A stretch of 64,000 nucleotides of DNA from NCBI GenBank assembly GCA_963725645.1, contig CAVRZD010000002.1, forward strand, positions 145,510 to 209,509, in the 5' to 3' direction. The notes beneath the pieces are model-generated. The model was not told the origin of the DNA, searched no databases, and saw only the letters and a list, made by a program, of their open reading frames with translations. Source of the DNA: an uncultured Actinomycetes bacterium (GTDB lineage Bacteria > Actinomycetota > Thermoleophilia > Solirubrobacterales > Solirubrobacteraceae). Within the stretch, counting starts at the first letter, position 1, and every line of letters starts with the position of its first letter. Shown here piece by piece: positions 1 to 64,000 of the stretch. The position numbers and the translations under genes are program-made.

Positions 1-1
1 G

Positions 2-598
2 GGCGCCAACCGCGACGAGGTCGACGCTCCGGGCACGGCCTTCCCGATCAAGCAGGCCGAGCAGTTCGACCCCAACACCGGCAGGTGGACCCCGATGGCC
101 ACGGCGCACGAGGGGCGGACCTACCACAACACCGCGATCCTGCTGCCCAGCGGCCAGGTGCTGGTCGGCGGGCACTCGCCGATCTCCACCGCCTACGCCT
201 ACAACAACACCTTCCCCGGCGGGTTCTCGGACGCGTTCCGCAACCCGAGCTTCGAGATCTACAACCCGCCCTACCTGGATCCGTCCTGGGGGCCGCGGCC
301 GACGATCAACTCGGTCTCGAGCAACTTCGGGCGCGGCGCGCGCGTGACGGTGGCGACGCCGGATGCGCGGGACATCGCCTCGGTCGTGCTGGTCCGCAAC
401 ACCGCGCTGACCCATCTCGTCGACGGCGACCAGCGCACGGTCGAGCTGCCGATCTCGTCCCGATCGAACGGCAGCCTCCAGGTGGACGTCCCCGGCTCCG
501 CCGCCGTGCTCCCGCCGGGCCCGTACATGCTGTTCGTGAACAAGCGGACGGCCAAGGGCCTCGTGCCCTCGACGGCCCGCCAGCTCAGGCTCGACTGA
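2..598 (+). CDS. glyoxal/galactose oxidase-like protein, C-terminal fragment (5' end outside window)
   Basis: The frame is open from the window edge to the TGA at 596-598. The tail HEGRTYHNTAILLPSGQVLVGG...PGPYMLFVNKRTAKGLVPSTARQLRL resembles the last Kelch blade plus the Ig-like DUF1929 domain of bacterial glyoxal oxidases (recognised from memory). Confidence 0.55.
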   Translation, partial: GANRDEVDAPGTAFPIKQAEQFDPNTGRWTPMATAHEGRTYHNTAILLPSGQVLVGGHSPISTAYAYNNTFPGGFSDAFRNPSFEIYNPPYLDPSWGPRPTINSVSSNFGRGARVTVATPDARDIASVVLVRNTALTHLVDGDQRTVELPISSRSNGSLQVDVPGSAAVLPPGPYMLFVNKRTAKGLVPSTARQLRLD

Positions 599-625
599 CC
601 CTGGGCGGGCGGGCCGGCGGGCCCG

Positions 626-1219
626 CTACTTCGGCGGTGCGACCTGGCTGCAGATCTGGGACGGGTCGTCCGTGCAGACCTGGTAGAGCTTGTTCGCCTG
701 CATCTCCTGGCGTCCGTTGACGACGTACGGGATGCCGGACTGCGTGCCCGGCGCCATGTCGACGATGTAGAACGCGCCCGATCCGGTCTGCCAGCTGGGA
801 AGGTTGCCCAGCGCGGCCGCGGCGCCATCCGCGACGCCGGAAGCCTGGCCCGCCGCGTGGCCGCGCTCGAAGCCGGCCGCGGCACCCTGCTTGACGCCGA
901 GCGCCAACCCGGTGCGCCGCCCGGCTGTGGCGCCCGCCGCGCGGCCGGCGTCGAAGATCGCCCGGTAGCCGGGCGCGCCCGAACGGTACTGCGCCCGCAC
1001 CGCGGCCTCGCCCTCGGCGCGACCGTCCTTCTTCGCCTTCGAGGCGTCGGCGGCGCTGTCGCCGATGAAGTACCCGGCGACGCCGGCGCCGGCGATCAAC
1101 ACCACCACCAGAACGATCAGCCCGGCCTTCTTGCCCCCGCCGCCGTCGCCGCCGGGCTGCGGCGTGGTCGGGGGTGTCGCTGCGGGCTGAGGTGGCGGGA
1201 CGTCGGTGCCGTTGGCCAT
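626..1219 (-). CDS. hypothetical bitopic membrane protein
   Basis: Internal ATG ([10 protein letters not shown]...) is in frame with the stop at 626. It has a Pro-rich N-terminus, one TM helix ([19 protein letters not shown]) and a C-terminal extracytoplasmic domain. Codon bias looks coding. Confidence 0.5.
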
Positions 1220-1289
1220 GGTCCGTTCTCTCCTCCGGTGTGCGCTGGCTCGGTCGCGCGGACCGTACTTGATGGTTCGGCCGCCGCCG

Positions 1290-2364
1290 TCAGGGCGCCG
1301 GTGCCGGCGGTGCGTCGCCCGCACCGGCGGGCGAGGCCGCCGAGACGGTGGCCGCCGCGATCTCCCCGGCGTCCACTCCGATCGGGTGGTGGCAGGCCGC
1401 CAGATGGCCGCCGCCGTAGTCCACCAGCGGCGGCTCGACCCGCGCGCAGACCTCGGTCGCGCGCGGGCAGCGCGGGTGGAAGCGGCACCCCGGCGGCGGG
1501 TCGATCGGGCTGGGGACGTCGCCCTCGAGCACGATGCGCTCCCGCTGCGCGTTGGCGCGCGGATCGGGGATCGGGATCGCCGACAGCAGCGCGTTCGTGT
1601 ACGGGTGGATCGGCCCTGGCGTACAGCGCCGGCGCCGGCGCCAGCTCCACGAGCTTGCCCAGGTACATGACGGCGACCCGGTCGGAGACGTGGCGCACGA
1701 CCCCGAGGTCGTGGGCGACGAACAGGTAGGTGAGCCCGAGGTCACGCTGGAGGTCGTCGAGCAGGTTGATCATCTGCGCCTGGATCGAGACGTCGAGCGC
1801 GGACACCGGTTCGTCGGCCACGATCAGCCGCGGCTCGAGGGCGAGCGCACGCGCCAGGCCGATGCGCTGGCGCTGGCCGCCGGAGAACTCGTGCGGGTAA
1901 CGGTTGTAGTGCTCGGGATTTAGGCCGACGCGCGCGAGCAGCTCCTGCACCCGCCGGGCGATCTCCTCCCGGCCGCGCGCGTCGCCGAGCGCTCGGATCG
2001 GGTCGCCGACGATCTGCCCGACGCGGCGGCGCGGGTTCAGCGAGGCGTAGGGATCCTGGAAGACCATCTGCATCTCGCGGCGCAGCGGGCGCAGCTCGCG
2101 CCGGCCGAGGTGCGTGATGTCCCGCCCGTCGAAGCGCACGGTCCCGCCCGTCGGCTCGATCAGCCGGAGCAGGCAGCGCGACAGCGTGGTCTTGCCGCAG
2201 CCCGACTCGCCGACGAGCCCGAGCGTTTCGCCCGGCGCGATCGCGAGGGTCACGTCGTCCACGGCCCGGACGCGCGCCACCTCGCGGTCGAACAGCACGC
2301 CGTCCTTGATCGGGAAGTGCTGCTCGAGGTGCTCGGCCGCGACCAGCGGCGGCGCGGCGCTCAC
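1290..2364 (-). pseudogene. Dpp/Opp-type peptide ABC transporter ATP-binding protein (DppF/OppF-like), reading frame broken near 1615
   Basis: The GTG at 2364 overlaps the upstream stop (GTGA). Walker A is GESGCGKTT, the signature is FSGGQRQR, and Walker B is LIVADEP. The C-terminal oligopeptide domain ([14 protein letters not shown]...[11 protein letters not shown]) continues in another frame (ORF 1290..1745). Length mod 3 = 1. Confidence 0.85.
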
Positions 2365-3402
2365 CGGAGGCCCTCCGGGACCGTCGCCAACCCGATCTGG
2401 CCGTCGACCTCGCGCCGCGAGCGCTTGGCCTCGACGTCGAGCCAGCAGCGGTCGAGGTGCGCCGGGCCGACGCGCGCCTCCAGCGCCGGCAGCTCCGTGC
2501 AGCGGTCGAACGCGTGCGGGCAGCGGGGGCGAAACGCGCAGCCCTCGGGCCGGTGCGATCAGCGACGGCGGCGCGCCGGCGATCGAGGGCAGACGCCCGC
2601 CGGCCGGCCGGTCCAGGCGCGGAATCGACCCGAGCAGGCCCCACGTGTACGGGTGCTGCGGGTCGTAGAAGATCTCGTCGCGCGCGCCCGCCTCGACGAG
2701 CATCCCCGCGTACATCACGAGCACGCGGTCGGCGATCTCCGCCACCACGCCGAGGTCGTGGGTGATCAGGACCACCGAGCCCAGCTCGTCGCGCAGGTCG
2801 TCGAGGAGCGCGATGATCTGCGCCTGGATCGTGACGTCGAGCGCGGTCGTCGGCTCGTCGGCGATCAGGATGCGCGGGCGGTTCGCCAGCGCCATGGCGA
2901 TCATCGCGCGCTGGCGCATGCCGCCGGAGAACTCGTGCGGGTAGGAATCCACGCGCTCCACCGGGTTGGGGATCCCGACCTCGGCCAGCAGCTCGATCGC
3001 GCGATCGCGGGCCTGCGCCGGCGTGACGTCCTCGTGCGCGCGGATCTGCTCGGCGATCTGCCAGCCGACCCGGTAGACCGGATGCAGCGACGTCATCGGG
3101 TCCTGGAAGACCATCGCGATCTCCTGGCCGCGGATCCCGCGCAGCGTCTCCTCCGGCGCGCGCACCAGCTCGGTGTCGCCGTAGTGGATCGAGCCGGAGA
3201 ACTCGGCGTTGGGCGAGCGCGTGAGCCCGAGGATCGTCTGCGCGGTCACCGACTTGCCGCTGCCCGACTCGCCCACGATGGCGAGGACCTCGCCGGCCCG
3301 CAGCTCGAACGACACGCCGTCGACGGCGCGCACCACGCCGTCCTCGGTCGTGAAGGCGACCCCGAGGTCCGCGACGCTCAGCAGGGTCTCGGAGTCAGGC
3401 AT
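2361..3402 (-). pseudogene. Dpp/Opp-type peptide ABC transporter ATP-binding protein (DppD/OppD-like), reading frame broken near 2550
   Basis: Walker A is GESGSGKS, the signature is FSGGMRQR, and Walker B is ILIADEP. After PSLIAP the conserved [17 protein letters not shown] tail is only readable in a shifted frame, ending at TGA 2361-2363. Confidence 0.85.
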
Positions 3403-4356
3403 TGAGCCGGATCCGCGGGTCGAGGTAGGCGTAGGCGATGTCGCACAGCGCCGAGAGCACGACGATGAAGCCGGCCGCGTACAGCGTCGTGCCCATCACC
3501 GGCGGGAGATCGAGGGAGCCCACCGACTGGGCGGCGTACTGTCCCACGCCCTGGAGGCTGAAGATCGACTCGGTCAGGATCGCGCCGCCGCCGATCGCCG
3601 CGCCGAAGTCCAGCCCGAACAGCGTCACGACGGGAATCAGGGCGTTGCGCAGCACGTGGCGGACGAGCACGCGGCGCTCCGACAGGCCCTTGGCGCGGGC
3701 CGTGCGCACGTAGTCCTCGTTGATCGTGTCGAGGATGTTCGACCGCAGCAGCCGCGAGTAGAAGCCGATGAAGAGGATCGAGAGGGTGAACCAGGGCAGG
3801 ATCAGATGGGTGAACCAGCCCCACGGATCCTCCGTCAGCTTCACGTAGCCGCCGGGCGGGAACAGCTGGATTCGATCGGTCAGGTAGTAGAGCAGCAGCG
3901 CCCCGACCCAGAACACGGGCAGGGAGATGCCGATCATCGACGAGCACCGTCAGCACGCGGTCCGGCCAGCGGGTCGCGTAGACCGCGCTGAGGACGCCGA
4001 AGAGCACGCCGAAGAACATCCAGATGACGGCGGCGCCGATGACCAGCGACGCGGTGGCGCGGGATGCCGCGAACGATCTCGTCGCGCACGTTGGTCTGGT
4101 TGGAGTAGGAGATCAGGCTGCCGTCGGCGATCTTCCCCATGAGCCGGGAGTACTGGACGTAGATGGGCCTGTCGAAGCCGTAGTCCCTCCTGACCTGCGC
4201 GCGCGTCGCCTCGTTGGCGCTGCGGCCCGCGATCCGCTGCACCTGCGCCGTCGTGTTCGTGCCGGGGAAGACGTAGAAGATCAGGAACGTGACGATCGAG
4301 ATCGCGACCAGGACGAACGCCATGTTGATCAGCCGCCGGACGGCGAAGCGCAGCAT
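3395..4356 (-). pseudogene. Dpp/Opp-type ABC permease (DppB-like), two frame breaks (about 4057 and 3940)
   Basis: The protein is spread over three frames: MLRFAVRRLINMAFVL...EIVRGIP, then ATASLVIGAAVIWMFFGVLFGVLSAVYATRWPDRVLTVLV, then IGISLPVFWVGALLLYYL...EDYVRTARAKGLSERRV (EAA-type loop). The ATG at 4356 overlaps the upstream TGA. Confidence 0.85.
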
Positions 4357-5415
4357 CAGGCCGTCTCCCGGCGCCGCACCTTCGCCCGCGGGTCGAGCGC
4401 GTCGCGCAGGCCGTCGCCGAACACGTTGAGCGAGAGCACGGTCAGCGTGATCGCCAGGCCCGGCACGATCGTCAGATGGGGCGCGGTCGAGCAGGAGGTT
4501 GACGCCCTCGCCGATCATGTTCCCCCACGACGGCGTCGGGAGCTGGACGCCGGCGCCGAGGAACGAGAGCGCCGCCTCGGTCAGGATGTTGTTGGCCACG
4601 ATCAGCGTGCCGAACACGAGGATCGTGGAGGCGAGGTTGGGCAGGAGCTCGCCGAACATGATCCGCAGCGGGCCCTTGCCCTGCGCCGACGGCCGCCTCG
4701 ACGAAGTCCTTCTCCCGCAGCGAGAGCACCTGCCCGCGCACCGGGCGGCCGAGGTAGGGGATGAAGATGATCCCGATCACCAGCGTGGGGATCCACAGCG
4801 AGCCGCCCTCGATGTCGATCGGCCCGAGGTGCAGGCCGCCGATCGCGAGCGCGGTGCCCAGCGCGATGCCGAGCAGGAGGACGGGGAAGGACCAGATGAC
4901 GTCGAAGGTCGTGCGCACGACGACGTCGGTGCGCCCGCGGAAGTAGCCGCCGGCGAGGCCGAGGATCACCGCGATCACCGTGGTGATGAGGGCCGAGCCG
5001 AAGCCGACGAGCAGCGAGTTGCGCCCGCCGTAGAGCAGGCGCACCATCTCGTCGCGACCGTTCTTGTCGGCGCCCAGCAGGTAGCGCCGGCTGAACCCGG
5101 GCCCACCGGCTTGGTCTCCGGCGGCGGGGTGACGACGTAGAGGCGCTTTCCGCCGCGCTCGAACGTCCCGGTCAGGTTGTTGTCGTTGGGCCCGACGTGG
5201 GCGACCTGATCGGCCCACAGCGGCGCCGCGAGGCAGCAGGCGACGATCGCGACGAACACCGCCAGTGAGGCCATCGCCACCCGGTTGCGGCGCAGGCGCC
5301 GCCAGGTCGCGCGCCAGGGCCCGCTTGCCTGGATCGGCCGGCCCTCGGTCGCCGCCACGCCGGGGACGGCGGGGCTGGGCTCGAACGCGAACTCGGCTGA
5401 GGGCTCCCGGGCCAA
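4356..5415 (-). pseudogene. Dpp/Opp-type ABC permease (DppC-like), three frame breaks (about 5097, 4690, 4485)
   Basis: The N-terminus runs MAREPSAEF...TKPVGPG. The core is FSRRYLLGADKNGRDEMVRLLYGGRNSL...REKDFVEAA. It then continues QGKGPLRIMFGELLPNLAST...[10 protein letters not shown], and the tail is [35 protein letters not shown]. Each segment lies in a different frame. Confidence 0.85.
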
Positions 5416-5431
5416 GGGCTTCAGCCCCGCG

Positions 5432-7081
5432 CTACTTCAGGCAGAAACGTCCCCAGTCGTGCGTCGCCAGCGGCCAGTCGTCGCCCTTGCAGTTCTGGAA
5501 GTCCATCCGGTCAGAGAAGAACGTGCTCTGCTTGCGGGTGCCGTAGATGCCCCAGTAGGCCTGCTGCTGGGCGTAGCGGTCCAGCTGCGCCCACTCCTTC
5601 TCGGTCTGCGACGTCAGCGGCTTGGCGGCGACCGCGTTGATGCGGCTGGCGTAGGCCGTGTTGGAGGCGTTGTAGGAGTAGTTGTTGTTGCCCGTGGCGA
5701 CGACCTTGGACGGGTTGAGCAGGACGTCGATGAAGTCCGCGGGGTGCGGGTAGTCCTCGAACCAGTCCGCGAAGCCCGTCTGGGCCTTCAGCGAGCGGTC
5801 GCCGACCGTCGTGAAGTAGGTGTCGGCCGCAATCGTCTTGAGCTTGGCGTTGAGGCCGATCTTGTTGAGCAGGTCGGTGTAGTAGGCCATCGTCTGCGGC
5901 GTGGGGTCCTTGTCGTCGCCCCAAACGGTGACCTTTGCGCCCTGCGCGCCCGCCTGGGCGATCAGCTGCCGGGCCTTCTGCAGGTTCGGGCCGGGGTAGA
6001 GGTTCGGGCTCGGCTCGTAGCCGGGGATCTGCGGGGGCAGGATCCCGTGCGTCTTGGAGAGGAATCCCGCCTGGGTCCGGTTCAGCGCGTCGAAGTCCAG
6101 CGCCCAGTTGACGGCCTGGCGAACCGCCAGCTTGTCGAACGGCGGCGCCTCGGTGTTCATGAACATGTAGAAGGTCGAGGTCGTCGCGAACTCGCGGTAG
6201 CGCTTGCCGGTGTATTTCGCGCGGATCTCCCCGGCGCGGTCGGCCGTCGGGTTGTCGATCATGAAGTCGGCCTGGTTGTTGGCGATCTGCGTGACCTGGG
6301 CGGAGATGTTCCCGACGATCTTCACGTTGATGCCGCTGACCTTGCCGACGTCGACGACGGTGCCCTTCAGCGCCGGCGAGAAGTGCGGGTTCTTGACGAG
6401 CTGGTAGCTGCGGCCCTGGGCGACGTTCTTGATCACGTAGCGCCCCGCGCCGGGCGGCGGATGCTGCGTCTGGTTCTTGCTCGGCGTGCTCGCCGGCACC
6501 ACGCCGGCGAACGGGATCCCCAGTTCATAGGTGAACGCGCCGCGCGGTGCGACCAGGTAGATCGTGATGTCGCCGGTCGCGTCGTTGACGACGATCCCGC
6601 TGATCCCGCCCTTCTTGGTCTTGCCGAACTGCTCGGCGCCGACGATGTTCGTGTAGCCGAGGCCGACGCCCTGGGAATCGGTCGCGATCACGCGCTCGAT
6701 CGAGTGCTTGAAGTCGGACGCCTTGATCGGCGTGCCGTCGGAGAAGGTGAGGTTCTTGCGCAGCCGGAGCTGGTAGGTCTTCCCGCCGTCGGAGATGCGG
6801 GGCAGGGCCTCGGCGAGCGCCGGCTGCACCTTCGACCCGGCGGCGCCGGGCGCGTGCACGAAGCCGACGAGACCCGGATAGACCTGCGCGAGCGGCTCCC
6901 AGCCGTCGACGGTGTAGGAGAGCGCCGGGTCCAGGTAGTCGGGGAAGTTCGTCTGGAGGATCGTGATGCTGCCGCCGGTGCGACCGGTGCTGGACGACCC
7001 GCAGGCGCCCAGGAGGGCCGAGAGCAGCAGTGCGGCGGCGGCCGCGGCGGCCAGGCGGGCCACGATCCCTCGTCTCGTCAT
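5432..7081 (-). CDS. ABC transporter substrate-binding lipoprotein, family 5 (DppA/OppA-like)
   Basis: Intact 549-aa ORF. It has a signal peptide with a lipobox (LLSALLGAC) and typical SBP_bac_5 features (YTVDGWEPL, LTFSDGTPI, FYMFMNT). It sits upstream of the permease/ATPase genes on the same strand. Confidence 0.9.
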   Translation of the reverse strand: MTRRGIVARLAAAAAAALLLSALLGACGSSSTGRTGGSITILQTNFPDYLDPALSYTVDGWEPLAQVYPGLVGFVHAPGAAGSKVQPALAEALPRISDGGKTYQLRLRKNLTFSDGTPIKASDFKHSIERVIATDSQGVGLGYTNIVGAEQFGKTKKGGISGIVVNDATGDITIYLVAPRGAFTYELGIPFAGVVPASTPSKNQTQHPPPGAGRYVIKNVAQGRSYQLVKNPHFSPALKGTVVDVGKVSGINVKIVGNISAQVTQIANNQADFMIDNPTADRAGEIRAKYTGKRYREFATTSTFYMFMNTEAPPFDKLAVRQAVNWALDFDALNRTQAGFLSKTHGILPPQIPGYEPSPNLYPGPNLQKARQLIAQAGAQGAKVTVWGDDKDPTPQTMAYYTDLLNKIGLNAKLKTIAADTYFTTVGDRSLKAQTGFADWFEDYPHPADFIDVLLNPSKVVATGNNNYSYNASNTAYASRINAVAAKPLTSQTEKEWAQLDRYAQQQAYWGIYGTRKQSTFFSDRMDFQNCKGDDWPLATHDWGRFCLK

Positions 7082-7186
7082 GACGTCCTCTCTCGCGAGC
7101 TCGTCTGAGCACTGTAATTCCCGCTCACGGTGCGTTTCCCTGCCCTGCGCGGGATGTGGAGGTTCCGCGCGTACAATCGCCCCCGA

Positions 7187-7226
7187 GCCCCGATAGCTCA
7201 GTCGGATAGAGCGACTCCCTCCTAAG
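7187..7226 (+). pseudogene. tRNA-Arg(CCT) 5'-half fragment (acceptor 5' strand through anticodon loop)
   Basis: 39 of 40 nt are identical to positions 1-40 of the intact tRNA-Arg at 10065-10138. The sequence diverges right after CTCCTAAG. No 3' anticodon stem, T-arm or acceptor 3' strand follows. Confidence 0.8.
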
Positions 7227-7265
7227 AATCGGAGGCTCGTGCTTGGTCGTACGTCCCCACCATGA

Positions 7266-7904
7266 TTGGAAAGGACTCAACAACTGCTCTCGAACCCTGA
7301 AGGCGCAGGTCGTACAGGCGCATCGGACGACGGCGGTTCCGCTGTCTTCACATTCCGGGCACGACCAGGCCAAGAAGTGGCCCTCGCGCAATGGGCGCGC
7401 CGCATCGTGAGCGCCGCCCGCCAATACGAGGGGAACATCGCCGCCACCGTCATCGGCCCGGACCAGAGCGGGGAGTACCGCGTCGTGCACCACTTTCGTG
7501 ACCAGGCGACCTTGGAGTCGTGGCTTTCCTCTCCTCAACGAGCCGTACTGCTCCAAGAGGCAGGATCCCTCCTCGAAGCACCGCCGGCTGTGGAGCGGAC
7601 GGGGCTGGAGACCTGGTTTCGCCTGCCCTCGGATGGCCGAGTCATCGTGGCGCCCCCGCGATGGAAGATGTGGTTGACCTCCGTGCTCGCCATCTATCCC
7701 CTCGTTCTCGCCTTTATGGCGTGGGTAAACCCCCACATCACGGGATGGCCGCTTGTCGTCAGGGCGGCGGTCCTCCCACTCGTGCTGCTATCGCTCATGA
7801 CGTATCTGGTGATGCCAAACGTCACCCGTCTGCTCCGCCCTTGGCTAGCCGGAAGGCACCAGCAGCGGCCGGATTCCCCATCGTCGATCAGCAATCCTCG
7901 CTGA
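7266..7904 (+). CDS. ABM (antibiotic biosynthesis monooxygenase-like) domain protein with C-terminal membrane helices
   Basis: 212-aa ORF with a TTG start. The N-terminal region (FTFRARPGQEVALAQWARRI...HFRDQATLESWLSS) is ferredoxin-like/ABM-type. Two or three TM helices follow (WLTSVLAIYPLVLAFMAW, VVRAAVLPLVLLSLMTYLV). Confidence 0.6.
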   Translation: MERTQQLLSNPEGAGRTGASDDGGSAVFTFRARPGQEVALAQWARRIVSAARQYEGNIAATVIGPDQSGEYRVVHHFRDQATLESWLSSPQRAVLLQEAGSLLEAPPAVERTGLETWFRLPSDGRVIVAPPRWKMWLTSVLAIYPLVLAFMAWVNPHITGWPLVVRAAVLPLVLLSLMTYLVMPNVTRLLRPWLAGRHQQRPDSPSSISNPR

Positions 7905-7987
7905 GGAATCCGGCGTTACGCTGGACGCCGTGGTCAGAGCTTGCCGAGATGCCTGAAACGACCTCTCAGCGGGCAATGTAGGGTTGG

Positions 7988-8800
7988 ATGAGCATGGCTC
8001 GAGCTCTGCGGTCCCCCGTCGCCGGCGCCGCGGTAGACGCCTACGACCGACACGTCGGCCGTTACGGTGTCGAGCTCGCCCGGGAAATGGTCCGGGTGAC
8101 CGGCGTCCGGGCGGGCCAGCGGGCGCTGGACGTGGGCTGCGGGACGGGTGCGCTGACGGTCATGCTGGCGGAGGTTCTCGGGGCGGGGAACGTCGCCGCG
8201 ATCGATCCCTCCGAGCGCTTCGTCGCGGCTTGCCGCGACCGTGCACCGGGTGCCGATCTGCGTGTGGGGATCGGGGAGGAGCTTCCCTGGAGCGACGCCG
8301 AGTTCGACGCCGTGCTCGCGCAGCTCGTCGTGTACGGCATGAACGACGCCCGCCGCGGTGCGGCGGAGATGCGGCGTGTTGCGCGGCCAGGCGGCGCAGT
8401 CTCGGCGTGCATCTGGGACTTCGAGGGGGGCATGCCTCTCCTGCGGGCGGTCTGGGATTCCGCCCTCGACGTCGACGCGGAGCTCGCCCGTTCGTTCGGG
8501 GCCGACAAGCCCGACCCGTTCTCGCGCCCGCATGAGCTCGAGGAGCTCTGGTGCACCACTGGGTTTGAGGGGGTCGAGCTCGGCCAGGTCGACGCCGGTG
8601 CCGACTACGCGGACTTCGATGACCTCTGGTACCCGTTCGCGAACGGCGTCGGCAATCTCGGTCGCTTCCACGAGGCGCTCGATGAGGCGGGGCGCAAGCG
8701 CTTCAAGCACGGCGCGGCCGAGCGGCTCGGAGCGCCGTCCGGTCCATTCCGCCTAACAGCGAGGGCCTGGTACGCGCGCGGTACCGTCCCGGCCGGATAG
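7988..8800 (+). CDS. class I SAM-dependent methyltransferase
   Basis: Motif I is LDVGCGTGAL. Post-I is AAIDPS. The Methyltransf_11-like core reads FDAVLAQLVVYGMNDARRGAAEMRRVARPGG. Confidence 0.8.
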   Translation: MSMARALRSPVAGAAVDAYDRHVGRYGVELAREMVRVTGVRAGQRALDVGCGTGALTVMLAEVLGAGNVAAIDPSERFVAACRDRAPGADLRVGIGEELPWSDAEFDAVLAQLVVYGMNDARRGAAEMRRVARPGGAVSACIWDFEGGMPLLRAVWDSALDVDAELARSFGADKPDPFSRPHELEELWCTTGFEGVELGQVDAGADYADFDDLWYPFANGVGNLGRFHEALDEAGRKRFKHGAAERLGAPSGPFRLTARAWYARGTVPAG

Positions 8801-9019
8801 CGGCGCCCGGCTGCTCCTCCGCGCGACGAAGGGCAGCGACGGCTCCGAGATCACGCGGAGGCAGCAGCGCCCGCAACTCGCCTTGCGGACGGCCGATCAG
8901 GGGGATGACCTGAACGTCGGCGACAACGTCTTTCACCTCAACCACAACATCGCGCCCAGCGGACGCTGAAAAGCGATGAATTTGGCTGCGGATCGCGGTC
9001 TCAGCCCGTAACCAATCGA

Positions 9020-9793
9020 TTGGGAGTGGAGATGGGCGAACTGAATCAGGTGGCCGACGGCGTCTGGGTCCGGCAGAGCGAGTGGGTCTGGACCAATTCC
9101 ATCGTCGTGCGCGGCGAGGATGGGTTGATCCTGATCGATCCCGGCATCGACGGTTCCGAGCTGAACGAGCTCGCGGATGACCTGGACCGGCTCGGCATTC
9201 CGGTGGTTGCGGGGTTCTCCACCCATCCCCACTGGGACCACCTGCTCTGGCATCCCCGGTTCGGCGACGTGCCGCGCTACGCCACCGCCGCCGCCGTCCA
9301 CGTTGCCGGTCAGACCCGAGAGCAGCAGCAGGCGGGGGCGGAGGAGGAGGGCGGGTCGGGCATCCCTCTCGACCTGGTCGCGCTCGTCACCCCGCTGCCC
9401 CCTAACAGCGGAGCGGTGCCGGGCGAGATCATCGAGCATCAGGCGCACGCTGTCGGCCACGCCGCGGTCCTCCTCGCGGACCGTGGCGTCCTGCTCGCCG
9501 GCGACATGCTCTCCGACATCCTGATCCCGATGTTCGACTCTCGCCAAGACGATCAGCTCGGCGCCTACGAGACGGCACTCGCCCGGCTGGGCGAGGCCGC
9601 CGGCCACGTCGATGTCGTGGTCCCCGGCCACGGTGCCATCGCCGAGGGTCCCGAGGTGGCGGCCCGCCTCGCCGCCGATCATGCCTACATCGACGCGCTG
9701 CGGCGAGGAGAGGAACCGGTCGACGCGCGTCTGGGTGCGGATTGGGTCTCCGGCCTCCACCGGTCGAACCTGGAGCAGGCCCGAGGGCGGTAG
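9020..9793 (+). CDS. MBL-fold metallo-hydrolase
   Basis: HxHxDH motif (STHPHWDHLLWH). Downstream metal ligands are HAVGH, LAGD and VVPGHG. Confidence 0.8.
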   Translation: MGVEMGELNQVADGVWVRQSEWVWTNSIVVRGEDGLILIDPGIDGSELNELADDLDRLGIPVVAGFSTHPHWDHLLWHPRFGDVPRYATAAAVHVAGQTREQQQAGAEEEGGSGIPLDLVALVTPLPPNSGAVPGEIIEHQAHAVGHAAVLLADRGVLLAGDMLSDILIPMFDSRQDDQLGAYETALARLGEAAGHVDVVVPGHGAIAEGPEVAARLAADHAYIDALRRGEEPVDARLGADWVSGLHRSNLEQARGR

Positions 9794-10064
9794 CGGACGA
9801 GAAGGAGAAGCCAAGCGGTTCGGCGGAACCGCTCCTCCCTTGCGCGAAGAACAGAAGCCGTGGCCGCTGGGGCAGCGAACTGGATAGCCCCTCTAGTTCA
9901 ATCGCATCCCGCCCTCACCCGTTGTCGCCCATTCGTACTGGTTTCTCCGGCGGTACGATCGTCGCAGGCTCAACGATGGCGCACCGCAAAACCTGTTCCA
10001 TGGAGGTTCCATTCGCGCCCCGATCGCATGGTCGATTTTGCAAAGCGCCTGCAGTTGAGTGCAA

Positions 10065-10138
<74 letters not shown>

Positions 10139-10141
10139 TCC

Positions 10142-10729
10142 GTGGGGTGGCGCTTTCTTCTCGTATGCCTCGTGTTGGCCGCCGCGCCTGCCGGCTGCGG
10201 GGGCTCGTCCTCGTCGGGCGACACCTCGACGCCGACCGAGAGCACCGACCCGCCGGCGGCGGCGCTGCCCGGCTGGAGCCGCCTGGTCAACGGCACCGCG
10301 GGCTTCTCGCTGTCGCTGCCGCCGGGGTGGACCAGCCACGGGGCGGCCGGCGGCAGCACCCTGGTGCGTTCGACCGACCGCGCGCTGGCTGTGGCGGTGT
10401 CGGCCGACCGCAGCGACGACGGCGCGGGCGACCCGCCGACGACCTACCTCGACCGCACGGTCCGCAACCTGGCCGGCTACCGCGGCCTGCGGGCCGGCCG
10501 CGCGGTGGCGCTGCGGGGCCTGCGCTACCCGGCCGCGCAGGTGACGGCAACCGGCACGTTCACGCGCACGCGCGTGCGCCAGGCGATCACGCTGTACGCG
10601 CTCCACCGGCCAGGGCGCGTGACCTACACGCTGGCCGTGTTCCGCAGCGCCGTGACGCCGGCGGCGCGCTACGGCCCCTACCTCCAGATCGTGCTGCGCT
10701 CGTTCCGCGGCCGGCCCGCCCGGGTCTAG
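10142..10729 (+). CDS. hypothetical lipoprotein
   Basis: The GTG start lies 4 nt after the tRNA. Signal peptide plus lipobox MGWRFLLVCLVLAAAPAGC. 195 aa, no recognisable catalytic motif. Confidence 0.6.
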   Translation: MGWRFLLVCLVLAAAPAGCGGSSSSGDTSTPTESTDPPAAALPGWSRLVNGTAGFSLSLPPGWTSHGAAGGSTLVRSTDRALAVAVSADRSDDGAGDPPTTYLDRTVRNLAGYRGLRAGRAVALRGLRYPAAQVTATGTFTRTRVRQAITLYALHRPGRVTYTLAVFRSAVTPAARYGPYLQIVLRSFRGRPARV

Positions 10730-11280
10730 GTCGAGCGGTCGGGCCGGTCGGGGTAGACGTCGTCGATGGTCGTGAGCGCGACGTAGGGCGCCCCGGCCGC
10801 CGCGGCGATCGCGTCGCCGCCGCCCGCCAGGCGGTCCAGCACGCACACCGCGCCACAGATCTCGTGGCCGGCCTCCTGCAGCGCCTCGATCGCGCGCAGC
10901 GTCGAGCCGCCCGTGGTGACCACGTCCTCGACGACGAGGCAGCGGTCGCCGGACTCGAGCGGCGGACCCTCGATCCGGCGCATCAGCCCGTGCTGCTTGG
11001 TCTCCTTGCGCACGAAGAACGCCTTCACCTCCGCGCCCGCCGCGAGCGCGGCACAGGCGACCGGATCCGCCCCCATCGTGAGACCGCCGACGGCGGTCGC
11101 GCCGAGCGCCGCCGCCCGCTCGGCCAGCAGCTCGCCGAGCGCGGCGAAGCCCGCCGGGCGCAGGATGGCCCGCTTCGCGTCGACGTAGTACGACGCCGTG
11201 GCGCCGCTGGAGAGCGTCACCTCGCCGATCACCAGCGCGTGCTCGCGCAGCGCGGCGACGAGCCGTTCGCGCGCGCTCAC
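10726..11280 (-). CDS. pyrE: orotate phosphoribosyltransferase
   Basis: The GTG at 11280 is in frame with the stop at 10726. The PRPP-binding loop is CLVVEDVVTTGGS. The N-terminus is GEVTLSSGATASYYVDAKR. 184 aa. Confidence 0.9.
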   Translation of the reverse strand: MSARERLVAALREHALVIGEVTLSSGATASYYVDAKRAILRPAGFAALGELLAERAAALGATAVGGLTMGADPVACAALAAGAEVKAFFVRKETKQHGLMRRIEGPPLESGDRCLVVEDVVTTGGSTLRAIEALQEAGHEICGAVCVLDRLAGGGDAIAAAAGAPYVALTTIDDVYPDRPDRST

Positions 11281-11343
11281 CGGCGCGCCCGCTCGATCCA
11301 ACGTCCGTCGAGGAGCCGCTGCACGGCGCCGTATCCTAGCCGC

Positions 11344-11700
11344 GTGCTCGAGCGCTTCCTGCGGATCGTCGCGATCCTCCTGAGTGTCGTGATCGTCCTG
11401 GCCTTCGGGCTGTTCGCGATCGACGAGCTCAACGGCGCCTCGGCGCGCAACGAGGCGAAGCTTGCCCAGGACCTCGAGGCCAACCCCCCGCCCGCGGTCG
11501 AGCGCCAGCGCGAGAAGGACCACGGCGCGGTCCGCGAGGCGATCGACGACGCCAACGACGTCGTGGTCTCGCCGTTCGAGGGGATCGTGTCCAGCAACGA
11601 CAGCGTGTGGGCGCAGCGCGGCGTCCCGGCCCTGCTGGCGCTGCTCGTCTTCGGTTTCGGCCTCGGCTTCCTCTCCCGGTTCATGCGCGGCCGGGTCTAG
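11344..11700 (+). CDS. small membrane protein, two TM helices
   Basis: GTG start. The N-terminal helix is FLRIVAILLSVVIVLAFGLFAI and the C-terminal helix is ALLALLVFGFGLGFL. It is divergent from pyrE. Confidence 0.5.
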   Translation: MLERFLRIVAILLSVVIVLAFGLFAIDELNGASARNEAKLAQDLEANPPPAVERQREKDHGAVREAIDDANDVVVSPFEGIVSSNDSVWAQRGVPALLALLVFGFGLGFLSRFMRGRV

Positions 11701-11790
11701 CTGCCCGACCGGCGGAGCCGCTCGTCCCTCGCGCTCGGTTACCGGGCAGAGCGGAGCCGGGAGGGCCCGGAGGGAGGCGAAGCCGACCGT

Positions 11791-13266
11791 TTACCGTTCT
11801 ATGCGCACGATCCGCGGGTTGCCGAGTCCGGCGGCCCCGAAGCCCAGCACCGTGACGTAGGCGTAGCGCGGCGACAGGGCGGTCGTCCACAGGACGCTGC
11901 GCGCCGGGCGCCGGACGCCGCCGGGGCACGTGCCGGACTCGGAGCCCTGCCGCGTGTGGCCGTGCTCGTGGCCCGCATCGCGGCGGGCGATCGGGGCGAG
12001 GCCGACGAGAAAGCGCTCGCGGCGGCGGTCCGGGAAGCCGAGGCGCAGGAGCTGCGAGCAGTACGACTCGCCCACGTACAGCAGGCGCCCGGCGAGCAGC
12101 GACGGGTTGAGGAACTGGCTCGTCAGCGTGCGGCGGATCACGCGGCCGTGGCGGCGGCGCAGGTCGACGGCGGCGATCGCGCTCCCGGCGTGTCCGGTGA
12201 TGCTGTAGACGACGGTGTCGCCGTTGAGCGCCGGGCGCCCGACCTGGCCGCCACGCGGGCCGGCGATGCGCAGGGCCCGCCGGGGCGACGCGAGCCGTCG
12301 GCCGCGCAGCGCGCCGTTCGCCCGGTACACGAGCCAGCGGTCGGAGACCGCGAGCTCGTCGACCCCGCGCACCCGCACCGTCAGCACGGGCGTCAGGCCG
12401 TCGCGGCGCGCGACGGTCACGAGCGATCCCGCGTGCCACGCGATCATCCGGCCGCCGATCGCCGGGTCGCGCCCGGGTAACGCGACCACGTGGCCGCCCC
12501 GCCGGAGCATTCCCGCGCCGCCCGGCGCCTGCCACGCGAGGTCGTTCCCGGCCGCGCTCGGGTCGGTGCCGCGGGCGACCACGACCGACGCGGAGGCGGG
12601 CCCGGCGGCGATCACCGCCGCGCAGGCCGCCAGGGCGACGGCGTCGGCCAGCCGCAGGCCGCGGAGCACCAGCGGGCGCTCGGCCATCAGGGCCACCGCG
12701 CGCACGCCGATCGGCCGGCGCGCCACGGGCGCCAGGGCGACGACGGGCAGCGCTCGCCCGATCCCGAACCCGAGGCCGATCACGAGCCCGAGCGCGGGAT
12801 CGCCGAGCGCGACGCTGACCCCGGCCAGCGCCCACACGGCGAGCGTGAGCACGAAGGTCGTGAAGCCGAGCCCGAGCAGGATCCCGTACAGCCACGCCGC
12901 CAGCGGCAGCGGCAACAGGCGCCGCCACGGCTCGGGCACCTGGCGGCGCACCTGCGGCACGATCCGCACCCCGCGGGCCTCGCCCAGCGCGGCGGCACCG
13001 GCGATCGCGGCCGCGACCACGACGGGAACGGCCGCGCCGGCGCCGCGCAGCGCGGCGCCCACGACGCTCAGCGTCCCGAAGGTCACCGCGCCGCCGAGCA
13101 GGGCGCCCGCGGCGAACGTCGCGCACGCAAGCAGCGTCACGCGGCGCCGACCGCCCCCGCCGCTCGCGAGCGTGTCGACCATCGAGAACCCGCACGGCGA
13201 CCACGCGCCGGTGACCCCGGCCGCGAGCGCGGTTGCGCCGAGCAGCCACGCCACCGGAGTCAGCAC
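11791..13266 (-). CDS. CcdA/DsbD/MauF-like six-TM domain fused to a putative six-bladed beta-propeller
   Basis: The GTG at 13266 overlaps the upstream TGA (GTGCTGA). The N-terminal ~215 aa is polytopic with AWSPCGFS in TM1. The C-terminal ~275 aa carries six ~40-aa repeats with DPSAAGNDLAW / DPAIGGRMIAW / RPALNGDTVVY / NPSLLAGRLLY type cores. Confidence 0.65.
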   Translation of the reverse strand: MLTPVAWLLGATALAAGVTGAWSPCGFSMVDTLASGGGGRRRVTLLACATFAAGALLGGAVTFGTLSVVGAALRGAGAAVPVVVAAAIAGAAALGEARGVRIVPQVRRQVPEPWRRLLPLPLAAWLYGILLGLGFTTFVLTLAVWALAGVSVALGDPALGLVIGLGFGIGRALPVVALAPVARRPIGVRAVALMAERPLVLRGLRLADAVALAACAAVIAAGPASASVVVARGTDPSAAGNDLAWQAPGGAGMLRRGGHVVALPGRDPAIGGRMIAWHAGSLVTVARRDGLTPVLTVRVRGVDELAVSDRWLVYRANGALRGRRLASPRRALRIAGPRGGQVGRPALNGDTVVYSITGHAGSAIAAVDLRRRHGRVIRRTLTSQFLNPSLLAGRLLYVGESYCSQLLRLGFPDRRRERFLVGLAPIARRDAGHEHGHTRQGSESGTCPGGVRRPARSVLWTTALSPRYAYVTVLGFGAAGLGNPRIVRIER

Positions 13267-13835
13267 GGGACGTGCGTGTCGTAGAACATCGTGCAGAAGA
13301 CCTTGCGGCCGGAGTAGCAGTAGCCCGTCAGGGCCGCGTCGCCGTTGATGCGGTTCGAGTGGTAGGAGCAGCAGTCCATGAGCCGGCGCACGTGGCCACC
13401 GCAGCAGCGATACCAGGAGCCGTCGATCCAGGTGCGAAAGTGACGGTCCCGGCCGGCGCGCTTGCAGATCTTCGTGCGCGGCGCGCTGGGCAGTCGGTGC
13501 CCGTCGGGATCGCGCAGCGCGTGGCCGCGCTCGTCGATCGGGTGGCCGTGGCGATCGATGAGGCGGCCGAGGTCGTCGACCGGGCGGCCGTCCCTCGCCC
13601 GCAGGGGGTAGCCGTGGGCGTCGATGCGCGGAAGCCCGGTGGGGTGCGGGCACGAGGCAGTCGTGAACGTGTGGCCGCAGAAGTGGTACGCCTCGGCCTC
13701 GCCCGGCTTGACCGCGGCCGCCACGAGCCCGCCGGCGGCGAGGCCGACGATCGCCTCGCCGGCGCGCGCGAGCAGGCCTCGGCGGGAGGTGCCCTCGACC
13801 ACCGCGCCACCCGGGCGCGGTCCGGATCCGGCCAT
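13260..13835 (-). CDS. possible independent cistron: Tat-exported Cys-rich protein resembling methylamine/aralkylamine dehydrogenase light chain
   Basis: An internal ATG at 13835 is in frame. The twin-arginine leader is MAGSGPRPGGAVVEGTSRRGLLARAGEAIVGLAAGGLVAAAVKPGEAEA. The mature part has 10 Cys, including WYRCCGG and MDCCS. Confidence 0.45.
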   Translation of the reverse strand: MAGSGPRPGGAVVEGTSRRGLLARAGEAIVGLAAGGLVAAAVKPGEAEAYHFCGHTFTTASCPHPTGLPRIDAHGYPLRARDGRPVDDLGRLIDRHGHPIDERGHALRDPDGHRLPSAPRTKICKRAGRDRHFRTWIDGSWYRCCGGHVRRLMDCCSYHSNRINGDAALTGYCYSGRKVFCTMFYDTHVPC

Positions 13836-14705
13836 CGAGACCACGGGCTCGCGCGCCCGCCGCTCGGCCGTGGCGAGCACGCTCTCGAGCTGCTCCGGCG
13901 AGTTGAACGTTCCCTTCGCGAGCACCGTCCCGTCCAGGCCGAGCGCCACCGCGTACGGGCTGCCGGGGACGTCCAACCCGCGCCAGGCCGCGGCATCGCG
14001 GCGCTCGTCGAACCGGTGGACGGCCACGATCGCCTCGCCCGCGAAATGCTCGACCGCGGGCTCGAGCGTGCGGCACACCGGGCAGCCCTCGGACATGAAC
14101 ACCGCCAGTGCGAGCCGGGCGGACGGAGGCGCGTCGCGCGTCGCGAGCAGCGGGGTCTGCGAGCCGACCTCGGGTCCCTCGTCTGGAATTTCGAGCGCGC
14201 CCCGCGGGCCGAGCCGCGTCGGCCGCTCGCCCAGTCTGCGCGCCAGCGGGACGGCCAGGGCGGCGAGCGCGATGGCGCCGACGAGCGCGAGCGCCAGCCA
14301 GCCCGCGGTCGTCGGCTCGACGCCGCGCAGCCCGGGCACCGCCGCACACGCGCCGGCGAGCGCGATGGCACGAACCACCGCGAGCGGGCCGACGCGCGAG
14401 CGCCCGCCGAGGCAGCCGCACGGCTCGCCGCGGCGCCCGCGCGCGAGCGCGGCGCCGAGGGCGAGCGCGAAGCCGGCGAACAGCCCCGCCGCCAGGTAGG
14501 CGGCCGCGGTTGACCCGAGCGCGAGGCCGACCGCGAGCGCCAGCTCGAGCACGACCGTCGCCCCCCAGGCCGCCCGGCGCACGCCGGCGCGGCGGAGCCC
14601 GTACGTCGCCAGCGCGGCCTGGCCGGCGACAGGATCGCGGAGCTTGAGCACGGCCGCGCCCGCGAGCACCGCTGCGAGGATCCAGGCGGCGAGGTCGGCG
14701 ACCAT
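13260..14705 (-). CDS. uninterrupted 481-codon ORF: MauE/DoxX-type membrane domain + thioredoxin-fold CPVC module + Tat signal + Cys-rich amine-dehydrogenase-light-chain-like domain
   Basis: ATG at 14705. LKLRDPVAGQAALATYGL and 4-5 TM helices are MauE-like. VFMSEGCPVCRTLEP is thioredoxin/MauD-like. No stop codon occurs before the Tat-signal module (see next feature). Confidence 0.6.
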   Translation of the reverse strand: MVADLAAWILAAVLAGAAVLKLRDPVAGQAALATYGLRRAGVRRAAWGATVVLELALAVGLALGSTAAAYLAAGLFAGFALALGAALARGRRGEPCGCLGGRSRVGPLAVVRAIALAGACAAVPGLRGVEPTTAGWLALALVGAIALAALAVPLARRLGERPTRLGPRGALEIPDEGPEVGSQTPLLATRDAPPSARLALAVFMSEGCPVCRTLEPAVEHFAGEAIVAVHRFDERRDAAAWRGLDVPGSPYAVALGLDGTVLAKGTFNSPEQLESVLATAERRAREPVVSMAGSGPRPGGAVVEGTSRRGLLARAGEAIVGLAAGGLVAAAVKPGEAEAYHFCGHTFTTASCPHPTGLPRIDAHGYPLRARDGRPVDDLGRLIDRHGHPIDERGHALRDPDGHRLPSAPRTKICKRAGRDRHFRTWIDGSWYRCCGGHVRRLMDCCSYHSNRINGDAALTGYCYSGRKVFCTMFYDTHVPC

Positions 14706-14769
14706 GCGCCCTACGCTAGAGGCCGCCGCGGCGGGTGTTCAAGCGGCAACCCGCACCCCCGATGGCCGC

Positions 14770-15741
14770 CTACGGGTACACGTCGATCCGGGTGCCGTAG
14801 CGGACCCAATTGTAGATCGAGCCGGCGTCCGGGATCGGTGTGCGGATGCAGCCGTGGCTGGCGGCGAAGGTCGGGACGTCGTGGTAGCCGTGCACCGCGT
14901 AGCCCTCGACGAAGTAGTTGGAGTCCAGCATGCCGAGCGAGTTGTAGCCGGGCGTCTTCGAGTACACGTAGTAGGAGCCGAGGATCGTGGGCGTCGACGG
15001 CTTGCCGGAGGACACGTGGTAGACGCGGTAGGGCTGCCCGTTGGGGTTCATCAGCGCGAGCACCTGGCGCGAGAGGTCGGCCTCCATGTGGCGGCCGTGG
15101 CCCGGGTACTTGGCGTGGAAGCTGCCGCGGCCGCGCGCGAGCTGACGGTAGATGCGCGACGCGGCCGGGCCGCCGCGCGCCATCCGGTTGACCTTGCGGT
15201 AGGCGATCACGGCGCGGCCCGTCTGGTTGTCGAAGTGCCCGCTCAGATGCACGGCGTACCCCTCGCCCCGCAGGCGCCGCTGCAGGTAGCGCACGCGCAG
15301 CCCGCCCGAGCCGTAGCCGGCGTAGGGCTGGATCGCGTCGATGCGGGCGCGGGCCGACATCCCCGCCTGCGCCGCGGTGGCGGCGTGCACCGCGCTGACG
15401 CGCACCCGGCCGGGCTGCGGCAGGCGGAACGTCGTGGACGCGCTGCCCGCCCCGCGCCGCGCGCGGCGGATCGGGACCGTGACGCGCTTGAGGACGTGCC
15501 CGTTGCGGCTGAACGTGATCTTCACGGCTTGGCCGGGCACGAACTTCGAGACCGTCGCGACCAGCTTCCAGGTCTGGCGCGACAGCGCAATCGGATGACC
15601 CCCCACGCGGTAGAGGCGCGGCGTCGAGAGCGTCAGCTTGCCGGCCGTCGGGCGGGCGGGCGTTGTGGCGGCCTGGGCGCCTGCCCCGGAAGCGGTGACC
15701 AGCGCGGCGACCGTGCCGAGGAGCGGGGCGATCCGGCGCAC
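14770..15741 (-). CDS. L,D-transpeptidase with peptidoglycan-binding domain
   Basis: It has a signal peptide. The PG_binding_1-like segment is LQRRLRGEGYAV..GHFDNQTGRAVIAYRK. The YkuD catalytic motif is HGYHDVPTFAASHGCIR. Confidence 0.85.
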   Translation of the reverse strand: MRRIAPLLGTVAALVTASGAGAQAATTPARPTAGKLTLSTPRLYRVGGHPIALSRQTWKLVATVSKFVPGQAVKITFSRNGHVLKRVTVPIRRARRGAGSASTTFRLPQPGRVRVSAVHAATAAQAGMSARARIDAIQPYAGYGSGGLRVRYLQRRLRGEGYAVHLSGHFDNQTGRAVIAYRKVNRMARGGPAASRIYRQLARGRGSFHAKYPGHGRHMEADLSRQVLALMNPNGQPYRVYHVSSGKPSTPTILGSYYVYSKTPGYNSLGMLDSNYFVEGYAVHGYHDVPTFAASHGCIRTPIPDAGSIYNWVRYGTRIDVYP

Positions 15742-15799
15742 GCGGAGAATCTTATGACACTCGCAGACGGTCAGGACCGGCTGGCGCGTCCGCGGTCGT

Positions 15800-16672
15800 C
15801 TACGCGAGGCGTGGTCGGCGACGCACCCCGCCGAACGGGAGGACGAGCCCGGAGATCACGGTCAGCGAGGCGACCATGAGCACGGGTATCTGCCAGTCCC
15901 AGTGCTGGGAGACGCCAAACGCGAGGCTGTTGTTGAGCGCGTGCAGCGCGATGCAGGGATACAGCGACCCCGTGCGCCAGTAGAGCAGGCAGAGAACGAA
16001 CCCGAACACCGCGAGCGGCACCAGGAACGGCGCGGGCGCCGAGCCGACGTGGATCGCGCCGAACACCAGGCCGGTGAGGATCGCGGCGGGCCACAGGCCC
16101 TTCCACGAGCGCAGCGCGCCGAAGAAGTAGCCGCGGAAGAACAGCTCCTCGGCGATCGGGGCGATCACGCAGACGAGCACCGCCACCGCCAGCAGGGCGA
16201 CCGTGCTCTCGTCCGCGCCCAGCTCGTCGGGTAGCCGGTCCTTGGACTTGATGTCGAGCGCGGCGACCCACACGGCGCTGAAGGCGATGAAGCTGATCCA
16301 CGCCAGGGTCATCCAGCCCAGGGCCGGCCAGAAGCGCGTGGCGCGCAGGCCGAACTGCCACGGCCGCGGCCGGCGCGTGATGCGGGCGAACAGCAGCGCT
16401 GCGCCGATCAGCGCCGCGTCCTGGAACGCCGTGGCGAGGATCTCGACGCTCGGCGGCGGGTGCTCGAGCGAGGCGCCGCCGGCGGCGGCGACCGCGCCGA
16501 TCAGGATCGCGCCGAAGACGGCGACGACGAAGGCGGCGATCAGGGCGACCGGCGCCGTCCAGGCGGGCCAGCGCGGCTGCGGCGACAGGCCCTCGGGGAG
16601 CTCGGGGAGCTCCGGCGGCGGTCCCGGCGGCGGGAGGGCCACCGGGGGAGGCGGCGGTGGAGGGAGGTTCAT
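15800..16672 (-). CDS. CPBP family intramembrane glutamic endopeptidase (CAAX protease-like)
   Basis: Polytopic. Motifs are EELFFRGY, FGAIH and HALNN. The N-terminus is Pro-rich. Confidence 0.85.
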   Translation of the reverse strand: MNLPPPPPPPVALPPPGPPPELPELPEGLSPQPRWPAWTAPVALIAAFVVAVFGAILIGAVAAAGGASLEHPPPSVEILATAFQDAALIGAALLFARITRRPRPWQFGLRATRFWPALGWMTLAWISFIAFSAVWVAALDIKSKDRLPDELGADESTVALLAVAVLVCVIAPIAEELFFRGYFFGALRSWKGLWPAAILTGLVFGAIHVGSAPAPFLVPLAVFGFVLCLLYWRTGSLYPCIALHALNNSLAFGVSQHWDWQIPVLMVASLTVISGLVLPFGGVRRRPRLA

Positions 16673-16684
16673 GCCGGATCCAAT

Positions 16685-17368
16685 TTACGGGCCGAGGGCC
16701 TCGAGCTCGCGCAGCGAGCGGATCGTCCAGACGGGCTCCGCCAGCGCCGGCGCATCGCCGTCGCGGACCACGAGCACCGGCGCGATCCCGGCCGCGCGCG
16801 CGCCCTCGACGTCCTCCTCGACCCGATCGCCGACGTGCGCCGTCTCCGCGGCGGGCGCGCCGGCCAGCGTGAGGGCGTGGGTGAACGCGGCCGGGGCGGG
16901 CTTCGCGGCGCCGAGCTCCGCGGAGCTGACGATCCCGTCAACGAGCCGGCCGAGTCCGTCTCCCGCGAGCTGATCGTGCAGGGAGACGTCCCAGTTGGAC
17001 ACGACCACCAGCCGCAGGCCGCGCCGCCGCAATTCCGCGAGGGCATCGGGCACCTCGGGGTAGGGACGGAAGCGGAGCGCCGCGATCATCGCTTCCTGGA
17101 GGTCGTCGAGCGACAGCGCGTCCCGCACGCGCTCGGGCAGCGCAGCCCGCATCTCCTCGGCGCAGCGCCGGCGCAGGCGCGCGACGCCGGCGCGGTCGCC
17201 GCCCTCGAGGTGGTGCGCGCGGTAGTGGGTGATCTCGGCCACCAGCGCGGCGCCGGCCTCCGCGTCGTCGACCTCCACGCCGCGCGCGGCGAGCTCGTCG
17301 CGCAGCGCCGGCACCGGCGGCTCCAGCTCCAGCAGCGTGCCGAGGGCGTCGAGCAGCACCGCGCGCAC
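16685..17368 (-). CDS. HAD-superfamily hydrolase
   Basis: Motif I-like is AVLLDALGTL, motif II is VVSNW, and motif IV is VGDRVEEDVEGARAAGI. The start is uncertain: GTG 17368 is preferred because motif I then sits near the N-terminus, and the ORF is open to 17404. Confidence 0.7.
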   Translation of the reverse strand: MRAVLLDALGTLLELEPPVPALRDELAARGVEVDDAEAGAALVAEITHYRAHHLEGGDRAGVARLRRRCAEEMRAALPERVRDALSLDDLQEAMIAALRFRPYPEVPDALAELRRRGLRLVVVSNWDVSLHDQLAGDGLGRLVDGIVSSAELGAAKPAPAAFTHALTLAGAPAAETAHVGDRVEEDVEGARAAGIAPVLVVRDGDAPALAEPVWTIRSLRELEALGP

Positions 17369-17396
17369 GCGGCGTGGAGGTCCGGCGGAGGCCCGG

Positions 17397-18722
17397 CTAC
17401 GCAACCCACTCCCAGGCCGCGAACTGCGCCGAGGCGATCGCCAGCATCGCCGCCGACGCCGCGAGCGCCGGGCGCCGCCAGCCGCGCCGGCGCACGACCA
17501 GCGCGAGCCACAGGTGCAGCGGGAACAGCACCGCCAGGAAGCGGGGGAACGACATCAGCGGCTGCGGCGCGACCGGGTAGGAGAGCGGGAGCGCGAGCGC
17601 GGACACCATGTAGCCGCCGTAGGCGACCGGCAGCCGCCGCAGCGCGCCGACCGTGCCGGCCAGGCCGAGCACGAGGAACGCGAACAGGATCAGGTTCTGG
17701 GCCGCGATCACGAACGGGTCGCCGGCCGCCGCCGCGAAGTACACGGGCTCGCGGGACCCGGACAGCAGCTGGCGGGCGCCGTCGAATGCGGCCGATGCGC
17801 CGTCCCACACGCCCACGAACGGTCCCGCGAACACGCGCATCCACTCCGCCTGGGCGGTGAACGGCGCCGCCGGGTCGCCGCCCATCAGCGCCAGGTAGGC
17901 GGCGAACGCGCCCAACCCCAGCGGAACCAAGCCGATCCACAGGGCGTCGGCGCGCACGGGAAAGCGGGGGCGCCACGTGCGCCCGCGCGGGGCGGTGGGC
18001 GCGGGCCCGCGCGGCCCGTACAGGTACAGCAGGGCGAGCGGCACGACGAGCACGACCCCGGCACTGCGGGAGCTCGCGGCGAGCATGCCGAGCACTCCCG
18101 CCCAGGCCCAGCGATCCACGCGCGCGGCGTAGATCGCACCCACCGAGAGCGCCAGGAAGACGGACTCGCTGTAGACCGCCGAGAAGGAGTAGGCGGCGGG
18201 GAACACCGCGAGCAGCATCACGGCGGTGCGGGCCGCGTCGGCGCCGATCTCCAGCGTGGCGAGCCGGTGCAGGATCGTCAGCCCGACGAGCAGCGCGCCC
18301 AGCGACACGGCGATGCCGGCCACGACCGACGAGCCGGTCAGCGGCGACAGGACCGCGACGAGCAGCGGGTAGAGCGGGAAGAAGGCCGCGCGGCCGGACT
18401 CGCGGTAGCCGTCGTTTGCGATCGCCAGGTACCAGACGGCGTCCCAGCGCGCGGCCGGCGCCACCAGCCAGTCCGCGGCGCCGCCGAAGGGCGCCGTCAC
18501 GGCCCCGGGGTCGAAGTCGCGCCAGCGCCCCGACCGCCCCAGCACCGCGAGGCCGGCCAGGCCGCCCGCCCACACGACGAGTCGGCTCCACCACAGCGCG
18601 CGCCAGGCCGAGGCGAGCGCCGCGCGCCACTCGACCGGCAGCGCGGCGAACGAGCGCGCCGCGGGTGCGGCAGCGGCCGCTGGACCGGGCGGCTCGGTGA
18701 CAGGTGTGCGCGGGCGCTCCAT
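17397..18722 (-). CDS. polytopic membrane glycosyltransferase, PIG-V/mannosyltransferase-like
   Basis: ATG at 18722 (a TTG at 18776 is also possible). It has more than 8 TM helices. The loop motif WDAVWYLAIANDGY is typical of PIG-V-like GT-C enzymes. Confidence 0.6.
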   Translation of the reverse strand: MERPRTPVTEPPGPAAAAAPAARSFAALPVEWRAALASAWRALWWSRLVVWAGGLAGLAVLGRSGRWRDFDPGAVTAPFGGAADWLVAPAARWDAVWYLAIANDGYRESGRAAFFPLYPLLVAVLSPLTGSSVVAGIAVSLGALLVGLTILHRLATLEIGADAARTAVMLLAVFPAAYSFSAVYSESVFLALSVGAIYAARVDRWAWAGVLGMLAASSRSAGVVLVVPLALLYLYGPRGPAPTAPRGRTWRPRFPVRADALWIGLVPLGLGAFAAYLALMGGDPAAPFTAQAEWMRVFAGPFVGVWDGASAAFDGARQLLSGSREPVYFAAAAGDPFVIAAQNLILFAFLVLGLAGTVGALRRLPVAYGGYMVSALALPLSYPVAPQPLMSFPRFLAVLFPLHLWLALVVRRRGWRRPALAASAAMLAIASAQFAAWEWVA

Positions 18723-18849
18723 GTCCCGCCCGATCTTCCCACCCCGGGGCGCCAGCCGAATTGCCGAACCGCGCAACGAGTCCGGCTAGAATCCCAGACT
18801 CTCGCGACCGCGCATCCACCGCGGTCGCACTCGCGTAATTGGACTGCGC

Positions 18850-21010
18850 ATGAGCCGCCGACAGCGACAGAAGCGCCGCAAGCAGCGCAATGGTGGATTC
18901 CGCAAGGGCTTCTTGGTCGCCCTGAGCGTCGGGATCGTGGCCGGGTTCCTGGGCGTCCTCGGCGTGGTCGGCTACATCATCGGCGTCGCCGCCTCCGCGC
19001 CCTCGATCGACTCGCTCAAGCCGATCGACCACGGGCAGACGTCGGTCGTCTACGCCGCCGACGGCAGACGCCTCGGCTTCATCACCTCCGACGAGCTGCG
19101 CACGCCCGTGCAGACCTCCGTCATCCCCACCATCCTCAAGCAGGCCACCGTCGCGATCGAGGACCAGCGCTTCTACCAGCACAAGGGCGTCGACTACGAG
19201 GGCATCCTGCGCGCCGGCCTGAAGAACCTCGAGTCCGGCTCGACCGTGCAGGGCGGCTCGACGATCACGATGCAGCTGGTGCGCAACCTGTACACCGGCG
19301 ACCGCAACCGGAACTTCCAGCGCAAGATCCGCGAGGCCAAGCTCGCCGAGGAGCTCGAACGCGAGCACAACAAGACCTGGATCCTCACCAACTACCTCAA
19401 CAACGTCTCCTACGGCACCGTCGGCGGATCGACGGCGGTCGGCGTCGCCGCCGCCGCGCGAGTCTTCTTCGACAAGCCGGTCAGTCAGCTCAACCTCGTC
19501 GAATCGGCGACGTTGGCCGGGCTGCCGCAGGCGCCGTCGCTCTACAACCCCTTCCGCGATCCGCGGGTCGCGATCAAGCGCCGCAACAACGTGCTCAGCA
19601 AGATGGCGTCGCTGCACATGATCTCCCAGCAGCAGGCCGCCGACGCCAAGCGCCAGCCGCTGGGCGTGCGCCAGAACACGTACTACTCCGCCAAGCGCGA
19701 GAACTACTTCTTCGACTACGTCAAGGAGCAGCTGATCGAGCGCTACGGCGTCACCACCGTGCGGAAGGGCGGCCTGAAGGTCTACACGACCATCGACCTC
19801 AAGCTCCAGAGCGAGGCGCGCAACGCGATGGAGGGCGTGCTCAACGAGTCCGGCGACCCGTCCTCGGCGATCGTGTCGATCGATCCGCGCAACGGCTACA
19901 TCCGCGCGATGGCCTCGACGGGCTCCTACGGGGCCAACAAGTTCAACTACGCCGCGCAGGGCCACCGCCAGCCGGGCTCGACGGCCAAGATCTGGGTGCT
20001 GATGACCGCGCTGCGCAAGGGCATCGACCCCAACTCCACGACCTACAACTCCCACCCGCTCGACCTCAACACGGCCTACGGACCGTGGAAGGTCAGCACC
20101 TACTCGCACAGCTACGGCGGGAACATGAACCTCGTCCAGGCCACGCTCCAGTCCGACAACACCGTCTTTGCCCAGCTCGACCTCGACGTGGGGCCCGACG
20201 CGGTGCGCCAGACCGCGTATGACATGGGGGTCACGACCAAGCTCGACGGCTATCCCGCCGAGGGCCTTGGCGGCCTGTCGCTCGGCGTCTCGCCGCTGGA
20301 GATGGCCAACGCCTACGCCACGATCGCCGACGGCGGCTACCGCAACAAGCCGATCGCGATTCGCAAGGTCGTCTTCCCCGACGGCAAGTCCGAGGACCTC
20401 GGCCGAGCCCAAGCGCAAGAAGATGTTCTCCGACGCGGTCACCTACGAGGCGACGAAGATCCTCGAGCAGAACATGCAGTCCGGCACCGCGACGCGCGCC
20501 GCGATCAGCTGTCCCGCGGCGGCCAAGACCGGCACGACCGACGACTTCACCGACGCGTGGCTGGACGGCTTCACGCCGCACCTGTCGACGTCGGTGTGGG
20601 TGGGCTATCCCAACTCGAAGGTCCCGATGCTCGACGTGCACGGGATACAGGTGAACGGCGGGAGCCTGCCGTCCCAGATCTGGCACGACTACATGTCGGT
20701 GGCCGTTGGCAACGACTGCGCCGACTTCCCGCAGCCCACGGAGTCCTTCAACGCCCAGCCGTTCTACGGGTCCTACGCCGCCACGGGCGGGCGCGGGTCC
20801 GGCAGCCAGTACGACTACGGCGGTGGTGGTGGCGGCGGCACCTCGAACGGCCGCGGGAACGGGAACGGCGGCGGTGGCGGCACCGGCGGCGGCAACAACC
20901 CCGGCGGCGGTGGCGGCGGCTACAACAACCCGAACCTGTACGAGTCGCCACCGCAGCCCGCGCCACGCGTGCAGTCGCCCAGCAGGGGCACCGGCGGCAC
21001 CGGCCAGTAG
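18850..21010 (+). pseudogene. class A penicillin-binding protein (PBP1A-type transglycosylase/transpeptidase), frame broken near 20400
   Basis: GT51 motifs are EDQRFYQHKG and GGSTITMQL. Transpeptidase motifs are STAK and SDN. After DGKSEDLG the KTGTTDD motif and the Gly/Asn-rich tail continue in ORF 20168..21010. Length mod 3 = 1. Confidence 0.85.
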
Positions 21011-21074
21011 CCGACGCGCTCAACCGTAGCTCCACCCCTACCGCGAAGCGGTACTAACGGCCCACCCGGGCGGA

Positions 21075-21227
21075 GGGTCTGCTGTTTGCAGACCCGGAGC
21101 CCGGAGGGCGGAGGGTGGCGAAGCCACCCGGTCACATTCGCCGGGGCAGGCGAAGGCTCGTTGTCTACGAGCCGGAGCCAGCGCGGCCAGGTCGAAGCGA
21201 AGGAGGGTGGCGAAGCCACCCGGTCAC
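21075..21227 (+). repeat. hairpin-rich duplicated leader upstream of infA, containing an exact 26-nt direct repeat
   Basis: GGAGGGTGGCGAAGCCACCCGGTCAC occurs at 21110-21135 and 21202-21227. Each copy holds the palindrome GGGTGGC-GAA-GCCACCC. Two further hairpins (21075-21095, 21155-21173) are each followed by GGAGCC. Confidence 0.7.
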
Positions 21228-21251
21228 CAAACCCTCGGCTACGCTTAGGCC

Positions 21252-21470
21252 GTGGCAAAGGAAGAAAAGGTCGAGTTCGAGGGCGAGGTCATCGAGGCCC
21301 TGCCCAACGCGATGTTTCGCGTCAAGCTCGACAACGACCACGTGGTGCTCGGGCACGTCGCGGGCAAGATGCGGCGCTTTCGCATCCGCATCCTCCCCGG
21401 TGACCGCGTGCGGGTCGAGCTGTCCCCGTACGACCTCGACCGCGCGCGGATCGTCTACCGGCATCGCTAG
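21252..21470 (+). CDS. infA: translation initiation factor IF-1
   Basis: 72 aa, GTG start. [72 protein letters not shown] is near-canonical IF-1. Confidence 0.97.
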
Positions 21471-21485
21471 ACGCGCCGGATCGCG

Positions 21486-22442
21486 GTGCGTGAGCTCGAG
21501 CTGATCGCCGCGCTGGAGGCGGCGCTCGGGCCTCCTCCCGAACGCGTCGTGCGCTGGCTCGGTGACGACGCCGCGGTGGTGCGGGCGGGCGGCGCCCTCG
21601 CCGTCACCTCGGTGGACGCGATGGTCGACGGCGTGCACTTCCGCCTCGGCGAGGTCTCCTGGGCGGACGCCGGCCACCGCGCGCTCGCCGCCGCGCTGTC
21701 GGACCTCGCCGCGATGGGCGTGACGCCGGGTGAGGCCCACCTCGCGGTCGCGCTCCCCGACGGCGCCGTGCTCGAGGACGCGCTTGCTCTGCACGCCGCC
21801 GCCGCCGCGTTGGCGGAGGAGACGGGCACGGTCCTCGCCGGCGGCGACGTCACCCGCGGACCGGCCCTCAGCATCGCCGCGTTCGTGGTCGGATGGGCCG
21901 ACAGCGAGGGCGAGGTGATCGGCCGCGACGGCGCGCGACCGGGCGACCTGCTCGGTGTGACCGGCGCCCTCGGCGGCTCCGGGGCGGGCCTGGCCGTGCT
22001 CGAGCGCCGCGCCGAGGGCCCGGCCGCCCTGGTCGACCGCTACCGCCGGCCGCGCCCCCGCCTGACCGAGGGACGGGCGCTGGCGGGCGCGGGCGTGCGG
22101 GCCATGATCGATCTCTCCGACGGGCTGGCCACCGACGCCGGGCATCTCGCCCGGCGCAGCGGCGTCGACCTCGAGATCGACCTCGAGGCGGTGCCGGTCG
22201 CCGACGGCGTCGACGCGGTGGCACGGGCGCTCGGAGAGGATCCCCGCCGGCTCGCGGCCACCGCGGGGGAGGACTACGAGCTGTGCTTCTGCGCCGCACC
22301 CGAGGCGCGTGCGGCCGTCGAGCGCGCGGCCGCCGTCTCCTGGGTCGGCGTGGCGGTGGATTCGCGCTCCGGCGAGGGTGCGGCGCGCTTCCGCGCCGCC
22401 GGGCGCGAGCTGGCGCTACGCGGCTTCGAGCACGTCCTCTGA
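21486..22442 (+). CDS. thiL: thiamine-monophosphate kinase
   Basis: LGDDAAVV...[13 protein letters not shown]...[15 protein letters not shown] is the AIR synthase-like N-domain typical of ThiL. 318 aa, intact. Confidence 0.85.
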
Positions 22443-22625
22443 CCGCTCGGACGGATCGCCGTCGGCGTCCGCCTCGACGGCCAGCGCCGCAGCGGGAATG
22501 ATCAGCATCCGCGCGATCGGCCGCCCGAGGATGGCCTCGGCGACCCGGTCCACGTCGACGTGGTACTGCGCGCGGTCGATCCGCTCTCTGAGGGTGGTGA
22601 TGCGCAGGGCTCGTTGGTCCGACAT
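22416..22625 (-). CDS. small protein, weakly FlgM (anti-sigma-28)-like
   Basis: ATG preceded by GGGAGG 8 nt upstream. [24 protein letters not shown] resembles the FlgM C-terminal helix motif. The last 27 nt overlap the thiL 3' end on the opposite strand. Confidence 0.4.
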
Positions 22626-22794
22626 TGGGTGTGCCTCCCGGCTTCCGATCAGTCGCGGCGACCGTTCAGCACGGTGCTTTCCGTCGCCACGTCATCGGCA
22701 CGAACCGTATCGGCCCGACGCGAGATTCCCCTATAGGGTCGCCGCCCCATTTGGACGAGCTGTGACCGCCGGGACTCCCCGTTTTGCGGGAATT

Positions 22795-23493
22795 TCATGC
22801 CCCGGGAACCCTCGCCGCGCCGCGCGCCTGCACGTCGACTTGGCGCGCGAACACCACGATGCGCTGGGCGGCGCTGTAGAGCGGGTGGCAGGCGGTGAGC
22901 ACCAGGCGGTCGTGGCCGACCGGCTTGATCACCGAGTACTCCGACGGCGAGACGATCCGTGTCTTCTCGACCGAGTACGTGAAGCGGCCATAGGGCATCT
23001 CCAGCTGGATCACGTTCCCCTTGTGCAGGTCGTTGATGTGGCGGAACGGGGCCAGGTAGGTGGTCCGGTGCCCGGCGATCGCGACCGTTCCCGGCAGGCC
23101 CGGGAACGGCGTGTCGGGGTAGTGGCCTGGGCCCTTCTGGAGGCTCGACCCGTCGGTGCCCTGGACGACGACGAAGGAGATCCCGATCTGCTTGATCCGG
23201 ATGCGCCCGATCGCGTCCCCGGGCTTCGCCCGTCGCCGCTGCGCCCGGGCCAGGAACGCGATTCGGCGCCGCTCGGTGCGCAGACGGGCGAGCGCGCGCA
23301 GCTGCAGCTCCGTCGGCTGCGCATGCTCGAGCGCGCGCAGGTCGTCGCCGAGCCGGTTCTGGGTCAGCCGGGCGTAGATCGCCGAGACCGGCTCCTGCCA
23401 GGCCAGCGTGATGCCGGCGTCGGCGATCAGCAGCACGCCGGCGACGATCAGGATCGTCGAGAGGGCCCGCAATGCCCGTCGCATGGGGTCCAA
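22795..23493 (-). CDS. sortase (class E-like)
   Basis: N-terminal TM anchor. Motifs are GTVAIAGHRTTY and LVLTACHP (TLxTC), with a downstream conserved Arg (RIVVFAR). Confidence 0.85.
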   Translation of the reverse strand: MDPMRRALRALSTILIVAGVLLIADAGITLAWQEPVSAIYARLTQNRLGDDLRALEHAQPTELQLRALARLRTERRRIAFLARAQRRRAKPGDAIGRIRIKQIGISFVVVQGTDGSSLQKGPGHYPDTPFPGLPGTVAIAGHRTTYLAPFRHINDLHKGNVIQLEMPYGRFTYSVEKTRIVSPSEYSVIKPVGHDRLVLTACHPLYSAAQRIVVFARQVDVQARGAARVPGA

Positions 23494-23499
23494 GTATGA

Positions 23500-25273
23500 C
23501 TACCGGCGCAGCGCCGACTCGGTGCCGCCCAGAGAGCCGGGCCCCGCGTAGCTGGCCGGGCCGCGCGTGCGCGGAGCGTCGCCCCCGGGCGACCGGCGCG
23601 AGCGTGCGTACAGGATGGCGAGCACGTCCCCGAGCAGGCCCAGGGCGAGGCACCACGCGAGCACCCCGGGCACGCCGACCCCGCCGCCCACGACGAGCAG
23701 GAGCGCGGTCCAGGGAATCTCCGCGAGCGACAGCCCGAACTGGACGGCGTAGTAGACGGTCAGCAGCGCGAAGGGCGCCAATGCCAGCGCCAGGGCCAGC
23801 ACCTGGAGTCCCCGCCGCAGGTGCACCTCGGGCGCCAGCAGCAGGAGCGCGAGGTGCAGCGCGGGGAGCAGCAGCGCCGCGGCGAACGGATTCACGGCCC
23901 ACACGGCAACGCTCAACACGGCGAGCACGAGCAGCACGGCGGCGCCCGCGCCCGGCGAGTCGGGCGCGGCGCGCGCGTGCGCGATCCGCACGACGAGGGG
24001 CCGCAGCGCCAACCACCCGACCACGACCACCAGCGCCACGGCGACCATCGCGGCGGCGCCCGCGGCGTCGAGCGGGATGGCCCCGGGCGGCAGCGGCGCG
24101 GCCGTCGCGACGGGCAGCAGGCCGGTGAGCTCGAGGAAGAGCGAGAACAGCCAGCGCGACGACGAAGGGGACAGCCCCGGCAAGCGTCCAGGCCAGCCAG
24201 CGGGCGACCGGCTCGCGGCGGCGGCGGACGCGTGCGAAGCCGTCGACGGCGGCGACGAGTGCCGGCAGGATGAGCGCGCCGACGACCAGGCGGATCGCCC
24301 AGCCGGGGACCAGCTTGCGGCTGAAGAACAGCTCGGCCTGGGGGCCGGGGATCGGCTCGGCACGTCCGTCGAGCGCCGAGATCGAGCGCAGCGCCGCCCG
24401 GCCCATCTCCTGCAGGCGGTCCTCCGAGACGGCCTGCGCCGCGCCCGGTCCGGCTTCACCCGCCACGCTCATGAGCACCGCGGGCAGGCCCTGCGCCGCC
24501 ACCTCGCCCTGCTCGGAGAGGGTCAGCGGCGCCGCCAGGCGCGCGAACTGGTTCCCCACGCCGGCCTGCGGGACCCGCCGCCCGGTCTCGAGCGCCAGCG
24601 CCTGCGCAACCGTGCGCTGGAGGCCCAGCGGGGCGATGCCCAACCCGTTGGACCACGGGACGATCAACGGCCCTCGCACGCGCGGCGACGCGAGGTCCCC
24701 CAGCACGACCACGGCGTCGACCGGGCCGCCCGGCGCGCGGGCCCACGCGGCCGCGCCGGCGTTTCCGCCGCTGCCGCCGCTCGTCGACACGAGGACGAGC
24801 GTCTTGCGCAGCGTGCGTCCCGTGAACAGCCGCGCCAGCTCGGCCAGCGCGGCGGTCCCGGACAGGTCGGCCGTCGCGGGCGAATACAGCGAGTCCCGGT
24901 GGGCGAGCACGACGATGCGGCGGTTCGAGACGCCCGCGCGCACCCCGATCACGTCCTGCATGCGGCGGTGACCGACCGCGGTGTTGGCCGAGAAGCGCCG
25001 AATGATCGTCTGCATTCCGGCGGTGCGAAACGTGCTCACGATCCGAGCCGCCACACCGCTGTCGCCGGGACTCCCGGGCCGGCGCCGCGGAAACGCTTCG
25101 GCGAGCGGCCGCAGGCCGGTGCCCGGGCCGGCGAACGCGCGAGCGCCGACGAACGCGTCCGGCGCGAGGCTCGAGCCCGAGCCGCGCGGCGGCTCCTGCA
25201 GCGAGAAAGCGGCGACGATCAGCGCGAACGCTGCGGGGACGAACGCCGCGCGGTACACCCGCGGGTCGAGCAT
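23500..25273 (-). pseudogene. membrane protein with N-terminal M28-type peptidase domain, frame broken near 24150
   Basis: MLDPRVYRAAF...VVLAHRDS...GTAALAELARLF is M28-like. After ...AGAVPFVVALAV the polytopic C-terminus (FSLFLELTGLLPV...AILYARSRR) continues in ORF 23500..24459. Length mod 3 = 1. Confidence 0.7.
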
Positions 25274-25396
25274 GGGCTGGAATCTATGGGCTCGGGCGCG
25301 GCGGGTGAGCCACCGTGCGCCGCTCCGACAGCGCCCTTGCACGGTTTAGGTCTTGCACAGGCGTATCCCTAAGCTTCGGTCCGGGTCAAGAACGAC

Positions 25397-26111
<715 letters not shown>

Positions 26112-26127
26112 ATGCCGGGGACGCAGG

Positions 26128-27534
26128 ATGCCGGGGCCGCGCTCGATCCAGTACCGGCTCACGCTGCTGATCTTCGCGATCACGCTGACGGCGTTCGCCG
26201 GGATCTACGTCTACGTCGTCCCGCAGCTGGAGACCAACCTCCGCGAGCAGAAGTTGCGCGACCTGGCCGACTCGCGCCCGCCAGTACTCGGGTGACCTCG
26301 TGCGCGCGATCGGCTCGCGGGTGGACGAGAGCCAGGTCACCCAGGCGGTGCGCCGGGCCGCCGACCGCTCCAACGTGCGCGTCACGCTGCTCGGCGTCTC
26401 GCGCGGGACGCAGGGGACGCAGACCTACGCGATCTCGGACTCCACCAACGAGGCCAACGTCGACCGCTTCGCCTTCCAGGTGGCCGAGGACGCCGCGCGC
26501 TCGGGGCGGACCACGACCGGGTCGGAGGCCACCGGCAGCGGGCGGCTCGGCGAAGCCGCGCGACCGCTGTTCTACAACGGCAGGGTGGCGCGGGTGGTCG
26601 TCTTCTCGACGCCGCTCAACGACGTCGAGACGCAACGTCGCGCTGATCCGGCGCCAGATTGCGCTCGCCGGCGCGATCGCGCTGGCTGTTCGCGCTCCTG
26701 GCCGGCTTCTTCGTGGCGCGCGCGCTGTCGCGCCGGATCAAGCGCCTCGAGCAGGCGGCCGAGAAGGTGGCGGCCGGCGACTTCTCGCAGTCGATCCCGC
26801 CGGACTCCGACGACGAGCTCGGCCAGCTCGCCAAGGCCTTCAACGACATGCAGCGCCAGCTCGCGCAGCTCGACACGGCGCGCAAGCGCTTCATCGCGAC
26901 GGCGTCCCACGAGCTGCGCACGCCGATCTTCTCGCTGGGCGGCTTCGTCGAGCTGCTCCAGGACGAGGAGCTCGACGAGGAGACGCGCCAGCAGTTCCTG
27001 GACCAGATCCGCGAGCAGATCGAGCGCCTGCAGAAGCTCGCCGTCCGAGCTGCTGGACCTGTCGAAGCTCGAGGCCGGCTCGCTGGAGCTGCGCCCGGAG
27101 CCGACCGACGTCGGCGAGCTCGCCCGAACCGTCGCGACGGAGTTCACCCCGGCGCTCGCGCAGCACGACTCGCACCTCGAGCTGCGCCTGCCGCGGAGTC
27201 CGATCGAGGCGGAGCTGCGATCCGGAGCGCGTGGCCCAGATCGTGCGAATCCTGATCGACAACGCGCTGACCCATACGCCGCACGGCACCGACGTGTTCG
27301 TCAGCGCCACGCAGGCCAACGGACACCTGCGCCTCGCGGTGCGCGACCACGGGCCGGGCATCCAGCGCGACATGCTGCCTCGCATCTTCGAGCCGTTCGT
27401 ACACCACCGACGACGCGCAGGGCTCCGGCCTCGGGCTCGCGATCGCGCGCGAGCTGGCCGAGCGCATGGACGGGCGGCTCGCCGTCGACTCCATGCCGGG
27501 GCGCACGTGTTCACGCTTCGAGCTCCCGGCGTGA
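26128..27534 (+). pseudogene. sensor histidine kinase (HAMP-HisKA-HATPase), six frame breaks
   Basis: TM1 is LTLLIFAITLTAFAGIYVYV, HAMP has DELGQLAKAFNDM, the H-box is FIATASHELRTP, the N-box is IDNALTHTP, and the G-boxes are DHGPGI and GSGLGLAIAREL. Segments alternate between frames at about 26285, 26632, 26690, 27040, 27225 and 27397. Confidence 0.8.
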
Positions 27535-28730
27535 CACGGACTCGCGCCACCCTGGCGGCCGCGCTGCTGCCGCTGGCCCTGGCCGGATGCGGCGGCTCGA
27601 GCGGCAAGGGCGACTCGTCGACGGCGGCGAGGCCAGAGCAGGCCGGCGTCCACGACGCGCGTCGAGGTGCTCAAGGCGCTCCCCGGGGGCGGCTTCGACC
27701 CGCAGGCGATCTACCGACGCTACGCGCCCGGCGTCGTCACCGTGATCAGCGAGTTCGCCGGCGGCGGCAGCGCGAACCCCCTCGCGCCGCAGGGTGCCCG
27801 GGCCGGGCTCGGCTCGGGCTTCGTGGTGTCCCCCAAGGGCGAGATCGCCACCAACGCCCATGTCGTGACCAGCGGCGAGGGCTCGAGCATCCGCCGCGCC
27901 CGCCACGTGTACGTCCAGTTCGCGGACGCACAACCAGGTGGCCGCGACGATCGTCGGCCGCCGACCCGAACTCCGACGTCGCGCTCATCCGCGTCGACCC
28001 CGCCGGCCTCACCCTGCGCCCGCTCCCGCTCGGCTCCAGCGCCGCCCTCGTCGTCGGCGCGCCGGTGCGCGCGATCGGCAGCCCGTTCGGCGAACCGCAG
28101 TCGCTGTCGGTCGGCGTCGTCTCGGGACTGGACCGCACGATCGACTCGCTGACCAACTTCCAGATCTCCGGCGCGATCCAGACCGACGCCGCCATCAACG
28201 GCGGCAACTCCGGTGGGCCGCTCGTCGACGCGCGGGGCGCGGTGATCGGGATCAACTCGCAGATCCAGTCGACCAGCGGCGGCGGCGAGGGCGTCGGCTT
28301 CGCCGTGCCGATCGACACGGTCAAGCGCTCGCTCGACGAGCTGCGCCGCGACGGCAAGGTGTCCTACGCCTACCTCGGCGTCTCCACCGTCGCCGTGTTC
28401 CCGCAGCTCGCGCGGCGCTTCGGGCTCCCCGTCACCCGGGCGGCTGGGTGCAGGAGGTCGACGCGCGGCGGGCCCGCGGCCGACGCGGGGATACGCGGCG
28501 GCGACAGCACGACGCGCTTCCAGGTTCGCCAGTACCGGACCGGGGGCGACGTGGTCGTCAAGGCCGGCGGGCGGCCCCTGCGGGCCGAGGACGACCTGGG
28601 CAGGATCATCGCCGGCTACCGGGCCGGCCAGACGATCGAGCTCGAGGTCTACCGCGACGGCCGTCGGCGCACCGTGCAGGTGAAGCTCGGCGAGCGCCCG
28701 CTGACACGCCCGCAGATCTCGGCCCCGTGA
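27531..28730 (+). pseudogene. HtrA/DegP-family serine protease lipoprotein with PDZ domain, five frame breaks
   Basis: The GTG overlaps the kinase TGA. The lipobox is LALAGC. The catalytic triad context is TNAHVV, DVALIRV and GNSGGPL. The PDZ tail is GDVVVKAGGRPL. Breaks lie at about 27655, 27925, 27960, 28437 and 28465. Confidence 0.8.
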
Positions 28731-29681
28731 GCCTCGACAGCGAGCGTGCGCTCGTCGCCGAGCTGGCGTCCGCTCTGCGCGAGCGCGTGCGCCCCGCCCT
28801 GGGCTCCCACGCCGGCCGGGCGCATGCGGGCGAGTCGGACGGCGCCGCCGGCGCGGGTGGCGACGTGACGTTCGCCATCGACGCCGACGCCGAGGCCCTG
28901 CTGGAGGCCTTCGTCGCCGAGCACGCGCCCGCCACGGCCTTCTACTCCGAGGACCGCGGGCTGGTGGCGCCGGCATCCGGCCGCGCCGAGCAGGTCCTCG
29001 TCGTCGATCCGATCGACGGCACCCGTCCGGCGCTGGCCGGCTTCGAGGCCGCATGCGTGTCGGTCGCGCGTCGCGCCGGCGGAACCCGAGCCGACGATGG
29101 GCGACGTGCTGGTCGGTTGCGTGATGGAGATCAAGTCCGGCGAGCGCTTCCTCGCCGTGCGCGGCGAGGGACTCGACGCCACGGTGCCGGTCCGCCTCAG
29201 CGGCGCGACCGAGCTGGACCGCCTGTTCTGGACCTACGGGTTCCGCGGCCGGCCGGCCCGCCCGACCGTCGAGGTGCTCGGCGATCTGATCGACCGCTCG
29301 TCGGTGGGCGGCGCGACGTTCGACCTGGGCTCGGCCACGTACGACATGACGCGCGTGCTCACCGGCCAGCTCGATGCCTACCTCGAGCCCGGCCCGCGCC
29401 TGATCGACGACGTGCCGGGCATGCGCGAGGAGTTCGAGCGCGTCGGCGGCGGCCACGTGCTGAACAACTCGCCGTACGACCTCGCGGCCGCCGCCCTGTG
29501 CGCGTGCGAGGCGGGCGCGATCGTCACCGACGCCGCCGGCAGGACCCTCGACGACCGGCCGCTGTTGGGCGGCGGCGTCGACTTCCAGATGTCGGTGGTC
29601 TGCAGCTCGAACCCGACGCTGCACGAGCGCCTGATCGCCGAGATCGACCGTGGCATCGAGCGCCTCCGCGCCGCGCGCTAA
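28727..29681 (+). pseudogene. inositol monophosphatase/FBPase-family phosphatase, frame broken near 29070
   Basis: The GTG overlaps the HtrA TGA. Motifs are FYSEDRG, VVDPIDGT and a C-terminal DLAAAALCACEAGAIVTD. The second half lies in ORF 29097..29681. Confidence 0.7.
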
Positions 29682-29717
29682 GGTGGCGGCGCTCGCGCCC
29701 TGACGCCGAGGTCATCT

Positions 29718-30949
29718 TTGCTCCAGACCGTCTCCGTCGGTCACAAGACCCTGTCGGACTACACCCACATCGTCGGGTGGCCGCTGATCGACGAGATTCG
29801 CAAGCTGGCCGAGCCGTTGCGAGGGCGTCGCATCCTGCACTTATCGGCCACCGCGTTCGGCGGCGGTGTCTCGGAGATCCTCTACACGCTCGTCCCGCTG
29901 ATGCGGGACGTCGGGCTCGACGCCGAGTGGCAGGTCATCTACGGCCGCGAGGAGTTCTTCAACGCGACCAAGCTGATGCACAACGCGCTCCAGGGCAACC
30001 CCCAGGACCTCTCCGAGAATGACTGGCAGATCTGGGAGCAGTACAACGAGATGAACGCCCGCGAGCTGACCGAGGGTTGGGACTTCGTGCATCGTCCACG
30101 ACCCGCAGCCCGCGGCGATGCATTCGCTCGTCGCGCGAGAAGGCCAGCTCCTGGGTCTGGCGCTGCCACATCGACCTGTCGGCCCCCAACCCGAAGACGA
30201 TCGAGCGCCTCCAGCCCTACCTCGAGAGCTACCCGGCGTCGCTGTTCCACATGAAGTCCTACGTCCCGGAGGGGATGGACGGACAGGTGCACATCGTGCC
30301 GCCGGCGATCGATCCGCTCGCGCCGAAGAACATGGCGCTGTCGCCCGAGGACGCCGCCTACGTGTGCAACCAGGTCGGGATCGACGTCGACCGCCCGCTG
30401 ATCTGCCAGGTGTCGCGCTTCGACCCCTGGAAGGACCCGCTCGGAGTGATCGACGCCTACCGGGTCGTCAAGGAGGAGTTCCCCGACGTCCAGCTCGCGC
30501 TGGTGGGCTCGATGGCGACCGACGACCCCGAGGGCTGGGACTTCTTCAACGAGACCGTCGCGCATGCCGAGGGCGATCCCGACGTGCACATCCTCAACAA
30601 CTTCAACAACGTCGGCGCGATCGAGGTCAACGCCTTCCAGTCCCACGCCGACGTGCTCATGCAGAAGAGCACGCGCGAGGGGTTCGGCCTGACCGTCTCC
30701 GAGGCGATCTGGAAGGCCCGGCCGATGATCGCCGGGGACGTCGGCGGCATCCCGCTGCAGGTCAAGGACGGCGAGTCCGGCTTCCTCGTGTCGACCGTCG
30801 AGGAGGCTGCGCGGCGCGCATTGGAGATCCTCCGGGACCCGGGGCTGGGCAAGGAGCTCGGGCGCAACGGCAAGGAGTACGTGCGGACGCACTTCCTGAT
30901 GCCGCGCCTCCTGCGCGACTGGATGCGGATCTTCCTCCAGGCGGGATAG
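29718..30949 (+). pseudogene. treT: trehalose synthase TreT-type GT4 glycosyltransferase, two frame breaks (about 30090 and 30135)
   Basis: LHLSATAFGGGVSEILYTLVPLMRDVGLDAEWQVI and FFNATKLMHNALQG match the TreT N-domain. VHDPQPAAM then WVWRCHIDLS lie in other frames. The GT4 C-domain has STREGFGLTVSEAIWKARPMIAGDVGGIP. Confidence 0.75.
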
Positions 30950-30984
30950 GCGTCGGTCCGGCGAGCGGGGGTAAGCTCATCCAC

Positions 30985-32460
30985 ATGGAGAGCGCTCCAC
31001 CGCTGGTCCTCGTCTCCAACCGCGGCCCGGTCGAGTACACGGCCTCGGACGTCAAGCGGGGAAGCGGCGGACTCGTCACCGCGCTGACCGGTCTGGCCTC
31101 CCATCGCGACGCGATCTGGGTCGCGTCGGCCATGACCGAGCACGACGTCCAGAAGTCCGAGGAGGCCGGTGGACGGCCGTTCACCGTGCAGGCTCCCGGC
31201 GGCGGCGAGTACCGCGTGCGCTTCGTGGCCTCGGACGCGGAGGCCTACGACCGGTTCTACAACGTGTTCGCCAACCCGATGCTGTGGTTCATCCAGCACT
31301 ACCTGTGGGACCTGTCGAACGCCCCGGACATCCGCCGCCAGGAGGTCGAGGCGTTCGAGTTCGGCTACAACGTCGTCAACGACGATCTCGCGCGCGCCGT
31401 GGTGGAGGAGGTGGCGGGCCTGCCCGAGCCGGTGGTGATGGTCCACGACTACCACCTCTACACGCTCCCCGGCCTGGTGCGGCAGGCGCGGCCGGACGCG
31501 TTCCTGCACCACTTCGTCCACATCCCCTGGACGCAGTCGGACGCCTGGCGCGTGCTCCCGGGGCAGATCCGCGACGAGATCTTCAACGGGCTGCTGGCCA
31601 ACGACATCGTCGGCTTCCACACGCGGTCCTATCGCCGCAACTTCCTCCAGTGCTGCCGCGACCTGATGGGCTACGAGGTCGACTTCGGCGAGGGGATCGT
31701 GTGGGCGGACGGGCGCGAGGTCTGGGTGCGCGCCTACCCGCTGCCGATCGACTACGCCGCGACGCTGCGGGTGGCCGAGCGCGAGCGCGTGGTGGAGTTC
31801 GAGGCGGAGCTGCTGCACCGGCGGCGGGACCACCTGATCCTGCGCGTCGATCGCGCCGACCTGTCGAAGAACGTGCTGCGCGGATTCACCGCGTTCGACA
31901 TCTTCCTCGAGCAGCATCCGCAGTTCGCCGAGCGGGTCACCTTCGTCGCCCAGCTGATGCCGTCCCGGACCGACGTGCCCGAGTACGCCGAGTACCTCGA
32001 GCGAATCGAGGCGCTCGTCGCGGTCGTGAACCACCGGCACGGCACGCCCGACTGGATGCCGATCCAGCTCAAGCTGCGCGACGATCTCGAGGAGGCCGTG
32101 GCGGCCTACAAGCACTACGACGTGCTGCTCGTCAACGCGATGTTCGACGGGATGAACCTCGTCGCCAAGGAGGGTCCGCTGGTCAACGAGCGCAACGGCG
32201 TCTCGATCCTCTCTGAGAACACGGGCGCGCACGAGGAGCTCGGCGAGTTCGCCCTGTCCGTGAACCCCTTCGACGTCCAGGAGCTCGCCGACTCGATCCA
32301 CGCCGCGCTGACGATGGAGCCGGGCGAGCGCGAGCGCCGGGCGCGCGGCCTCAAGCGGATCGTCACCCGGCGCGATCCGGGCGACTGGATCGACGAGCAG
32401 CTCGCCGACATCCGGGCCAAGGCCGCCGGCCGGGTGCGCACCGGCGGCGCGAGCGTCTAG
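30985..32460 (+). CDS. otsA: alpha,alpha-trehalose-phosphate synthase (GT20)
   Basis: LVLVSNRGP, MLWFIQHYLW, VHDYHLY, GFHT, RVDRADLSKN and DGMNLVAKE are GT20 hallmarks. 491 aa, intact. Confidence 0.9.
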   Translation: MESAPPLVLVSNRGPVEYTASDVKRGSGGLVTALTGLASHRDAIWVASAMTEHDVQKSEEAGGRPFTVQAPGGGEYRVRFVASDAEAYDRFYNVFANPMLWFIQHYLWDLSNAPDIRRQEVEAFEFGYNVVNDDLARAVVEEVAGLPEPVVMVHDYHLYTLPGLVRQARPDAFLHHFVHIPWTQSDAWRVLPGQIRDEIFNGLLANDIVGFHTRSYRRNFLQCCRDLMGYEVDFGEGIVWADGREVWVRAYPLPIDYAATLRVAERERVVEFEAELLHRRRDHLILRVDRADLSKNVLRGFTAFDIFLEQHPQFAERVTFVAQLMPSRTDVPEYAEYLERIEALVAVVNHRHGTPDWMPIQLKLRDDLEEAVAAYKHYDVLLVNAMFDGMNLVAKEGPLVNERNGVSILSENTGAHEELGEFALSVNPFDVQELADSIHAALTMEPGERERRARGLKRIVTRRDPGDWIDEQLADIRAKAAGRVRTGGASV

Positions 32461-32466
32461 AGGTCG

Positions 32467-32895
32467 TTAGCCCGGGACGAACTCCTGGTCGCCGGCGGGC
32501 GCCGTCGGGCCGGTGTCGGTCGGCGCCGGGGACGCGCCGCCGTCGGGTGGCGGTGCGGGTGGCGGGTGGCGCGCCCTTCGACGCGCGCGGCGCGCGTGCC
32601 GCACGTGCGGCCGCCGGGCGGGGCGGCGGCGGGCGGCGGGCGCGGGATGACGGCGGGGGACGGGCGGTCGCGTGGTGGTGGGCCGGATCGAGGACACCGG
32701 CGGGGCTGGGGGCACCGTCGCCTGCGGCGCGGACGCGCTCGGCGCCGTCGACGCGGCCTCGTCGGGCAGGCCCGGCCCGCGGCGCTGGAGGTGCGGCCAC
32801 GCGAGCACCAGGCCGATCGCGACCAGCGCCGCAAGGGCCCACGCGACGTTCCCCCAGCGAATCCGGCGCAGCAGGCTCGGCGAGTCGGGCTCCAT
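32467..32895 (-). CDS. Pro/Ala-rich membrane-anchored hypothetical protein
   Basis: ATG with GGAAGG upstream. One TM helix (VAWALAALVAIGLVLAW) is followed by a low-complexity Pro-rich tail. The coding call is uncertain. Confidence 0.4.
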   Translation of the reverse strand: MEPDSPSLLRRIRWGNVAWALAALVAIGLVLAWPHLQRRGPGLPDEAASTAPSASAPQATVPPAPPVSSIRPTTTRPPVPRRHPAPAARRRPARRPHVRHARRARRRARHPPPAPPPDGGASPAPTDTGPTAPAGDQEFVPG

Positions 32896-32991
32896 GCCCG
32901 GAGAAGGCGCCTTCCCAGGGCATTCGCCCCCCTGCTATCGTCCGCCGCCGCCGCTGAAGCGCGCCTTCGCGCCGTCAGCGGCGTTCTTGCG

Positions 32992-33516
32992 ATGGCACCC
33001 GTCTACGACCTCATGCTGCTGCTCGACACGGCCGCGACCGACGCGCAGCGCGAGAAGATCCTGGCCGACGCCGAGGCGGCGATCGCCGCCGAGGGCACGC
33101 TCGTGGGCAAGCACGACTGGGGCGCCCGCGCGCTGGCCTACGAGATCCGGCACAAGGGCGACGCCGAGTACCACCTCTTCCAGTTCAACGCCACACCGGC
33201 CCTGCTCGAGCGCCTGCATCGCACGCTCCGGCTGACCGACGGCGTCGTGCGCTTCCGGATCATCAAGCTGGCCCCTGGGACGCCGGAGCCCCCGGCGGTC
33301 CGCCCGGAGCCGCCCCGCCCCGCCGAAGCAGCGCCCGTGGCCGAGGCTGCACCCACCGCTGCGGAGCCCGCGCCCGCGGAGCCCACACCCGAGGCCGAGC
33401 CGCCGGCCGAGGCTGCGCGCCCGCCGAGGAGGCCGACGGCGCAGGCACCGAGGAGGCGTCTGCCCCAGCGGCGGAGTAGCGGTGCGCCGGCGCTCCGGCC
33501 CCGAATCACCACGTAA
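32992..33516 (+). CDS. rpsF: 30S ribosomal protein S6 (C-terminal tail possibly frame-shifted near 33418)
   Basis: MAPVYDLMLLLD...GKHDWGARALAYEIRHKGDAEYHLFQFNA...DGVVRFRIIK is canonical S6. An acidic tail ...AEEADGAGTEEASAPAAE* ending at 33479 is readable in the -1 frame. Confidence 0.9.
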   Translation: MAPVYDLMLLLDTAATDAQREKILADAEAAIAAEGTLVGKHDWGARALAYEIRHKGDAEYHLFQFNATPALLERLHRTLRLTDGVVRFRIIKLAPGTPEPPAVRPEPPRPAEAAPVAEAAPTAAEPAPAEPTPEAEPPAEAARPPRRPTAQAPRRRLPQRRSSGAPALRPRITT

Positions 33517-33551
33517 GACGAGAAACCCTTGATATAGAAGGACTTCTCGTC
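33517..33551. terminator. AT-rich hairpin between convergent rpsF and ssb (putative bidirectional terminator)
   Basis: GACGAGAA-ACCCTTGATATAGAAGGAC-TTCTCGTC has an 8-bp outer stem with an inner CCTT/AAGG pairing. It is unusually AT-rich for this window and begins right after the rpsF-frame TAA. Confidence 0.5.
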
Positions 33552-33615
33552 TCTCGTGGCAGGCCAACCGCCGAAGCGGCCCCGCACCCTCCTCGATGAC
33601 CGCCGTTACCGGCGC

Positions 33616-34071
33616 CTAGAACGGAATGTCGTCGTCGCCGGTGCCACCGGACGTCGCGCTCGGCGCGAAGTCCTTCTCGTCCACAGGCACGTCGCTCTTG
33701 GCCGAGAAGCCGTTGCCGGTCCCCGCGTCGTCGCGTCCACCGAGGAACTGGACGGAGTCAGCGACGATCTCGACGGCCTGGCGCTTGCCGGAGCCATCCT
33801 GAGCTTCCCACTCTCTCCACTCCAGACGGCCGTCGACCGCGACGGGGCGGCCCTTCGAGAGGTACTGGGCGCAGTTCTCGCCCTGCTTGCCCCAGACGGT
33901 CACATCGAAGTAGTTGGGCTTGTCGACCCATTCGCCAGAGGCATCCTTGCGGCGCGTGTTGCAGGCGACGCGCAGACTGCAGACGGCGGTCCCGCTGGGC
34001 AGGGAGCGCAGCTCAGGGTCGCGGGTGAGGTTTCCGGTGATGACGACACGATTGATGTTGGTGGCAGCCAC
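33616..34071 (-). CDS. ssb: single-stranded DNA-binding protein
   Basis: GTG preceded by AAAGGAG. The OB fold is NINRVVITGNLTRDPELRSLPSGTAVCSLRVA...YFDVTVWGKQGENCAQYLSKGRPVAVDGRLEWREWE. The acidic tip is GDDDIPF. Confidence 0.95.
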   Translation of the reverse strand: MAATNINRVVITGNLTRDPELRSLPSGTAVCSLRVACNTRRKDASGEWVDKPNYFDVTVWGKQGENCAQYLSKGRPVAVDGRLEWREWEAQDGSGKRQAVEIVADSVQFLGGRDDAGTGNGFSAKSDVPVDEKDFAPSATSGGTGDDDIPF

Positions 34072-34298
34072 GGTGGCTCCTTTCAACGGCCAGCGTGGGG
34101 CCGCATGACGACTTCGAAATCTCGTTCCGAGCCTAGCGCCCGCGGCGGCGGCCGCGGCCGAAAGACGCAGCATTGTGCGCGGGATTTCGCTGAGCCGGCG
34201 CGCGCCGCACGGAATACGCCACGCGCTAGACTCTCACGCTCTCGCGCCCGGGGAACGTCCCCGGCGCTCGTTCCACATCAGGGAATCTTCGACCGAGC

Positions 34299-34613
34299 AT
34301 GGCCAAACAGCGCAATCGCCGCAAGGTGCGCCGTCGCGACCGCAAGGGCGGTCCCGGCAGCGGCCGGCGCAAGCCCTGTCCGTACTGCCGCGACAAGATC
34401 GACCAGGTGGACTACAAGGACATCGGCTCGCTGCGCCGGATGATCTCCGACCGCGGCAAGATCCGCTCGCGCCGCATCACCGGCGCCTGCCGCCGCCACC
34501 AGAGCCAGATCGCGCGGGCGGTGAAGCGCGCCCGCGAGCTGGCGCTGCTGCCGTACGTGGCCGAGGGCCGCGACGATCGCGAGCGCGACGATCGCGGCCG
34601 CGACCGCCGCTGA
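34299..34613 (+). CDS. rpsR: 30S ribosomal protein S18
   Basis: CPYCRDKIDQVDYKDIGSLRRMISDRGKIRSRRITGACRRHQSQIARAVKRARELALLPY. Confidence 0.95.
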   Translation: MAKQRNRRKVRRRDRKGGPGSGRRKPCPYCRDKIDQVDYKDIGSLRRMISDRGKIRSRRITGACRRHQSQIARAVKRARELALLPYVAEGRDDRERDDRGRDRR

Positions 34614-34620
34614 TCGCCGG

Positions 34621-35073
34621 ATGCCCCAGGCGATCCTCCTCCAGGACGTGGACACGCTCGGCGAGCGCGGCACGATCATCGACGTCTCGAAGGGGTACCT
34701 GCGGAACTACCTCGTCCCGCGCAAGCTCGCGCAGCCGGCCACGCCCGCCGCGCTGGAGGCGGCCAAGTCGCGCATGGAGGCGGCGGAACGCGCGAAGGAG
34801 GAGGCCGCCTCGCGCGCCGAGGACAACGCCGCACTGCTGACCAAGACGGTGCTCACGATCCCCCAGCAAGCCGGCGACGACGGGCGGCTGTTCGGGTCGG
34901 TCACGAGCCAGGACATCGTCGACGCGATCCGCGACGCGCGCGGCCTGCGCGTCGACAAGCGCAAGGTCCACCTCGAGGAGCCGATCCGCAACGTCGGCAC
35001 CCACATGGTCGTCGTCGAGATCGCCGACGGCGTCACCGCGACCGTCAAGACGATGGTCGTGGCGAGCGACTAG
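34621..35073 (+). CDS. rplI: 50S ribosomal protein L9
   Basis: MPQAILLQDVDTLGERGTIIDVSKGYLRNYLVPRKLA... 150 aa. Confidence 0.95.
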   Translation: MPQAILLQDVDTLGERGTIIDVSKGYLRNYLVPRKLAQPATPAALEAAKSRMEAAERAKEEAASRAEDNAALLTKTVLTIPQQAGDDGRLFGSVTSQDIVDAIRDARGLRVDKRKVHLEEPIRNVGTHMVVVEIADGVTATVKTMVVASD

Positions 35074-35173
35074 GCCGCTTCGCAACGGTTCTTCGACGGA
35101 CCGAAACAAGTTCGCCTGAATAGCGGGGAAGCTCCGGAGACGGCGCCGGGCAGCCACCTATAGTCGGTCGGCG

Positions 35174-36532
35174 ATGGCCACCGCCGAACGCCCGCACCTC
35201 GCCGCCCCGCCGCACAACCTCGAGGCCGAGGAGTCGGTGCTCGGCGCGATCCTGCTCTCCGACAAGCCGCTGTACCAGCTGGTGATCGAGGACGACCTCG
35301 TCCCCGAGGACTTCTACCGCGAGCAGCACCGCGTGGTCTACGCGGCGATGCGCGAGATGTACGACGAGGGCGAGCCGATCGACGCCCTCACGGTCACCGA
35401 GCGCCTCCGCCAGGCCGGCCGCCTGGAGGAGGCGGGCGGCGAGTCCGGGGTCGCGGCGCTCGGCGGCTCGGTCCCGGCGGCCGGGCACCTGCGGCACTAC
35501 GCGCAGATCGTCAAGGAGAACGCGCTGATGCGGCGGCTCCTGACGACCACCCACGAGATCCAGGCCAGCGTCCTGCGGCACGAGGCCGCACCGCGCGACC
35601 TGGTCGAGCAGGCCGAGCGCGCGATGCTCGAGGTCGCCCACGACGACCGCCGGCAGGACTTCCGTCGCATCGACGACATCCTCCACGTCGAGCTGGACAA
35701 GCTCCACCGTCTCTCGGTCGAGAAGACGGCACTGACGGGCGTGCCCGCCGGCTTCAAGGACCTCGACAACCTCACCGGCGGCTTCCAGAGCGGCAACCTC
35801 GTGGTCATCGCGGCCCGTCCCTCGATGGGCAAGAGCTGCCTGGTCACGAACATCGCCGAGAACGCGGCGCTCGACCACGACCGCCCCGTGGCCCTGTTCT
35901 CGCTGGAGATGTCGGAGGCCGAGCTGGCGATGCGCTTCATCGCGAGCCAGGCCCGGGTCAAGGGCGAGGACCTGTCCAAGGGCCGGGCGGAGAAGCGCTG
36001 GCCCAAGATCGTCGAGGCGACCAGCCGGCTCGCCGCCGCGCCGATCTACGTCGACGACTCCAGCGACCTCGGCATCCTCGAGCTGCGGGCCAAGGCCCGC
36101 CGGCTGCACTCGCAGGCCAAGAGCGGCCTCGGCCTCATCATCGTCGACTACCTCCAGCTCATGCGCACCGACCACCGCGTCGACAACCGCGCCGAGCAGG
36201 TCGCACATTTGTCGCGAGGCCTGAAGATCCTCGCTCGCGAGCTCGACGTCCCCGTGATCGCGCTCTCCCAGCTCAACCGCGGCGTCGAGGCGCGGACCGA
36301 CAAGCGGCCGCTGCTCTCCGATCTGCGCGAGTCCGGCGCGATCGAGCAGGACGCCGACCTCGTGATGTTCATCTACCGCGACGACTACTACAACGAGGAC
36401 TCAGAGACGCCGGGCCAGGCCGAGCTGATCATCTCCAAGCACCGCAACGGGCCGCTCGGGAAGGTCGACCTCGTCTTCCAGTCCGAGTACCCGCGCTTCG
36501 TGACGCTGGCCCGCCGCGAGGCCGCGGCGTGA
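35174..36532 (+). CDS. dnaB: replicative DNA helicase DnaB
   Basis: PPHNLEAEESVLGAILL. Walker A is ARPSMGKS, Walker B is IIVDYLQLM. Also SRGLKILARELDVPVIALSQLNR and RESGAIEQDADLVMFIYRD. Confidence 0.95.
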   Translation: MATAERPHLAAPPHNLEAEESVLGAILLSDKPLYQLVIEDDLVPEDFYREQHRVVYAAMREMYDEGEPIDALTVTERLRQAGRLEEAGGESGVAALGGSVPAAGHLRHYAQIVKENALMRRLLTTTHEIQASVLRHEAAPRDLVEQAERAMLEVAHDDRRQDFRRIDDILHVELDKLHRLSVEKTALTGVPAGFKDLDNLTGGFQSGNLVVIAARPSMGKSCLVTNIAENAALDHDRPVALFSLEMSEAELAMRFIASQARVKGEDLSKGRAEKRWPKIVEATSRLAAAPIYVDDSSDLGILELRAKARRLHSQAKSGLGLIIVDYLQLMRTDHRVDNRAEQVAHLSRGLKILARELDVPVIALSQLNRGVEARTDKRPLLSDLRESGAIEQDADLVMFIYRDDYYNEDSETPGQAELIISKHRNGPLGKVDLVFQSEYPRFVTLARREAAA

Positions 36533-37221
36533 GTGCGCCCTGCCCCCTCGGCGTCTGCGACGGGAGCGGGTTCGTGATCGACGAGGCGACGAACGGCGCC
36601 GTCGCCTGCGAATGCCGGCCGGCCCGCATCAACCGTGCGCGGGCGCGCAGCCTCTCCGCCGTGATCCCGAAGCGCTTTCGCGGCGTGTCCTTCGACCGCG
36701 CGCCGGTCGTGGACATGGCCCCGGAGATCGTGCGCGTCGTGCGCCGATACGTCGACGACGTCGACGGCAACCTCGACGCGGGGCGCGGCCTGTGGTTCAC
36801 CGGCGACGTCGGCACCGGCAAGACGACGCTGGCCATGCTGGTGTCCCGCGCCGCGCTCGACGCCGGGCGCTCGGTCGCGATCTACTCGCTCCCGCGCCTG
36901 CTGGCGGAGATCCGCAAGACCTTCGACGAGGGCGCCGAGCGCTCGCACCTCGACCTGCTGGAGCGCCTCGCCGCGGTCGACCTGCTCCACGTCGACGACG
37001 TCGGCGCCGAACGCACCAGCGACTGGGTGCTCGAGCAGCTCTACTCGATCGTCAACGCGCGCTACGAGGACGAGCGCGCGATGGTGATCACGACCAACCT
37101 CGACCACGCCGCCCTGCGCGAGCAGATCGGCGAGCGCACCGTCTCGCGGCTGATCGAGATCTGCGGCGACCCGCTGCCGCTGTACGGCCACGACCGGCGC
37201 ATGGACCTGCGGGCGTCCTAG
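36529..37221 (+). CDS. DnaC/DnaI/IstB-like AAA+ ATPase with N-terminal 4-Cys module (putative helicase loader)
   Basis: The GTG overlaps the dnaB TGA (GTGA at 36529-36532). The Cys cluster is CPLGVCDGSGF...CEC. Walker A is GDVGTGKTT, Walker B is LLHVDDVG, sensor is ITTN, and RTVSRL follows. Confidence 0.75.
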   Translation: MSAPCPLGVCDGSGFVIDEATNGAVACECRPARINRARARSLSAVIPKRFRGVSFDRAPVVDMAPEIVRVVRRYVDDVDGNLDAGRGLWFTGDVGTGKTTLAMLVSRAALDAGRSVAIYSLPRLLAEIRKTFDEGAERSHLDLLERLAAVDLLHVDDVGAERTSDWVLEQLYSIVNARYEDERAMVITTNLDHAALREQIGERTVSRLIEICGDPLPLYGHDRRMDLRAS

Positions 37222-37240
37222 CCCGCCCCGCGCCTCGTAG

Positions 37241-39220
<1,980 letters not shown>

Positions 39221-39230
<10 letters not shown>

Positions 39231-39937
39231 CGGTCCAGCAGTTCCCGCTCGGGGACGTCGCTCACCACCCGGGCCGGTACGCCCATGACCACCGTGCGCG
39301 GCGGCGCGTCCCGCGTCAGCACGGCCCCGGCCGCCACGAACGCCTCCTCCCCGACCTCGACCCCCGGCACGAGCACGACGCCGCCGCCCACGCGGCAGGC
39401 CCGGCGCAGGGTGGCGCCGGCGAGCGGCGCGTCCTTCGGATGGCGCGCCATCGTGTCGTCGTTCGTCGTCACCACGCCGGGGCCGACGAACACGTCGTCC
39501 TCGATCACCGATCCGGCCGTCAGGTAGACGTTGGTCTGGACCCGCACGCGCTCCCCGATCGCCACGTCGTTGTCCACCGCGCTGGCCCGGCCGATGACGG
39601 TCCCGGCGCCGATCGTCGTGCGCTCCCGTACGTGGGCCTGGTCGCCGACGATCGCACCCGGCCCGAGCCGCGTCCCGGCGAAGACGATCGCGCCGGCGCA
39701 GACCGCAACCCCGGCCTCGAGCACGAGCGGCGCGAGCGAGCCGGCGGCGGCCGCCGCCTGAGAGTGCGGCGCGAGCCGGGGCGGCTTGCCGAGCACCACG
39801 TGATCCTGGAGCTCGCAGCCATCGCCGATCACAGTCCCCGGGTGCACGACGACGAAGGCGCCGAAGCGCACGCCCTCCCCGATGTGCACGCCCTCCCCGA
39901 TGACCGGCGCGCCCGGTTCCTCAGGCGCCGCCGACAT
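39221..39937 (-). CDS. left-handed beta-helix (hexapeptide repeat) sugar N-acetyltransferase, WbpD/WlbB-like
   Basis: ATG at 39937. It has serial hexapeptide repeats (IGEGVHIGEGVRFGAFVVV..., IGAGTVIGRASAVDNDVAIGERVRV). Confidence 0.75.
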
Positions 39938-40940
39938 GCGCCTCCGAGCGCCGGGACGACGCGAGCGAGTCCTGCAGCGCCTCCAGCACCCGGACCACGC
40001 GCAGCCCGCTCTCGCCGTCGGACCGCGGCGTCGCTCCGTCCCGCACACAGGCGACGAAGTGCTCGCACTCGGCGCGCAGCGGCTCGGTGTTGGGGATGCG
40101 CGGGCTCCAGGTGTCGCCCGACCGCGTGATGTACTCGCCGTAGGAGTCGGCGCGCTCGTCGAAGCCCTTGTCGTAGACCGTCACCTTGCGCTCGAGCTCC
40201 ATGTCGTCAAAGGTCGCCATCCGCTTGGAGCCGACGACCGTGAAGCGCCGCTCCTTGTGCGGGTCGAGCCAGGACAGGTGGAGGTGCGCGGCCAGGCCCG
40301 AGGGAAAGCGCATGAAGCAGAAGACGACGTCCTCGATCCCGGGCTGCATGTAGGACTCGCCGCGGGCCTCGACCTCGTGAGGCTCCTCGCCGGCGAGCGC
40401 CAGCAGCACGGACACGTCGTGCGCGCCGAGGCTCCACAGCGCGTTCTCCTCCTCGCGCAGGACGCCGAGGTTGAGCCGGTTGGAGTAGATGTAGCGGATG
40501 TCGCCGAGCTCGCCGGAGTCGGCGATCTCCTTCAGCCGCAGCACGCCCGGGTGATACTCGAGCAGGTGGCCCACCATCAGCACGCGCTGCGCCGCGCGGG
40601 CGGCCTCGACCGCGCGCTCGGCGTCCGTGACACGCTCGGCCAGCGGCTTCTCGACGAAGCAGTGCTTGCCGGCCTCGAGCACTCGAACGGCGAGCTCGGC
40701 GTGCGTCGGGACGGGGGTGGCGAGGGCGATCGCATCGAGCTGCGGGTCGTCCAGCAGGTCCCCGAGCTCGCCGGTCACGCGGGTGTCGCGCAGCGAGGGC
40801 GCGAGGCGCTCGCGCGCCTCCGCGGACGCGTCGCACACCCACGACAGCTCGCAGCCGGGCAGGCCGTCGAAGTTGCGCGCCAGGTTTGGGCCCCAGTAGC
40901 CGAGGCCGACCACGCCGACGCGGACCGGCTCGCCGTTCAC
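39921..40940 (-). CDS. Gfo/Idh/MocA-family NAD-dependent sugar oxidoreductase (WbpB-like)
   Basis: The GTG overlaps the upstream TGA. The Rossmann N-terminus is VRVGVVGLGYWGPN, with EKPLA and a C-terminal GFO_IDH_MocA_C-like domain. Confidence 0.8.
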   Translation of the reverse strand: MNGEPVRVGVVGLGYWGPNLARNFDGLPGCELSWVCDASAEARERLAPSLRDTRVTGELGDLLDDPQLDAIALATPVPTHAELAVRVLEAGKHCFVEKPLAERVTDAERAVEAARAAQRVLMVGHLLEYHPGVLRLKEIADSGELGDIRYIYSNRLNLGVLREEENALWSLGAHDVSVLLALAGEEPHEVEARGESYMQPGIEDVVFCFMRFPSGLAAHLHLSWLDPHKERRFTVVGSKRMATFDDMELERKVTVYDKGFDERADSYGEYITRSGDTWSPRIPNTEPLRAECEHFVACVRDGATPRSDGESGLRVVRVLEALQDSLASSRRSEAHVGGA

Positions 40941-42184
40941 AGCCGCACCACGCTCGGGGCCTCGATCCCGCGGGTGACGCCGCGGAGGTCCACCACCAGC
41001 GGCGCCTCGTGCACCACGCGTTCGAGATCGAGGTCGGGATGGGCCGTGACGATGACCGCGAGGTCGGCGCCCTCCAGCGCCTGATCGAACTCGACGCTGC
41101 GCAGGTCGAACTGCGGCAGGTCGTGCACGTGCGGGTCGTGGTAGACGACCTCCCCGCCGTGCTCCCGCAGCAGCTCGAGGATCTTCAGCGCCGGCGACTC
41201 GCGGGTGTCGCCCACGCCGGGCTTGTACGCCACGCCCAGGAGCGCGATACGGGACCCGTGCACGGGCTTGGCGGCATCGTTGAGGGCTCGCACGATGCGC
41301 TCGAAGCACACGTAGGGCATCGCCTGGTTCATCTTGCCCGCCAGCTCGACGAACTCGGGGACGAAGTCGTACTCGCGGGCACGCCAGGTCAGGTAGAACG
41401 GGTCCACGGGCAGGCAGTGCCCGCCCATGCCCGGGCCGGGATCGAAGCGCATGAAGCCGAACGGCTTGGTGGCCGCGGCGTCGATGACCTCCCACACGTC
41501 GATCCCCATGCGGTCCGCGAGCACGGCGAGCTCGTTCACCAGGGCGATGTTCACCGAGCGGAAGATGTTCTCGAGCAGCTTCGAGAGCTCGGCCGCCTCG
41601 GGAGTGGAGACCCGCACCACCTCGTCGCAGACGTTGCGGTACAGCGCCTCGGCGCGGTCGCCGCAGGCCTCGGTCAGGCCACCGACCACCTTCGGAGTCG
41701 AGCGGATCGTGTGGTCGGTGCGGCCGGGGTCCACGCGCTCAGGCGAGAACGCCAGGTGGAAGTCGCGGCCGGCCACGAGGCCGGGCTCCTCGAGGATCGG
41801 GGCCAGGCGCTCGCGCGTGGTGCCCGGATACGTGGTCGACTCCAGCACGACGAGCTGGTCGCGCACCAGGACCTTGGCAAGGGCCGAGGCCGCGTCGACG
41901 AGCGGCCCGAGCTCCGGCTCGCGGTTGGCGTTCAGGGGCGTGGGGACGCACACGAGGATCGCCTCGGCGCGGTCGAGTTCGGTGTAGGCGGTGGTGGCCA
42001 CGAGCCGGTCCTCCACCCCGCGCAGGCGCTTGGACGGCACGTCCTCCACGTGGGAGGAGCCCCGGTTGACGGCCGCGACCCGCTGCTGATCGACGTCGAC
42101 GCCGATCACCTCGTGGCCGGCCTCGGCGAACGCGACGGCGAGCGGCAGGCCGACGTAGCCCAGCCCGACGATCCCGATGGTCAT
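40937..42184 (-). CDS. UDP-glucose/GDP-mannose dehydrogenase-family nucleotide-sugar dehydrogenase
   Basis: MTIGIVGLGYVGLPLAVAFAEAGHEVIGVD. The catalytic Cys context is GPGMGGHCLPVDP. 415 aa. Confidence 0.9.
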   Translation of the reverse strand: MTIGIVGLGYVGLPLAVAFAEAGHEVIGVDVDQQRVAAVNRGSSHVEDVPSKRLRGVEDRLVATTAYTELDRAEAILVCVPTPLNANREPELGPLVDAASALAKVLVRDQLVVLESTTYPGTTRERLAPILEEPGLVAGRDFHLAFSPERVDPGRTDHTIRSTPKVVGGLTEACGDRAEALYRNVCDEVVRVSTPEAAELSKLLENIFRSVNIALVNELAVLADRMGIDVWEVIDAAATKPFGFMRFDPGPGMGGHCLPVDPFYLTWRAREYDFVPEFVELAGKMNQAMPYVCFERIVRALNDAAKPVHGSRIALLGVAYKPGVGDTRESPALKILELLREHGGEVVYHDPHVHDLPQFDLRSVEFDQALEGADLAVIVTAHPDLDLERVVHEAPLVVDLRGVTRGIEAPSVVRL

Positions 42185-42196
42185 GACGCGGGCAGT

Positions 42197-43282
42197 CTAG
42201 GAGGTTGGTTGCACGCGACTCCGTGCGAGCGCCTCGGCCACGCGCTCGCCGGCGTGGCCGTCACCGTAGAGCGGCGGGTGCGCGGCGGGCGCGGGGCGCT
42301 GCAGCGCCGCGCGGACCGCGTCCGCGTCGAGGTCGGTCAGCACGTTCCAGCCCGCCTCGACGGTCTCGACCCACTCGGTGGTGTCGCGCAGCGTCACGCA
42401 TGGAACCTCGGCCAGGTAGGCCTCCTTCTGCACCCCGCCCGAGTCGGTCAGGACCGCCCGGGCGTGCGCGAGCAGCGCCGTGAACTCCAGGTAGCCGAGC
42501 GGCGGCGCCAGGCGCACCGGCGAGCCCGGCGCGGTGAGCCCGGCGAGCAGGTCCGCCGCCTCCAGACGCGCGCGGGTGCGCGGGTGGAGCGGCAGCACGA
42601 CCTGCAGCGGCATCCCCTCGAACAGCGCGACCAGCGTCCGCAGGCGGTCGGGGTCGTCGACCGTCCCGGCCCGGTGGGCCGTCGCGAGCAGGTACTCGCC
42701 GGGCGCGACACCGTGCGTCTCGAGCACGTCGAGGCGCTCGCGCGCGCGGGGAGCGAACAGGCGCGCCACGTCCACCATGACGTCGCCCACCAGCTCCACG
42801 CGCCCCGCGGCGTGCTCGCGCGCCAGGTTGTCGACGGCGGTCTGCGACGGGCACAGCAGCAGCGCGCTGAGGTGGTCGGTCAGGACGCGGTTGACCTCCT
42901 CGGGCATCGCGCGGTCGAACGAGCGCATGCCCGCCTCCACGTGCGCCACGGGCAGGCCGCGCTGCGCCGCGGCCAGCGCGCCGGCGAGCGTCGAGTTCGT
43001 GTCGCCGTAGACGAGGGCGAGGTCGGGCGCCACCTCGGCGATGACCGGCTCGAGCGCGTCCATCATGCGGGAGGTCTGCGACGTGTTGGAGCCGCCCGAG
43101 ATCCCGAGCTCGCGATCGGGCGGCGGCACGCCGAGCTCGCGGACGAAGACGGCCGCCAGCTCGTCGTCGTGGTGCTGGCCCGTGTGCACGAGCACCTCGT
43201 CGTGGCGCTCGCGCAGCGGACCGGACACCGCGGCCGCCTTGACGAACTGGGGGCGGTTGCCGATGACGGTTAGGATCCTCAT
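42197..43282 (-). CDS. wecB: UDP-N-acetylglucosamine 2-epimerase (non-hydrolysing)
   Basis: MRILTVIGNRPQFVK, HTGQHHD, VYGDTNSTLAGALAA, HVEAGMRSFD and PEEVNR. The ORF is open to a GTG at 43300. Confidence 0.85.
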   Translation of the reverse strand: MRILTVIGNRPQFVKAAAVSGPLRERHDEVLVHTGQHHDDELAAVFVRELGVPPPDRELGISGGSNTSQTSRMMDALEPVIAEVAPDLALVYGDTNSTLAGALAAAQRGLPVAHVEAGMRSFDRAMPEEVNRVLTDHLSALLLCPSQTAVDNLAREHAAGRVELVGDVMVDVARLFAPRARERLDVLETHGVAPGEYLLATAHRAGTVDDPDRLRTLVALFEGMPLQVVLPLHPRTRARLEAADLLAGLTAPGSPVRLAPPLGYLEFTALLAHARAVLTDSGGVQKEAYLAEVPCVTLRDTTEWVETVEAGWNVLTDLDADAVRAALQRPAPAAHPPLYGDGHAGERVAEALARSRVQPTS

Positions 43283-43377
43283 GGGTTTGATCCGCAGCAC
43301 CGTACAGGCCGCCCGCCACCTGCTCTGGTACGTCGGTTACCAGATCGGCGCAAGCCGCCCGCGGGGGGACTAGCGAC

Positions 43378-44169
43378 TCATCCCGCGGCCAGCTCGGCCT
43401 CGACGCACTCTCGAAACGCCTCGGCCGCGGCCAGCGTGAGGGGGCGGGTGCCGGGAAGCTCGCGGTCGTCGATCACCGTCACCGCCTGCACCTCGCGCAC
43501 CGTGGACGCAAGGAACGCCTCGTCGGCTGCGGCCAGGTCGTCGCCCGTGCAGGGCGCCTCCTCCACGCCGGCGACCTCCATCAGCCGCGTACGGGTGATC
43601 GAGGCCAGGATGTGCTCGTCGAGCGGCGGGGTCAGCAGGCGCCCGCCGCTCGCCCAGAAGAACGTCGAGGTCGACGCCTCCAGGACGCGGCCGTGCGGCG
43701 TGACGAGCAGCGCCTCGTCGAATCCGCGCTCGCGCGCGAGGCGGGTGGCGAGCATGTTGGCGGCGTAGGAGAGCGACTTGACGCCGTCGAGCACGCGCGT
43801 GGGTGCATAGGTGACGCTGCCGAGGCGCACGCCCGGCGGGTGCTCGGGCAGCGGCTCCAGCAGGGCGAGGCGGTGCCCGCCGCGGGTGACGACGAGGCGC
43901 AGGAGCGCGTCGCCCGGCGCGGCCGCCTCCAGCAGCGCCAGCGCGTCGGTGCGCACCGCCCCGGCGTCGAAGGGCAGGCGCAGGTTGGTCGCCGAGTGCT
44001 CCATCCGGACGAGGTGATCGTCGAGCGCATACGGTCGTCCGCCGTACACGCGCATGACCTCGAACACCCCGTCCCCACGCAGCAGGCCCTCGTCGGTGAC
44101 GGGGATCCGCGCCTCAACGACGGGGAGCACGGTGCCGTCGAGGCTGGCGAGGTCGCTCATCGGCGACAC
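43378..44169 (-). CDS. class IV aminotransferase (BCAT / ADC-lyase family)
   Basis: DEGLLRGDGVFEVMRVYGG. The Lys context is GVKSLSYAANMLA. Also EALLVTPHGRVLEASTSTFF. Confidence 0.8.
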   Translation of the reverse strand: MSPMSDLASLDGTVLPVVEARIPVTDEGLLRGDGVFEVMRVYGGRPYALDDHLVRMEHSATNLRLPFDAGAVRTDALALLEAAAPGDALLRLVVTRGGHRLALLEPLPEHPPGVRLGSVTYAPTRVLDGVKSLSYAANMLATRLARERGFDEALLVTPHGRVLEASTSTFFWASGGRLLTPPLDEHILASITRTRLMEVAGVEEAPCTGDDLAAADEAFLASTVREVQAVTVIDDRELPGTRPLTLAAAEAFRECVEAELAAG

Positions 44170-44170
44170 G

Positions 44171-44812
44171 CTACAGCGCGGCTAGGCCCTTGACGATCAG
44201 CCAGGCGCCGAACGCGAACCCGAGGATCACGGGGATCGCGCGCCGGTGCTCGGTCATGAACGCGCCGAGGGAGGCGAGCAGGCGGCGCGACGGCCCCGGC
44301 GCGACCGCGACCAGCGCCACCGGGAGCGCCGCGGGCGCGAGCGTGATCAGCAACACGATCACGTGGGCGAGCGCCCGGTCGGCGTCGGACACGTGGCTCG
44401 TCGCGATCAGCTTCATCGCGGGGATGTACAGGGCCAGCGTGGTGACGTTGACGAGCATCGCGCCGCAGCCCAGCGCGAACGAGCGCGCGGGTCCGGCGGG
44501 ACGTTTCGACTCCTCCTCCGCCTTCGGATCTGAGGCCGGCCTGACCAGTCCGCGCACGCCGACGAGGAGCAGGACGCCGCCGAGCGCGAGGTCCACGACG
44601 GCCTTGGTCGAGCTCGACGTGTGCAGCTTTCCACTGATCGCGAACGCGAACGCACCGAGCAGGACGAGCGGCACCGCCGCGCCGGCAGTCAGCGCAAGGC
44701 CGCGGACCAGCGGCCGCTCGCCACTCAGCGTGGTCAGGGTGAGGAGGAAGAGGACCGGGCTGATCGCCGCGCCGAGCGCGAGCGGGATGACCTGTGAGAG
44801 GAGCGTGCCCAT
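44171..44812 (-). CDS. GAP-family (Sap-like) membrane protein
   Basis: Six-helix protein. The N-terminus IPLALGAAISPVLFLLTLTTLSG is typical of the GAP/DUF2910 family (from memory). Confidence 0.55.
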   Translation of the reverse strand: MGTLLSQVIPLALGAAISPVLFLLTLTTLSGERPLVRGLALTAGAAVPLVLLGAFAFAISGKLHTSSSTKAVVDLALGGVLLLVGVRGLVRPASDPKAEEESKRPAGPARSFALGCGAMLVNVTTLALYIPAMKLIATSHVSDADRALAHVIVLLITLAPAALPVALVAVAPGPSRRLLASLGAFMTEHRRAIPVILGFAFGAWLIVKGLAAL

Positions 44813-44938
44813 GGTCGAGCCCCGCGGACACTAATGCGGATGCAGGCGCTCGCCGGGACGGCCGCGGAATCGGCGGCCTAGGATCTGATGGAGCCAGCGC
44901 CGTGACGCATCTCCGACATCCACGACCGAGGAGCAGCC

Positions 44939-45412
<474 letters not shown>

Positions 45413-45440
45413 GGAGGCGGGCAATTCTACCGGCGACCGG

Positions 45441-46133
45441 CTACTGGCCGGTCGCCGATTGGACGGGCGCCTGGGTCCCGCCCTGCGTGCTCTGCGGCTT
45501 CTTGGCCTGCTCCAGCAGCAGCTTCGTCTGGGTCTTGCGTGCGGCCGGCGTCAGCGACAGGGTCTTGGCCGCGGCGAGGTCGCCGGTGCGCTTGTCGCCG
45601 GCGGCGTAGGCGAAGACCGCGAGCGTGTAGAACGTCTGCGCGCTCGGGCGCACCGCCGTCACGATCTGCGCCGCCTTCACCCCCTTGGCTGGCTGGTTGA
45701 GCGCGTTGGGCGAGTACACCTGCACCATCAGCGAGGCGAGCGCGTCGTCCGGCTTGCGCGGGCTGAGCGCGAGGTAGTGCTCCCAGGCGGTCGCCGACTG
45801 CTGCAGCTGGTTCTTGCCCTTGTCCGTGAACTGGCTCGTCTGCTGGTCGTAGCTGTCGCCCTGTCCCGCCTGCTGGAAGCGCGCGCGCGCGAGGACCGCC
45901 CATGCGGCCGCGTCGTTCGGGTTGACCTTCAGCGTCTTCTGGGCCTGGCTGACCTGCTTGGAGAAGGTGTCGTTGCCGCCGCCGCCGCCGCTCTTGAACG
46001 CGTCGAACAGGCCGCCCGACGTGTTGCCGCCGATGCCGAAGAAGATCAGGCCGCCGCCCATCAGGATCGCCAGCGTCACGTAGATGGCCTGGATGGTGCG
46101 GCGCCGGCCGCGGCCTCTGAGGTCGAAGAGCAT
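45441..46133 (-). CDS. membrane-anchored hypothetical protein (helical-repeat ectodomain), co-directional with tatC
   Basis: It has an N-terminal Arg-rich segment plus a TM helix (IQAIYVTLAILMGGGLIFFGI). A Gln/Ala/Lys-rich domain follows. The start is 7 nt after the tatC stop. Confidence 0.55.
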   Translation of the reverse strand: MLFDLRGRGRRRTIQAIYVTLAILMGGGLIFFGIGGNTSGGLFDAFKSGGGGGNDTFSKQVSQAQKTLKVNPNDAAAWAVLARARFQQAGQGDSYDQQTSQFTDKGKNQLQQSATAWEHYLALSPRKPDDALASLMVQVYSPNALNQPAKGVKAAQIVTAVRPSAQTFYTLAVFAYAAGDKRTGDLAAAKTLSLTPAARKTQTKLLLEQAKKPQSTQGGTQAPVQSATGQ

Positions 46134-46139
46134 TCAGAA

Positions 46140-47129
46140 TCAGTCGGTCTCGTCGAGCGCCTGCGCCTCGCGCTCCGCGGTGCGGCGGTCGAAGCGCTCG
46201 ACCCACATCGCCAGCAGGATACTCAGGCCGTAGAGCACAAGCATCGGGATCATCTCGATCATCGTGGTGACCGGGTCGGTGCCCGGCAGGAGCACGGCGA
46301 TCACGGCAATGATCACGGTCGCGTAGCGCCAGTTGCGGCGCAGCTGGCGCGGGGTCACGACGCCGAGACGGGTCAGGGCCAGCACCCCGACGGGCATCTG
46401 GAACAGCACGCCCATGATGATGAGCGTGAGGATGCTGAACGAGTACAGGCTCTTGGCCTGCACGAGGACGTCGAACTCGTCGCTGTTGAAGTTCTGGAGG
46501 AAGCCGATCGCCGCCGGGAGCACGAGGAAGTAGGCGAACACGACCCCGGCCAGGAACAGGACCGGCACCATCGCCATCAGCGGCAGCGCAACCCGCCGCT
46601 CGTGCGGGCTGAACGCCGGTAACACGAACGCGTAGGCCTGGTAGAGGATCAGCGGCAGGGCGAACAGAAGCGCGAAGTAGAGGGACACGGTCAGCGTCTG
46701 CCCGAAGGGCTCGCCGAGGCCGAGGGTCACGGGCTGGCGCCCGGTGACCTCCTTCGGCGCCGCCTTCAGCGCCGACCCGGAGGCCTGCGCCGCGGACAGC
46801 AGCGCGGCGCGCTCGGCCGGGCTCAGCTCGGCCTTGCTCCGCGACAGGAGCGTGAACGCCTGCTGGCTCCGTCTCAGGGCCTCGCGCTGCTTGAGGTCGT
46901 AGCGCGCCTGCGCACCCAGCGGACCCTTCGCGTTCTGGGCGGCGGACTTCGTGCTCTCCTTCAGCGGCTCGTTGAGGATCCGCAGCAGCGCGTGGTTCTG
47001 CCACAGCGCGACGGCGAACGTCGCGCACAGCACCAGCACGCAGATGATGAGCCGCGTGCGCAGCTCGTCGAGATGCTCGACGAGCGAGAGGCGGTCCTCG
47101 TGGCCGATCGGCCGGATCGCGGTGGCCAT
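46140..47129 (-). CDS. tatC: twin-arginine translocase subunit TatC (with enlarged first extracytoplasmic loop)
   Basis: LVEHLDELRTRLI, GEPF...SLYFALLFALPLILYQAYAFVLPA and LPGTDP. 329 aa versus about 250 typical. Confidence 0.9.
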   Translation of the reverse strand: MATAIRPIGHEDRLSLVEHLDELRTRLIICVLVLCATFAVALWQNHALLRILNEPLKESTKSAAQNAKGPLGAQARYDLKQREALRRSQQAFTLLSRSKAELSPAERAALLSAAQASGSALKAAPKEVTGRQPVTLGLGEPFGQTLTVSLYFALLFALPLILYQAYAFVLPAFSPHERRVALPLMAMVPVLFLAGVVFAYFLVLPAAIGFLQNFNSDEFDVLVQAKSLYSFSILTLIIMGVLFQMPVGVLALTRLGVVTPRQLRRNWRYATVIIAVIAVLLPGTDPVTTMIEMIPMLVLYGLSILLAMWVERFDRRTAEREAQALDETD

Positions 47130-47147
47130 CGCGCGTCGGCGGACCGG

Positions 47148-47420
47148 CTAGCTGCGGCGCTCGCCGGAGACCTGTTCCTCCGCAGCGTCGGCCTCGCCGT
47201 CCTTGGCCGCCACCGGCTTCGTGGTGGGCTCGATCCCCTCGGGCTCGGCGGCCTCGTCGTCCTGCTCCGCGTCACCGCCCTTTCCGGCGATGGAGTCCTT
47301 GAACTCCCGCATCCCCGATCCGAGCGAGCGGCCCAGGCCGGGCAGGCGCTTCGGGCCGAAGATGACCAGGACGATGACGAGGACGATGATCAGCTCGAGT
47401 GGGCCGATGCCGAACGGCAT
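47148..47420 (-). CDS. tatA: twin-arginine translocase subunit TatA/E
   Basis: [43 protein letters not shown] with an acidic tail. Confidence 0.93.
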
Positions 47421-47554
47421 GACGGCGACCTCCGACTAGGGGACGACAAGGGTATCGCCTCGCACTTTGCGGACGAATGCGTCAGACGGATCACTGGAGG
47501 GGTCAAGTTCCTCAGGCGTCAGGCCGATACCGGGACCAGTCGAGGGTGTATCGC

Positions 47555-47968
47555 ATGAGTCCCAGGCCAGAACAACCCCACGCAGTCCGTCGCGTCGTCC
47601 TCCCGAGCGGCAAGACCATCGAGGTCGTCTACTTCGCCGACTCCGAGGCCGACGGCCAGCTCGAGACCACCCCGGGCACCCACCTCCACGTCTGCCCGGA
47701 GTGCTCGTCGACGCTCGTCTATCCCACCGCGTGGGAGGAGGCGGGCGAGGAGCGCTGGGAGCTGCTGCTGCGCTGCCCGAACTGTGAGTGGGACGGCACC
47801 GGGACCTTCGACCGCGAGACGGTCGAGGCCCTCGACGAAGAGCTCGATCGCGGAACGCACGCGCTGCTGACGGACCTCAAGCAGCTCATGCACGCGAACA
47901 TGGAAGACCAGATCGAGCGCTTCATCGCCGCGCTGCACGCCGGCGCGATCCTCCCGATGGATTTCTAG
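47555..47968 (+). CDS. hypothetical zinc-ribbon protein
   Basis: ATG at 47555 (the ORF is open from 47477). It has a CPEC...CPNC pair, then a helical C-terminus. Confidence 0.5.
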   Translation: MSPRPEQPHAVRRVVLPSGKTIEVVYFADSEADGQLETTPGTHLHVCPECSSTLVYPTAWEEAGEERWELLLRCPNCEWDGTGTFDRETVEALDEELDRGTHALLTDLKQLMHANMEDQIERFIAALHAGAILPMDF

Positions 47969-47969
47969 G

Positions 47970-48944
47970 CTAGGCGTAGCGCTCGACGACGCCGTCGGCC
48001 ACGAGGTCGAGCGCGGTGCGCTGACGCGCCGGCAGCTCCGGGAGCTCGCGCTTGGCCTCGGCCACGATCGCGAGCGCACGCCGCTTGGCCTCCTCCAGCG
48101 CCGTGGTGGCGCCGATCCGGTCGCAGACCTCGGCTGCCCGCTCCGGCGTGGCGATGTCGCGAACGTCGAGCGCGGCCAGCTCCGGGTCGTGCTCCCGGGC
48201 GAGGATCAGCGGCAGCGTGACGGTGCCGTCGAGCAGGTCGGTGCCGCGGGCCTTGCCGGTGCGCTCCACCGGGCCGGACACGTCGAGCACGTCGTCGAGC
48301 AACTGGAAGGCCAGGCCGATGCGGCGACCGAATGCCGCGAGCGCCTCCACACGGTCGGCCGGCGCACCGGCCTCGAGCGCCCCCAGGCGGCAGGCCGCCT
48401 CGAACAGGCGCGCGGTCTTGTACTCGCAGCGCTCCAGATAGCGCTCGACGCTCACGCCGGCGTCGAAGGCGTCGGCGCGCTGCAGCAGCTCGCCCAGCGC
48501 CAGTGCGGAGCTGGCGTCCGAGAGCACGCGCACCTCGTCGGCGCGGCCGTTGGCGCGCAGCTCGGCGAACGCGCGCGAGAACAGCAGGTCGCCCGTCGCC
48601 GTCGCGATCCCGCGCCCGGCCGTCGCCACCACGGTCGGGCGCCCACGGCGCAGCTCGGCTGCGTCGAGCACGTCGTCGTGGACGAGCGTCGCGCTGTGCA
48701 GCAACTCGACCGCCACCGCGACCCGCAGCACGCCCGCGTCCGCCGCCTCGCCCGCCGCCACGAACACCAGCAGCGGACGCAGGCGCTTGCCGCCGGCCGC
48801 GATCGTGGCGCCTCCGTGGCGCGCCAGCACCGCGCCGTGGCCGGCGGCCAGGTCGGCGAGGCGCTGGTCGAGCGCCTCCATCAGCGGCGGGATGTGCGTG
48901 CCGCCGGCGGCGACGACCGCCTCGACGGTGGGAGCGACGGCCAT
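47970..48944 (-). CDS. polyprenyl diphosphate synthase (trans-IPPS, HepT/IspB-like)
   Basis: The ATG overlaps the upstream TGA (ATGA). FARM is LVHDDVLD and SARM is QLLDDVLD. GKRLRP is also present. Confidence 0.9.
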   Translation of the reverse strand: MAVAPTVEAVVAAGGTHIPPLMEALDQRLADLAAGHGAVLARHGGATIAAGGKRLRPLLVFVAAGEAADAGVLRVAVAVELLHSATLVHDDVLDAAELRRGRPTVVATAGRGIATATGDLLFSRAFAELRANGRADEVRVLSDASSALALGELLQRADAFDAGVSVERYLERCEYKTARLFEAACRLGALEAGAPADRVEALAAFGRRIGLAFQLLDDVLDVSGPVERTGKARGTDLLDGTVTLPLILAREHDPELAALDVRDIATPERAAEVCDRIGATTALEEAKRRALAIVAEAKRELPELPARQRTALDLVADGVVERYA

Positions 48945-49657
48945 CAGATGCCCTCGACCGTCCCGTGGTGGATCGCGATGATGCCGCCGGCGGTCAGGAT
49001 CCAGTGGATGTCGCGCAGGCCGACCTCGGCCATCGCCGCGCCCAGGCCCTCCGGGCCGGGGAAGCGCTTGACCGAGTTGGGCAGGTAGCTGTACGCGTCC
49101 TCGTCGCCCGCGACCCGGCCGAGGCCGGGCACGATCCGGTCGAACCAGAGGCCGTAGAACCACGACAGCGGCGGAGTCCGCGGCGTGGTGATCTCGAGTA
49201 CGACGACGCGGCCGCCGGGGCGCACGACGCGCGCCATCTCGGCCAGGCCGCGGTGCAGGTCGGCGAAGTTGCGCGCGCCGAACGCGACCGTGGCGGCGGC
49301 GAAGGCGCCGTCGGGGTGGTCGAGCGCGAGGGCGTCGCCCCACTCGAAGCGCACGTCCGCGCGGCCGGCGGCCTTCTGGCGCGCCCGCTGCAGCATCGCC
49401 TCCGCGAAGTCCGAGCCGACGACCTCGCCGCCCGGGGCGACCCGGCGCGCCAGCTCGAACGCGAGGTCGCCGGTCCCGGTGGCGACGTCGAGCACGCGGT
49501 CTCCGGGTCCGACCGCCGCGAGGTCCGCGGCGCGGGCGCGCCAGCGCCGGTCCAGCCCGGCCGTCATCACCGCGTTCATGCGGTCGTAGACGCCGGCGAT
49601 CCGGTCGAACATCGCACGGACCTGGCCCTCCTCGAGGGTGCCGGTCTGGCTGGCCAC
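48944..49657 (-). CDS. ubiE: demethylmenaquinone/ubiquinone C-methyltransferase (MenG/UbiE)
   Basis: VRAMFDRIAGVYDRMN, VLDVATGTGD, FGARN and YSYLPNSVKRFP. The GTG start at 49657 is in frame. Confidence 0.9.
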   Translation of the reverse strand: MASQTGTLEEGQVRAMFDRIAGVYDRMNAVMTAGLDRRWRARAADLAAVGPGDRVLDVATGTGDLAFELARRVAPGGEVVGSDFAEAMLQRARQKAAGRADVRFEWGDALALDHPDGAFAAATVAFGARNFADLHRGLAEMARVVRPGGRVVVLEITTPRTPPLSWFYGLWFDRIVPGLGRVAGDEDAYSYLPNSVKRFPGPEGLGAAMAEVGLRDIHWILTAGGIIAIHHGTVEGI

Positions 49658-49674
49658 GGGAACCCCGACGCGCG

Positions 49675-50376
49675 CTACTTCACCTGCGCGAGGAAGTTCA
49701 CGAGCGCGTTGAACTTCTCCGGCGGAAGGTTGCCGTACGGCGGCATCGGCGAGGTCGGGTTGCGCAGGGTCCGCGCGATCGCCTCCTTCGGCAGTCGGGC
49801 GCCGATCTTCGACAGGTTCGGGCCTGGACCGTCGTTGCCGTTCTCGCCGATCTTGTGGCATGCCAGGCAGCCCGACTGCGCGGCCACGAGCTTGCCCGCC
49901 TCGAACTGCTGGGGCACCTTCAGGTCGATCGAGTTCGGCGAGCCGGCGTTGGCGCCCAGGTAGGTGAGGTAGCCCATGGCGAAGATGGTCAGGATCCCGG
50001 CCGTGGTGGCGACCGGCCGGCGCTCCGGCCGCCGCTCCGGGCTGCGATCGTAGAACGGCAGCAGGAGCAGGAGGATCAGACACAGCGTCGGAATGCCGAT
50101 CGTGGCCAGCGGGGTCAGCTCGGCCGGCTTGACCACGCGCAGCAGCTCGAACAGGAAGAAGAAGTACCACTCCGGCCGCGGGACGTAGGTCGTCGTCGTC
50201 GGGTCCGCCTTCGGCCCCAGCTCGGCTCCGAGGACGATCGTCATGGCGATGATGACGGCCATGACGATGCACGCCATCGCCGCGTCCTTCGCCACCGCGT
50301 AGGGGAAGAACGGCTTCCCCTGCGCCTTCATGACCGAGTAGTCGCGGAGGTAGGCCTCCTTCTCGCGCTGGTTCAC
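49675..50376 (-). CDS. qcrC: menaquinol-cytochrome c reductase subunit IV fused to a mono-haem cytochrome c (Bacillus QcrC-type)
   Basis: PEWYFFFLFELLR is the cytochrome b C-terminal/subunit IV motif, with three TM helices. The C-terminal haem-binding motif is CLACH, with an MPPY Met ligand context. Confidence 0.85.
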   Translation of the reverse strand: MNQREKEAYLRDYSVMKAQGKPFFPYAVAKDAAMACIVMAVIIAMTIVLGAELGPKADPTTTTYVPRPEWYFFFLFELLRVVKPAELTPLATIGIPTLCLILLLLLPFYDRSPERRPERRPVATTAGILTIFAMGYLTYLGANAGSPNSIDLKVPQQFEAGKLVAAQSGCLACHKIGENGNDGPGPNLSKIGARLPKEAIARTLRNPTSPMPPYGNLPPEKFNALVNFLAQVK

Positions 50377-50377
50377 G

Positions 50378-51169
50378 TCAGACCTCGGCCTTTCGAAGGT
50401 CCTCGGGCGGCTCGACCTTCAGCCAGGGCGGCGCCGTCGTGCCGAGCTTGGCCACCAGCCAGAGGTGCGCGACGATCAGGGCGACCAGCGCCCCCGGCAC
50501 GAGCAGCATGTGGATCGAGTAGAAGCGCGACAGCGTCGTCGCGCCGAACTCTGGGCCGGCTCTGAGGAAGTCGGCGAGGTATGGGCCGATGAGCGGGCCC
50601 GTGCCGTTGATGTTGTCGGCCACGATCGTGGCCCAGTAGGAGCGCTGGTCGAACGGGAGCAGATAGCCGGTCAGCGCCATCACCATCGTCAGCACGAGCA
50701 GGACGACGCCGATCACCCAGTTCAGCTCCCGCGGGTACTTGTACGCGCCGAAGAAGAACGTCCTGCCCATGTGCAGGAAGATCAGGATCATCATCACGGT
50801 GGCGCCCCACTTGTGCATGCCGCGCACGAACTGGCCGAGGAACACGTCGTTGGTGATGTAGCGCGCGGACTCGTAGGCGTGGATCGGCGACGGGTCGTAG
50901 TACATCGCCAGGAACACGCCGGTGACCGCCTGCGAGAGGAAGGCGAACAGCGTCGCCGAGCCCAGCGTGTAGAACCAGTTTGTGCCCTTGGGCACCTTGC
51001 GGAACATCAACCAGCGCAGGCCGCCCGAGACGGACGTGCGCTCGTCGACCCAGTCGACGGCATGGATGCCGGCCTCGGCGGCGTGATGGTGCGGCTTCTT
51101 CTTCTCCTCGCCCTCGCCGGGCCGCTTGGGCTGCGGCTTCAGCGCGGAGGGGGCCGGGAGCTTGGGCAT
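50378..51169 (-). CDS. qcrB: cytochrome b6-type subunit of menaquinol-cytochrome c reductase
   Basis: WFYTLGSATLFAFLSQAVTGVFLAMYY, RGMHKWGATVMMILIFLHMGR, LPFDQRSYWA and RFYSIHMLLVP. The four haem His ligands are present. 263 aa, split-b6 length. Confidence 0.9.
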   Translation of the reverse strand: MPKLPAPSALKPQPKRPGEGEEKKKPHHHAAEAGIHAVDWVDERTSVSGGLRWLMFRKVPKGTNWFYTLGSATLFAFLSQAVTGVFLAMYYDPSPIHAYESARYITNDVFLGQFVRGMHKWGATVMMILIFLHMGRTFFFGAYKYPRELNWVIGVVLLVLTMVMALTGYLLPFDQRSYWATIVADNINGTGPLIGPYLADFLRAGPEFGATTLSRFYSIHMLLVPGALVALIVAHLWLVAKLGTTAPPWLKVEPPEDLRKAEV

Positions 51170-51849
51170 CAGTTCTGCGCTCCCGGGGGCTTGTTGGTGG
51201 TGTCGAAGCGCCGCGGGTACAGGTACTGGCCGATCCCGTCGAGCGGCTCACCCGGGTCGCGCGGCGAGAAGCGGCGCAGTTCGCTGTTGACGCTGAAGCG
51301 CGGGCCGAGCTGGAGGCGACCGGCGACCTCGCGGGTGTAGAAGCGGTCGAGCGGGCGCACGGGCGGCCCACCGGTGCGCTTGCCCTGGAAGTCGTACACG
51401 CCGCCGTGGCACGGGCACACGAAGCGCTGCGAGGCCTCGATGTAGCGCACGGGGCAGCCCAGGTGCATGCACTTGCTCGAGATCGCGATGTAGTTGTCGT
51501 ACTGGTCCTTCGGCTTGCCGTCGACCGCCGGGTCGTGCTTGCGGATGTAGGCGGTGCTCTTGCCGACCTCGCCGATGGCGGGCGTGAGCGTGATCACCCG
51601 CGGGACGTACGTCGTGTCGGGGAAGTCGCTCAGCGGGCCGACGTCCTGCCACGAGATCCGGTTGCGGTGGAAGATCGGGCCGAGCGCGAAGCCGAGCGCC
51701 GGCAGCGTGAAGGCCGCAACCGCGGCGATCCCGGCCGCGTTGACGGAGCCGACCATGAACCGGCGGCGGGTGACCGTCTCACCCTCGAAGGCGCCGGGGA
51801 TCAGGCGGTCCTCGGTGTATGGGGACTTCGCTTGACGACGGTCGGCCAC
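51169..51849 (-). CDS. qcrA: Rieske 2Fe-2S subunit of menaquinol-cytochrome c reductase
   Basis: The Tat motif is TRRRFMVG. The cluster boxes are CMHLGC and CPCHGG. Confidence 0.9.
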   Translation of the reverse strand: MADRRQAKSPYTEDRLIPGAFEGETVTRRRFMVGSVNAAGIAAVAAFTLPALGFALGPIFHRNRISWQDVGPLSDFPDTTYVPRVITLTPAIGEVGKSTAYIRKHDPAVDGKPKDQYDNYIAISSKCMHLGCPVRYIEASQRFVCPCHGGVYDFQGKRTGGPPVRPLDRFYTREVAGRLQLGPRFSVNSELRRFSPRDPGEPLDGIGQYLYPRRFDTTNKPPGAQN

Positions 51850-51947
51850 AGACGCTCCTCTGACGGCTCGAATTGAACCGGGCGCGGAACCCTATCGTCA
51901 ACAAAGCTACGCTCGCCACGAGGCCAGTCCCCGACCCTGCGGCCGTG

Positions 51948-52472
51948 TCAGAGCGGTTCGCGGGCGGCCACCGCCGCGGCGCGCAGGGACTCGGCGGCGC
52001 GCGGGTCGCCGGCGCGGGCCAATGCCTTGGCGGCCTCGTGGCTGGCGGTCCCGCCCCAGCCGACCGCGACCGCGCCAGCGTCCCAGACCGCCTCGGCCAG
52101 CGCCTCGTCGGCCAGCGACTGGGCGGCCGCAGTCAGCGAGATCACGTCGGCAAGCTCGCCGACGGCGTCCAGATCGCCGAGCTCCGCCAGCTCGGCCAGC
52201 CCGATCGCGTAGAGCTGATCGCCCGCGAGCAGCGCCAGGTCCGCGTCGTCGGAGCTCACCACACGACCGGCGCCGTAGTGCAGCAGGTACCCCTCGCGGA
52301 TCGCCTCGACGAGCAGCGCGTAGCGCTCCGGCGCCGCCGCCGCCCGCGGGCCGGCGGCCGCCACATCGCCGTGCGGCGTGGACGCGCCGGCACCGGCGCC
52401 GTCCGCGACGGCCTCGGCCAGCAGGCCCCCGCGCTCGCGCACCGTCGCCGACAGCCGCTCGAGCGTGTTCAT
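51948..52472 (-). CDS. hypothetical Ala/Leu-rich protein downstream of hemL
   Basis: The ATG overlaps the hemL TGA (ATGA). 174 aa, no recognised motif. Confidence 0.45.
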   Translation of the reverse strand: MNTLERLSATVRERGGLLAEAVADGAGAGASTPHGDVAAAGPRAAAAPERYALLVEAIREGYLLHYGAGRVVSSDDADLALLAGDQLYAIGLAELAELGDLDAVGELADVISLTAAAQSLADEALAEAVWDAGAVAVGWGGTASHEAAKALARAGDPRAAESLRAAAVAAREPL

Positions 52473-53746
52473 GCGACCTTCGCGAAGGCGGCCGCCGCGG
52501 CCTCGATCGTGCGGTCCACCTGCTCGTCGGAATGCGCCAGCGAGGGGAACCAGGCCTCGAACTGCGACGGCGGCGGGTACACGCCGCGCTCGAGCAGCGC
52601 CCGGCACCAGGCGCCGTGGGCCTCCAGGTCGCACGCCGCGGCGGCGGCGTAGTCCTGCACGGGCTCGGCGGAGAAGAACGTCGTCACCAGGCCGGTGGTG
52701 CTCACGACCTGCACGGCCACGCCGGCGCTCGCCGCGGCCTCGCGCAGCCCCTCGGTCAGCCGGCGGGTGGTCGCGGCCAGACGGATGTAGGCGTCCTCGT
52801 CGAGCATGCCCAGCATCGCCAGGCCGGCCGCGACCGCGAGCGGATTCCCCGACAGCGTGCCCGCCTGGTAGACGTCGCCCGCGGGGGCGATCCGCTCCAT
52901 CAGGTCCCGGCGCCCGCCGAACGCGGCCGCGGGCAGGCCGCCGCCGATCACCTTGCCCAGCACGCTGAGGTCGGCGCGCACGCCCGAGAGCTCCTGCGCG
53001 CCTCCGCGGGCGACCCGGAAGCCGGAGATGACCTCGTCGAAGACGAGCAGGCTCCCGTGCTCGTCGGCGCAGCGGCGCAGGTGCTCGAGGAACCCGGGCC
53101 GCGGCGGGACCAGGCCCATGTTGGCGGGGTAGGGCTCCGCCAGGATCGCGGCCGGCTCGTGCTCCGCCGTCGCGGCCTCGACGGCGGCGGCGTCGTTCCA
53201 GGGCACGACGACGGTCGCCGCGGCCGCTGCGGCGGGAACGCCGGGGCTCGCGGGGATCCCCTGCGTGGCGAGGCCCGAGCCGGCCTCGGCGAGCAGGCCG
53301 TCCACGTGCCCGTGGTAGGCGCCGGCGAACTTGAGCACCTTCTCCCGCCCGGTCACCGCGCGCGCGAGGCGGACGGCGCTCATCGAGGCCTCGGTGCCGG
53401 ACGAGGTCAGGCGCAGCATCTCGACGCCCGGCATGCGGCGGGCCACCTCCTCCGCCAGCTCGACCTCCGCCGCCGTGGGCGCGCCGAAGCTGGTGCCGGC
53501 CTCGGCGGCGCGCTCGATCGCCCGCACGACATCGGGGTGCGCGTGGCCGTGGATCAGCGGTCCCCACGAGCACACCCAGTCCACGTAGCGGTTGCCGTCC
53601 ACGTCGACCAGCTCCGCACCCTCGGCGTGGGCGACGAAGATGGGGTCGCGGCCGATCGATTGCATCGCGCGCACGGGAGAATTCACGCCGCCGGGGAGTA
53701 CCTCGACGGCGCGGCGGTACAGCTCGGCGGAGCGCTCGTCCCGCAC
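52469..53746 (-). CDS. hemL: glutamate-1-semialdehyde 2,1-aminomutase
   Basis: LPGGVNSPVRA, SGTEASMSAVRLAR, FDEVISGFR and the PLP Lys context LGKVIGGG. Confidence 0.93.
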   Translation of the reverse strand: MRDERSAELYRRAVEVLPGGVNSPVRAMQSIGRDPIFVAHAEGAELVDVDGNRYVDWVCSWGPLIHGHAHPDVVRAIERAAEAGTSFGAPTAAEVELAEEVARRMPGVEMLRLTSSGTEASMSAVRLARAVTGREKVLKFAGAYHGHVDGLLAEAGSGLATQGIPASPGVPAAAAAATVVVPWNDAAAVEAATAEHEPAAILAEPYPANMGLVPPRPGFLEHLRRCADEHGSLLVFDEVISGFRVARGGAQELSGVRADLSVLGKVIGGGLPAAAFGGRRDLMERIAPAGDVYQAGTLSGNPLAVAAGLAMLGMLDEDAYIRLAATTRRLTEGLREAAASAGVAVQVVSTTGLVTTFFSAEPVQDYAAAAACDLEAHGAWCRALLERGVYPPPSQFEAWFPSLAHSDEQVDRTIEAAAAAFAKVA

Positions 53747-53750
53747 GCCG

Positions 53751-54803
53751 TCAGCCGGCGTGCTGGTCTTCCCAGTTCCTGAACGCGTCGGTGAAGTACA
53801 GCAGCCGCACCTTCTTGTACTCCGTCGAGGAGTACAGGGTGGCGCGCTCGGTGATGCCCGTGCTCTCCGCGATCGAGTCGAGGATGGCGTCGCACTCCTC
53901 CTTCGAGCGCCCGTGCGCCATGGTGAAGACCGAGTAGGGCCAGTCCGGGTAGGTCGGGCGCTGGTAGCAGTGCGAGATGCCGCGCACCGCGGCCATCCGC
54001 GGGCCAAGTTCCGCGATGCGCTCGTCGGGCACCTTCCACACGCCCATGCCGTTGGCGGAGAACCCGGCGCGGCGGTGGAACAGGATCGCGGCGACGCGCC
54101 GCAGCAGCCCGCGCTCGGCCATGCCCGCCATGTGGTCGAGCAGGCGCGGCACCGGCACGCCCAGCTCGGCGGCGGGCGCGGCGTAGGGCTCGGCCACGAC
54201 CGGCTGGTGGCCCTGGGTCGCCCGGATGACCGCCACATCGAAGTCGTCGTAGGGCTGCTTCTCGAGCTCGCGCGGAGCCTCGGCCACGCCCGCGGACGCA
54301 AGCTCGGGCGTGGCGCCCTCCATCTCCAGGTCCATGCGGATCTTGAACAGCTTCAGCGTCGGCAACTGGCGGATCGACTCGGCGCCGGTGAGGCGCTGGA
54401 GCACGTCGAGCGTCCCCTGGAGCCCGAGCCGCGAGTCCTCCTCGACGGCGAGCGTGAACCACAGGTTGAACTCGTGGTTGCGCAGGTAGTTGTGCGACAC
54501 GCCGGGGTGCTCGTTGATCACCTGCGCGGCCCGGTGCGGGTGCTCGGCGTCGACCTTCGCCGCGACCAGCATCGAGGAGTAGCCGAGCGCGCGGGTGTCG
54601 TAGATCGGCGTGATCTCGCGGACGATGCGCTCGTCCACCAGCCGCCCGACGCGCGTCATGGCCTCGTCCTCGGATATCCCGGCCGCGCGGGCGACCGCGG
54701 CATAGGGACGCGGCTCGAGCGGGAAGCTGCCCTGCATCAGGTTGAGCAGGCGCTTGTCGAGGTCGTCCAGCGCGACGGCGGCGCCGTCCTTGCGGGAGCG
54801 CAC
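53751..54803 (-). CDS. siroheme decarboxylase, fused AhbA/AhbB (NirD/L-G/H-like) Lrp/AsnC-type modules
   Basis: Module 1 reads LDKRLLNLMQGSFPLEPRPYAAVA...PGVSHNYLRNHEFNLWFTL...LPTLKLFKIR. Module 2 reads GISHCYQRPTYPDWPYSVFTMAHGRS...YKKVRLLYF. The GTG at 54803 is in frame. Confidence 0.75.
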   Translation of the reverse strand: MRSRKDGAAVALDDLDKRLLNLMQGSFPLEPRPYAAVARAAGISEDEAMTRVGRLVDERIVREITPIYDTRALGYSSMLVAAKVDAEHPHRAAQVINEHPGVSHNYLRNHEFNLWFTLAVEEDSRLGLQGTLDVLQRLTGAESIRQLPTLKLFKIRMDLEMEGATPELASAGVAEAPRELEKQPYDDFDVAVIRATQGHQPVVAEPYAAPAAELGVPVPRLLDHMAGMAERGLLRRVAAILFHRRAGFSANGMGVWKVPDERIAELGPRMAAVRGISHCYQRPTYPDWPYSVFTMAHGRSKEECDAILDSIAESTGITERATLYSSTEYKKVRLLYFTDAFRNWEDQHAG

Positions 54804-54817
54804 CTTGGGCGGAGCGC

Positions 54818-55798
54818 TCAGCCCTCGGCCAGCCACCGCGCCGCGTCCTTCGCGTGGTAGGTGATGATGATGTCGGCGCCGGCGCGGCGGATGCCGGTCA
54901 GCGTCTCGAGCACCGTGGCGCGCTCGTCGAGGTGCCCAGCCGCGGCCGCGTCGCGCACCATCGCGTACTCGCCGCTGACGTTGTAGGCGGCCACCGGCAG
55001 ATCGGTCGCGTCGCGCACGCGGCGGATCACGTCGAGGTAGGGCAGCGCCGGCTTGACCATCACCACGTCGGCCCCCTCCTCCACGTCGAGCAGCGCCTCG
55101 CGGACCGCCTCGCGCGCGTTGGCCGGGTCCATCTGGTAGGCGCGGCGGTCGCCGAAGGCCGGTGCGGAGTCGGCCGCCTCGCGGAACGGCCCGTAGAACG
55201 CGGAGGCGAACTTCGCGGAGTAGGCGATGATCGGCGTGTCGCTGAGCCCGTCCTCGTCGAGCGCCGCCCGGATCGAGCCCACGCGACCGTCCATCATGTC
55301 GCTCGGCGCGATCACGTCGGCGCCGGCGCGGGCCTGCGAGACCGCGGTGCGCGCGAGGAGCTCGACCGAGGCGTCGTTGTCCACCTGGCCGTCGTCGCGA
55401 ACGATCCCGCAGTGGCCGTGATCGGTGTACTCGCACAGGCACACGTCCGTCATCACGACGAGGTCGGGGTGGGCGTCCTTGATCGCGCGGGTCGCGAGCT
55501 GCACGACGCCCTCGTCGTCCTAGGCACCGATGCCCTCCTCGTCCTTCTCGGCCGGGACGCCGAACAGCAGCACGGCCGGGATCCCGAGGCGCGCGGCCTC
55601 GCCGGCCTCCTCGACCGCGGCCGAGATCGACAGCCGGTCGATCCCGGGCATCGCGGCGATCGGCTCGCGGCCCTCGAGGCCGAGGACGACGAACATCGGG
55701 TAGACGAGCCGGCGCACGTCCAGCTCGGTCTCGCGGACCAGGTCGCGCAGGACGCCGGACTTGCGCAGGCGTCGCAGGCGCGTCGCGGGGAAAGGCAT
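54818..55798 (-). pseudogene. hemB: porphobilinogen synthase (delta-aminolevulinate dehydratase) interrupted by an in-frame TAG at 55520-55522
   Basis: The N-terminal part is MPFPATRLRRLRKSG...LLFGVPAEKDEEGIGA* and the C-terminal part is [15 protein letters not shown]...[12 protein letters not shown]...[13 protein letters not shown]...VKPALPYLD. Both are in the same frame and separated only by the TAG. Confidence 0.85.
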
Positions 55799-55818
55799 CG
55801 CGTTCAGGATACCCACGC

Positions 55819-57159
55819 TCAGGCGAAGCGCCGGAGCGCGAGACGGCCGATCGCCGTGAACGCCGCGGCCAGGATCGCGAGATGCAGCAGAGGTAGGAGC
55901 ATGTCGCCGCCCGCCCCCGCGAGCGCGTGGTCCATCGCGTCGAGCGTCGGCTTGAAGGGGAACGCCGCCGAGATCACGCGGATGAGGTCGTAGACGCCCT
56001 TCGACACCGAGCCGGACGGGACCAGCGCGAGGAACGCGATCGGCAGCGACAGTCCGAACGCCATCAGCGACGCCGCACGCACCTCCCGCGTCACGCCGCC
56101 GATCGCCACGCCCATGGCGCCGAACGCGACCGCGCCGACGGCCAGCGCGATCAGCCACAGCGGGAAGTGACTCCAGTCCAACGTCACGAACAGGCTGATC
56201 CCGGCCATCATCAGCACGGCCACCGGGAACCCGCAGACCGCGGCGAGGAAGACCTTCTCGAGCAGCAGCGTGAGGCGCGACACCAGCCCGCGCACGAGCC
56301 GCAGGAAGGCGTTCTCCTCGCGCTCGAGCGCGAGCATGCCCGCGCCGAGCAGGATCGTCACGAACATCAACGACACGGTCACCGACACGGCGACCGCGAA
56401 CGCGTCGAGGGGCACCCGCTTGCCCTTGAGCGCGATGCGCTTGACCTGCACCGGGTTGCTCACCGTGGTCAGGACCTGGTCGGAGACGTTGAGGTTCTGG
56501 ATCGCGAGCCCTGCGAATTTCGTCACCTGCTCGAGCGCGACGCGGTTCGCCTGGCCCTTGGGGAGCGTGGCGATCGTCGCGTCGAGGATCGTCTTGGTCT
56601 TCTTCAACCCGAGGATGTTCAGGGTGCGCCCGAGCAGGTCGAACGTACCGCCGTCGAGCAGCAGCTTGATGTCCTGGGCCGCGATGTCCTTGAAGGTGTC
56701 GGCGAGCGCGGAGTTGGCCTGTGCCAGGCGCGAGGAGATGGCCTGGTCCACCAGGCGCGCCTTGAGCGGGTCCTCGTTGTTGTAGATCACCTCCACCCGC
56801 GCCGGCTCCAGGCCCGAGGCCAGCTTCTGCGTGACGTCCGGCGGGATGATCAGCGCCGCCAGCGCATCGCCGGACTTGACCTTGTCCAGCGCCTCGGCGC
56901 GCGAGTGCACGCGGATCGGCTTGATCGCCTGGAACAGCTGGCCCGTGTACTTCGTGACGTCGATCGTCTGGCCGCCGAGGTTGATCTTGCTCGCCGACGC
57001 CGGCACCTCGTTGAGGAAGGCGACGCGCGGCTTCTGCGGCCCGCGCGACAGCGCGAAGCCGATCAGCAGAGCGATCAGGATCGGGTACACGACGAGCAGC
57101 GTCACGAGCAGCGGCGAGCGCCGCAGGATCTGCACGTCCTTGAGCAGCAGCCAGCGCAC
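55819..57159 (-). CDS. ABC-2 type exporter permease with large extracytoplasmic loop
   Basis: GTG at 57159. The layout is TM1, then a ~200-aa loop, then five C-terminal helices. It sits directly downstream of the ATPase gene. Confidence 0.75.
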   Translation of the reverse strand: MRWLLLKDVQILRRSPLLVTLLVVYPILIALLIGFALSRGPQKPRVAFLNEVPASASKINLGGQTIDVTKYTGQLFQAIKPIRVHSRAEALDKVKSGDALAALIIPPDVTQKLASGLEPARVEVIYNNEDPLKARLVDQAISSRLAQANSALADTFKDIAAQDIKLLLDGGTFDLLGRTLNILGLKKTKTILDATIATLPKGQANRVALEQVTKFAGLAIQNLNVSDQVLTTVSNPVQVKRIALKGKRVPLDAFAVAVSVTVSLMFVTILLGAGMLALEREENAFLRLVRGLVSRLTLLLEKVFLAAVCGFPVAVLMMAGISLFVTLDWSHFPLWLIALAVGAVAFGAMGVAIGGVTREVRAASLMAFGLSLPIAFLALVPSGSVSKGVYDLIRVISAAFPFKPTLDAMDHALAGAGGDMLLPLLHLAILAAAFTAIGRLALRRFA

Positions 57160-57170
57160 GAGGTCGTCTT

Positions 57171-57926
57171 CTAGTGCCCGCGCTCGCGCAGGAAGGTCAC
57201 GAAGGCCTCCTCGAAATCGAGCTCGCGGTCGTGCGCGCCAACCTCCGCCTCCAGCCCCGCGGGCGTCCCGATGAACAGCAGGTCGCCATCGGCCAGCACG
57301 AGGACCCGGTCGGCGTAGCGCTTGGCCTCCTGCACGTTGTGGGTCGAGTACACGACCGCGGTGCCGCGGTCGGTGAGCCCGCCGACGAAGCGCCACAGCC
57401 GGTCGCGCTGGCGCGGGTCCAGCGAGGAGGACGGCTCATCGAGCAGCAGCACGGCCGGGTCGGCAAGCAGGCCCACGGCGATGTTGACGCGCTGGCGGTT
57501 ACCGCCGGAGAGCGTCGCCACCTCGTCGTCGGCGCGGTCCTCCAGCCCGGTCTGGGCGAGCATGCGCGCGACCGCGGCGTCGGGATCCGCCGCGCGCTCG
57601 AGTCGGGCGAACAGGCGCAGGTTCTCGGCCACCGAGAGCTTCGAGTAGATCGCCGGCTGCTGGGGCACCCAACCAATCTCGATGGCACCGCCCGCCGGCT
57701 GCCGAACATCCCCGGCGGTGGCAGGCTGGATCCCGGCGAGGATCGACAGCAGCGTGGTCTTGCCGGCGCCGTTCGGCCCGATGACGGCGACGAGCTCGCC
57801 GGGCTGGACGTCGAACGTCACCCCGCGCAGCGCCTCGCGGTCGCCGAAGCGCTTGACGAGGTTCGTCGCGCCCAGCGCGGCCGTGACGCTGGAGGTCGGG
57901 GTGGTGGCCGTTTCCGGGCTCGCCAT
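57171..57926 (-). CDS. ABC transporter ATP-binding protein
   Basis: Walker A is GPNGAGKTT, the signature is LSGGNRQR, Walker B is LLLDEP, and the H-loop is STHN. Confidence 0.9.
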   Translation of the reverse strand: MASPETATTPTSSVTAALGATNLVKRFGDREALRGVTFDVQPGELVAVIGPNGAGKTTLLSILAGIQPATAGDVRQPAGGAIEIGWVPQQPAIYSKLSVAENLRLFARLERAADPDAAVARMLAQTGLEDRADDEVATLSGGNRQRVNIAVGLLADPAVLLLDEPSSSLDPRQRDRLWRFVGGLTDRGTAVVYSTHNVQEAKRYADRVLVLADGDLLFIGTPAGLEAEVGAHDRELDFEEAFVTFLRERGH

Positions 57927-57977
57927 GACTGGCCGCAGGTTAGAGGGTGCCCGACGCCGCTCGTGCCGACGGAATCG

Positions 57978-59321
57978 CTAGCCGGGCGCGCCGACGCGGG
58001 GCGCGAGCGAGGCGCCGCACCGCCCGCAGTAGGCGTCGGCGTCCGCGTGCTCGGCCCCGCACTCGGGGCACGTTGGTCGCGGTGCCGGCTCCGGTATGGC
58101 GCCCGCGAGCACCGGCTCCGGCCCCCACGACTCCAGGACCAGGTGACGACGCAGGTAGACCACGACCTCGCGGATGACCGCCGCCACCGGCAGCGACACC
58201 AGCGCGCCGAGTACCCCGTACAGCTCCGCGCCGAGGAGGAGGGCGAAGATGACGATCAGCGGGTTGATGCGCAGCGTGTGTCCGAACACCTGTGGCGCGA
58301 CGACGTGGCCCTCGAACTGCTGCAGGGCGACGAGCAGCAGCACGACCCAGATCGCGCTGAGCGGGTCGCTGAACAGCGCCACGAGCACGGGCGGGATGCC
58401 ACCGAGGATGGGCCCGACGTAGGGGATCAGCTCCATGAACCCGTAGAAGACGCCGAAGAACACCGCGTAGCGCTGGCCGTCGGGAAAGATGCCGGTGACG
58501 CCGAAGACCCACAGCGCGACGCCCGCGCTGATGCCCATGACGAGGCTGAACAGCAGCTGGGCGCGGACGTACCCGAGCACCGCCCGTTGGGTGCCGATGG
58601 CGAAGTCGTCGTCCTTGCTGCCGTCGCCCGGCGGCATCACGGATCGCACGAGCGCGCCGATCCGGTCGGCATAGAGCAGCATGTAGATGGATATGACGAG
58701 CACGAGGATGATCCCGAAGGCCGCCTCGACGACGCGTTGGAGCACGTCCTGGCCGAACGACACGATCGAGGACGAGCGCTTGAGCACCTGCTTCTGCAGC
58801 GTCTGCAGCGCGGTCTGGCCCTGTTCCTTGATCTTGACCTTGATGCCCTGCTCGTTGAGCGTGTTCTGGAACTCCCCCAGCGACTTGTTCGCCGACCGCA
58901 CCAGGCTCGGCACGTCCCGCTGCAGCCGCTTGACCTGCGTGGTGACCGGATTGATGAGCAGCGCGACGCCGCCGGCCAGCACCAGGAAGAATCCGACGTA
59001 CACGACGGCGACGGCCACGCCGCGCGGGAGCCTGCTGCCGCGGTGCACGAGCTTGACCAGGGGATTGAGCATCAGCGCAATGACCGCGGCGATCACGAAG
59101 ACCAGCAGCACCACGCCGGCCGCCCGGGCGAGCGCCCAGACCCCGAGCAGCGCGACCGGGAGCGTGCCGAGCTGGACCCACCGCGGGACCACGACCCTGG
59201 GCGGCGGCGCACCGCCGGCCGCGGCGGGCTCCATCCGCGCGGTCGGCTCCTCCTGGCCCGCCGCCTGCTCGGGCGGCGCGTCCGGCTCCTCGGGGCCGGG
59301 GGCTGCTGGCTCGTCGCTCAC
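57978..59321 (-). CDS. AI-2E family transporter (PerM-like) with C-terminal zinc-ribbon
   Basis: GTG at 59321 preceded by AAGGAG. It has 7-8 TM helices and FMELIPYVGPILGGIP. The tail is CPECG...CGRCG. Confidence 0.8.
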   Translation of the reverse strand: MSDEPAAPGPEEPDAPPEQAAGQEEPTARMEPAAAGGAPPPRVVVPRWVQLGTLPVALLGVWALARAAGVVLLVFVIAAVIALMLNPLVKLVHRGSRLPRGVAVAVVYVGFFLVLAGGVALLINPVTTQVKRLQRDVPSLVRSANKSLGEFQNTLNEQGIKVKIKEQGQTALQTLQKQVLKRSSSIVSFGQDVLQRVVEAAFGIILVLVISIYMLLYADRIGALVRSVMPPGDGSKDDDFAIGTQRAVLGYVRAQLLFSLVMGISAGVALWVFGVTGIFPDGQRYAVFFGVFYGFMELIPYVGPILGGIPPVLVALFSDPLSAIWVVLLLVALQQFEGHVVAPQVFGHTLRINPLIVIFALLLGAELYGVLGALVSLPVAAVIREVVVYLRRHLVLESWGPEPVLAGAIPEPAPRPTCPECGAEHADADAYCGRCGASLAPRVGAPG

Positions 59322-59390
59322 GGCGGGGACTCCTTCGCCGCACGGTACGACATACCTCGCAGAAGGCAAGCTCGTCGAGGGCGCGCGCCC

Positions 59391-60170
59391 GTGAAGCTCC
59401 TGTTCGTGGGCGACGTCGTCGGCGGCGTCGGGCGGCGCGCGCTGCGGGCCCTGCTTCCGGAGCTGCGCGAGCAGCACGAGCCGGACTTCGTCGTCGTCAA
59501 CGGCGAGAACGCCGCGGGCGGGGTCGGCATCACCCGGCGGACGGCCGACGAGCTGTTCGGAATCGGCGCCGACGTCATCACGCTGGGCAACCACACCTAC
59601 CGCCACCGCGAGGTGTGGGGCTACCTCGATGAGCGCGACGAGATCGTCCGGCCCGCCAACTTCCTCGCCCTCCAGCCCGGCCACGGCAGCTGCGTGGTCG
59701 AGCGCAACGGCACCCGCCTCGGCGTGGTGTCCCTCCAGGGCAACCTCTTCCTCAAGACGGGGCGGGCGGCGTTCACCGAGGCCGACGCCCAGCTCGAGCG
59801 GCTCGACGGCCGCGTCGACCACGTGCTCGTGGACATGCACGCGGAGGCGACGAGCGAGAAGGTGGGGATGGGCTGGTACCTGGACGGCCGCGTGACCGCG
59901 GTCGTCGGCACCCACACGCACGTTCCGACCGCGGACGCGCGCGTGCTGCCCGGCGGGACCGCCTACATCACCGACGTCGGCATGACCGGCCCGCGCGGCG
60001 GGGTGATCGGGGTCAAGCGCGAGCAGGCGGTCGAGGCGCTCGTGACGCAGCTGCCGGTGAAATTCGAGACCTCGCGGGACGACCCGTGGCTGATGGGGGT
60101 GCTCGTCACGGCGTCACAGCCGATGCGAGCCGACGCCATCGAACCGGTCCTGCGAGCCGCGCCAGCGTGA
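59391..60170 (+). CDS. ymdB: TIGR00282/YmdB-family metallophosphoesterase
   Basis: LFVGDVVG, NGENAAGG, GNHT, DMHAEATSEK and GTHTHVPTAD. Confidence 0.88.
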   Translation: MKLLFVGDVVGGVGRRALRALLPELREQHEPDFVVVNGENAAGGVGITRRTADELFGIGADVITLGNHTYRHREVWGYLDERDEIVRPANFLALQPGHGSCVVERNGTRLGVVSLQGNLFLKTGRAAFTEADAQLERLDGRVDHVLVDMHAEATSEKVGMGWYLDGRVTAVVGTHTHVPTADARVLPGGTAYITDVGMTGPRGGVIGVKREQAVEALVTQLPVKFETSRDDPWLMGVLVTASQPMRADAIEPVLRAAPA

Positions 60171-61305
60171 TGGCCAGCGCGGCGAGCAGCGTTGCGTTGC
60201 GCGCCGCGACCAGCAGGACCACCGATGTGCGCTCGTCCACCAACTCCTCGTAGCGGGCGGGGAATTCGAGCTGGGTGAGCAGGACGGCGCCGCCCAGCAG
60301 CAGCGCGAGCGCCCGCTCGCCCCACGTCCAGGCCAGCGCGGCGAACGGAACGAGCCAAACCAGGAACTGCGGCGAGAGGACCTTGCCCAGCGCCGCGAAC
60401 GCGAGCACCGCAGCGAGCGCGCCGAGCAGCAGCGTGCGCTCGCCGGGCGGGCCGCGCGCGACGAGCACGACGACGAACGCCAGCGCGGCCGCGAGCAGGG
60501 CGGCGAAGACGCCCTGCACCACGTCGGCCGCCCCGCCCTCCAGCCCGTTGGAGCCGTGGGCGTCCGGCACGGTTGCGGTGCCGGTCACCCGCGAGCCTCC
60601 GAGCGCGAACAACCCGCTCGCGGGCGTGGACTCGATCTGCACCGGGCGCTCGAGCTGGTAGCGGTAGGCGTCCACGTAGCCCGAGCCGAAGAAGGGAAGC
60701 GAGATCGCCGCCACCACGGCCACGAACGCGATGGCCCCGCGCACGGCGGCGGGGCCGCGGCCGGCCGCGATCAACCACGCGGCGGCAACCGGCACGAGGA
60801 GGGCGGGGAACAGCTTCGTCATCGCCCCCACGCCGAGCAGCGCGAAGCCGACGGTCGGGCGCCCGCGGGTCAGCGCGAGGAGCGCGCCGAGCAGCAGCGC
60901 CACCGGGACGAGGTCGAAGTGCGTGCGCACGACCGCTCCGGTGAGCAGCGGCGACAGGGCGACGATCCAGGCCGCCGTGACGGCGCGCTCGCGTGCCAGC
61001 GCCGCCGTCAGCAGCATCACCGCCAGCGCCGCGACCAACATGACGACCGCGAAGCTGACGTCGTAGGAGGCGTAGCTGCCGGCGTCCGCCAGACCGGCCA
61101 GCCACATCGGCACGAGCGCGAGCGGCGGGTACTCGAACGCAAAGCCCGAGTAGGGCTCGCGGCCGGCGCCCAGCGCATCGGCGTAGCCGCGGTACACGTT
61201 GACGTCGGTGATGTGCACGTCCGACGTCGGGCCGTGGAACAGCGCAATCGCCCACACCGCCGCCAGCGCGGCCGCGGGCGCGAGCAGCAGGACCGGCCGC
61301 CTCAC
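60106..61305 (-). CDS. DUF2029/GT87-like polytopic glycosyltransferase
   Basis: DVNVYRGYADALGAGREPYSGFAFEYPPLAL loop motif. It has more than 9 TM helices. Confidence 0.65.
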   Translation of the reverse strand: MRRPVLLLAPAAALAAVWAIALFHGPTSDVHITDVNVYRGYADALGAGREPYSGFAFEYPPLALVPMWLAGLADAGSYASYDVSFAVVMLVAALAVMLLTAALARERAVTAAWIVALSPLLTGAVVRTHFDLVPVALLLGALLALTRGRPTVGFALLGVGAMTKLFPALLVPVAAAWLIAAGRGPAAVRGAIAFVAVVAAISLPFFGSGYVDAYRYQLERPVQIESTPASGLFALGGSRVTGTATVPDAHGSNGLEGGAADVVQGVFAALLAAALAFVVVLVARGPPGERTLLLGALAAVLAFAALGKVLSPQFLVWLVPFAALAWTWGERALALLLGGAVLLTQLEFPARYEELVDERTSVVLLVAARNATLLAALAITLARLAGPVRWRRLASAVTP

Positions 61306-62924
61306 CGCTCAGGCTCCCGGAAGCGGCCGAGCAGCGCCACCAGCACGAACGGCAGGAACCACACGATGTAGAGGTAGAACCAGTGGGTCACGCCGAGCTG
61401 GAGCGCCACCACGACCGCTGCCGCGAGCGCCGCCAGGCCGACGAGGTCGCGCCGCCGGGGCAGGAATGCGGCGGCGACCGCGAACGCCGCCGCCAGCGCC
61501 TGCACCACGGACTGGGCGGTGTCCCACCCGCAGAACCCCCATACCGAGAAGGGCGACCCGCGGGCGCGCTGGAACTCGATCGTGCGCTCGTAGAACGTGT
61601 CGAGGTCGCCGCCGACGAGCACGGGCAGCATCGCGACGGCGGCGACGCCCGCGAAGCCGAGCGCGAACAGCGCGACCCCGCGCACGCGGCGCGCGAGCCC
61701 GACGCCCGCCGGCCCGGCGGTGGCGAACACCGGCGCCAGCGCGAGCGGGGCGAACTTCGTCAGCCCGGCGAGCGCGACCGCCCCGCCGCGCGCCGGTGCC
61801 CAGTGGACCACGAGCAGGGCGAGCGTCAGCAGCATCGCCACCAGCCCGTCGTTGGAGTTGGAGTTGGCCGTGTACAGCGTGAACGGGAACGCCGCCCATG
61901 CGTACGCGAGGACCCAGCCGAGGCGCGGGCCGCGCAGGCGCCGACCCAGCAGCCACAGGCCGAGCAGCGTCAGCAGGTCGAAGGCCACCGACGCGGCGTG
62001 CGCCGCGGGCAGGTCGTCCCAGGTCCCGCTCCACGGCCAGATCTGCTCGAAGGGCACGTAGGCGTAGTAGTTGACGGGCCCGTAGGTGTCGCCGTGCTGG
62101 TTGTCGGCGGGGAAGTGGTTGTACAGCGACGTGCCGTCGGCGAGGCGGTCGGCGCCGATCACCCCCGCGTAGCCCACGTCGATGACGTTGGAGTTGGTGA
62201 CGTTGAGCCCGACGCGGAAGCCCACGAGGAACACGAGCGCGATCGCCAGCCACGTGGTCGGCACCAGCAGCTTGAGCGGCTCGGCGGGCCCGCCCGCCGA
62301 CCGCCGGCGCGCGACCATCAGCATCCGCACGAGCAGGTAGAGCAGGGGCGGGTAGGCAAGCGGGACCGACATCCCGATGTTCCCGTGGTCGAAGAAGGCC
62401 AGCGAGACGGAGAAGGCGAGCAGCACCAGGAGGTCGAGGTGCAGCAGCCGGAACGGGCGGCGCGGGTCCACGAACGGGACGAGGAAGAGCACGCACAGCG
62501 GCAGCCACACGTACAGCGCGCCGGCCTTGCGGCCGAAGGCTCCCGCGTACCCGCGCGCCATCGTCCACGCCACCTGGAAGCCCGTCCAGTGCTCGAGCAC
62601 GACGCCGGAGCGGTCGTCGATCAGCACCTGCGCGATCTCGCTGCCCTGGATCCGCCCCCGCTTGGGGCGGCCATAGCACGAGACCTGCCAGTGCAGGGCG
62701 CCCTTGAGGAAGGCCTCGCAGGTCGCGCCCGGGTGGGTGCCCAGCGTCCGGCGGATGTCGGGAAGGCGCTTGGCGGTCGCCACCACCTGGCGCGCCGTGC
62801 GCACGTGGTTGGGCGGCGCGCGGCCGAGGTCCGGCGGCCGGGTCAGCGCGTCGGGGTCGCTGACCGCCGAGCCCGGCGTCTGCACGGCGGCGGCGGGTGC
62901 GGCGAACAGGCACGCCGCGGCCAC
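61302..62924 (-). CDS. GT-C-type polytopic glycosyltransferase with N-terminal extracytoplasmic domain
   Basis: The core has DVGYAGVIGADRLADGTSLY...GDTYGPVNYYAYVPF and about 10 TM helices. The start is uncertain: the first in-frame GTG is at 62924, and a better signal peptide would need the CTG at 62960. Confidence 0.6.
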   Translation of the reverse strand: MAAACLFAAPAAAVQTPGSAVSDPDALTRPPDLGRAPPNHVRTARQVVATAKRLPDIRRTLGTHPGATCEAFLKGALHWQVSCYGRPKRGRIQGSEIAQVLIDDRSGVVLEHWTGFQVAWTMARGYAGAFGRKAGALYVWLPLCVLFLVPFVDPRRPFRLLHLDLLVLLAFSVSLAFFDHGNIGMSVPLAYPPLLYLLVRMLMVARRRSAGGPAEPLKLLVPTTWLAIALVFLVGFRVGLNVTNSNVIDVGYAGVIGADRLADGTSLYNHFPADNQHGDTYGPVNYYAYVPFEQIWPWSGTWDDLPAAHAASVAFDLLTLLGLWLLGRRLRGPRLGWVLAYAWAAFPFTLYTANSNSNDGLVAMLLTLALLVVHWAPARGGAVALAGLTKFAPLALAPVFATAGPAGVGLARRVRGVALFALGFAGVAAVAMLPVLVGGDLDTFYERTIEFQRARGSPFSVWGFCGWDTAQSVVQALAAAFAVAAAFLPRRRDLVGLAALAAAVVVALQLGVTHWFYLYIVWFLPFVLVALLGRFREPER

Positions 62925-62956
62925 GGCCGCGGCGGCGGCCGCGACGGCCGGCTTCC

Positions 62957-63415
62957 TCAGCCCCGGAAGCTCCAGAGCTTGTTGCCGAGGAAGTTCAGCG
63001 GCGTCGCCGTGACGATCGCGATCGCCTGCGCGAGCACCTTCTGCACGCCCAGCCCGCCGACCAGCAACTCGAGCATCGCCAGGCTGAACAGGAACGCGGC
63101 CACGCTGACCGCGAAGAAGCGCGCCGCCTGGAAGCCGGCGTGCCCGTCGCCGGCGTCGAAGGTCCAGTGCCGGTTCCAGAAGAAGTTGTTCGTCACCGCC
63201 ACGACGAACGCGACCGTTCCGGCCGCCAGGTAGTGCAGCCCGAACGCGTGCAGGCAAACGGTGTACGTCGCCAGGTTGACGACGTAGCCGCTTGCGCCGA
63301 CGGCGCCGAAGCGGACGAGCTGGAACCAGTTGTGGGTCCGGCGCAGGCCGTGGCGCACGCGGCGCCGCAGCGTCAGCTGGAGGGCTGGGACCTCGGCGGT
63401 GGCCTCTTCGAGCAT
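62957..63415 (-). CDS. GtrA-family membrane protein
   Basis: FQLVRFGAVGASGYVVNLATY...NFFWNRHWTF...NFLGNKLWSF. Four TM helices. Confidence 0.85.
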   Translation of the reverse strand: MLEEATAEVPALQLTLRRRVRHGLRRTHNWFQLVRFGAVGASGYVVNLATYTVCLHAFGLHYLAAGTVAFVVAVTNNFFWNRHWTFDAGDGHAGFQAARFFAVSVAAFLFSLAMLELLVGGLGVQKVLAQAIAIVTATPLNFLGNKLWSFRG

Positions 63416-63451
63416 CGCGGGAGCGTAGCGTGGCCGACCAGCGGATCGGTC

Positions 63452-64000
63452 TCACAGCCCGAAGTGCTCGCGCACCAGGGGCGCGATGTCGCGGAGCGTC
63501 CACTGCTCCCGCGCGTCGCGGGACTCAGGGCCGGCGCCGGCGAGGATCAGCGTCCCGTGCGAGTCCGTGCGGTGCAGCGAGCCGTGGCTGCCGCCGCCGA
63601 CGTGGTCGACCCCGCCCCAGTCGGTGAACTCGAAGCCCGGCGCCGCCGAGATCAGGAGCTCGCCGGCGTTCTCGCAGTGCAGCGCCGACCAGACCCGCGC
63701 CAGCGGATCCGGGTAATCGTCCGAGCGCACGACGCCGTCCTCGACGCGCGCGCCCACCGCGTCCAGCTCGCCCTCGAAGCTCCAGTGCCGCCCGTCGAGG
63801 TCGCGCGGGCCGCTGCCCGGCGCGAAGCGCAGCTCGCCCCGCTCGCTGCACACGACCGCCTCGTCGCCGGCGCGGCGCATGACGAGGTCGACGCCCGGGA
63901 TGCGGCGCGCCGCCCGCTCGGCCGCGCGCACGACCCGCTCTGGCCGCTCGCGGTCCAGCGCGTACACCATCGCCGAACGCCAGCCCGGGCACAGCGCGAC
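63452..64000 (-). CDS. alkaline-phosphatase-superfamily phosphodiesterase/pyrophosphatase, C-terminal part (5' end outside window)
   Basis: The frame is open to the window end. It has the GGSHGSLH metal-ligand motif near the C-terminus. Confidence 0.5.
   Translation of the reverse strand, partial: VALCPGWRSAMVYALDRERPERVVRAAERAARRIPGVDLVMRRAGDEAVVCSERGELRFAPGSGPRDLDGRHWSFEGELDAVGARVEDGVVRSDDYPDPLARVWSALHCENAGELLISAAPGFEFTDWGGVDHVGGGSHGSLHRTDSHGTLILAGAGPESRDAREQWTLRDIAPLVREHFGL

Follow-up and report, generated by a model that had tools for sequence, protein, structure and literature searches.

The 64,000-nt window, the whole stretch of DNA analyzed here, carries two minus-strand genes, ORF1 (13260-14705; 481 aa) and ORF2 (11791-13266; 491 aa). 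In ORF1, a MauE-MauD gene is joined in frame to the gene of a small putative client protein, and ORF2 encodes a MauF homolog fused to a β-propeller. The initial annotation described the pair as translationally coupled, and this is borne out, as the GTG start codon of ORF2 (13266-13264) overlaps the TGA stop codon of ORF1 (13262-13260) within GTGCTGA (13260-13266, minus strand), with equivalent overlaps of 4 to 7 nt in the related loci L001, L002, L003, and L004. All of the features that it listed are present where it placed them. Both ORFs are real genes, as indicated by a GC3 of 0.94 in ORF1, by identical records elsewhere, and by about 2,000 or more homologs of each gene. The ORF2 product is matched 100% by P0121 (491 aa, same start) from a 1.44-Mb contig, and run ERR12037368, assembled separately in Logan, contains an identical pair of genes encoding 481 and 491 aa. 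The products of the cassette genes are annotated as hypothetical or, at most, as "MauE." The ten genes neighboring the cassette are all unrelated to it, and the only ORF with a CxxCH motif (49678-50418) is not near it. No MauG gene occurs in the cassette, its ten flanking genes, or the conserved flanks, and genes for amicyanin, azurin, and cytochromes are absent from the cassette and not conserved in the flanks.

Domains of ORF1 and the small Cys-rich protein

Residues 3 to 122 of ORF1 (14340-14699, minus strand) form the MauE membrane domain proposed in the initial annotation, with a match to PF07291 at an E value of 1.7e-14 (54.6 bits versus a cutoff of 27). A CGC motif (residues 96 to 98; 14412-14420) lies as C96-G-C98 in EPCGCLGG between hydrophobic segments at approximately residues 69 to 87 and 105 to 123, which corresponds to the CXC that the four-helix MauE core has in its TM3-TM4 loop, and it is followed by Leu instead of the usual Phe. 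A CXC active site and DsbB-like activity of MauE are supported by experiment (Gonzalez et al., bioRxiv 2026, 10.64898/2026.03.05.709764), and the ORF1 domain is predicted to be a MauE-type CXC membrane oxidase. Residues 136 to 277 (13875-14300, minus strand) comprise a fifth TM anchor and a thioredoxin-fold domain with a CPVC motif (residues 208 to 211; 14073-14084). The MauD-like character assigned to it is supported by BLASTP with Paracoccus denitrificans MauD (E value of 5e-13; 30% identity over 172 aa), in an alignment that takes in both the TM anchor and the CPVC motif. The MauD equivalog model TIGR02661 matches at an E value of 1.7e-8 with 34.2 bits, below its cutoff of 188.6, and the Pfam thioredoxin families match weakly; by sequence, the domain is judged a homolog of MauD and not an equivalog.

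The C-terminal part of ORF1 is the small protein, whose stand-alone homologs begin at the position of an internal Met, which is residue 291 by our correction (ATG at 13833-13835). A predicted twin-arginine leader runs from M291 to AEA (13689-13835, minus strand), and its description as textbook-like holds: it combines TSRRGLL (residues 306 to 312), a weakly hydrophobic h-region (KD of 1.54 versus 1.9 to 2.5 for TM helices), and an AxA-type AEA/YHF cleavage motif (residues 337 to 342). The family consensus of the leader is TSRRGFLARVG, in which R18 is invariant. The mature protein (142 aa; 13263-13688, minus strand) contains exactly 10 Cys, as first counted, including two CC pairs and TWIDGSWYRCCGG, and all 10 are invariant across the family. 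Its motifs are FCGH, WYRCCGG, DCC, RINGD, and a short D-x-x-G-x-P-h repeat that occurs six times; FCGH, W141-Y-R-C-C, and D-C-C are invariant, whereas CPHP is common and its H64 is not kept in a divergent subfamily.

The initial annotation likened this protein to the tryptophan-tryptophylquinone (TTQ) light chain of methylamine and aralkylamine dehydrogenases (MADH and AADH), and this kinship was not borne out by Pfam, profile-profile, or fold comparisons. PF02975 had no match at an E value of ≤10 in the window protein or in any of 119 family members, a search of PDB sequences with the small-protein profile recovered no light chain, and hhalign of the mature protein with mature light-chain domains gave a probability of 0.4%. 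The AlphaFold2 model of the mature protein has pLDDT values mostly above 90; in a Foldseek search of the PDB, for which small irregular disulfide-rich folds are difficult, its best match had an E value of 0.34 and no light chain was among the best 50 matches. Of the two Trp residues expected to be conserved, W141 alone is invariant, the one in TWIDG is variable, and no conserved Trp follows the CC motifs. A Trp-Trp TTQ is excluded by the single invariant Trp, and by these Pfam, hhalign, Foldseek, and Trp-pattern results the protein is not recognizable as an amine dehydrogenase light chain. The small protein is a new family without a Pfam model or a match to a solved fold, and its modeled fold is confidently predicted yet unmatched.

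The fusion of MauE, thioredoxin, and small protein in one ORF is real and in frame, but it is specific to a few lineages and is not the general architecture. In most relatives MauE-MauD (~295 aa) and the small protein (~190 aa) are encoded by separate genes with an 8-nt overlap; fused relatives of the ORF1 type are P0002/L003, L012, L115, P0422-P0438, P0241, and P0242. In the fused forms, including ORF1, the Tat leader is placed after a thioredoxin domain that is expected to be already outside the membrane. Simple Tat targeting does not account for this arrangement. Proteins that leave by Tat are usually folded or loaded with a cofactor while still in the cytoplasm, which fits uneasily with disulfides that form outside it; true MauA presents the same paradox.

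The MauF homolog and the propeller of ORF2

Residues 1 to 225 of ORF2 (12592-13266, minus strand) form a polytopic membrane domain with AWSPCGFS at residues 21 to 28 (WSPCGFS, residues 22 to 28; 13183-13203). Of the CcdA/DsbD/MauF-like character first proposed for it, the MauF part stands: hhalign of the A3 profile with P. denitrificans MauF gave a probability of 98.7% (E value of 3e-16; 167 columns), and BLASTP with the same protein gave an E value of 1e-5. The CcdA/DsbD part does not stand, as PF02683 and PF13386 had no match to the 222-aa membrane domain at an E value of ≤10. No curated model of MauF exists, and genuine MauF itself matches nothing in Pfam or NCBIfam, so the assignment is one of homology to the experimentally defined P. 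denitrificans protein, including WSPCG[FY]S. In nine related loci the codon of the conserved Cys in this motif is TGA, and in one of the nine, L100, selA-selB are adjacent. This alternation of selenocysteine and cysteine, with selA-selB adjoining in L100, suggests that MauF is redox active and implies that it carries a candidate selenocysteine/cysteine redox residue.

Residues 226 to 491 (11794-12591, minus strand) form a six-bladed β-propeller that is predicted to be extracytoplasmic. In the AlphaFold2 model (pLDDT of 89), which like that of the small protein is of a monomer, helices extend through residues 4 to 225 and are followed by 24 β-strands in six four-stranded blades, and all Foldseek matches are β-propellers, which upholds the predicted fold. 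The motif proposed for the six repeats fared less well, with four of the six fitting a loosened form and the remaining two not fitting it. The propeller shows no similarity to the seven-bladed MauB of P. denitrificans by hhalign (probability of 0.2%). In L016 and L090, where the MauF domain is missing, the propeller forms a protein of its own that starts with a signal peptide, and its gene still adjoins the small-protein gene; this adjacency indicates that propeller and small protein go together, the latter probably docking on the former. The MauF-propeller fusion is a new architecture.

Conservation and relation to known systems

The two ORFs are conserved neighbors, as the initial annotation anticipated. 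The order MauE, thioredoxin, small protein, MauF, and propeller is found in all 80 GTDB loci compared and also in a divergent subfamily with 43 to 50% identity, while the flanking genes vary between relatives; in the reverse direction, the other two genes come after the MauE-MauD homolog in three of three cases, with differing flanks. The small protein is the best-conserved part (61 to 87% identity across loci, versus 29 to 82% for the propeller and 41 to 82% for MauE). With 561 matching stretches in species-representative genomes, the cassette is spread over hundreds of soil Thermoleophilia species, and its order is invariant in Thermoleophilia-type genomes.

The cassette was rightly called mau-like, as MauE, a MauD-type thioredoxin, and a MauF homolog are all found. 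It shares with the mau and aau clusters (mauFBEDACJGMN in P. denitrificans) these three homologs, a small Cys-rich protein with a long twin-arginine leader and predicted export, a β-propeller partner, and the grouping of accessory genes and client in one operon. It differs from them in that the small protein is not of the MauA family and has 10 Cys instead of 12 and one invariant Trp, that the propeller is six-bladed instead of seven-bladed, is unlike MauB, and is fused to MauF, that MauE and MauD form one polypeptide, and that genes for MauG, amicyanin, MauJ/M/N, and MauR are absent from the cassette and its conserved flanks. A non-proteobacterial cluster on the Thermomicrobium roseum megaplasmid (NC_011961, L006) is also similar, with MauE fused to a propeller-like N-terminal region, a MauD-like CPPC protein, a MauF homolog (E value of 9e-10 with the A3 profile), and no mauG within 6 kb. 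However, its clients are bona fide MauA-family light chains (E value of 1e-43 with the A2 profile) with both Trp positions present, and its MauF has no propeller fusion and has TGA as the motif codon. DsbD, CcdA, and ScsB resemble the ORF2 product in combining a polytopic membrane domain that has a conserved (S)PC-type Cys, which in the cassette is predicted to be redox active from the Sec/Cys alternation, with an extracytoplasmic domain; in contrast, the cassette protein has no DsbD or DsbD_2 Pfam match (E value of ≤10), and its extracytoplasmic domain is a propeller and not an Ig-like or thioredoxin domain.

A probable maturation system and its alternatives

We consider it, on balance, probable that the operon is an extracytoplasmic system dedicated to the maturation of a new small protein, which probably docks on the propeller. 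This is in essence the fallback reading of the initial annotation, in which the genes form a cassette for the redox maturation of a secreted Cys-rich protein, and the evidence favors it. The small protein would be the client, exported by means of its predicted twin-arginine leader, and outside the membrane the MauD-like domain would form its five disulfides and then be reoxidized by MauE in a relay analogous to DsbA/DsbB. A further redox-active Cys, replaced by Sec in some relatives, would come from MauF and might serve reduction or isomerization, and the matured small protein would remain docked on the propeller, which MauF would tether to the membrane. The outcome would be a propeller with a disulfide-knotted small subunit, MADH-like in architecture and not in ancestry. 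The recurrent in-frame fusions of MauE-MauD to the small protein speak for an oxidase that is dedicated and not general, and, together with its 10 invariant Cys and its standing as the best-conserved part, they make the small protein look like the payload.

It is possible, although rather unlikely, that the cassette is the housekeeping disulfide system of Thermoleophilia, with MauE-MauD as the general DsbB/DsbA pair, MauF-propeller as a DsbD-like reducing or isomerizing arm, and the small protein as an accessory or regulatory component or as one abundant cotranscribed substrate. MauE was described by Gonzalez et al. (10.64898/2026.03.05.709764) as a DsbB-like generalist disulfide-forming enzyme that complements Escherichia coli dsbB; 8.2% of MauE proteins carry a fused thioredoxin-superfamily domain, and MauA is found in only ~10% of MauE-bearing species. 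The cassette MauE shares with these proteins the CXC between TM3 and TM4 (here CGC), the thioredoxin-superfamily fusion, and the lack of MauA, and co-location need not mean dedication since MauE is reported as a generalist that mostly occurs without MauA. The cassette is also near-universal and apparently single copy in the lineage, as seen in the 561 stretches from species-representative genomes, and the Sec/Cys site of MauF suits a thiol-disulfide oxidoreductase. Unlike the generalist, however, the cassette MauE-MauD is locked in an invariant three-gene unit with MauF and the Cys-rich protein, to which it is in some cases covalently joined. Four points speak against a general system: the oxidase has been fused covalently to one specific protein more than once, the small gene keeps its position between the two redox genes, the small protein is more conserved than the enzymes, and the MauF domain has no match to DsbD/CcdA models.

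That the cassette encodes a genuine quinoprotein dehydrogenase appears doubtful. The small protein would then be a light chain with a protein-derived quinone or cross-link cofactor on the invariant Trp beside the vicinal cysteines, for example, a CTQ-like Cys-Trp, and the propeller would be a membrane-held heavy chain. In its favor, the cassette has each of the three biogenesis factors of the MADH small subunit as well as a propeller partner, and the very strongly conserved small protein keeps W141-Y-R-C-C and D-C-C without variation. The leader also aligns with MauA leaders (hhalign probability of 93% over 33 columns), although any two Tat leaders are expected to look alike. On the other side stand the failure of sequence, profile, and fold comparisons to show any likeness to TTQ light chains, the exclusion of a Trp-Trp cofactor by the one invariant Trp, and the absence of MauG, amicyanin, azurin, and cytochrome genes from the cassette and conserved flanks. 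The absence of a nearby MauG is itself weak evidence against a cofactor, since the T. roseum cluster with its bona fide light chains also has no mauG within 6 kb. The γ subunit of quinohemoprotein amine dehydrogenase, a small, heavily cross-linked Cys-rich protein packed on a β-propeller, obtains its CTQ cofactor from Cys and Trp, and this enzyme depends on QhpD, which is a radical-SAM enzyme, and on a protease and a flavoprotein. These three are absent in and near the cassette, and the likeness is one of description. A further and similarly improbable proposal is a new Thermoleophilia-universal extracytoplasmic redox enzyme, in which a subunit of novel fold, with a W-Y-R-C-C/D-C-C cofactor or cross-link made without MauG, would owe its maturation to MauE-MauD and to MauF, the latter acting as a (seleno)cysteine membrane oxidoreductase, and would be held on the membrane-tethered propeller; if this is true, MauF would gain its first mechanistic role.

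A cytoplasm-folded, Tat-exported protein with Cys/His-ligated Cu, Fe, or Zn or a metal cluster, whose ligand cysteines the thiol-redox genes would control, is very unlikely: Tat leaders typically mark proteins that bear a cofactor, FCGH is invariant and CPHP common among ten invariant Cys and conserved His, and an RZ-type zinc-finger model weakly matches 48 of 119 members (best E value of 0.008), but the divergent subfamily does not keep H64 of CPHP, the Pfam matches are far under threshold, no solved metalloprotein is matched, and the dedicated oxidizing MauE-MauD pair argues for cysteines that end as disulfides.

To our knowledge, the only role recognized for MauE, MauD, and MauF since the 1990s has been that of helping the small subunit of one enzyme, and we know of no mechanism assigned to MauF. 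As a dedicated maturation system, the cassette would mean that this trio of helpers serves a second, unrelated, and highly conserved client in an abundant, barely cultured soil lineage, and with such a client MauEDF looks like a portable maturation module that is not specific to methylamine. The Sec/Cys alternation and the neighboring selA-selB provide a concrete, testable pointer to the catalytic residue of MauF, and the cassette defines both a new small-protein family and a new MauF-propeller architecture.

The gene pair and its redox components

ORF1 (13260-14705, minus strand, 481 aa) and ORF2 (11791-13266, minus strand, 491 aa) were both found where the initial annotation had placed them, and the GTG start of ORF2 overlaps the TGA stop of ORF1 within GTGCTGA (13266-13260). 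The two are real genes, as the GC3 of ORF1 is 0.94, a product identical to ORF2 and with the same start is encoded on a 1.44-Mb contig (P0121), and the same pair, of 481 and 491 aa, occurs in a separate Logan assembly (run ERR12037368). Solirubrobacteraceae metagenome-assembled genomes (MAGs) are the closest named relatives. Upstream of the cassette lie cell envelope genes (14770-21057), encoding a YkuD L,D-transpeptidase, an Rce1-like CAAX protease, a HAD hydrolase, a PIG-V-like mannosyltransferase, and a class A PBP; this order recurs in the metagenome locus L115, and other lineages have NadA/Fpg or different genes. Only one high-GC3 ORF of the window has a CxxCH heme-binding motif (QSGCLACHKIG); it is at 49678-50418 on the minus strand, 35 kb from the cassette.

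Residues 3 to 122 of ORF1 match the MauE family of Pfam (PF07291; score, 54.6 bits; cutoff, 27), as had been proposed, and bear a CXC motif (CGC, residues 96 to 98). A 2026 preprint (10.64898/2026.03.05.709764) showed that MauE is a DsbB-like oxidase with this motif as its active site. The following MauD-like part (residues 136 to 277) consists of a transmembrane anchor and a thioredoxin fold with CPVC (residues 208 to 211); it is homologous to the genuine MauD of P. denitrificans (BLASTP, E 5e-13) and scores far under the NCBIfam equivalog cutoff. ORF2 had been described as CcdA/DsbD/MauF-like, and it was the MauF portion of this description that held. In an hhalign comparison with a 111-sequence alignment as the query, residues 1 to 225 of ORF2 aligned with P. 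denitrificans MauF over 167 columns (probability 98.7%, E 3e-16), pairwise BLASTP gave an E of 1e-5, and the two share WSPCG[FY]S, PQxRxQVP, LYGxxLGL, and GRxLPV, which by sequence makes this region a MauF homolog. A CcdA/DsbD identity is unsupported by Pfam. Genuine MauF itself has no match in Pfam or NCBIfam, and the empty scans of ORF2 against these databases are therefore no argument against MauF.

The small protein and the propeller

The last 142 residues of ORF1 contain ten Cys and follow a leader with TSRRGLL (residues 306 to 312) and the cleavage motif AEA/YHF (residues 337 to 342). This small protein had been likened to the tryptophan tryptophylquinone (TTQ)-bearing light chain of methylamine dehydrogenase (MADH), a kinship that none of the comparisons bore out. 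At an E of ≤10, PF02975 had no match in the window domain or in any of 119 relatives, and searches of PDB sequences with the single sequence (phmmer) and with a profile (hmmsearch) found no light chain. Against seven verified MauA/AauA proteins, collected with a query 100% identical to P. denitrificans mauA, full-length hhalign aligned the Tat leaders alone (33 columns, 93%), an outcome to be expected for any pair of Tat leaders; for the mature domains, the probability was 0.4%. AlphaFold2 modeled the protein confidently, with a pLDDT above 90 for most of the mature part, and Foldseek found no match for this model in the PDB (best E, 0.34). Judged by sequence and predicted structure, the small protein is not recognizable as a MauA/AauA-type light chain. 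Matches to COP9 subunit 6 (E 0.01 to 1) were set aside as chance.

Invariant in both subfamilies of the small protein are the ten Cys, FCGH, W141-Y-R-C-C, D-C-C, and R-I-N-G-D; the His of CPHP is not. One rival explanation is a true enzyme with a protein-derived cofactor. The initial annotation had expected two conserved Trp residues. W141 is invariant, but the Trp of TWIDG varies across the subfamilies, which excludes a Trp-Trp TTQ. Another rival explanation takes the small protein, with its ten invariant Cys, to be a metalloprotein. The center of the small protein (residues 70 to 117; window 13485-13628, minus strand) has six tandem D-x-x-G-x-P-h units of 7 to 9 residues each ([RD]-x-x-G-x-[PA]-[LVI]), modeled by AlphaFold2 as a ladder of short beta-bridges. 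This repeat (D-x-x-G-x-[PV]-h) gives multicopy matches in giant eukaryotic repeat proteins (DUF3659-type, plectin-rich), which are uninformative as a functional clue.

Residues 226 to 491 of ORF2 are predicted to be a six-bladed beta-propeller, in agreement with the initial annotation: the AlphaFold2 model has 24 strands (pLDDT 89), and Foldseek returned propellers only, at an E of about 1e-6. The propeller shows no similarity to MauB, the MADH heavy chain, and the ORF2 profile had no match among PDB sequences. In two Gaiellaceae-type loci, L016 (about 6560-7415) and L090 (6539-7426), the gene after the small gene encodes the propeller alone, lacking the MauF membrane domain and starting with a signal peptide (GGAQA/AQV and GEARA/SAP, respectively); no MauF match was found elsewhere in these two stretches. 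These stand-alone, signal peptide-bearing propellers link the propeller domain with the small protein and place the domain outside the membrane. The last blade contains a Cys pair, C403/C447, and a His-rich, HExxH-like loop, HEHGH (window 11953-11967, residues 434 to 438), each conserved in about 55 to 65% of homologs. HEHGH was dropped as a metal or protease motif, because its conservation is only about 60% and it lies within a low-confidence loop (residues 430 to 450).

Conservation and fusion of the cassette genes

A scan of GTDB, with one genome per species, yielded 561 stretches that encode a relative. Every one of the top 80 is a Solirubrobacterales, Gaiellales, or Thermoleophilaceae-type MAG, and essentially all 80 have the order MauE-thioredoxin-small protein-MauF-propeller, so that the genes proved to be conserved neighbors. 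Identities to the window across these 80 loci are 61 to 87% for the small protein, 44 to 89% for MauF, 44 to 86% for the thioredoxin, 41 to 82% for MauE, and 29 to 82% for the propeller. A divergent subfamily, with small proteins 43 to 50% identical, has the same gene order and retains the MauF-propeller fusion, and in a reverse check all three sampled MauE-MauD homologs were followed by the other two cassette genes. The flanks vary from lineage to lineage, and the cassettes of the lineages compared lack a conserved neighboring gene for MauG, a cytochrome, or a cupredoxin. NadA and Fpg are common neighbors in one order and not elsewhere, and were taken to reflect synteny and not function.

The single ORF with MauE, thioredoxin, and small protein described initially is a real fusion in the window, but it corresponds to two genes in most relatives, encoding MauE-MauD (about 295 to 300 aa) and the small protein (about 185 to 195 aa), with the small gene starting in another frame at a GTG or ATG that overlaps the upstream stop. 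Even a relative as close as P0001 (locus L004; 92% identity) is split. The in-frame fusion recurs in L012 and P0002 (locus L003), which have different linkers, in L115, a JGI metagenome locus with flanking synteny as in the window, in the more distant P0241 and P0242, and in about nine 90%-identity clusters (447 to 475 aa). Since every frame stays open at 73% GC, an upstream open frame is useless as a fusion test, and frame identity with the thioredoxin match was used instead. Many 50%-identity cluster representatives are frameshift chimeras, unusable for widening the small-family profile; P0250, P0254, P0259, P0275, P0286, P0287, P0294, and P0345 have correct ends and out-of-frame Arg/Pro/Ala-rich stretches between them, and such representatives inflate the apparent architectural diversity of the family.

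Every fused form keeps a complete Tat-type leader (RR motif, h-region, and AxA; ORF1 residues 291 to 339, window 13689-13835), which comes after a thioredoxin domain predicted by topology to be outside the membrane. Possible explanations are that translation initiates internally at M291, that the leader does more than target the protein, or that the Sec pathway translocates the whole tail; the ATG of M291 is present in the window and absent from L012 and P0002.

In-frame TGA codons in MauF and a proposed role for the cassette

The MauF motif codon is an in-frame TGA (WSP-U-G[FY][AS]) in nine loci and TGC or TGT in the other 56 motif occurrences found; the window MauF has the Cys form (C25 of ORF2). 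Eight of the nine are metagenomic loci of the divergent subfamily (L100:4241-4243, L101:2465, L102:1669, L103:1818, L104:6678, L105:2605, L108:1589, and L109:4474), and the ninth is on the megaplasmid of the cultured Thermomicrobium roseum DSM 5159 (L006:8744; NC_011961, complement strand, at about 479325). About 28 nt downstream of the TGA, a hairpin (CCCCGC-AGGCT-GCGGGG) is preserved, with one change that is compensatory and two of the wobble type; no SECIS family of Rfam matched in the TGA loci. In L100 (1-2663), selA (PF03841, E 2.6e-112) and selB (EF-Tu GTPase and SelB beta-barrel) lie directly upstream of the TGA-bearing cassette on the same strand; the stretches examined yielded no tRNA-Sec. 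With its in-frame TGA, MauF is probably a selenoprotein in these nine loci. Sec alternating with Cys is a classic sign of redox activity in a residue, and at the MauF motif this alternation points to a redox-active residue.

The T. roseum locus (L006, about 5900-6330 and 717-9349) carries a nonproteobacterial mau-like cluster. Of its two MauA-family light chains, one is annotated and the other (frame 2 of 5766-6343, SCSDWFRCNQRGCLCSCLGGSDSSCPPGT) is not. The cluster also encodes MauF, a MauD-like protein with CPPC, a 596-aa fusion of a propeller-like region with MauE, and three hypothetical proteins (about 400 to 456 aa) that are propeller-like paralogs, with no mauG annotation within 6 kb. 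The annotated MauF-like CDS (L006:8756-9349) begins just past the TGA and appears to be truncated there, the true start likely being MTLWLVPLALASGCSALWSP-U-GYS.

The identities and homologies of the cassette parts, the invariant linkage of these parts, and the redox character that three of them have suggest how the cassette may work. The small protein would be the exported client, folded oxidatively by MauD and MauE with a redox contribution from MauF, and once folded it would be held on the MauF-tethered propeller. Such a complex would be an architectural analog of MADH, although its small subunit is unrelated to that of MADH. The same redox parts could instead be the housekeeping Dsb system of the lineage, but the oxidase is repeatedly fused to the small protein, which is also the most conserved part, and we therefore favor a dedicated system in which the cassette may serve the small protein. 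Public annotations of the cassette products read "hypothetical protein" or name MauE alone, and no description of the cassette, the MauF-propeller fusion, or a selenoprotein MauF was found in the literature searched. We regard the cassette as a maturation module of the mau type that has new fusions and a new, putative client.
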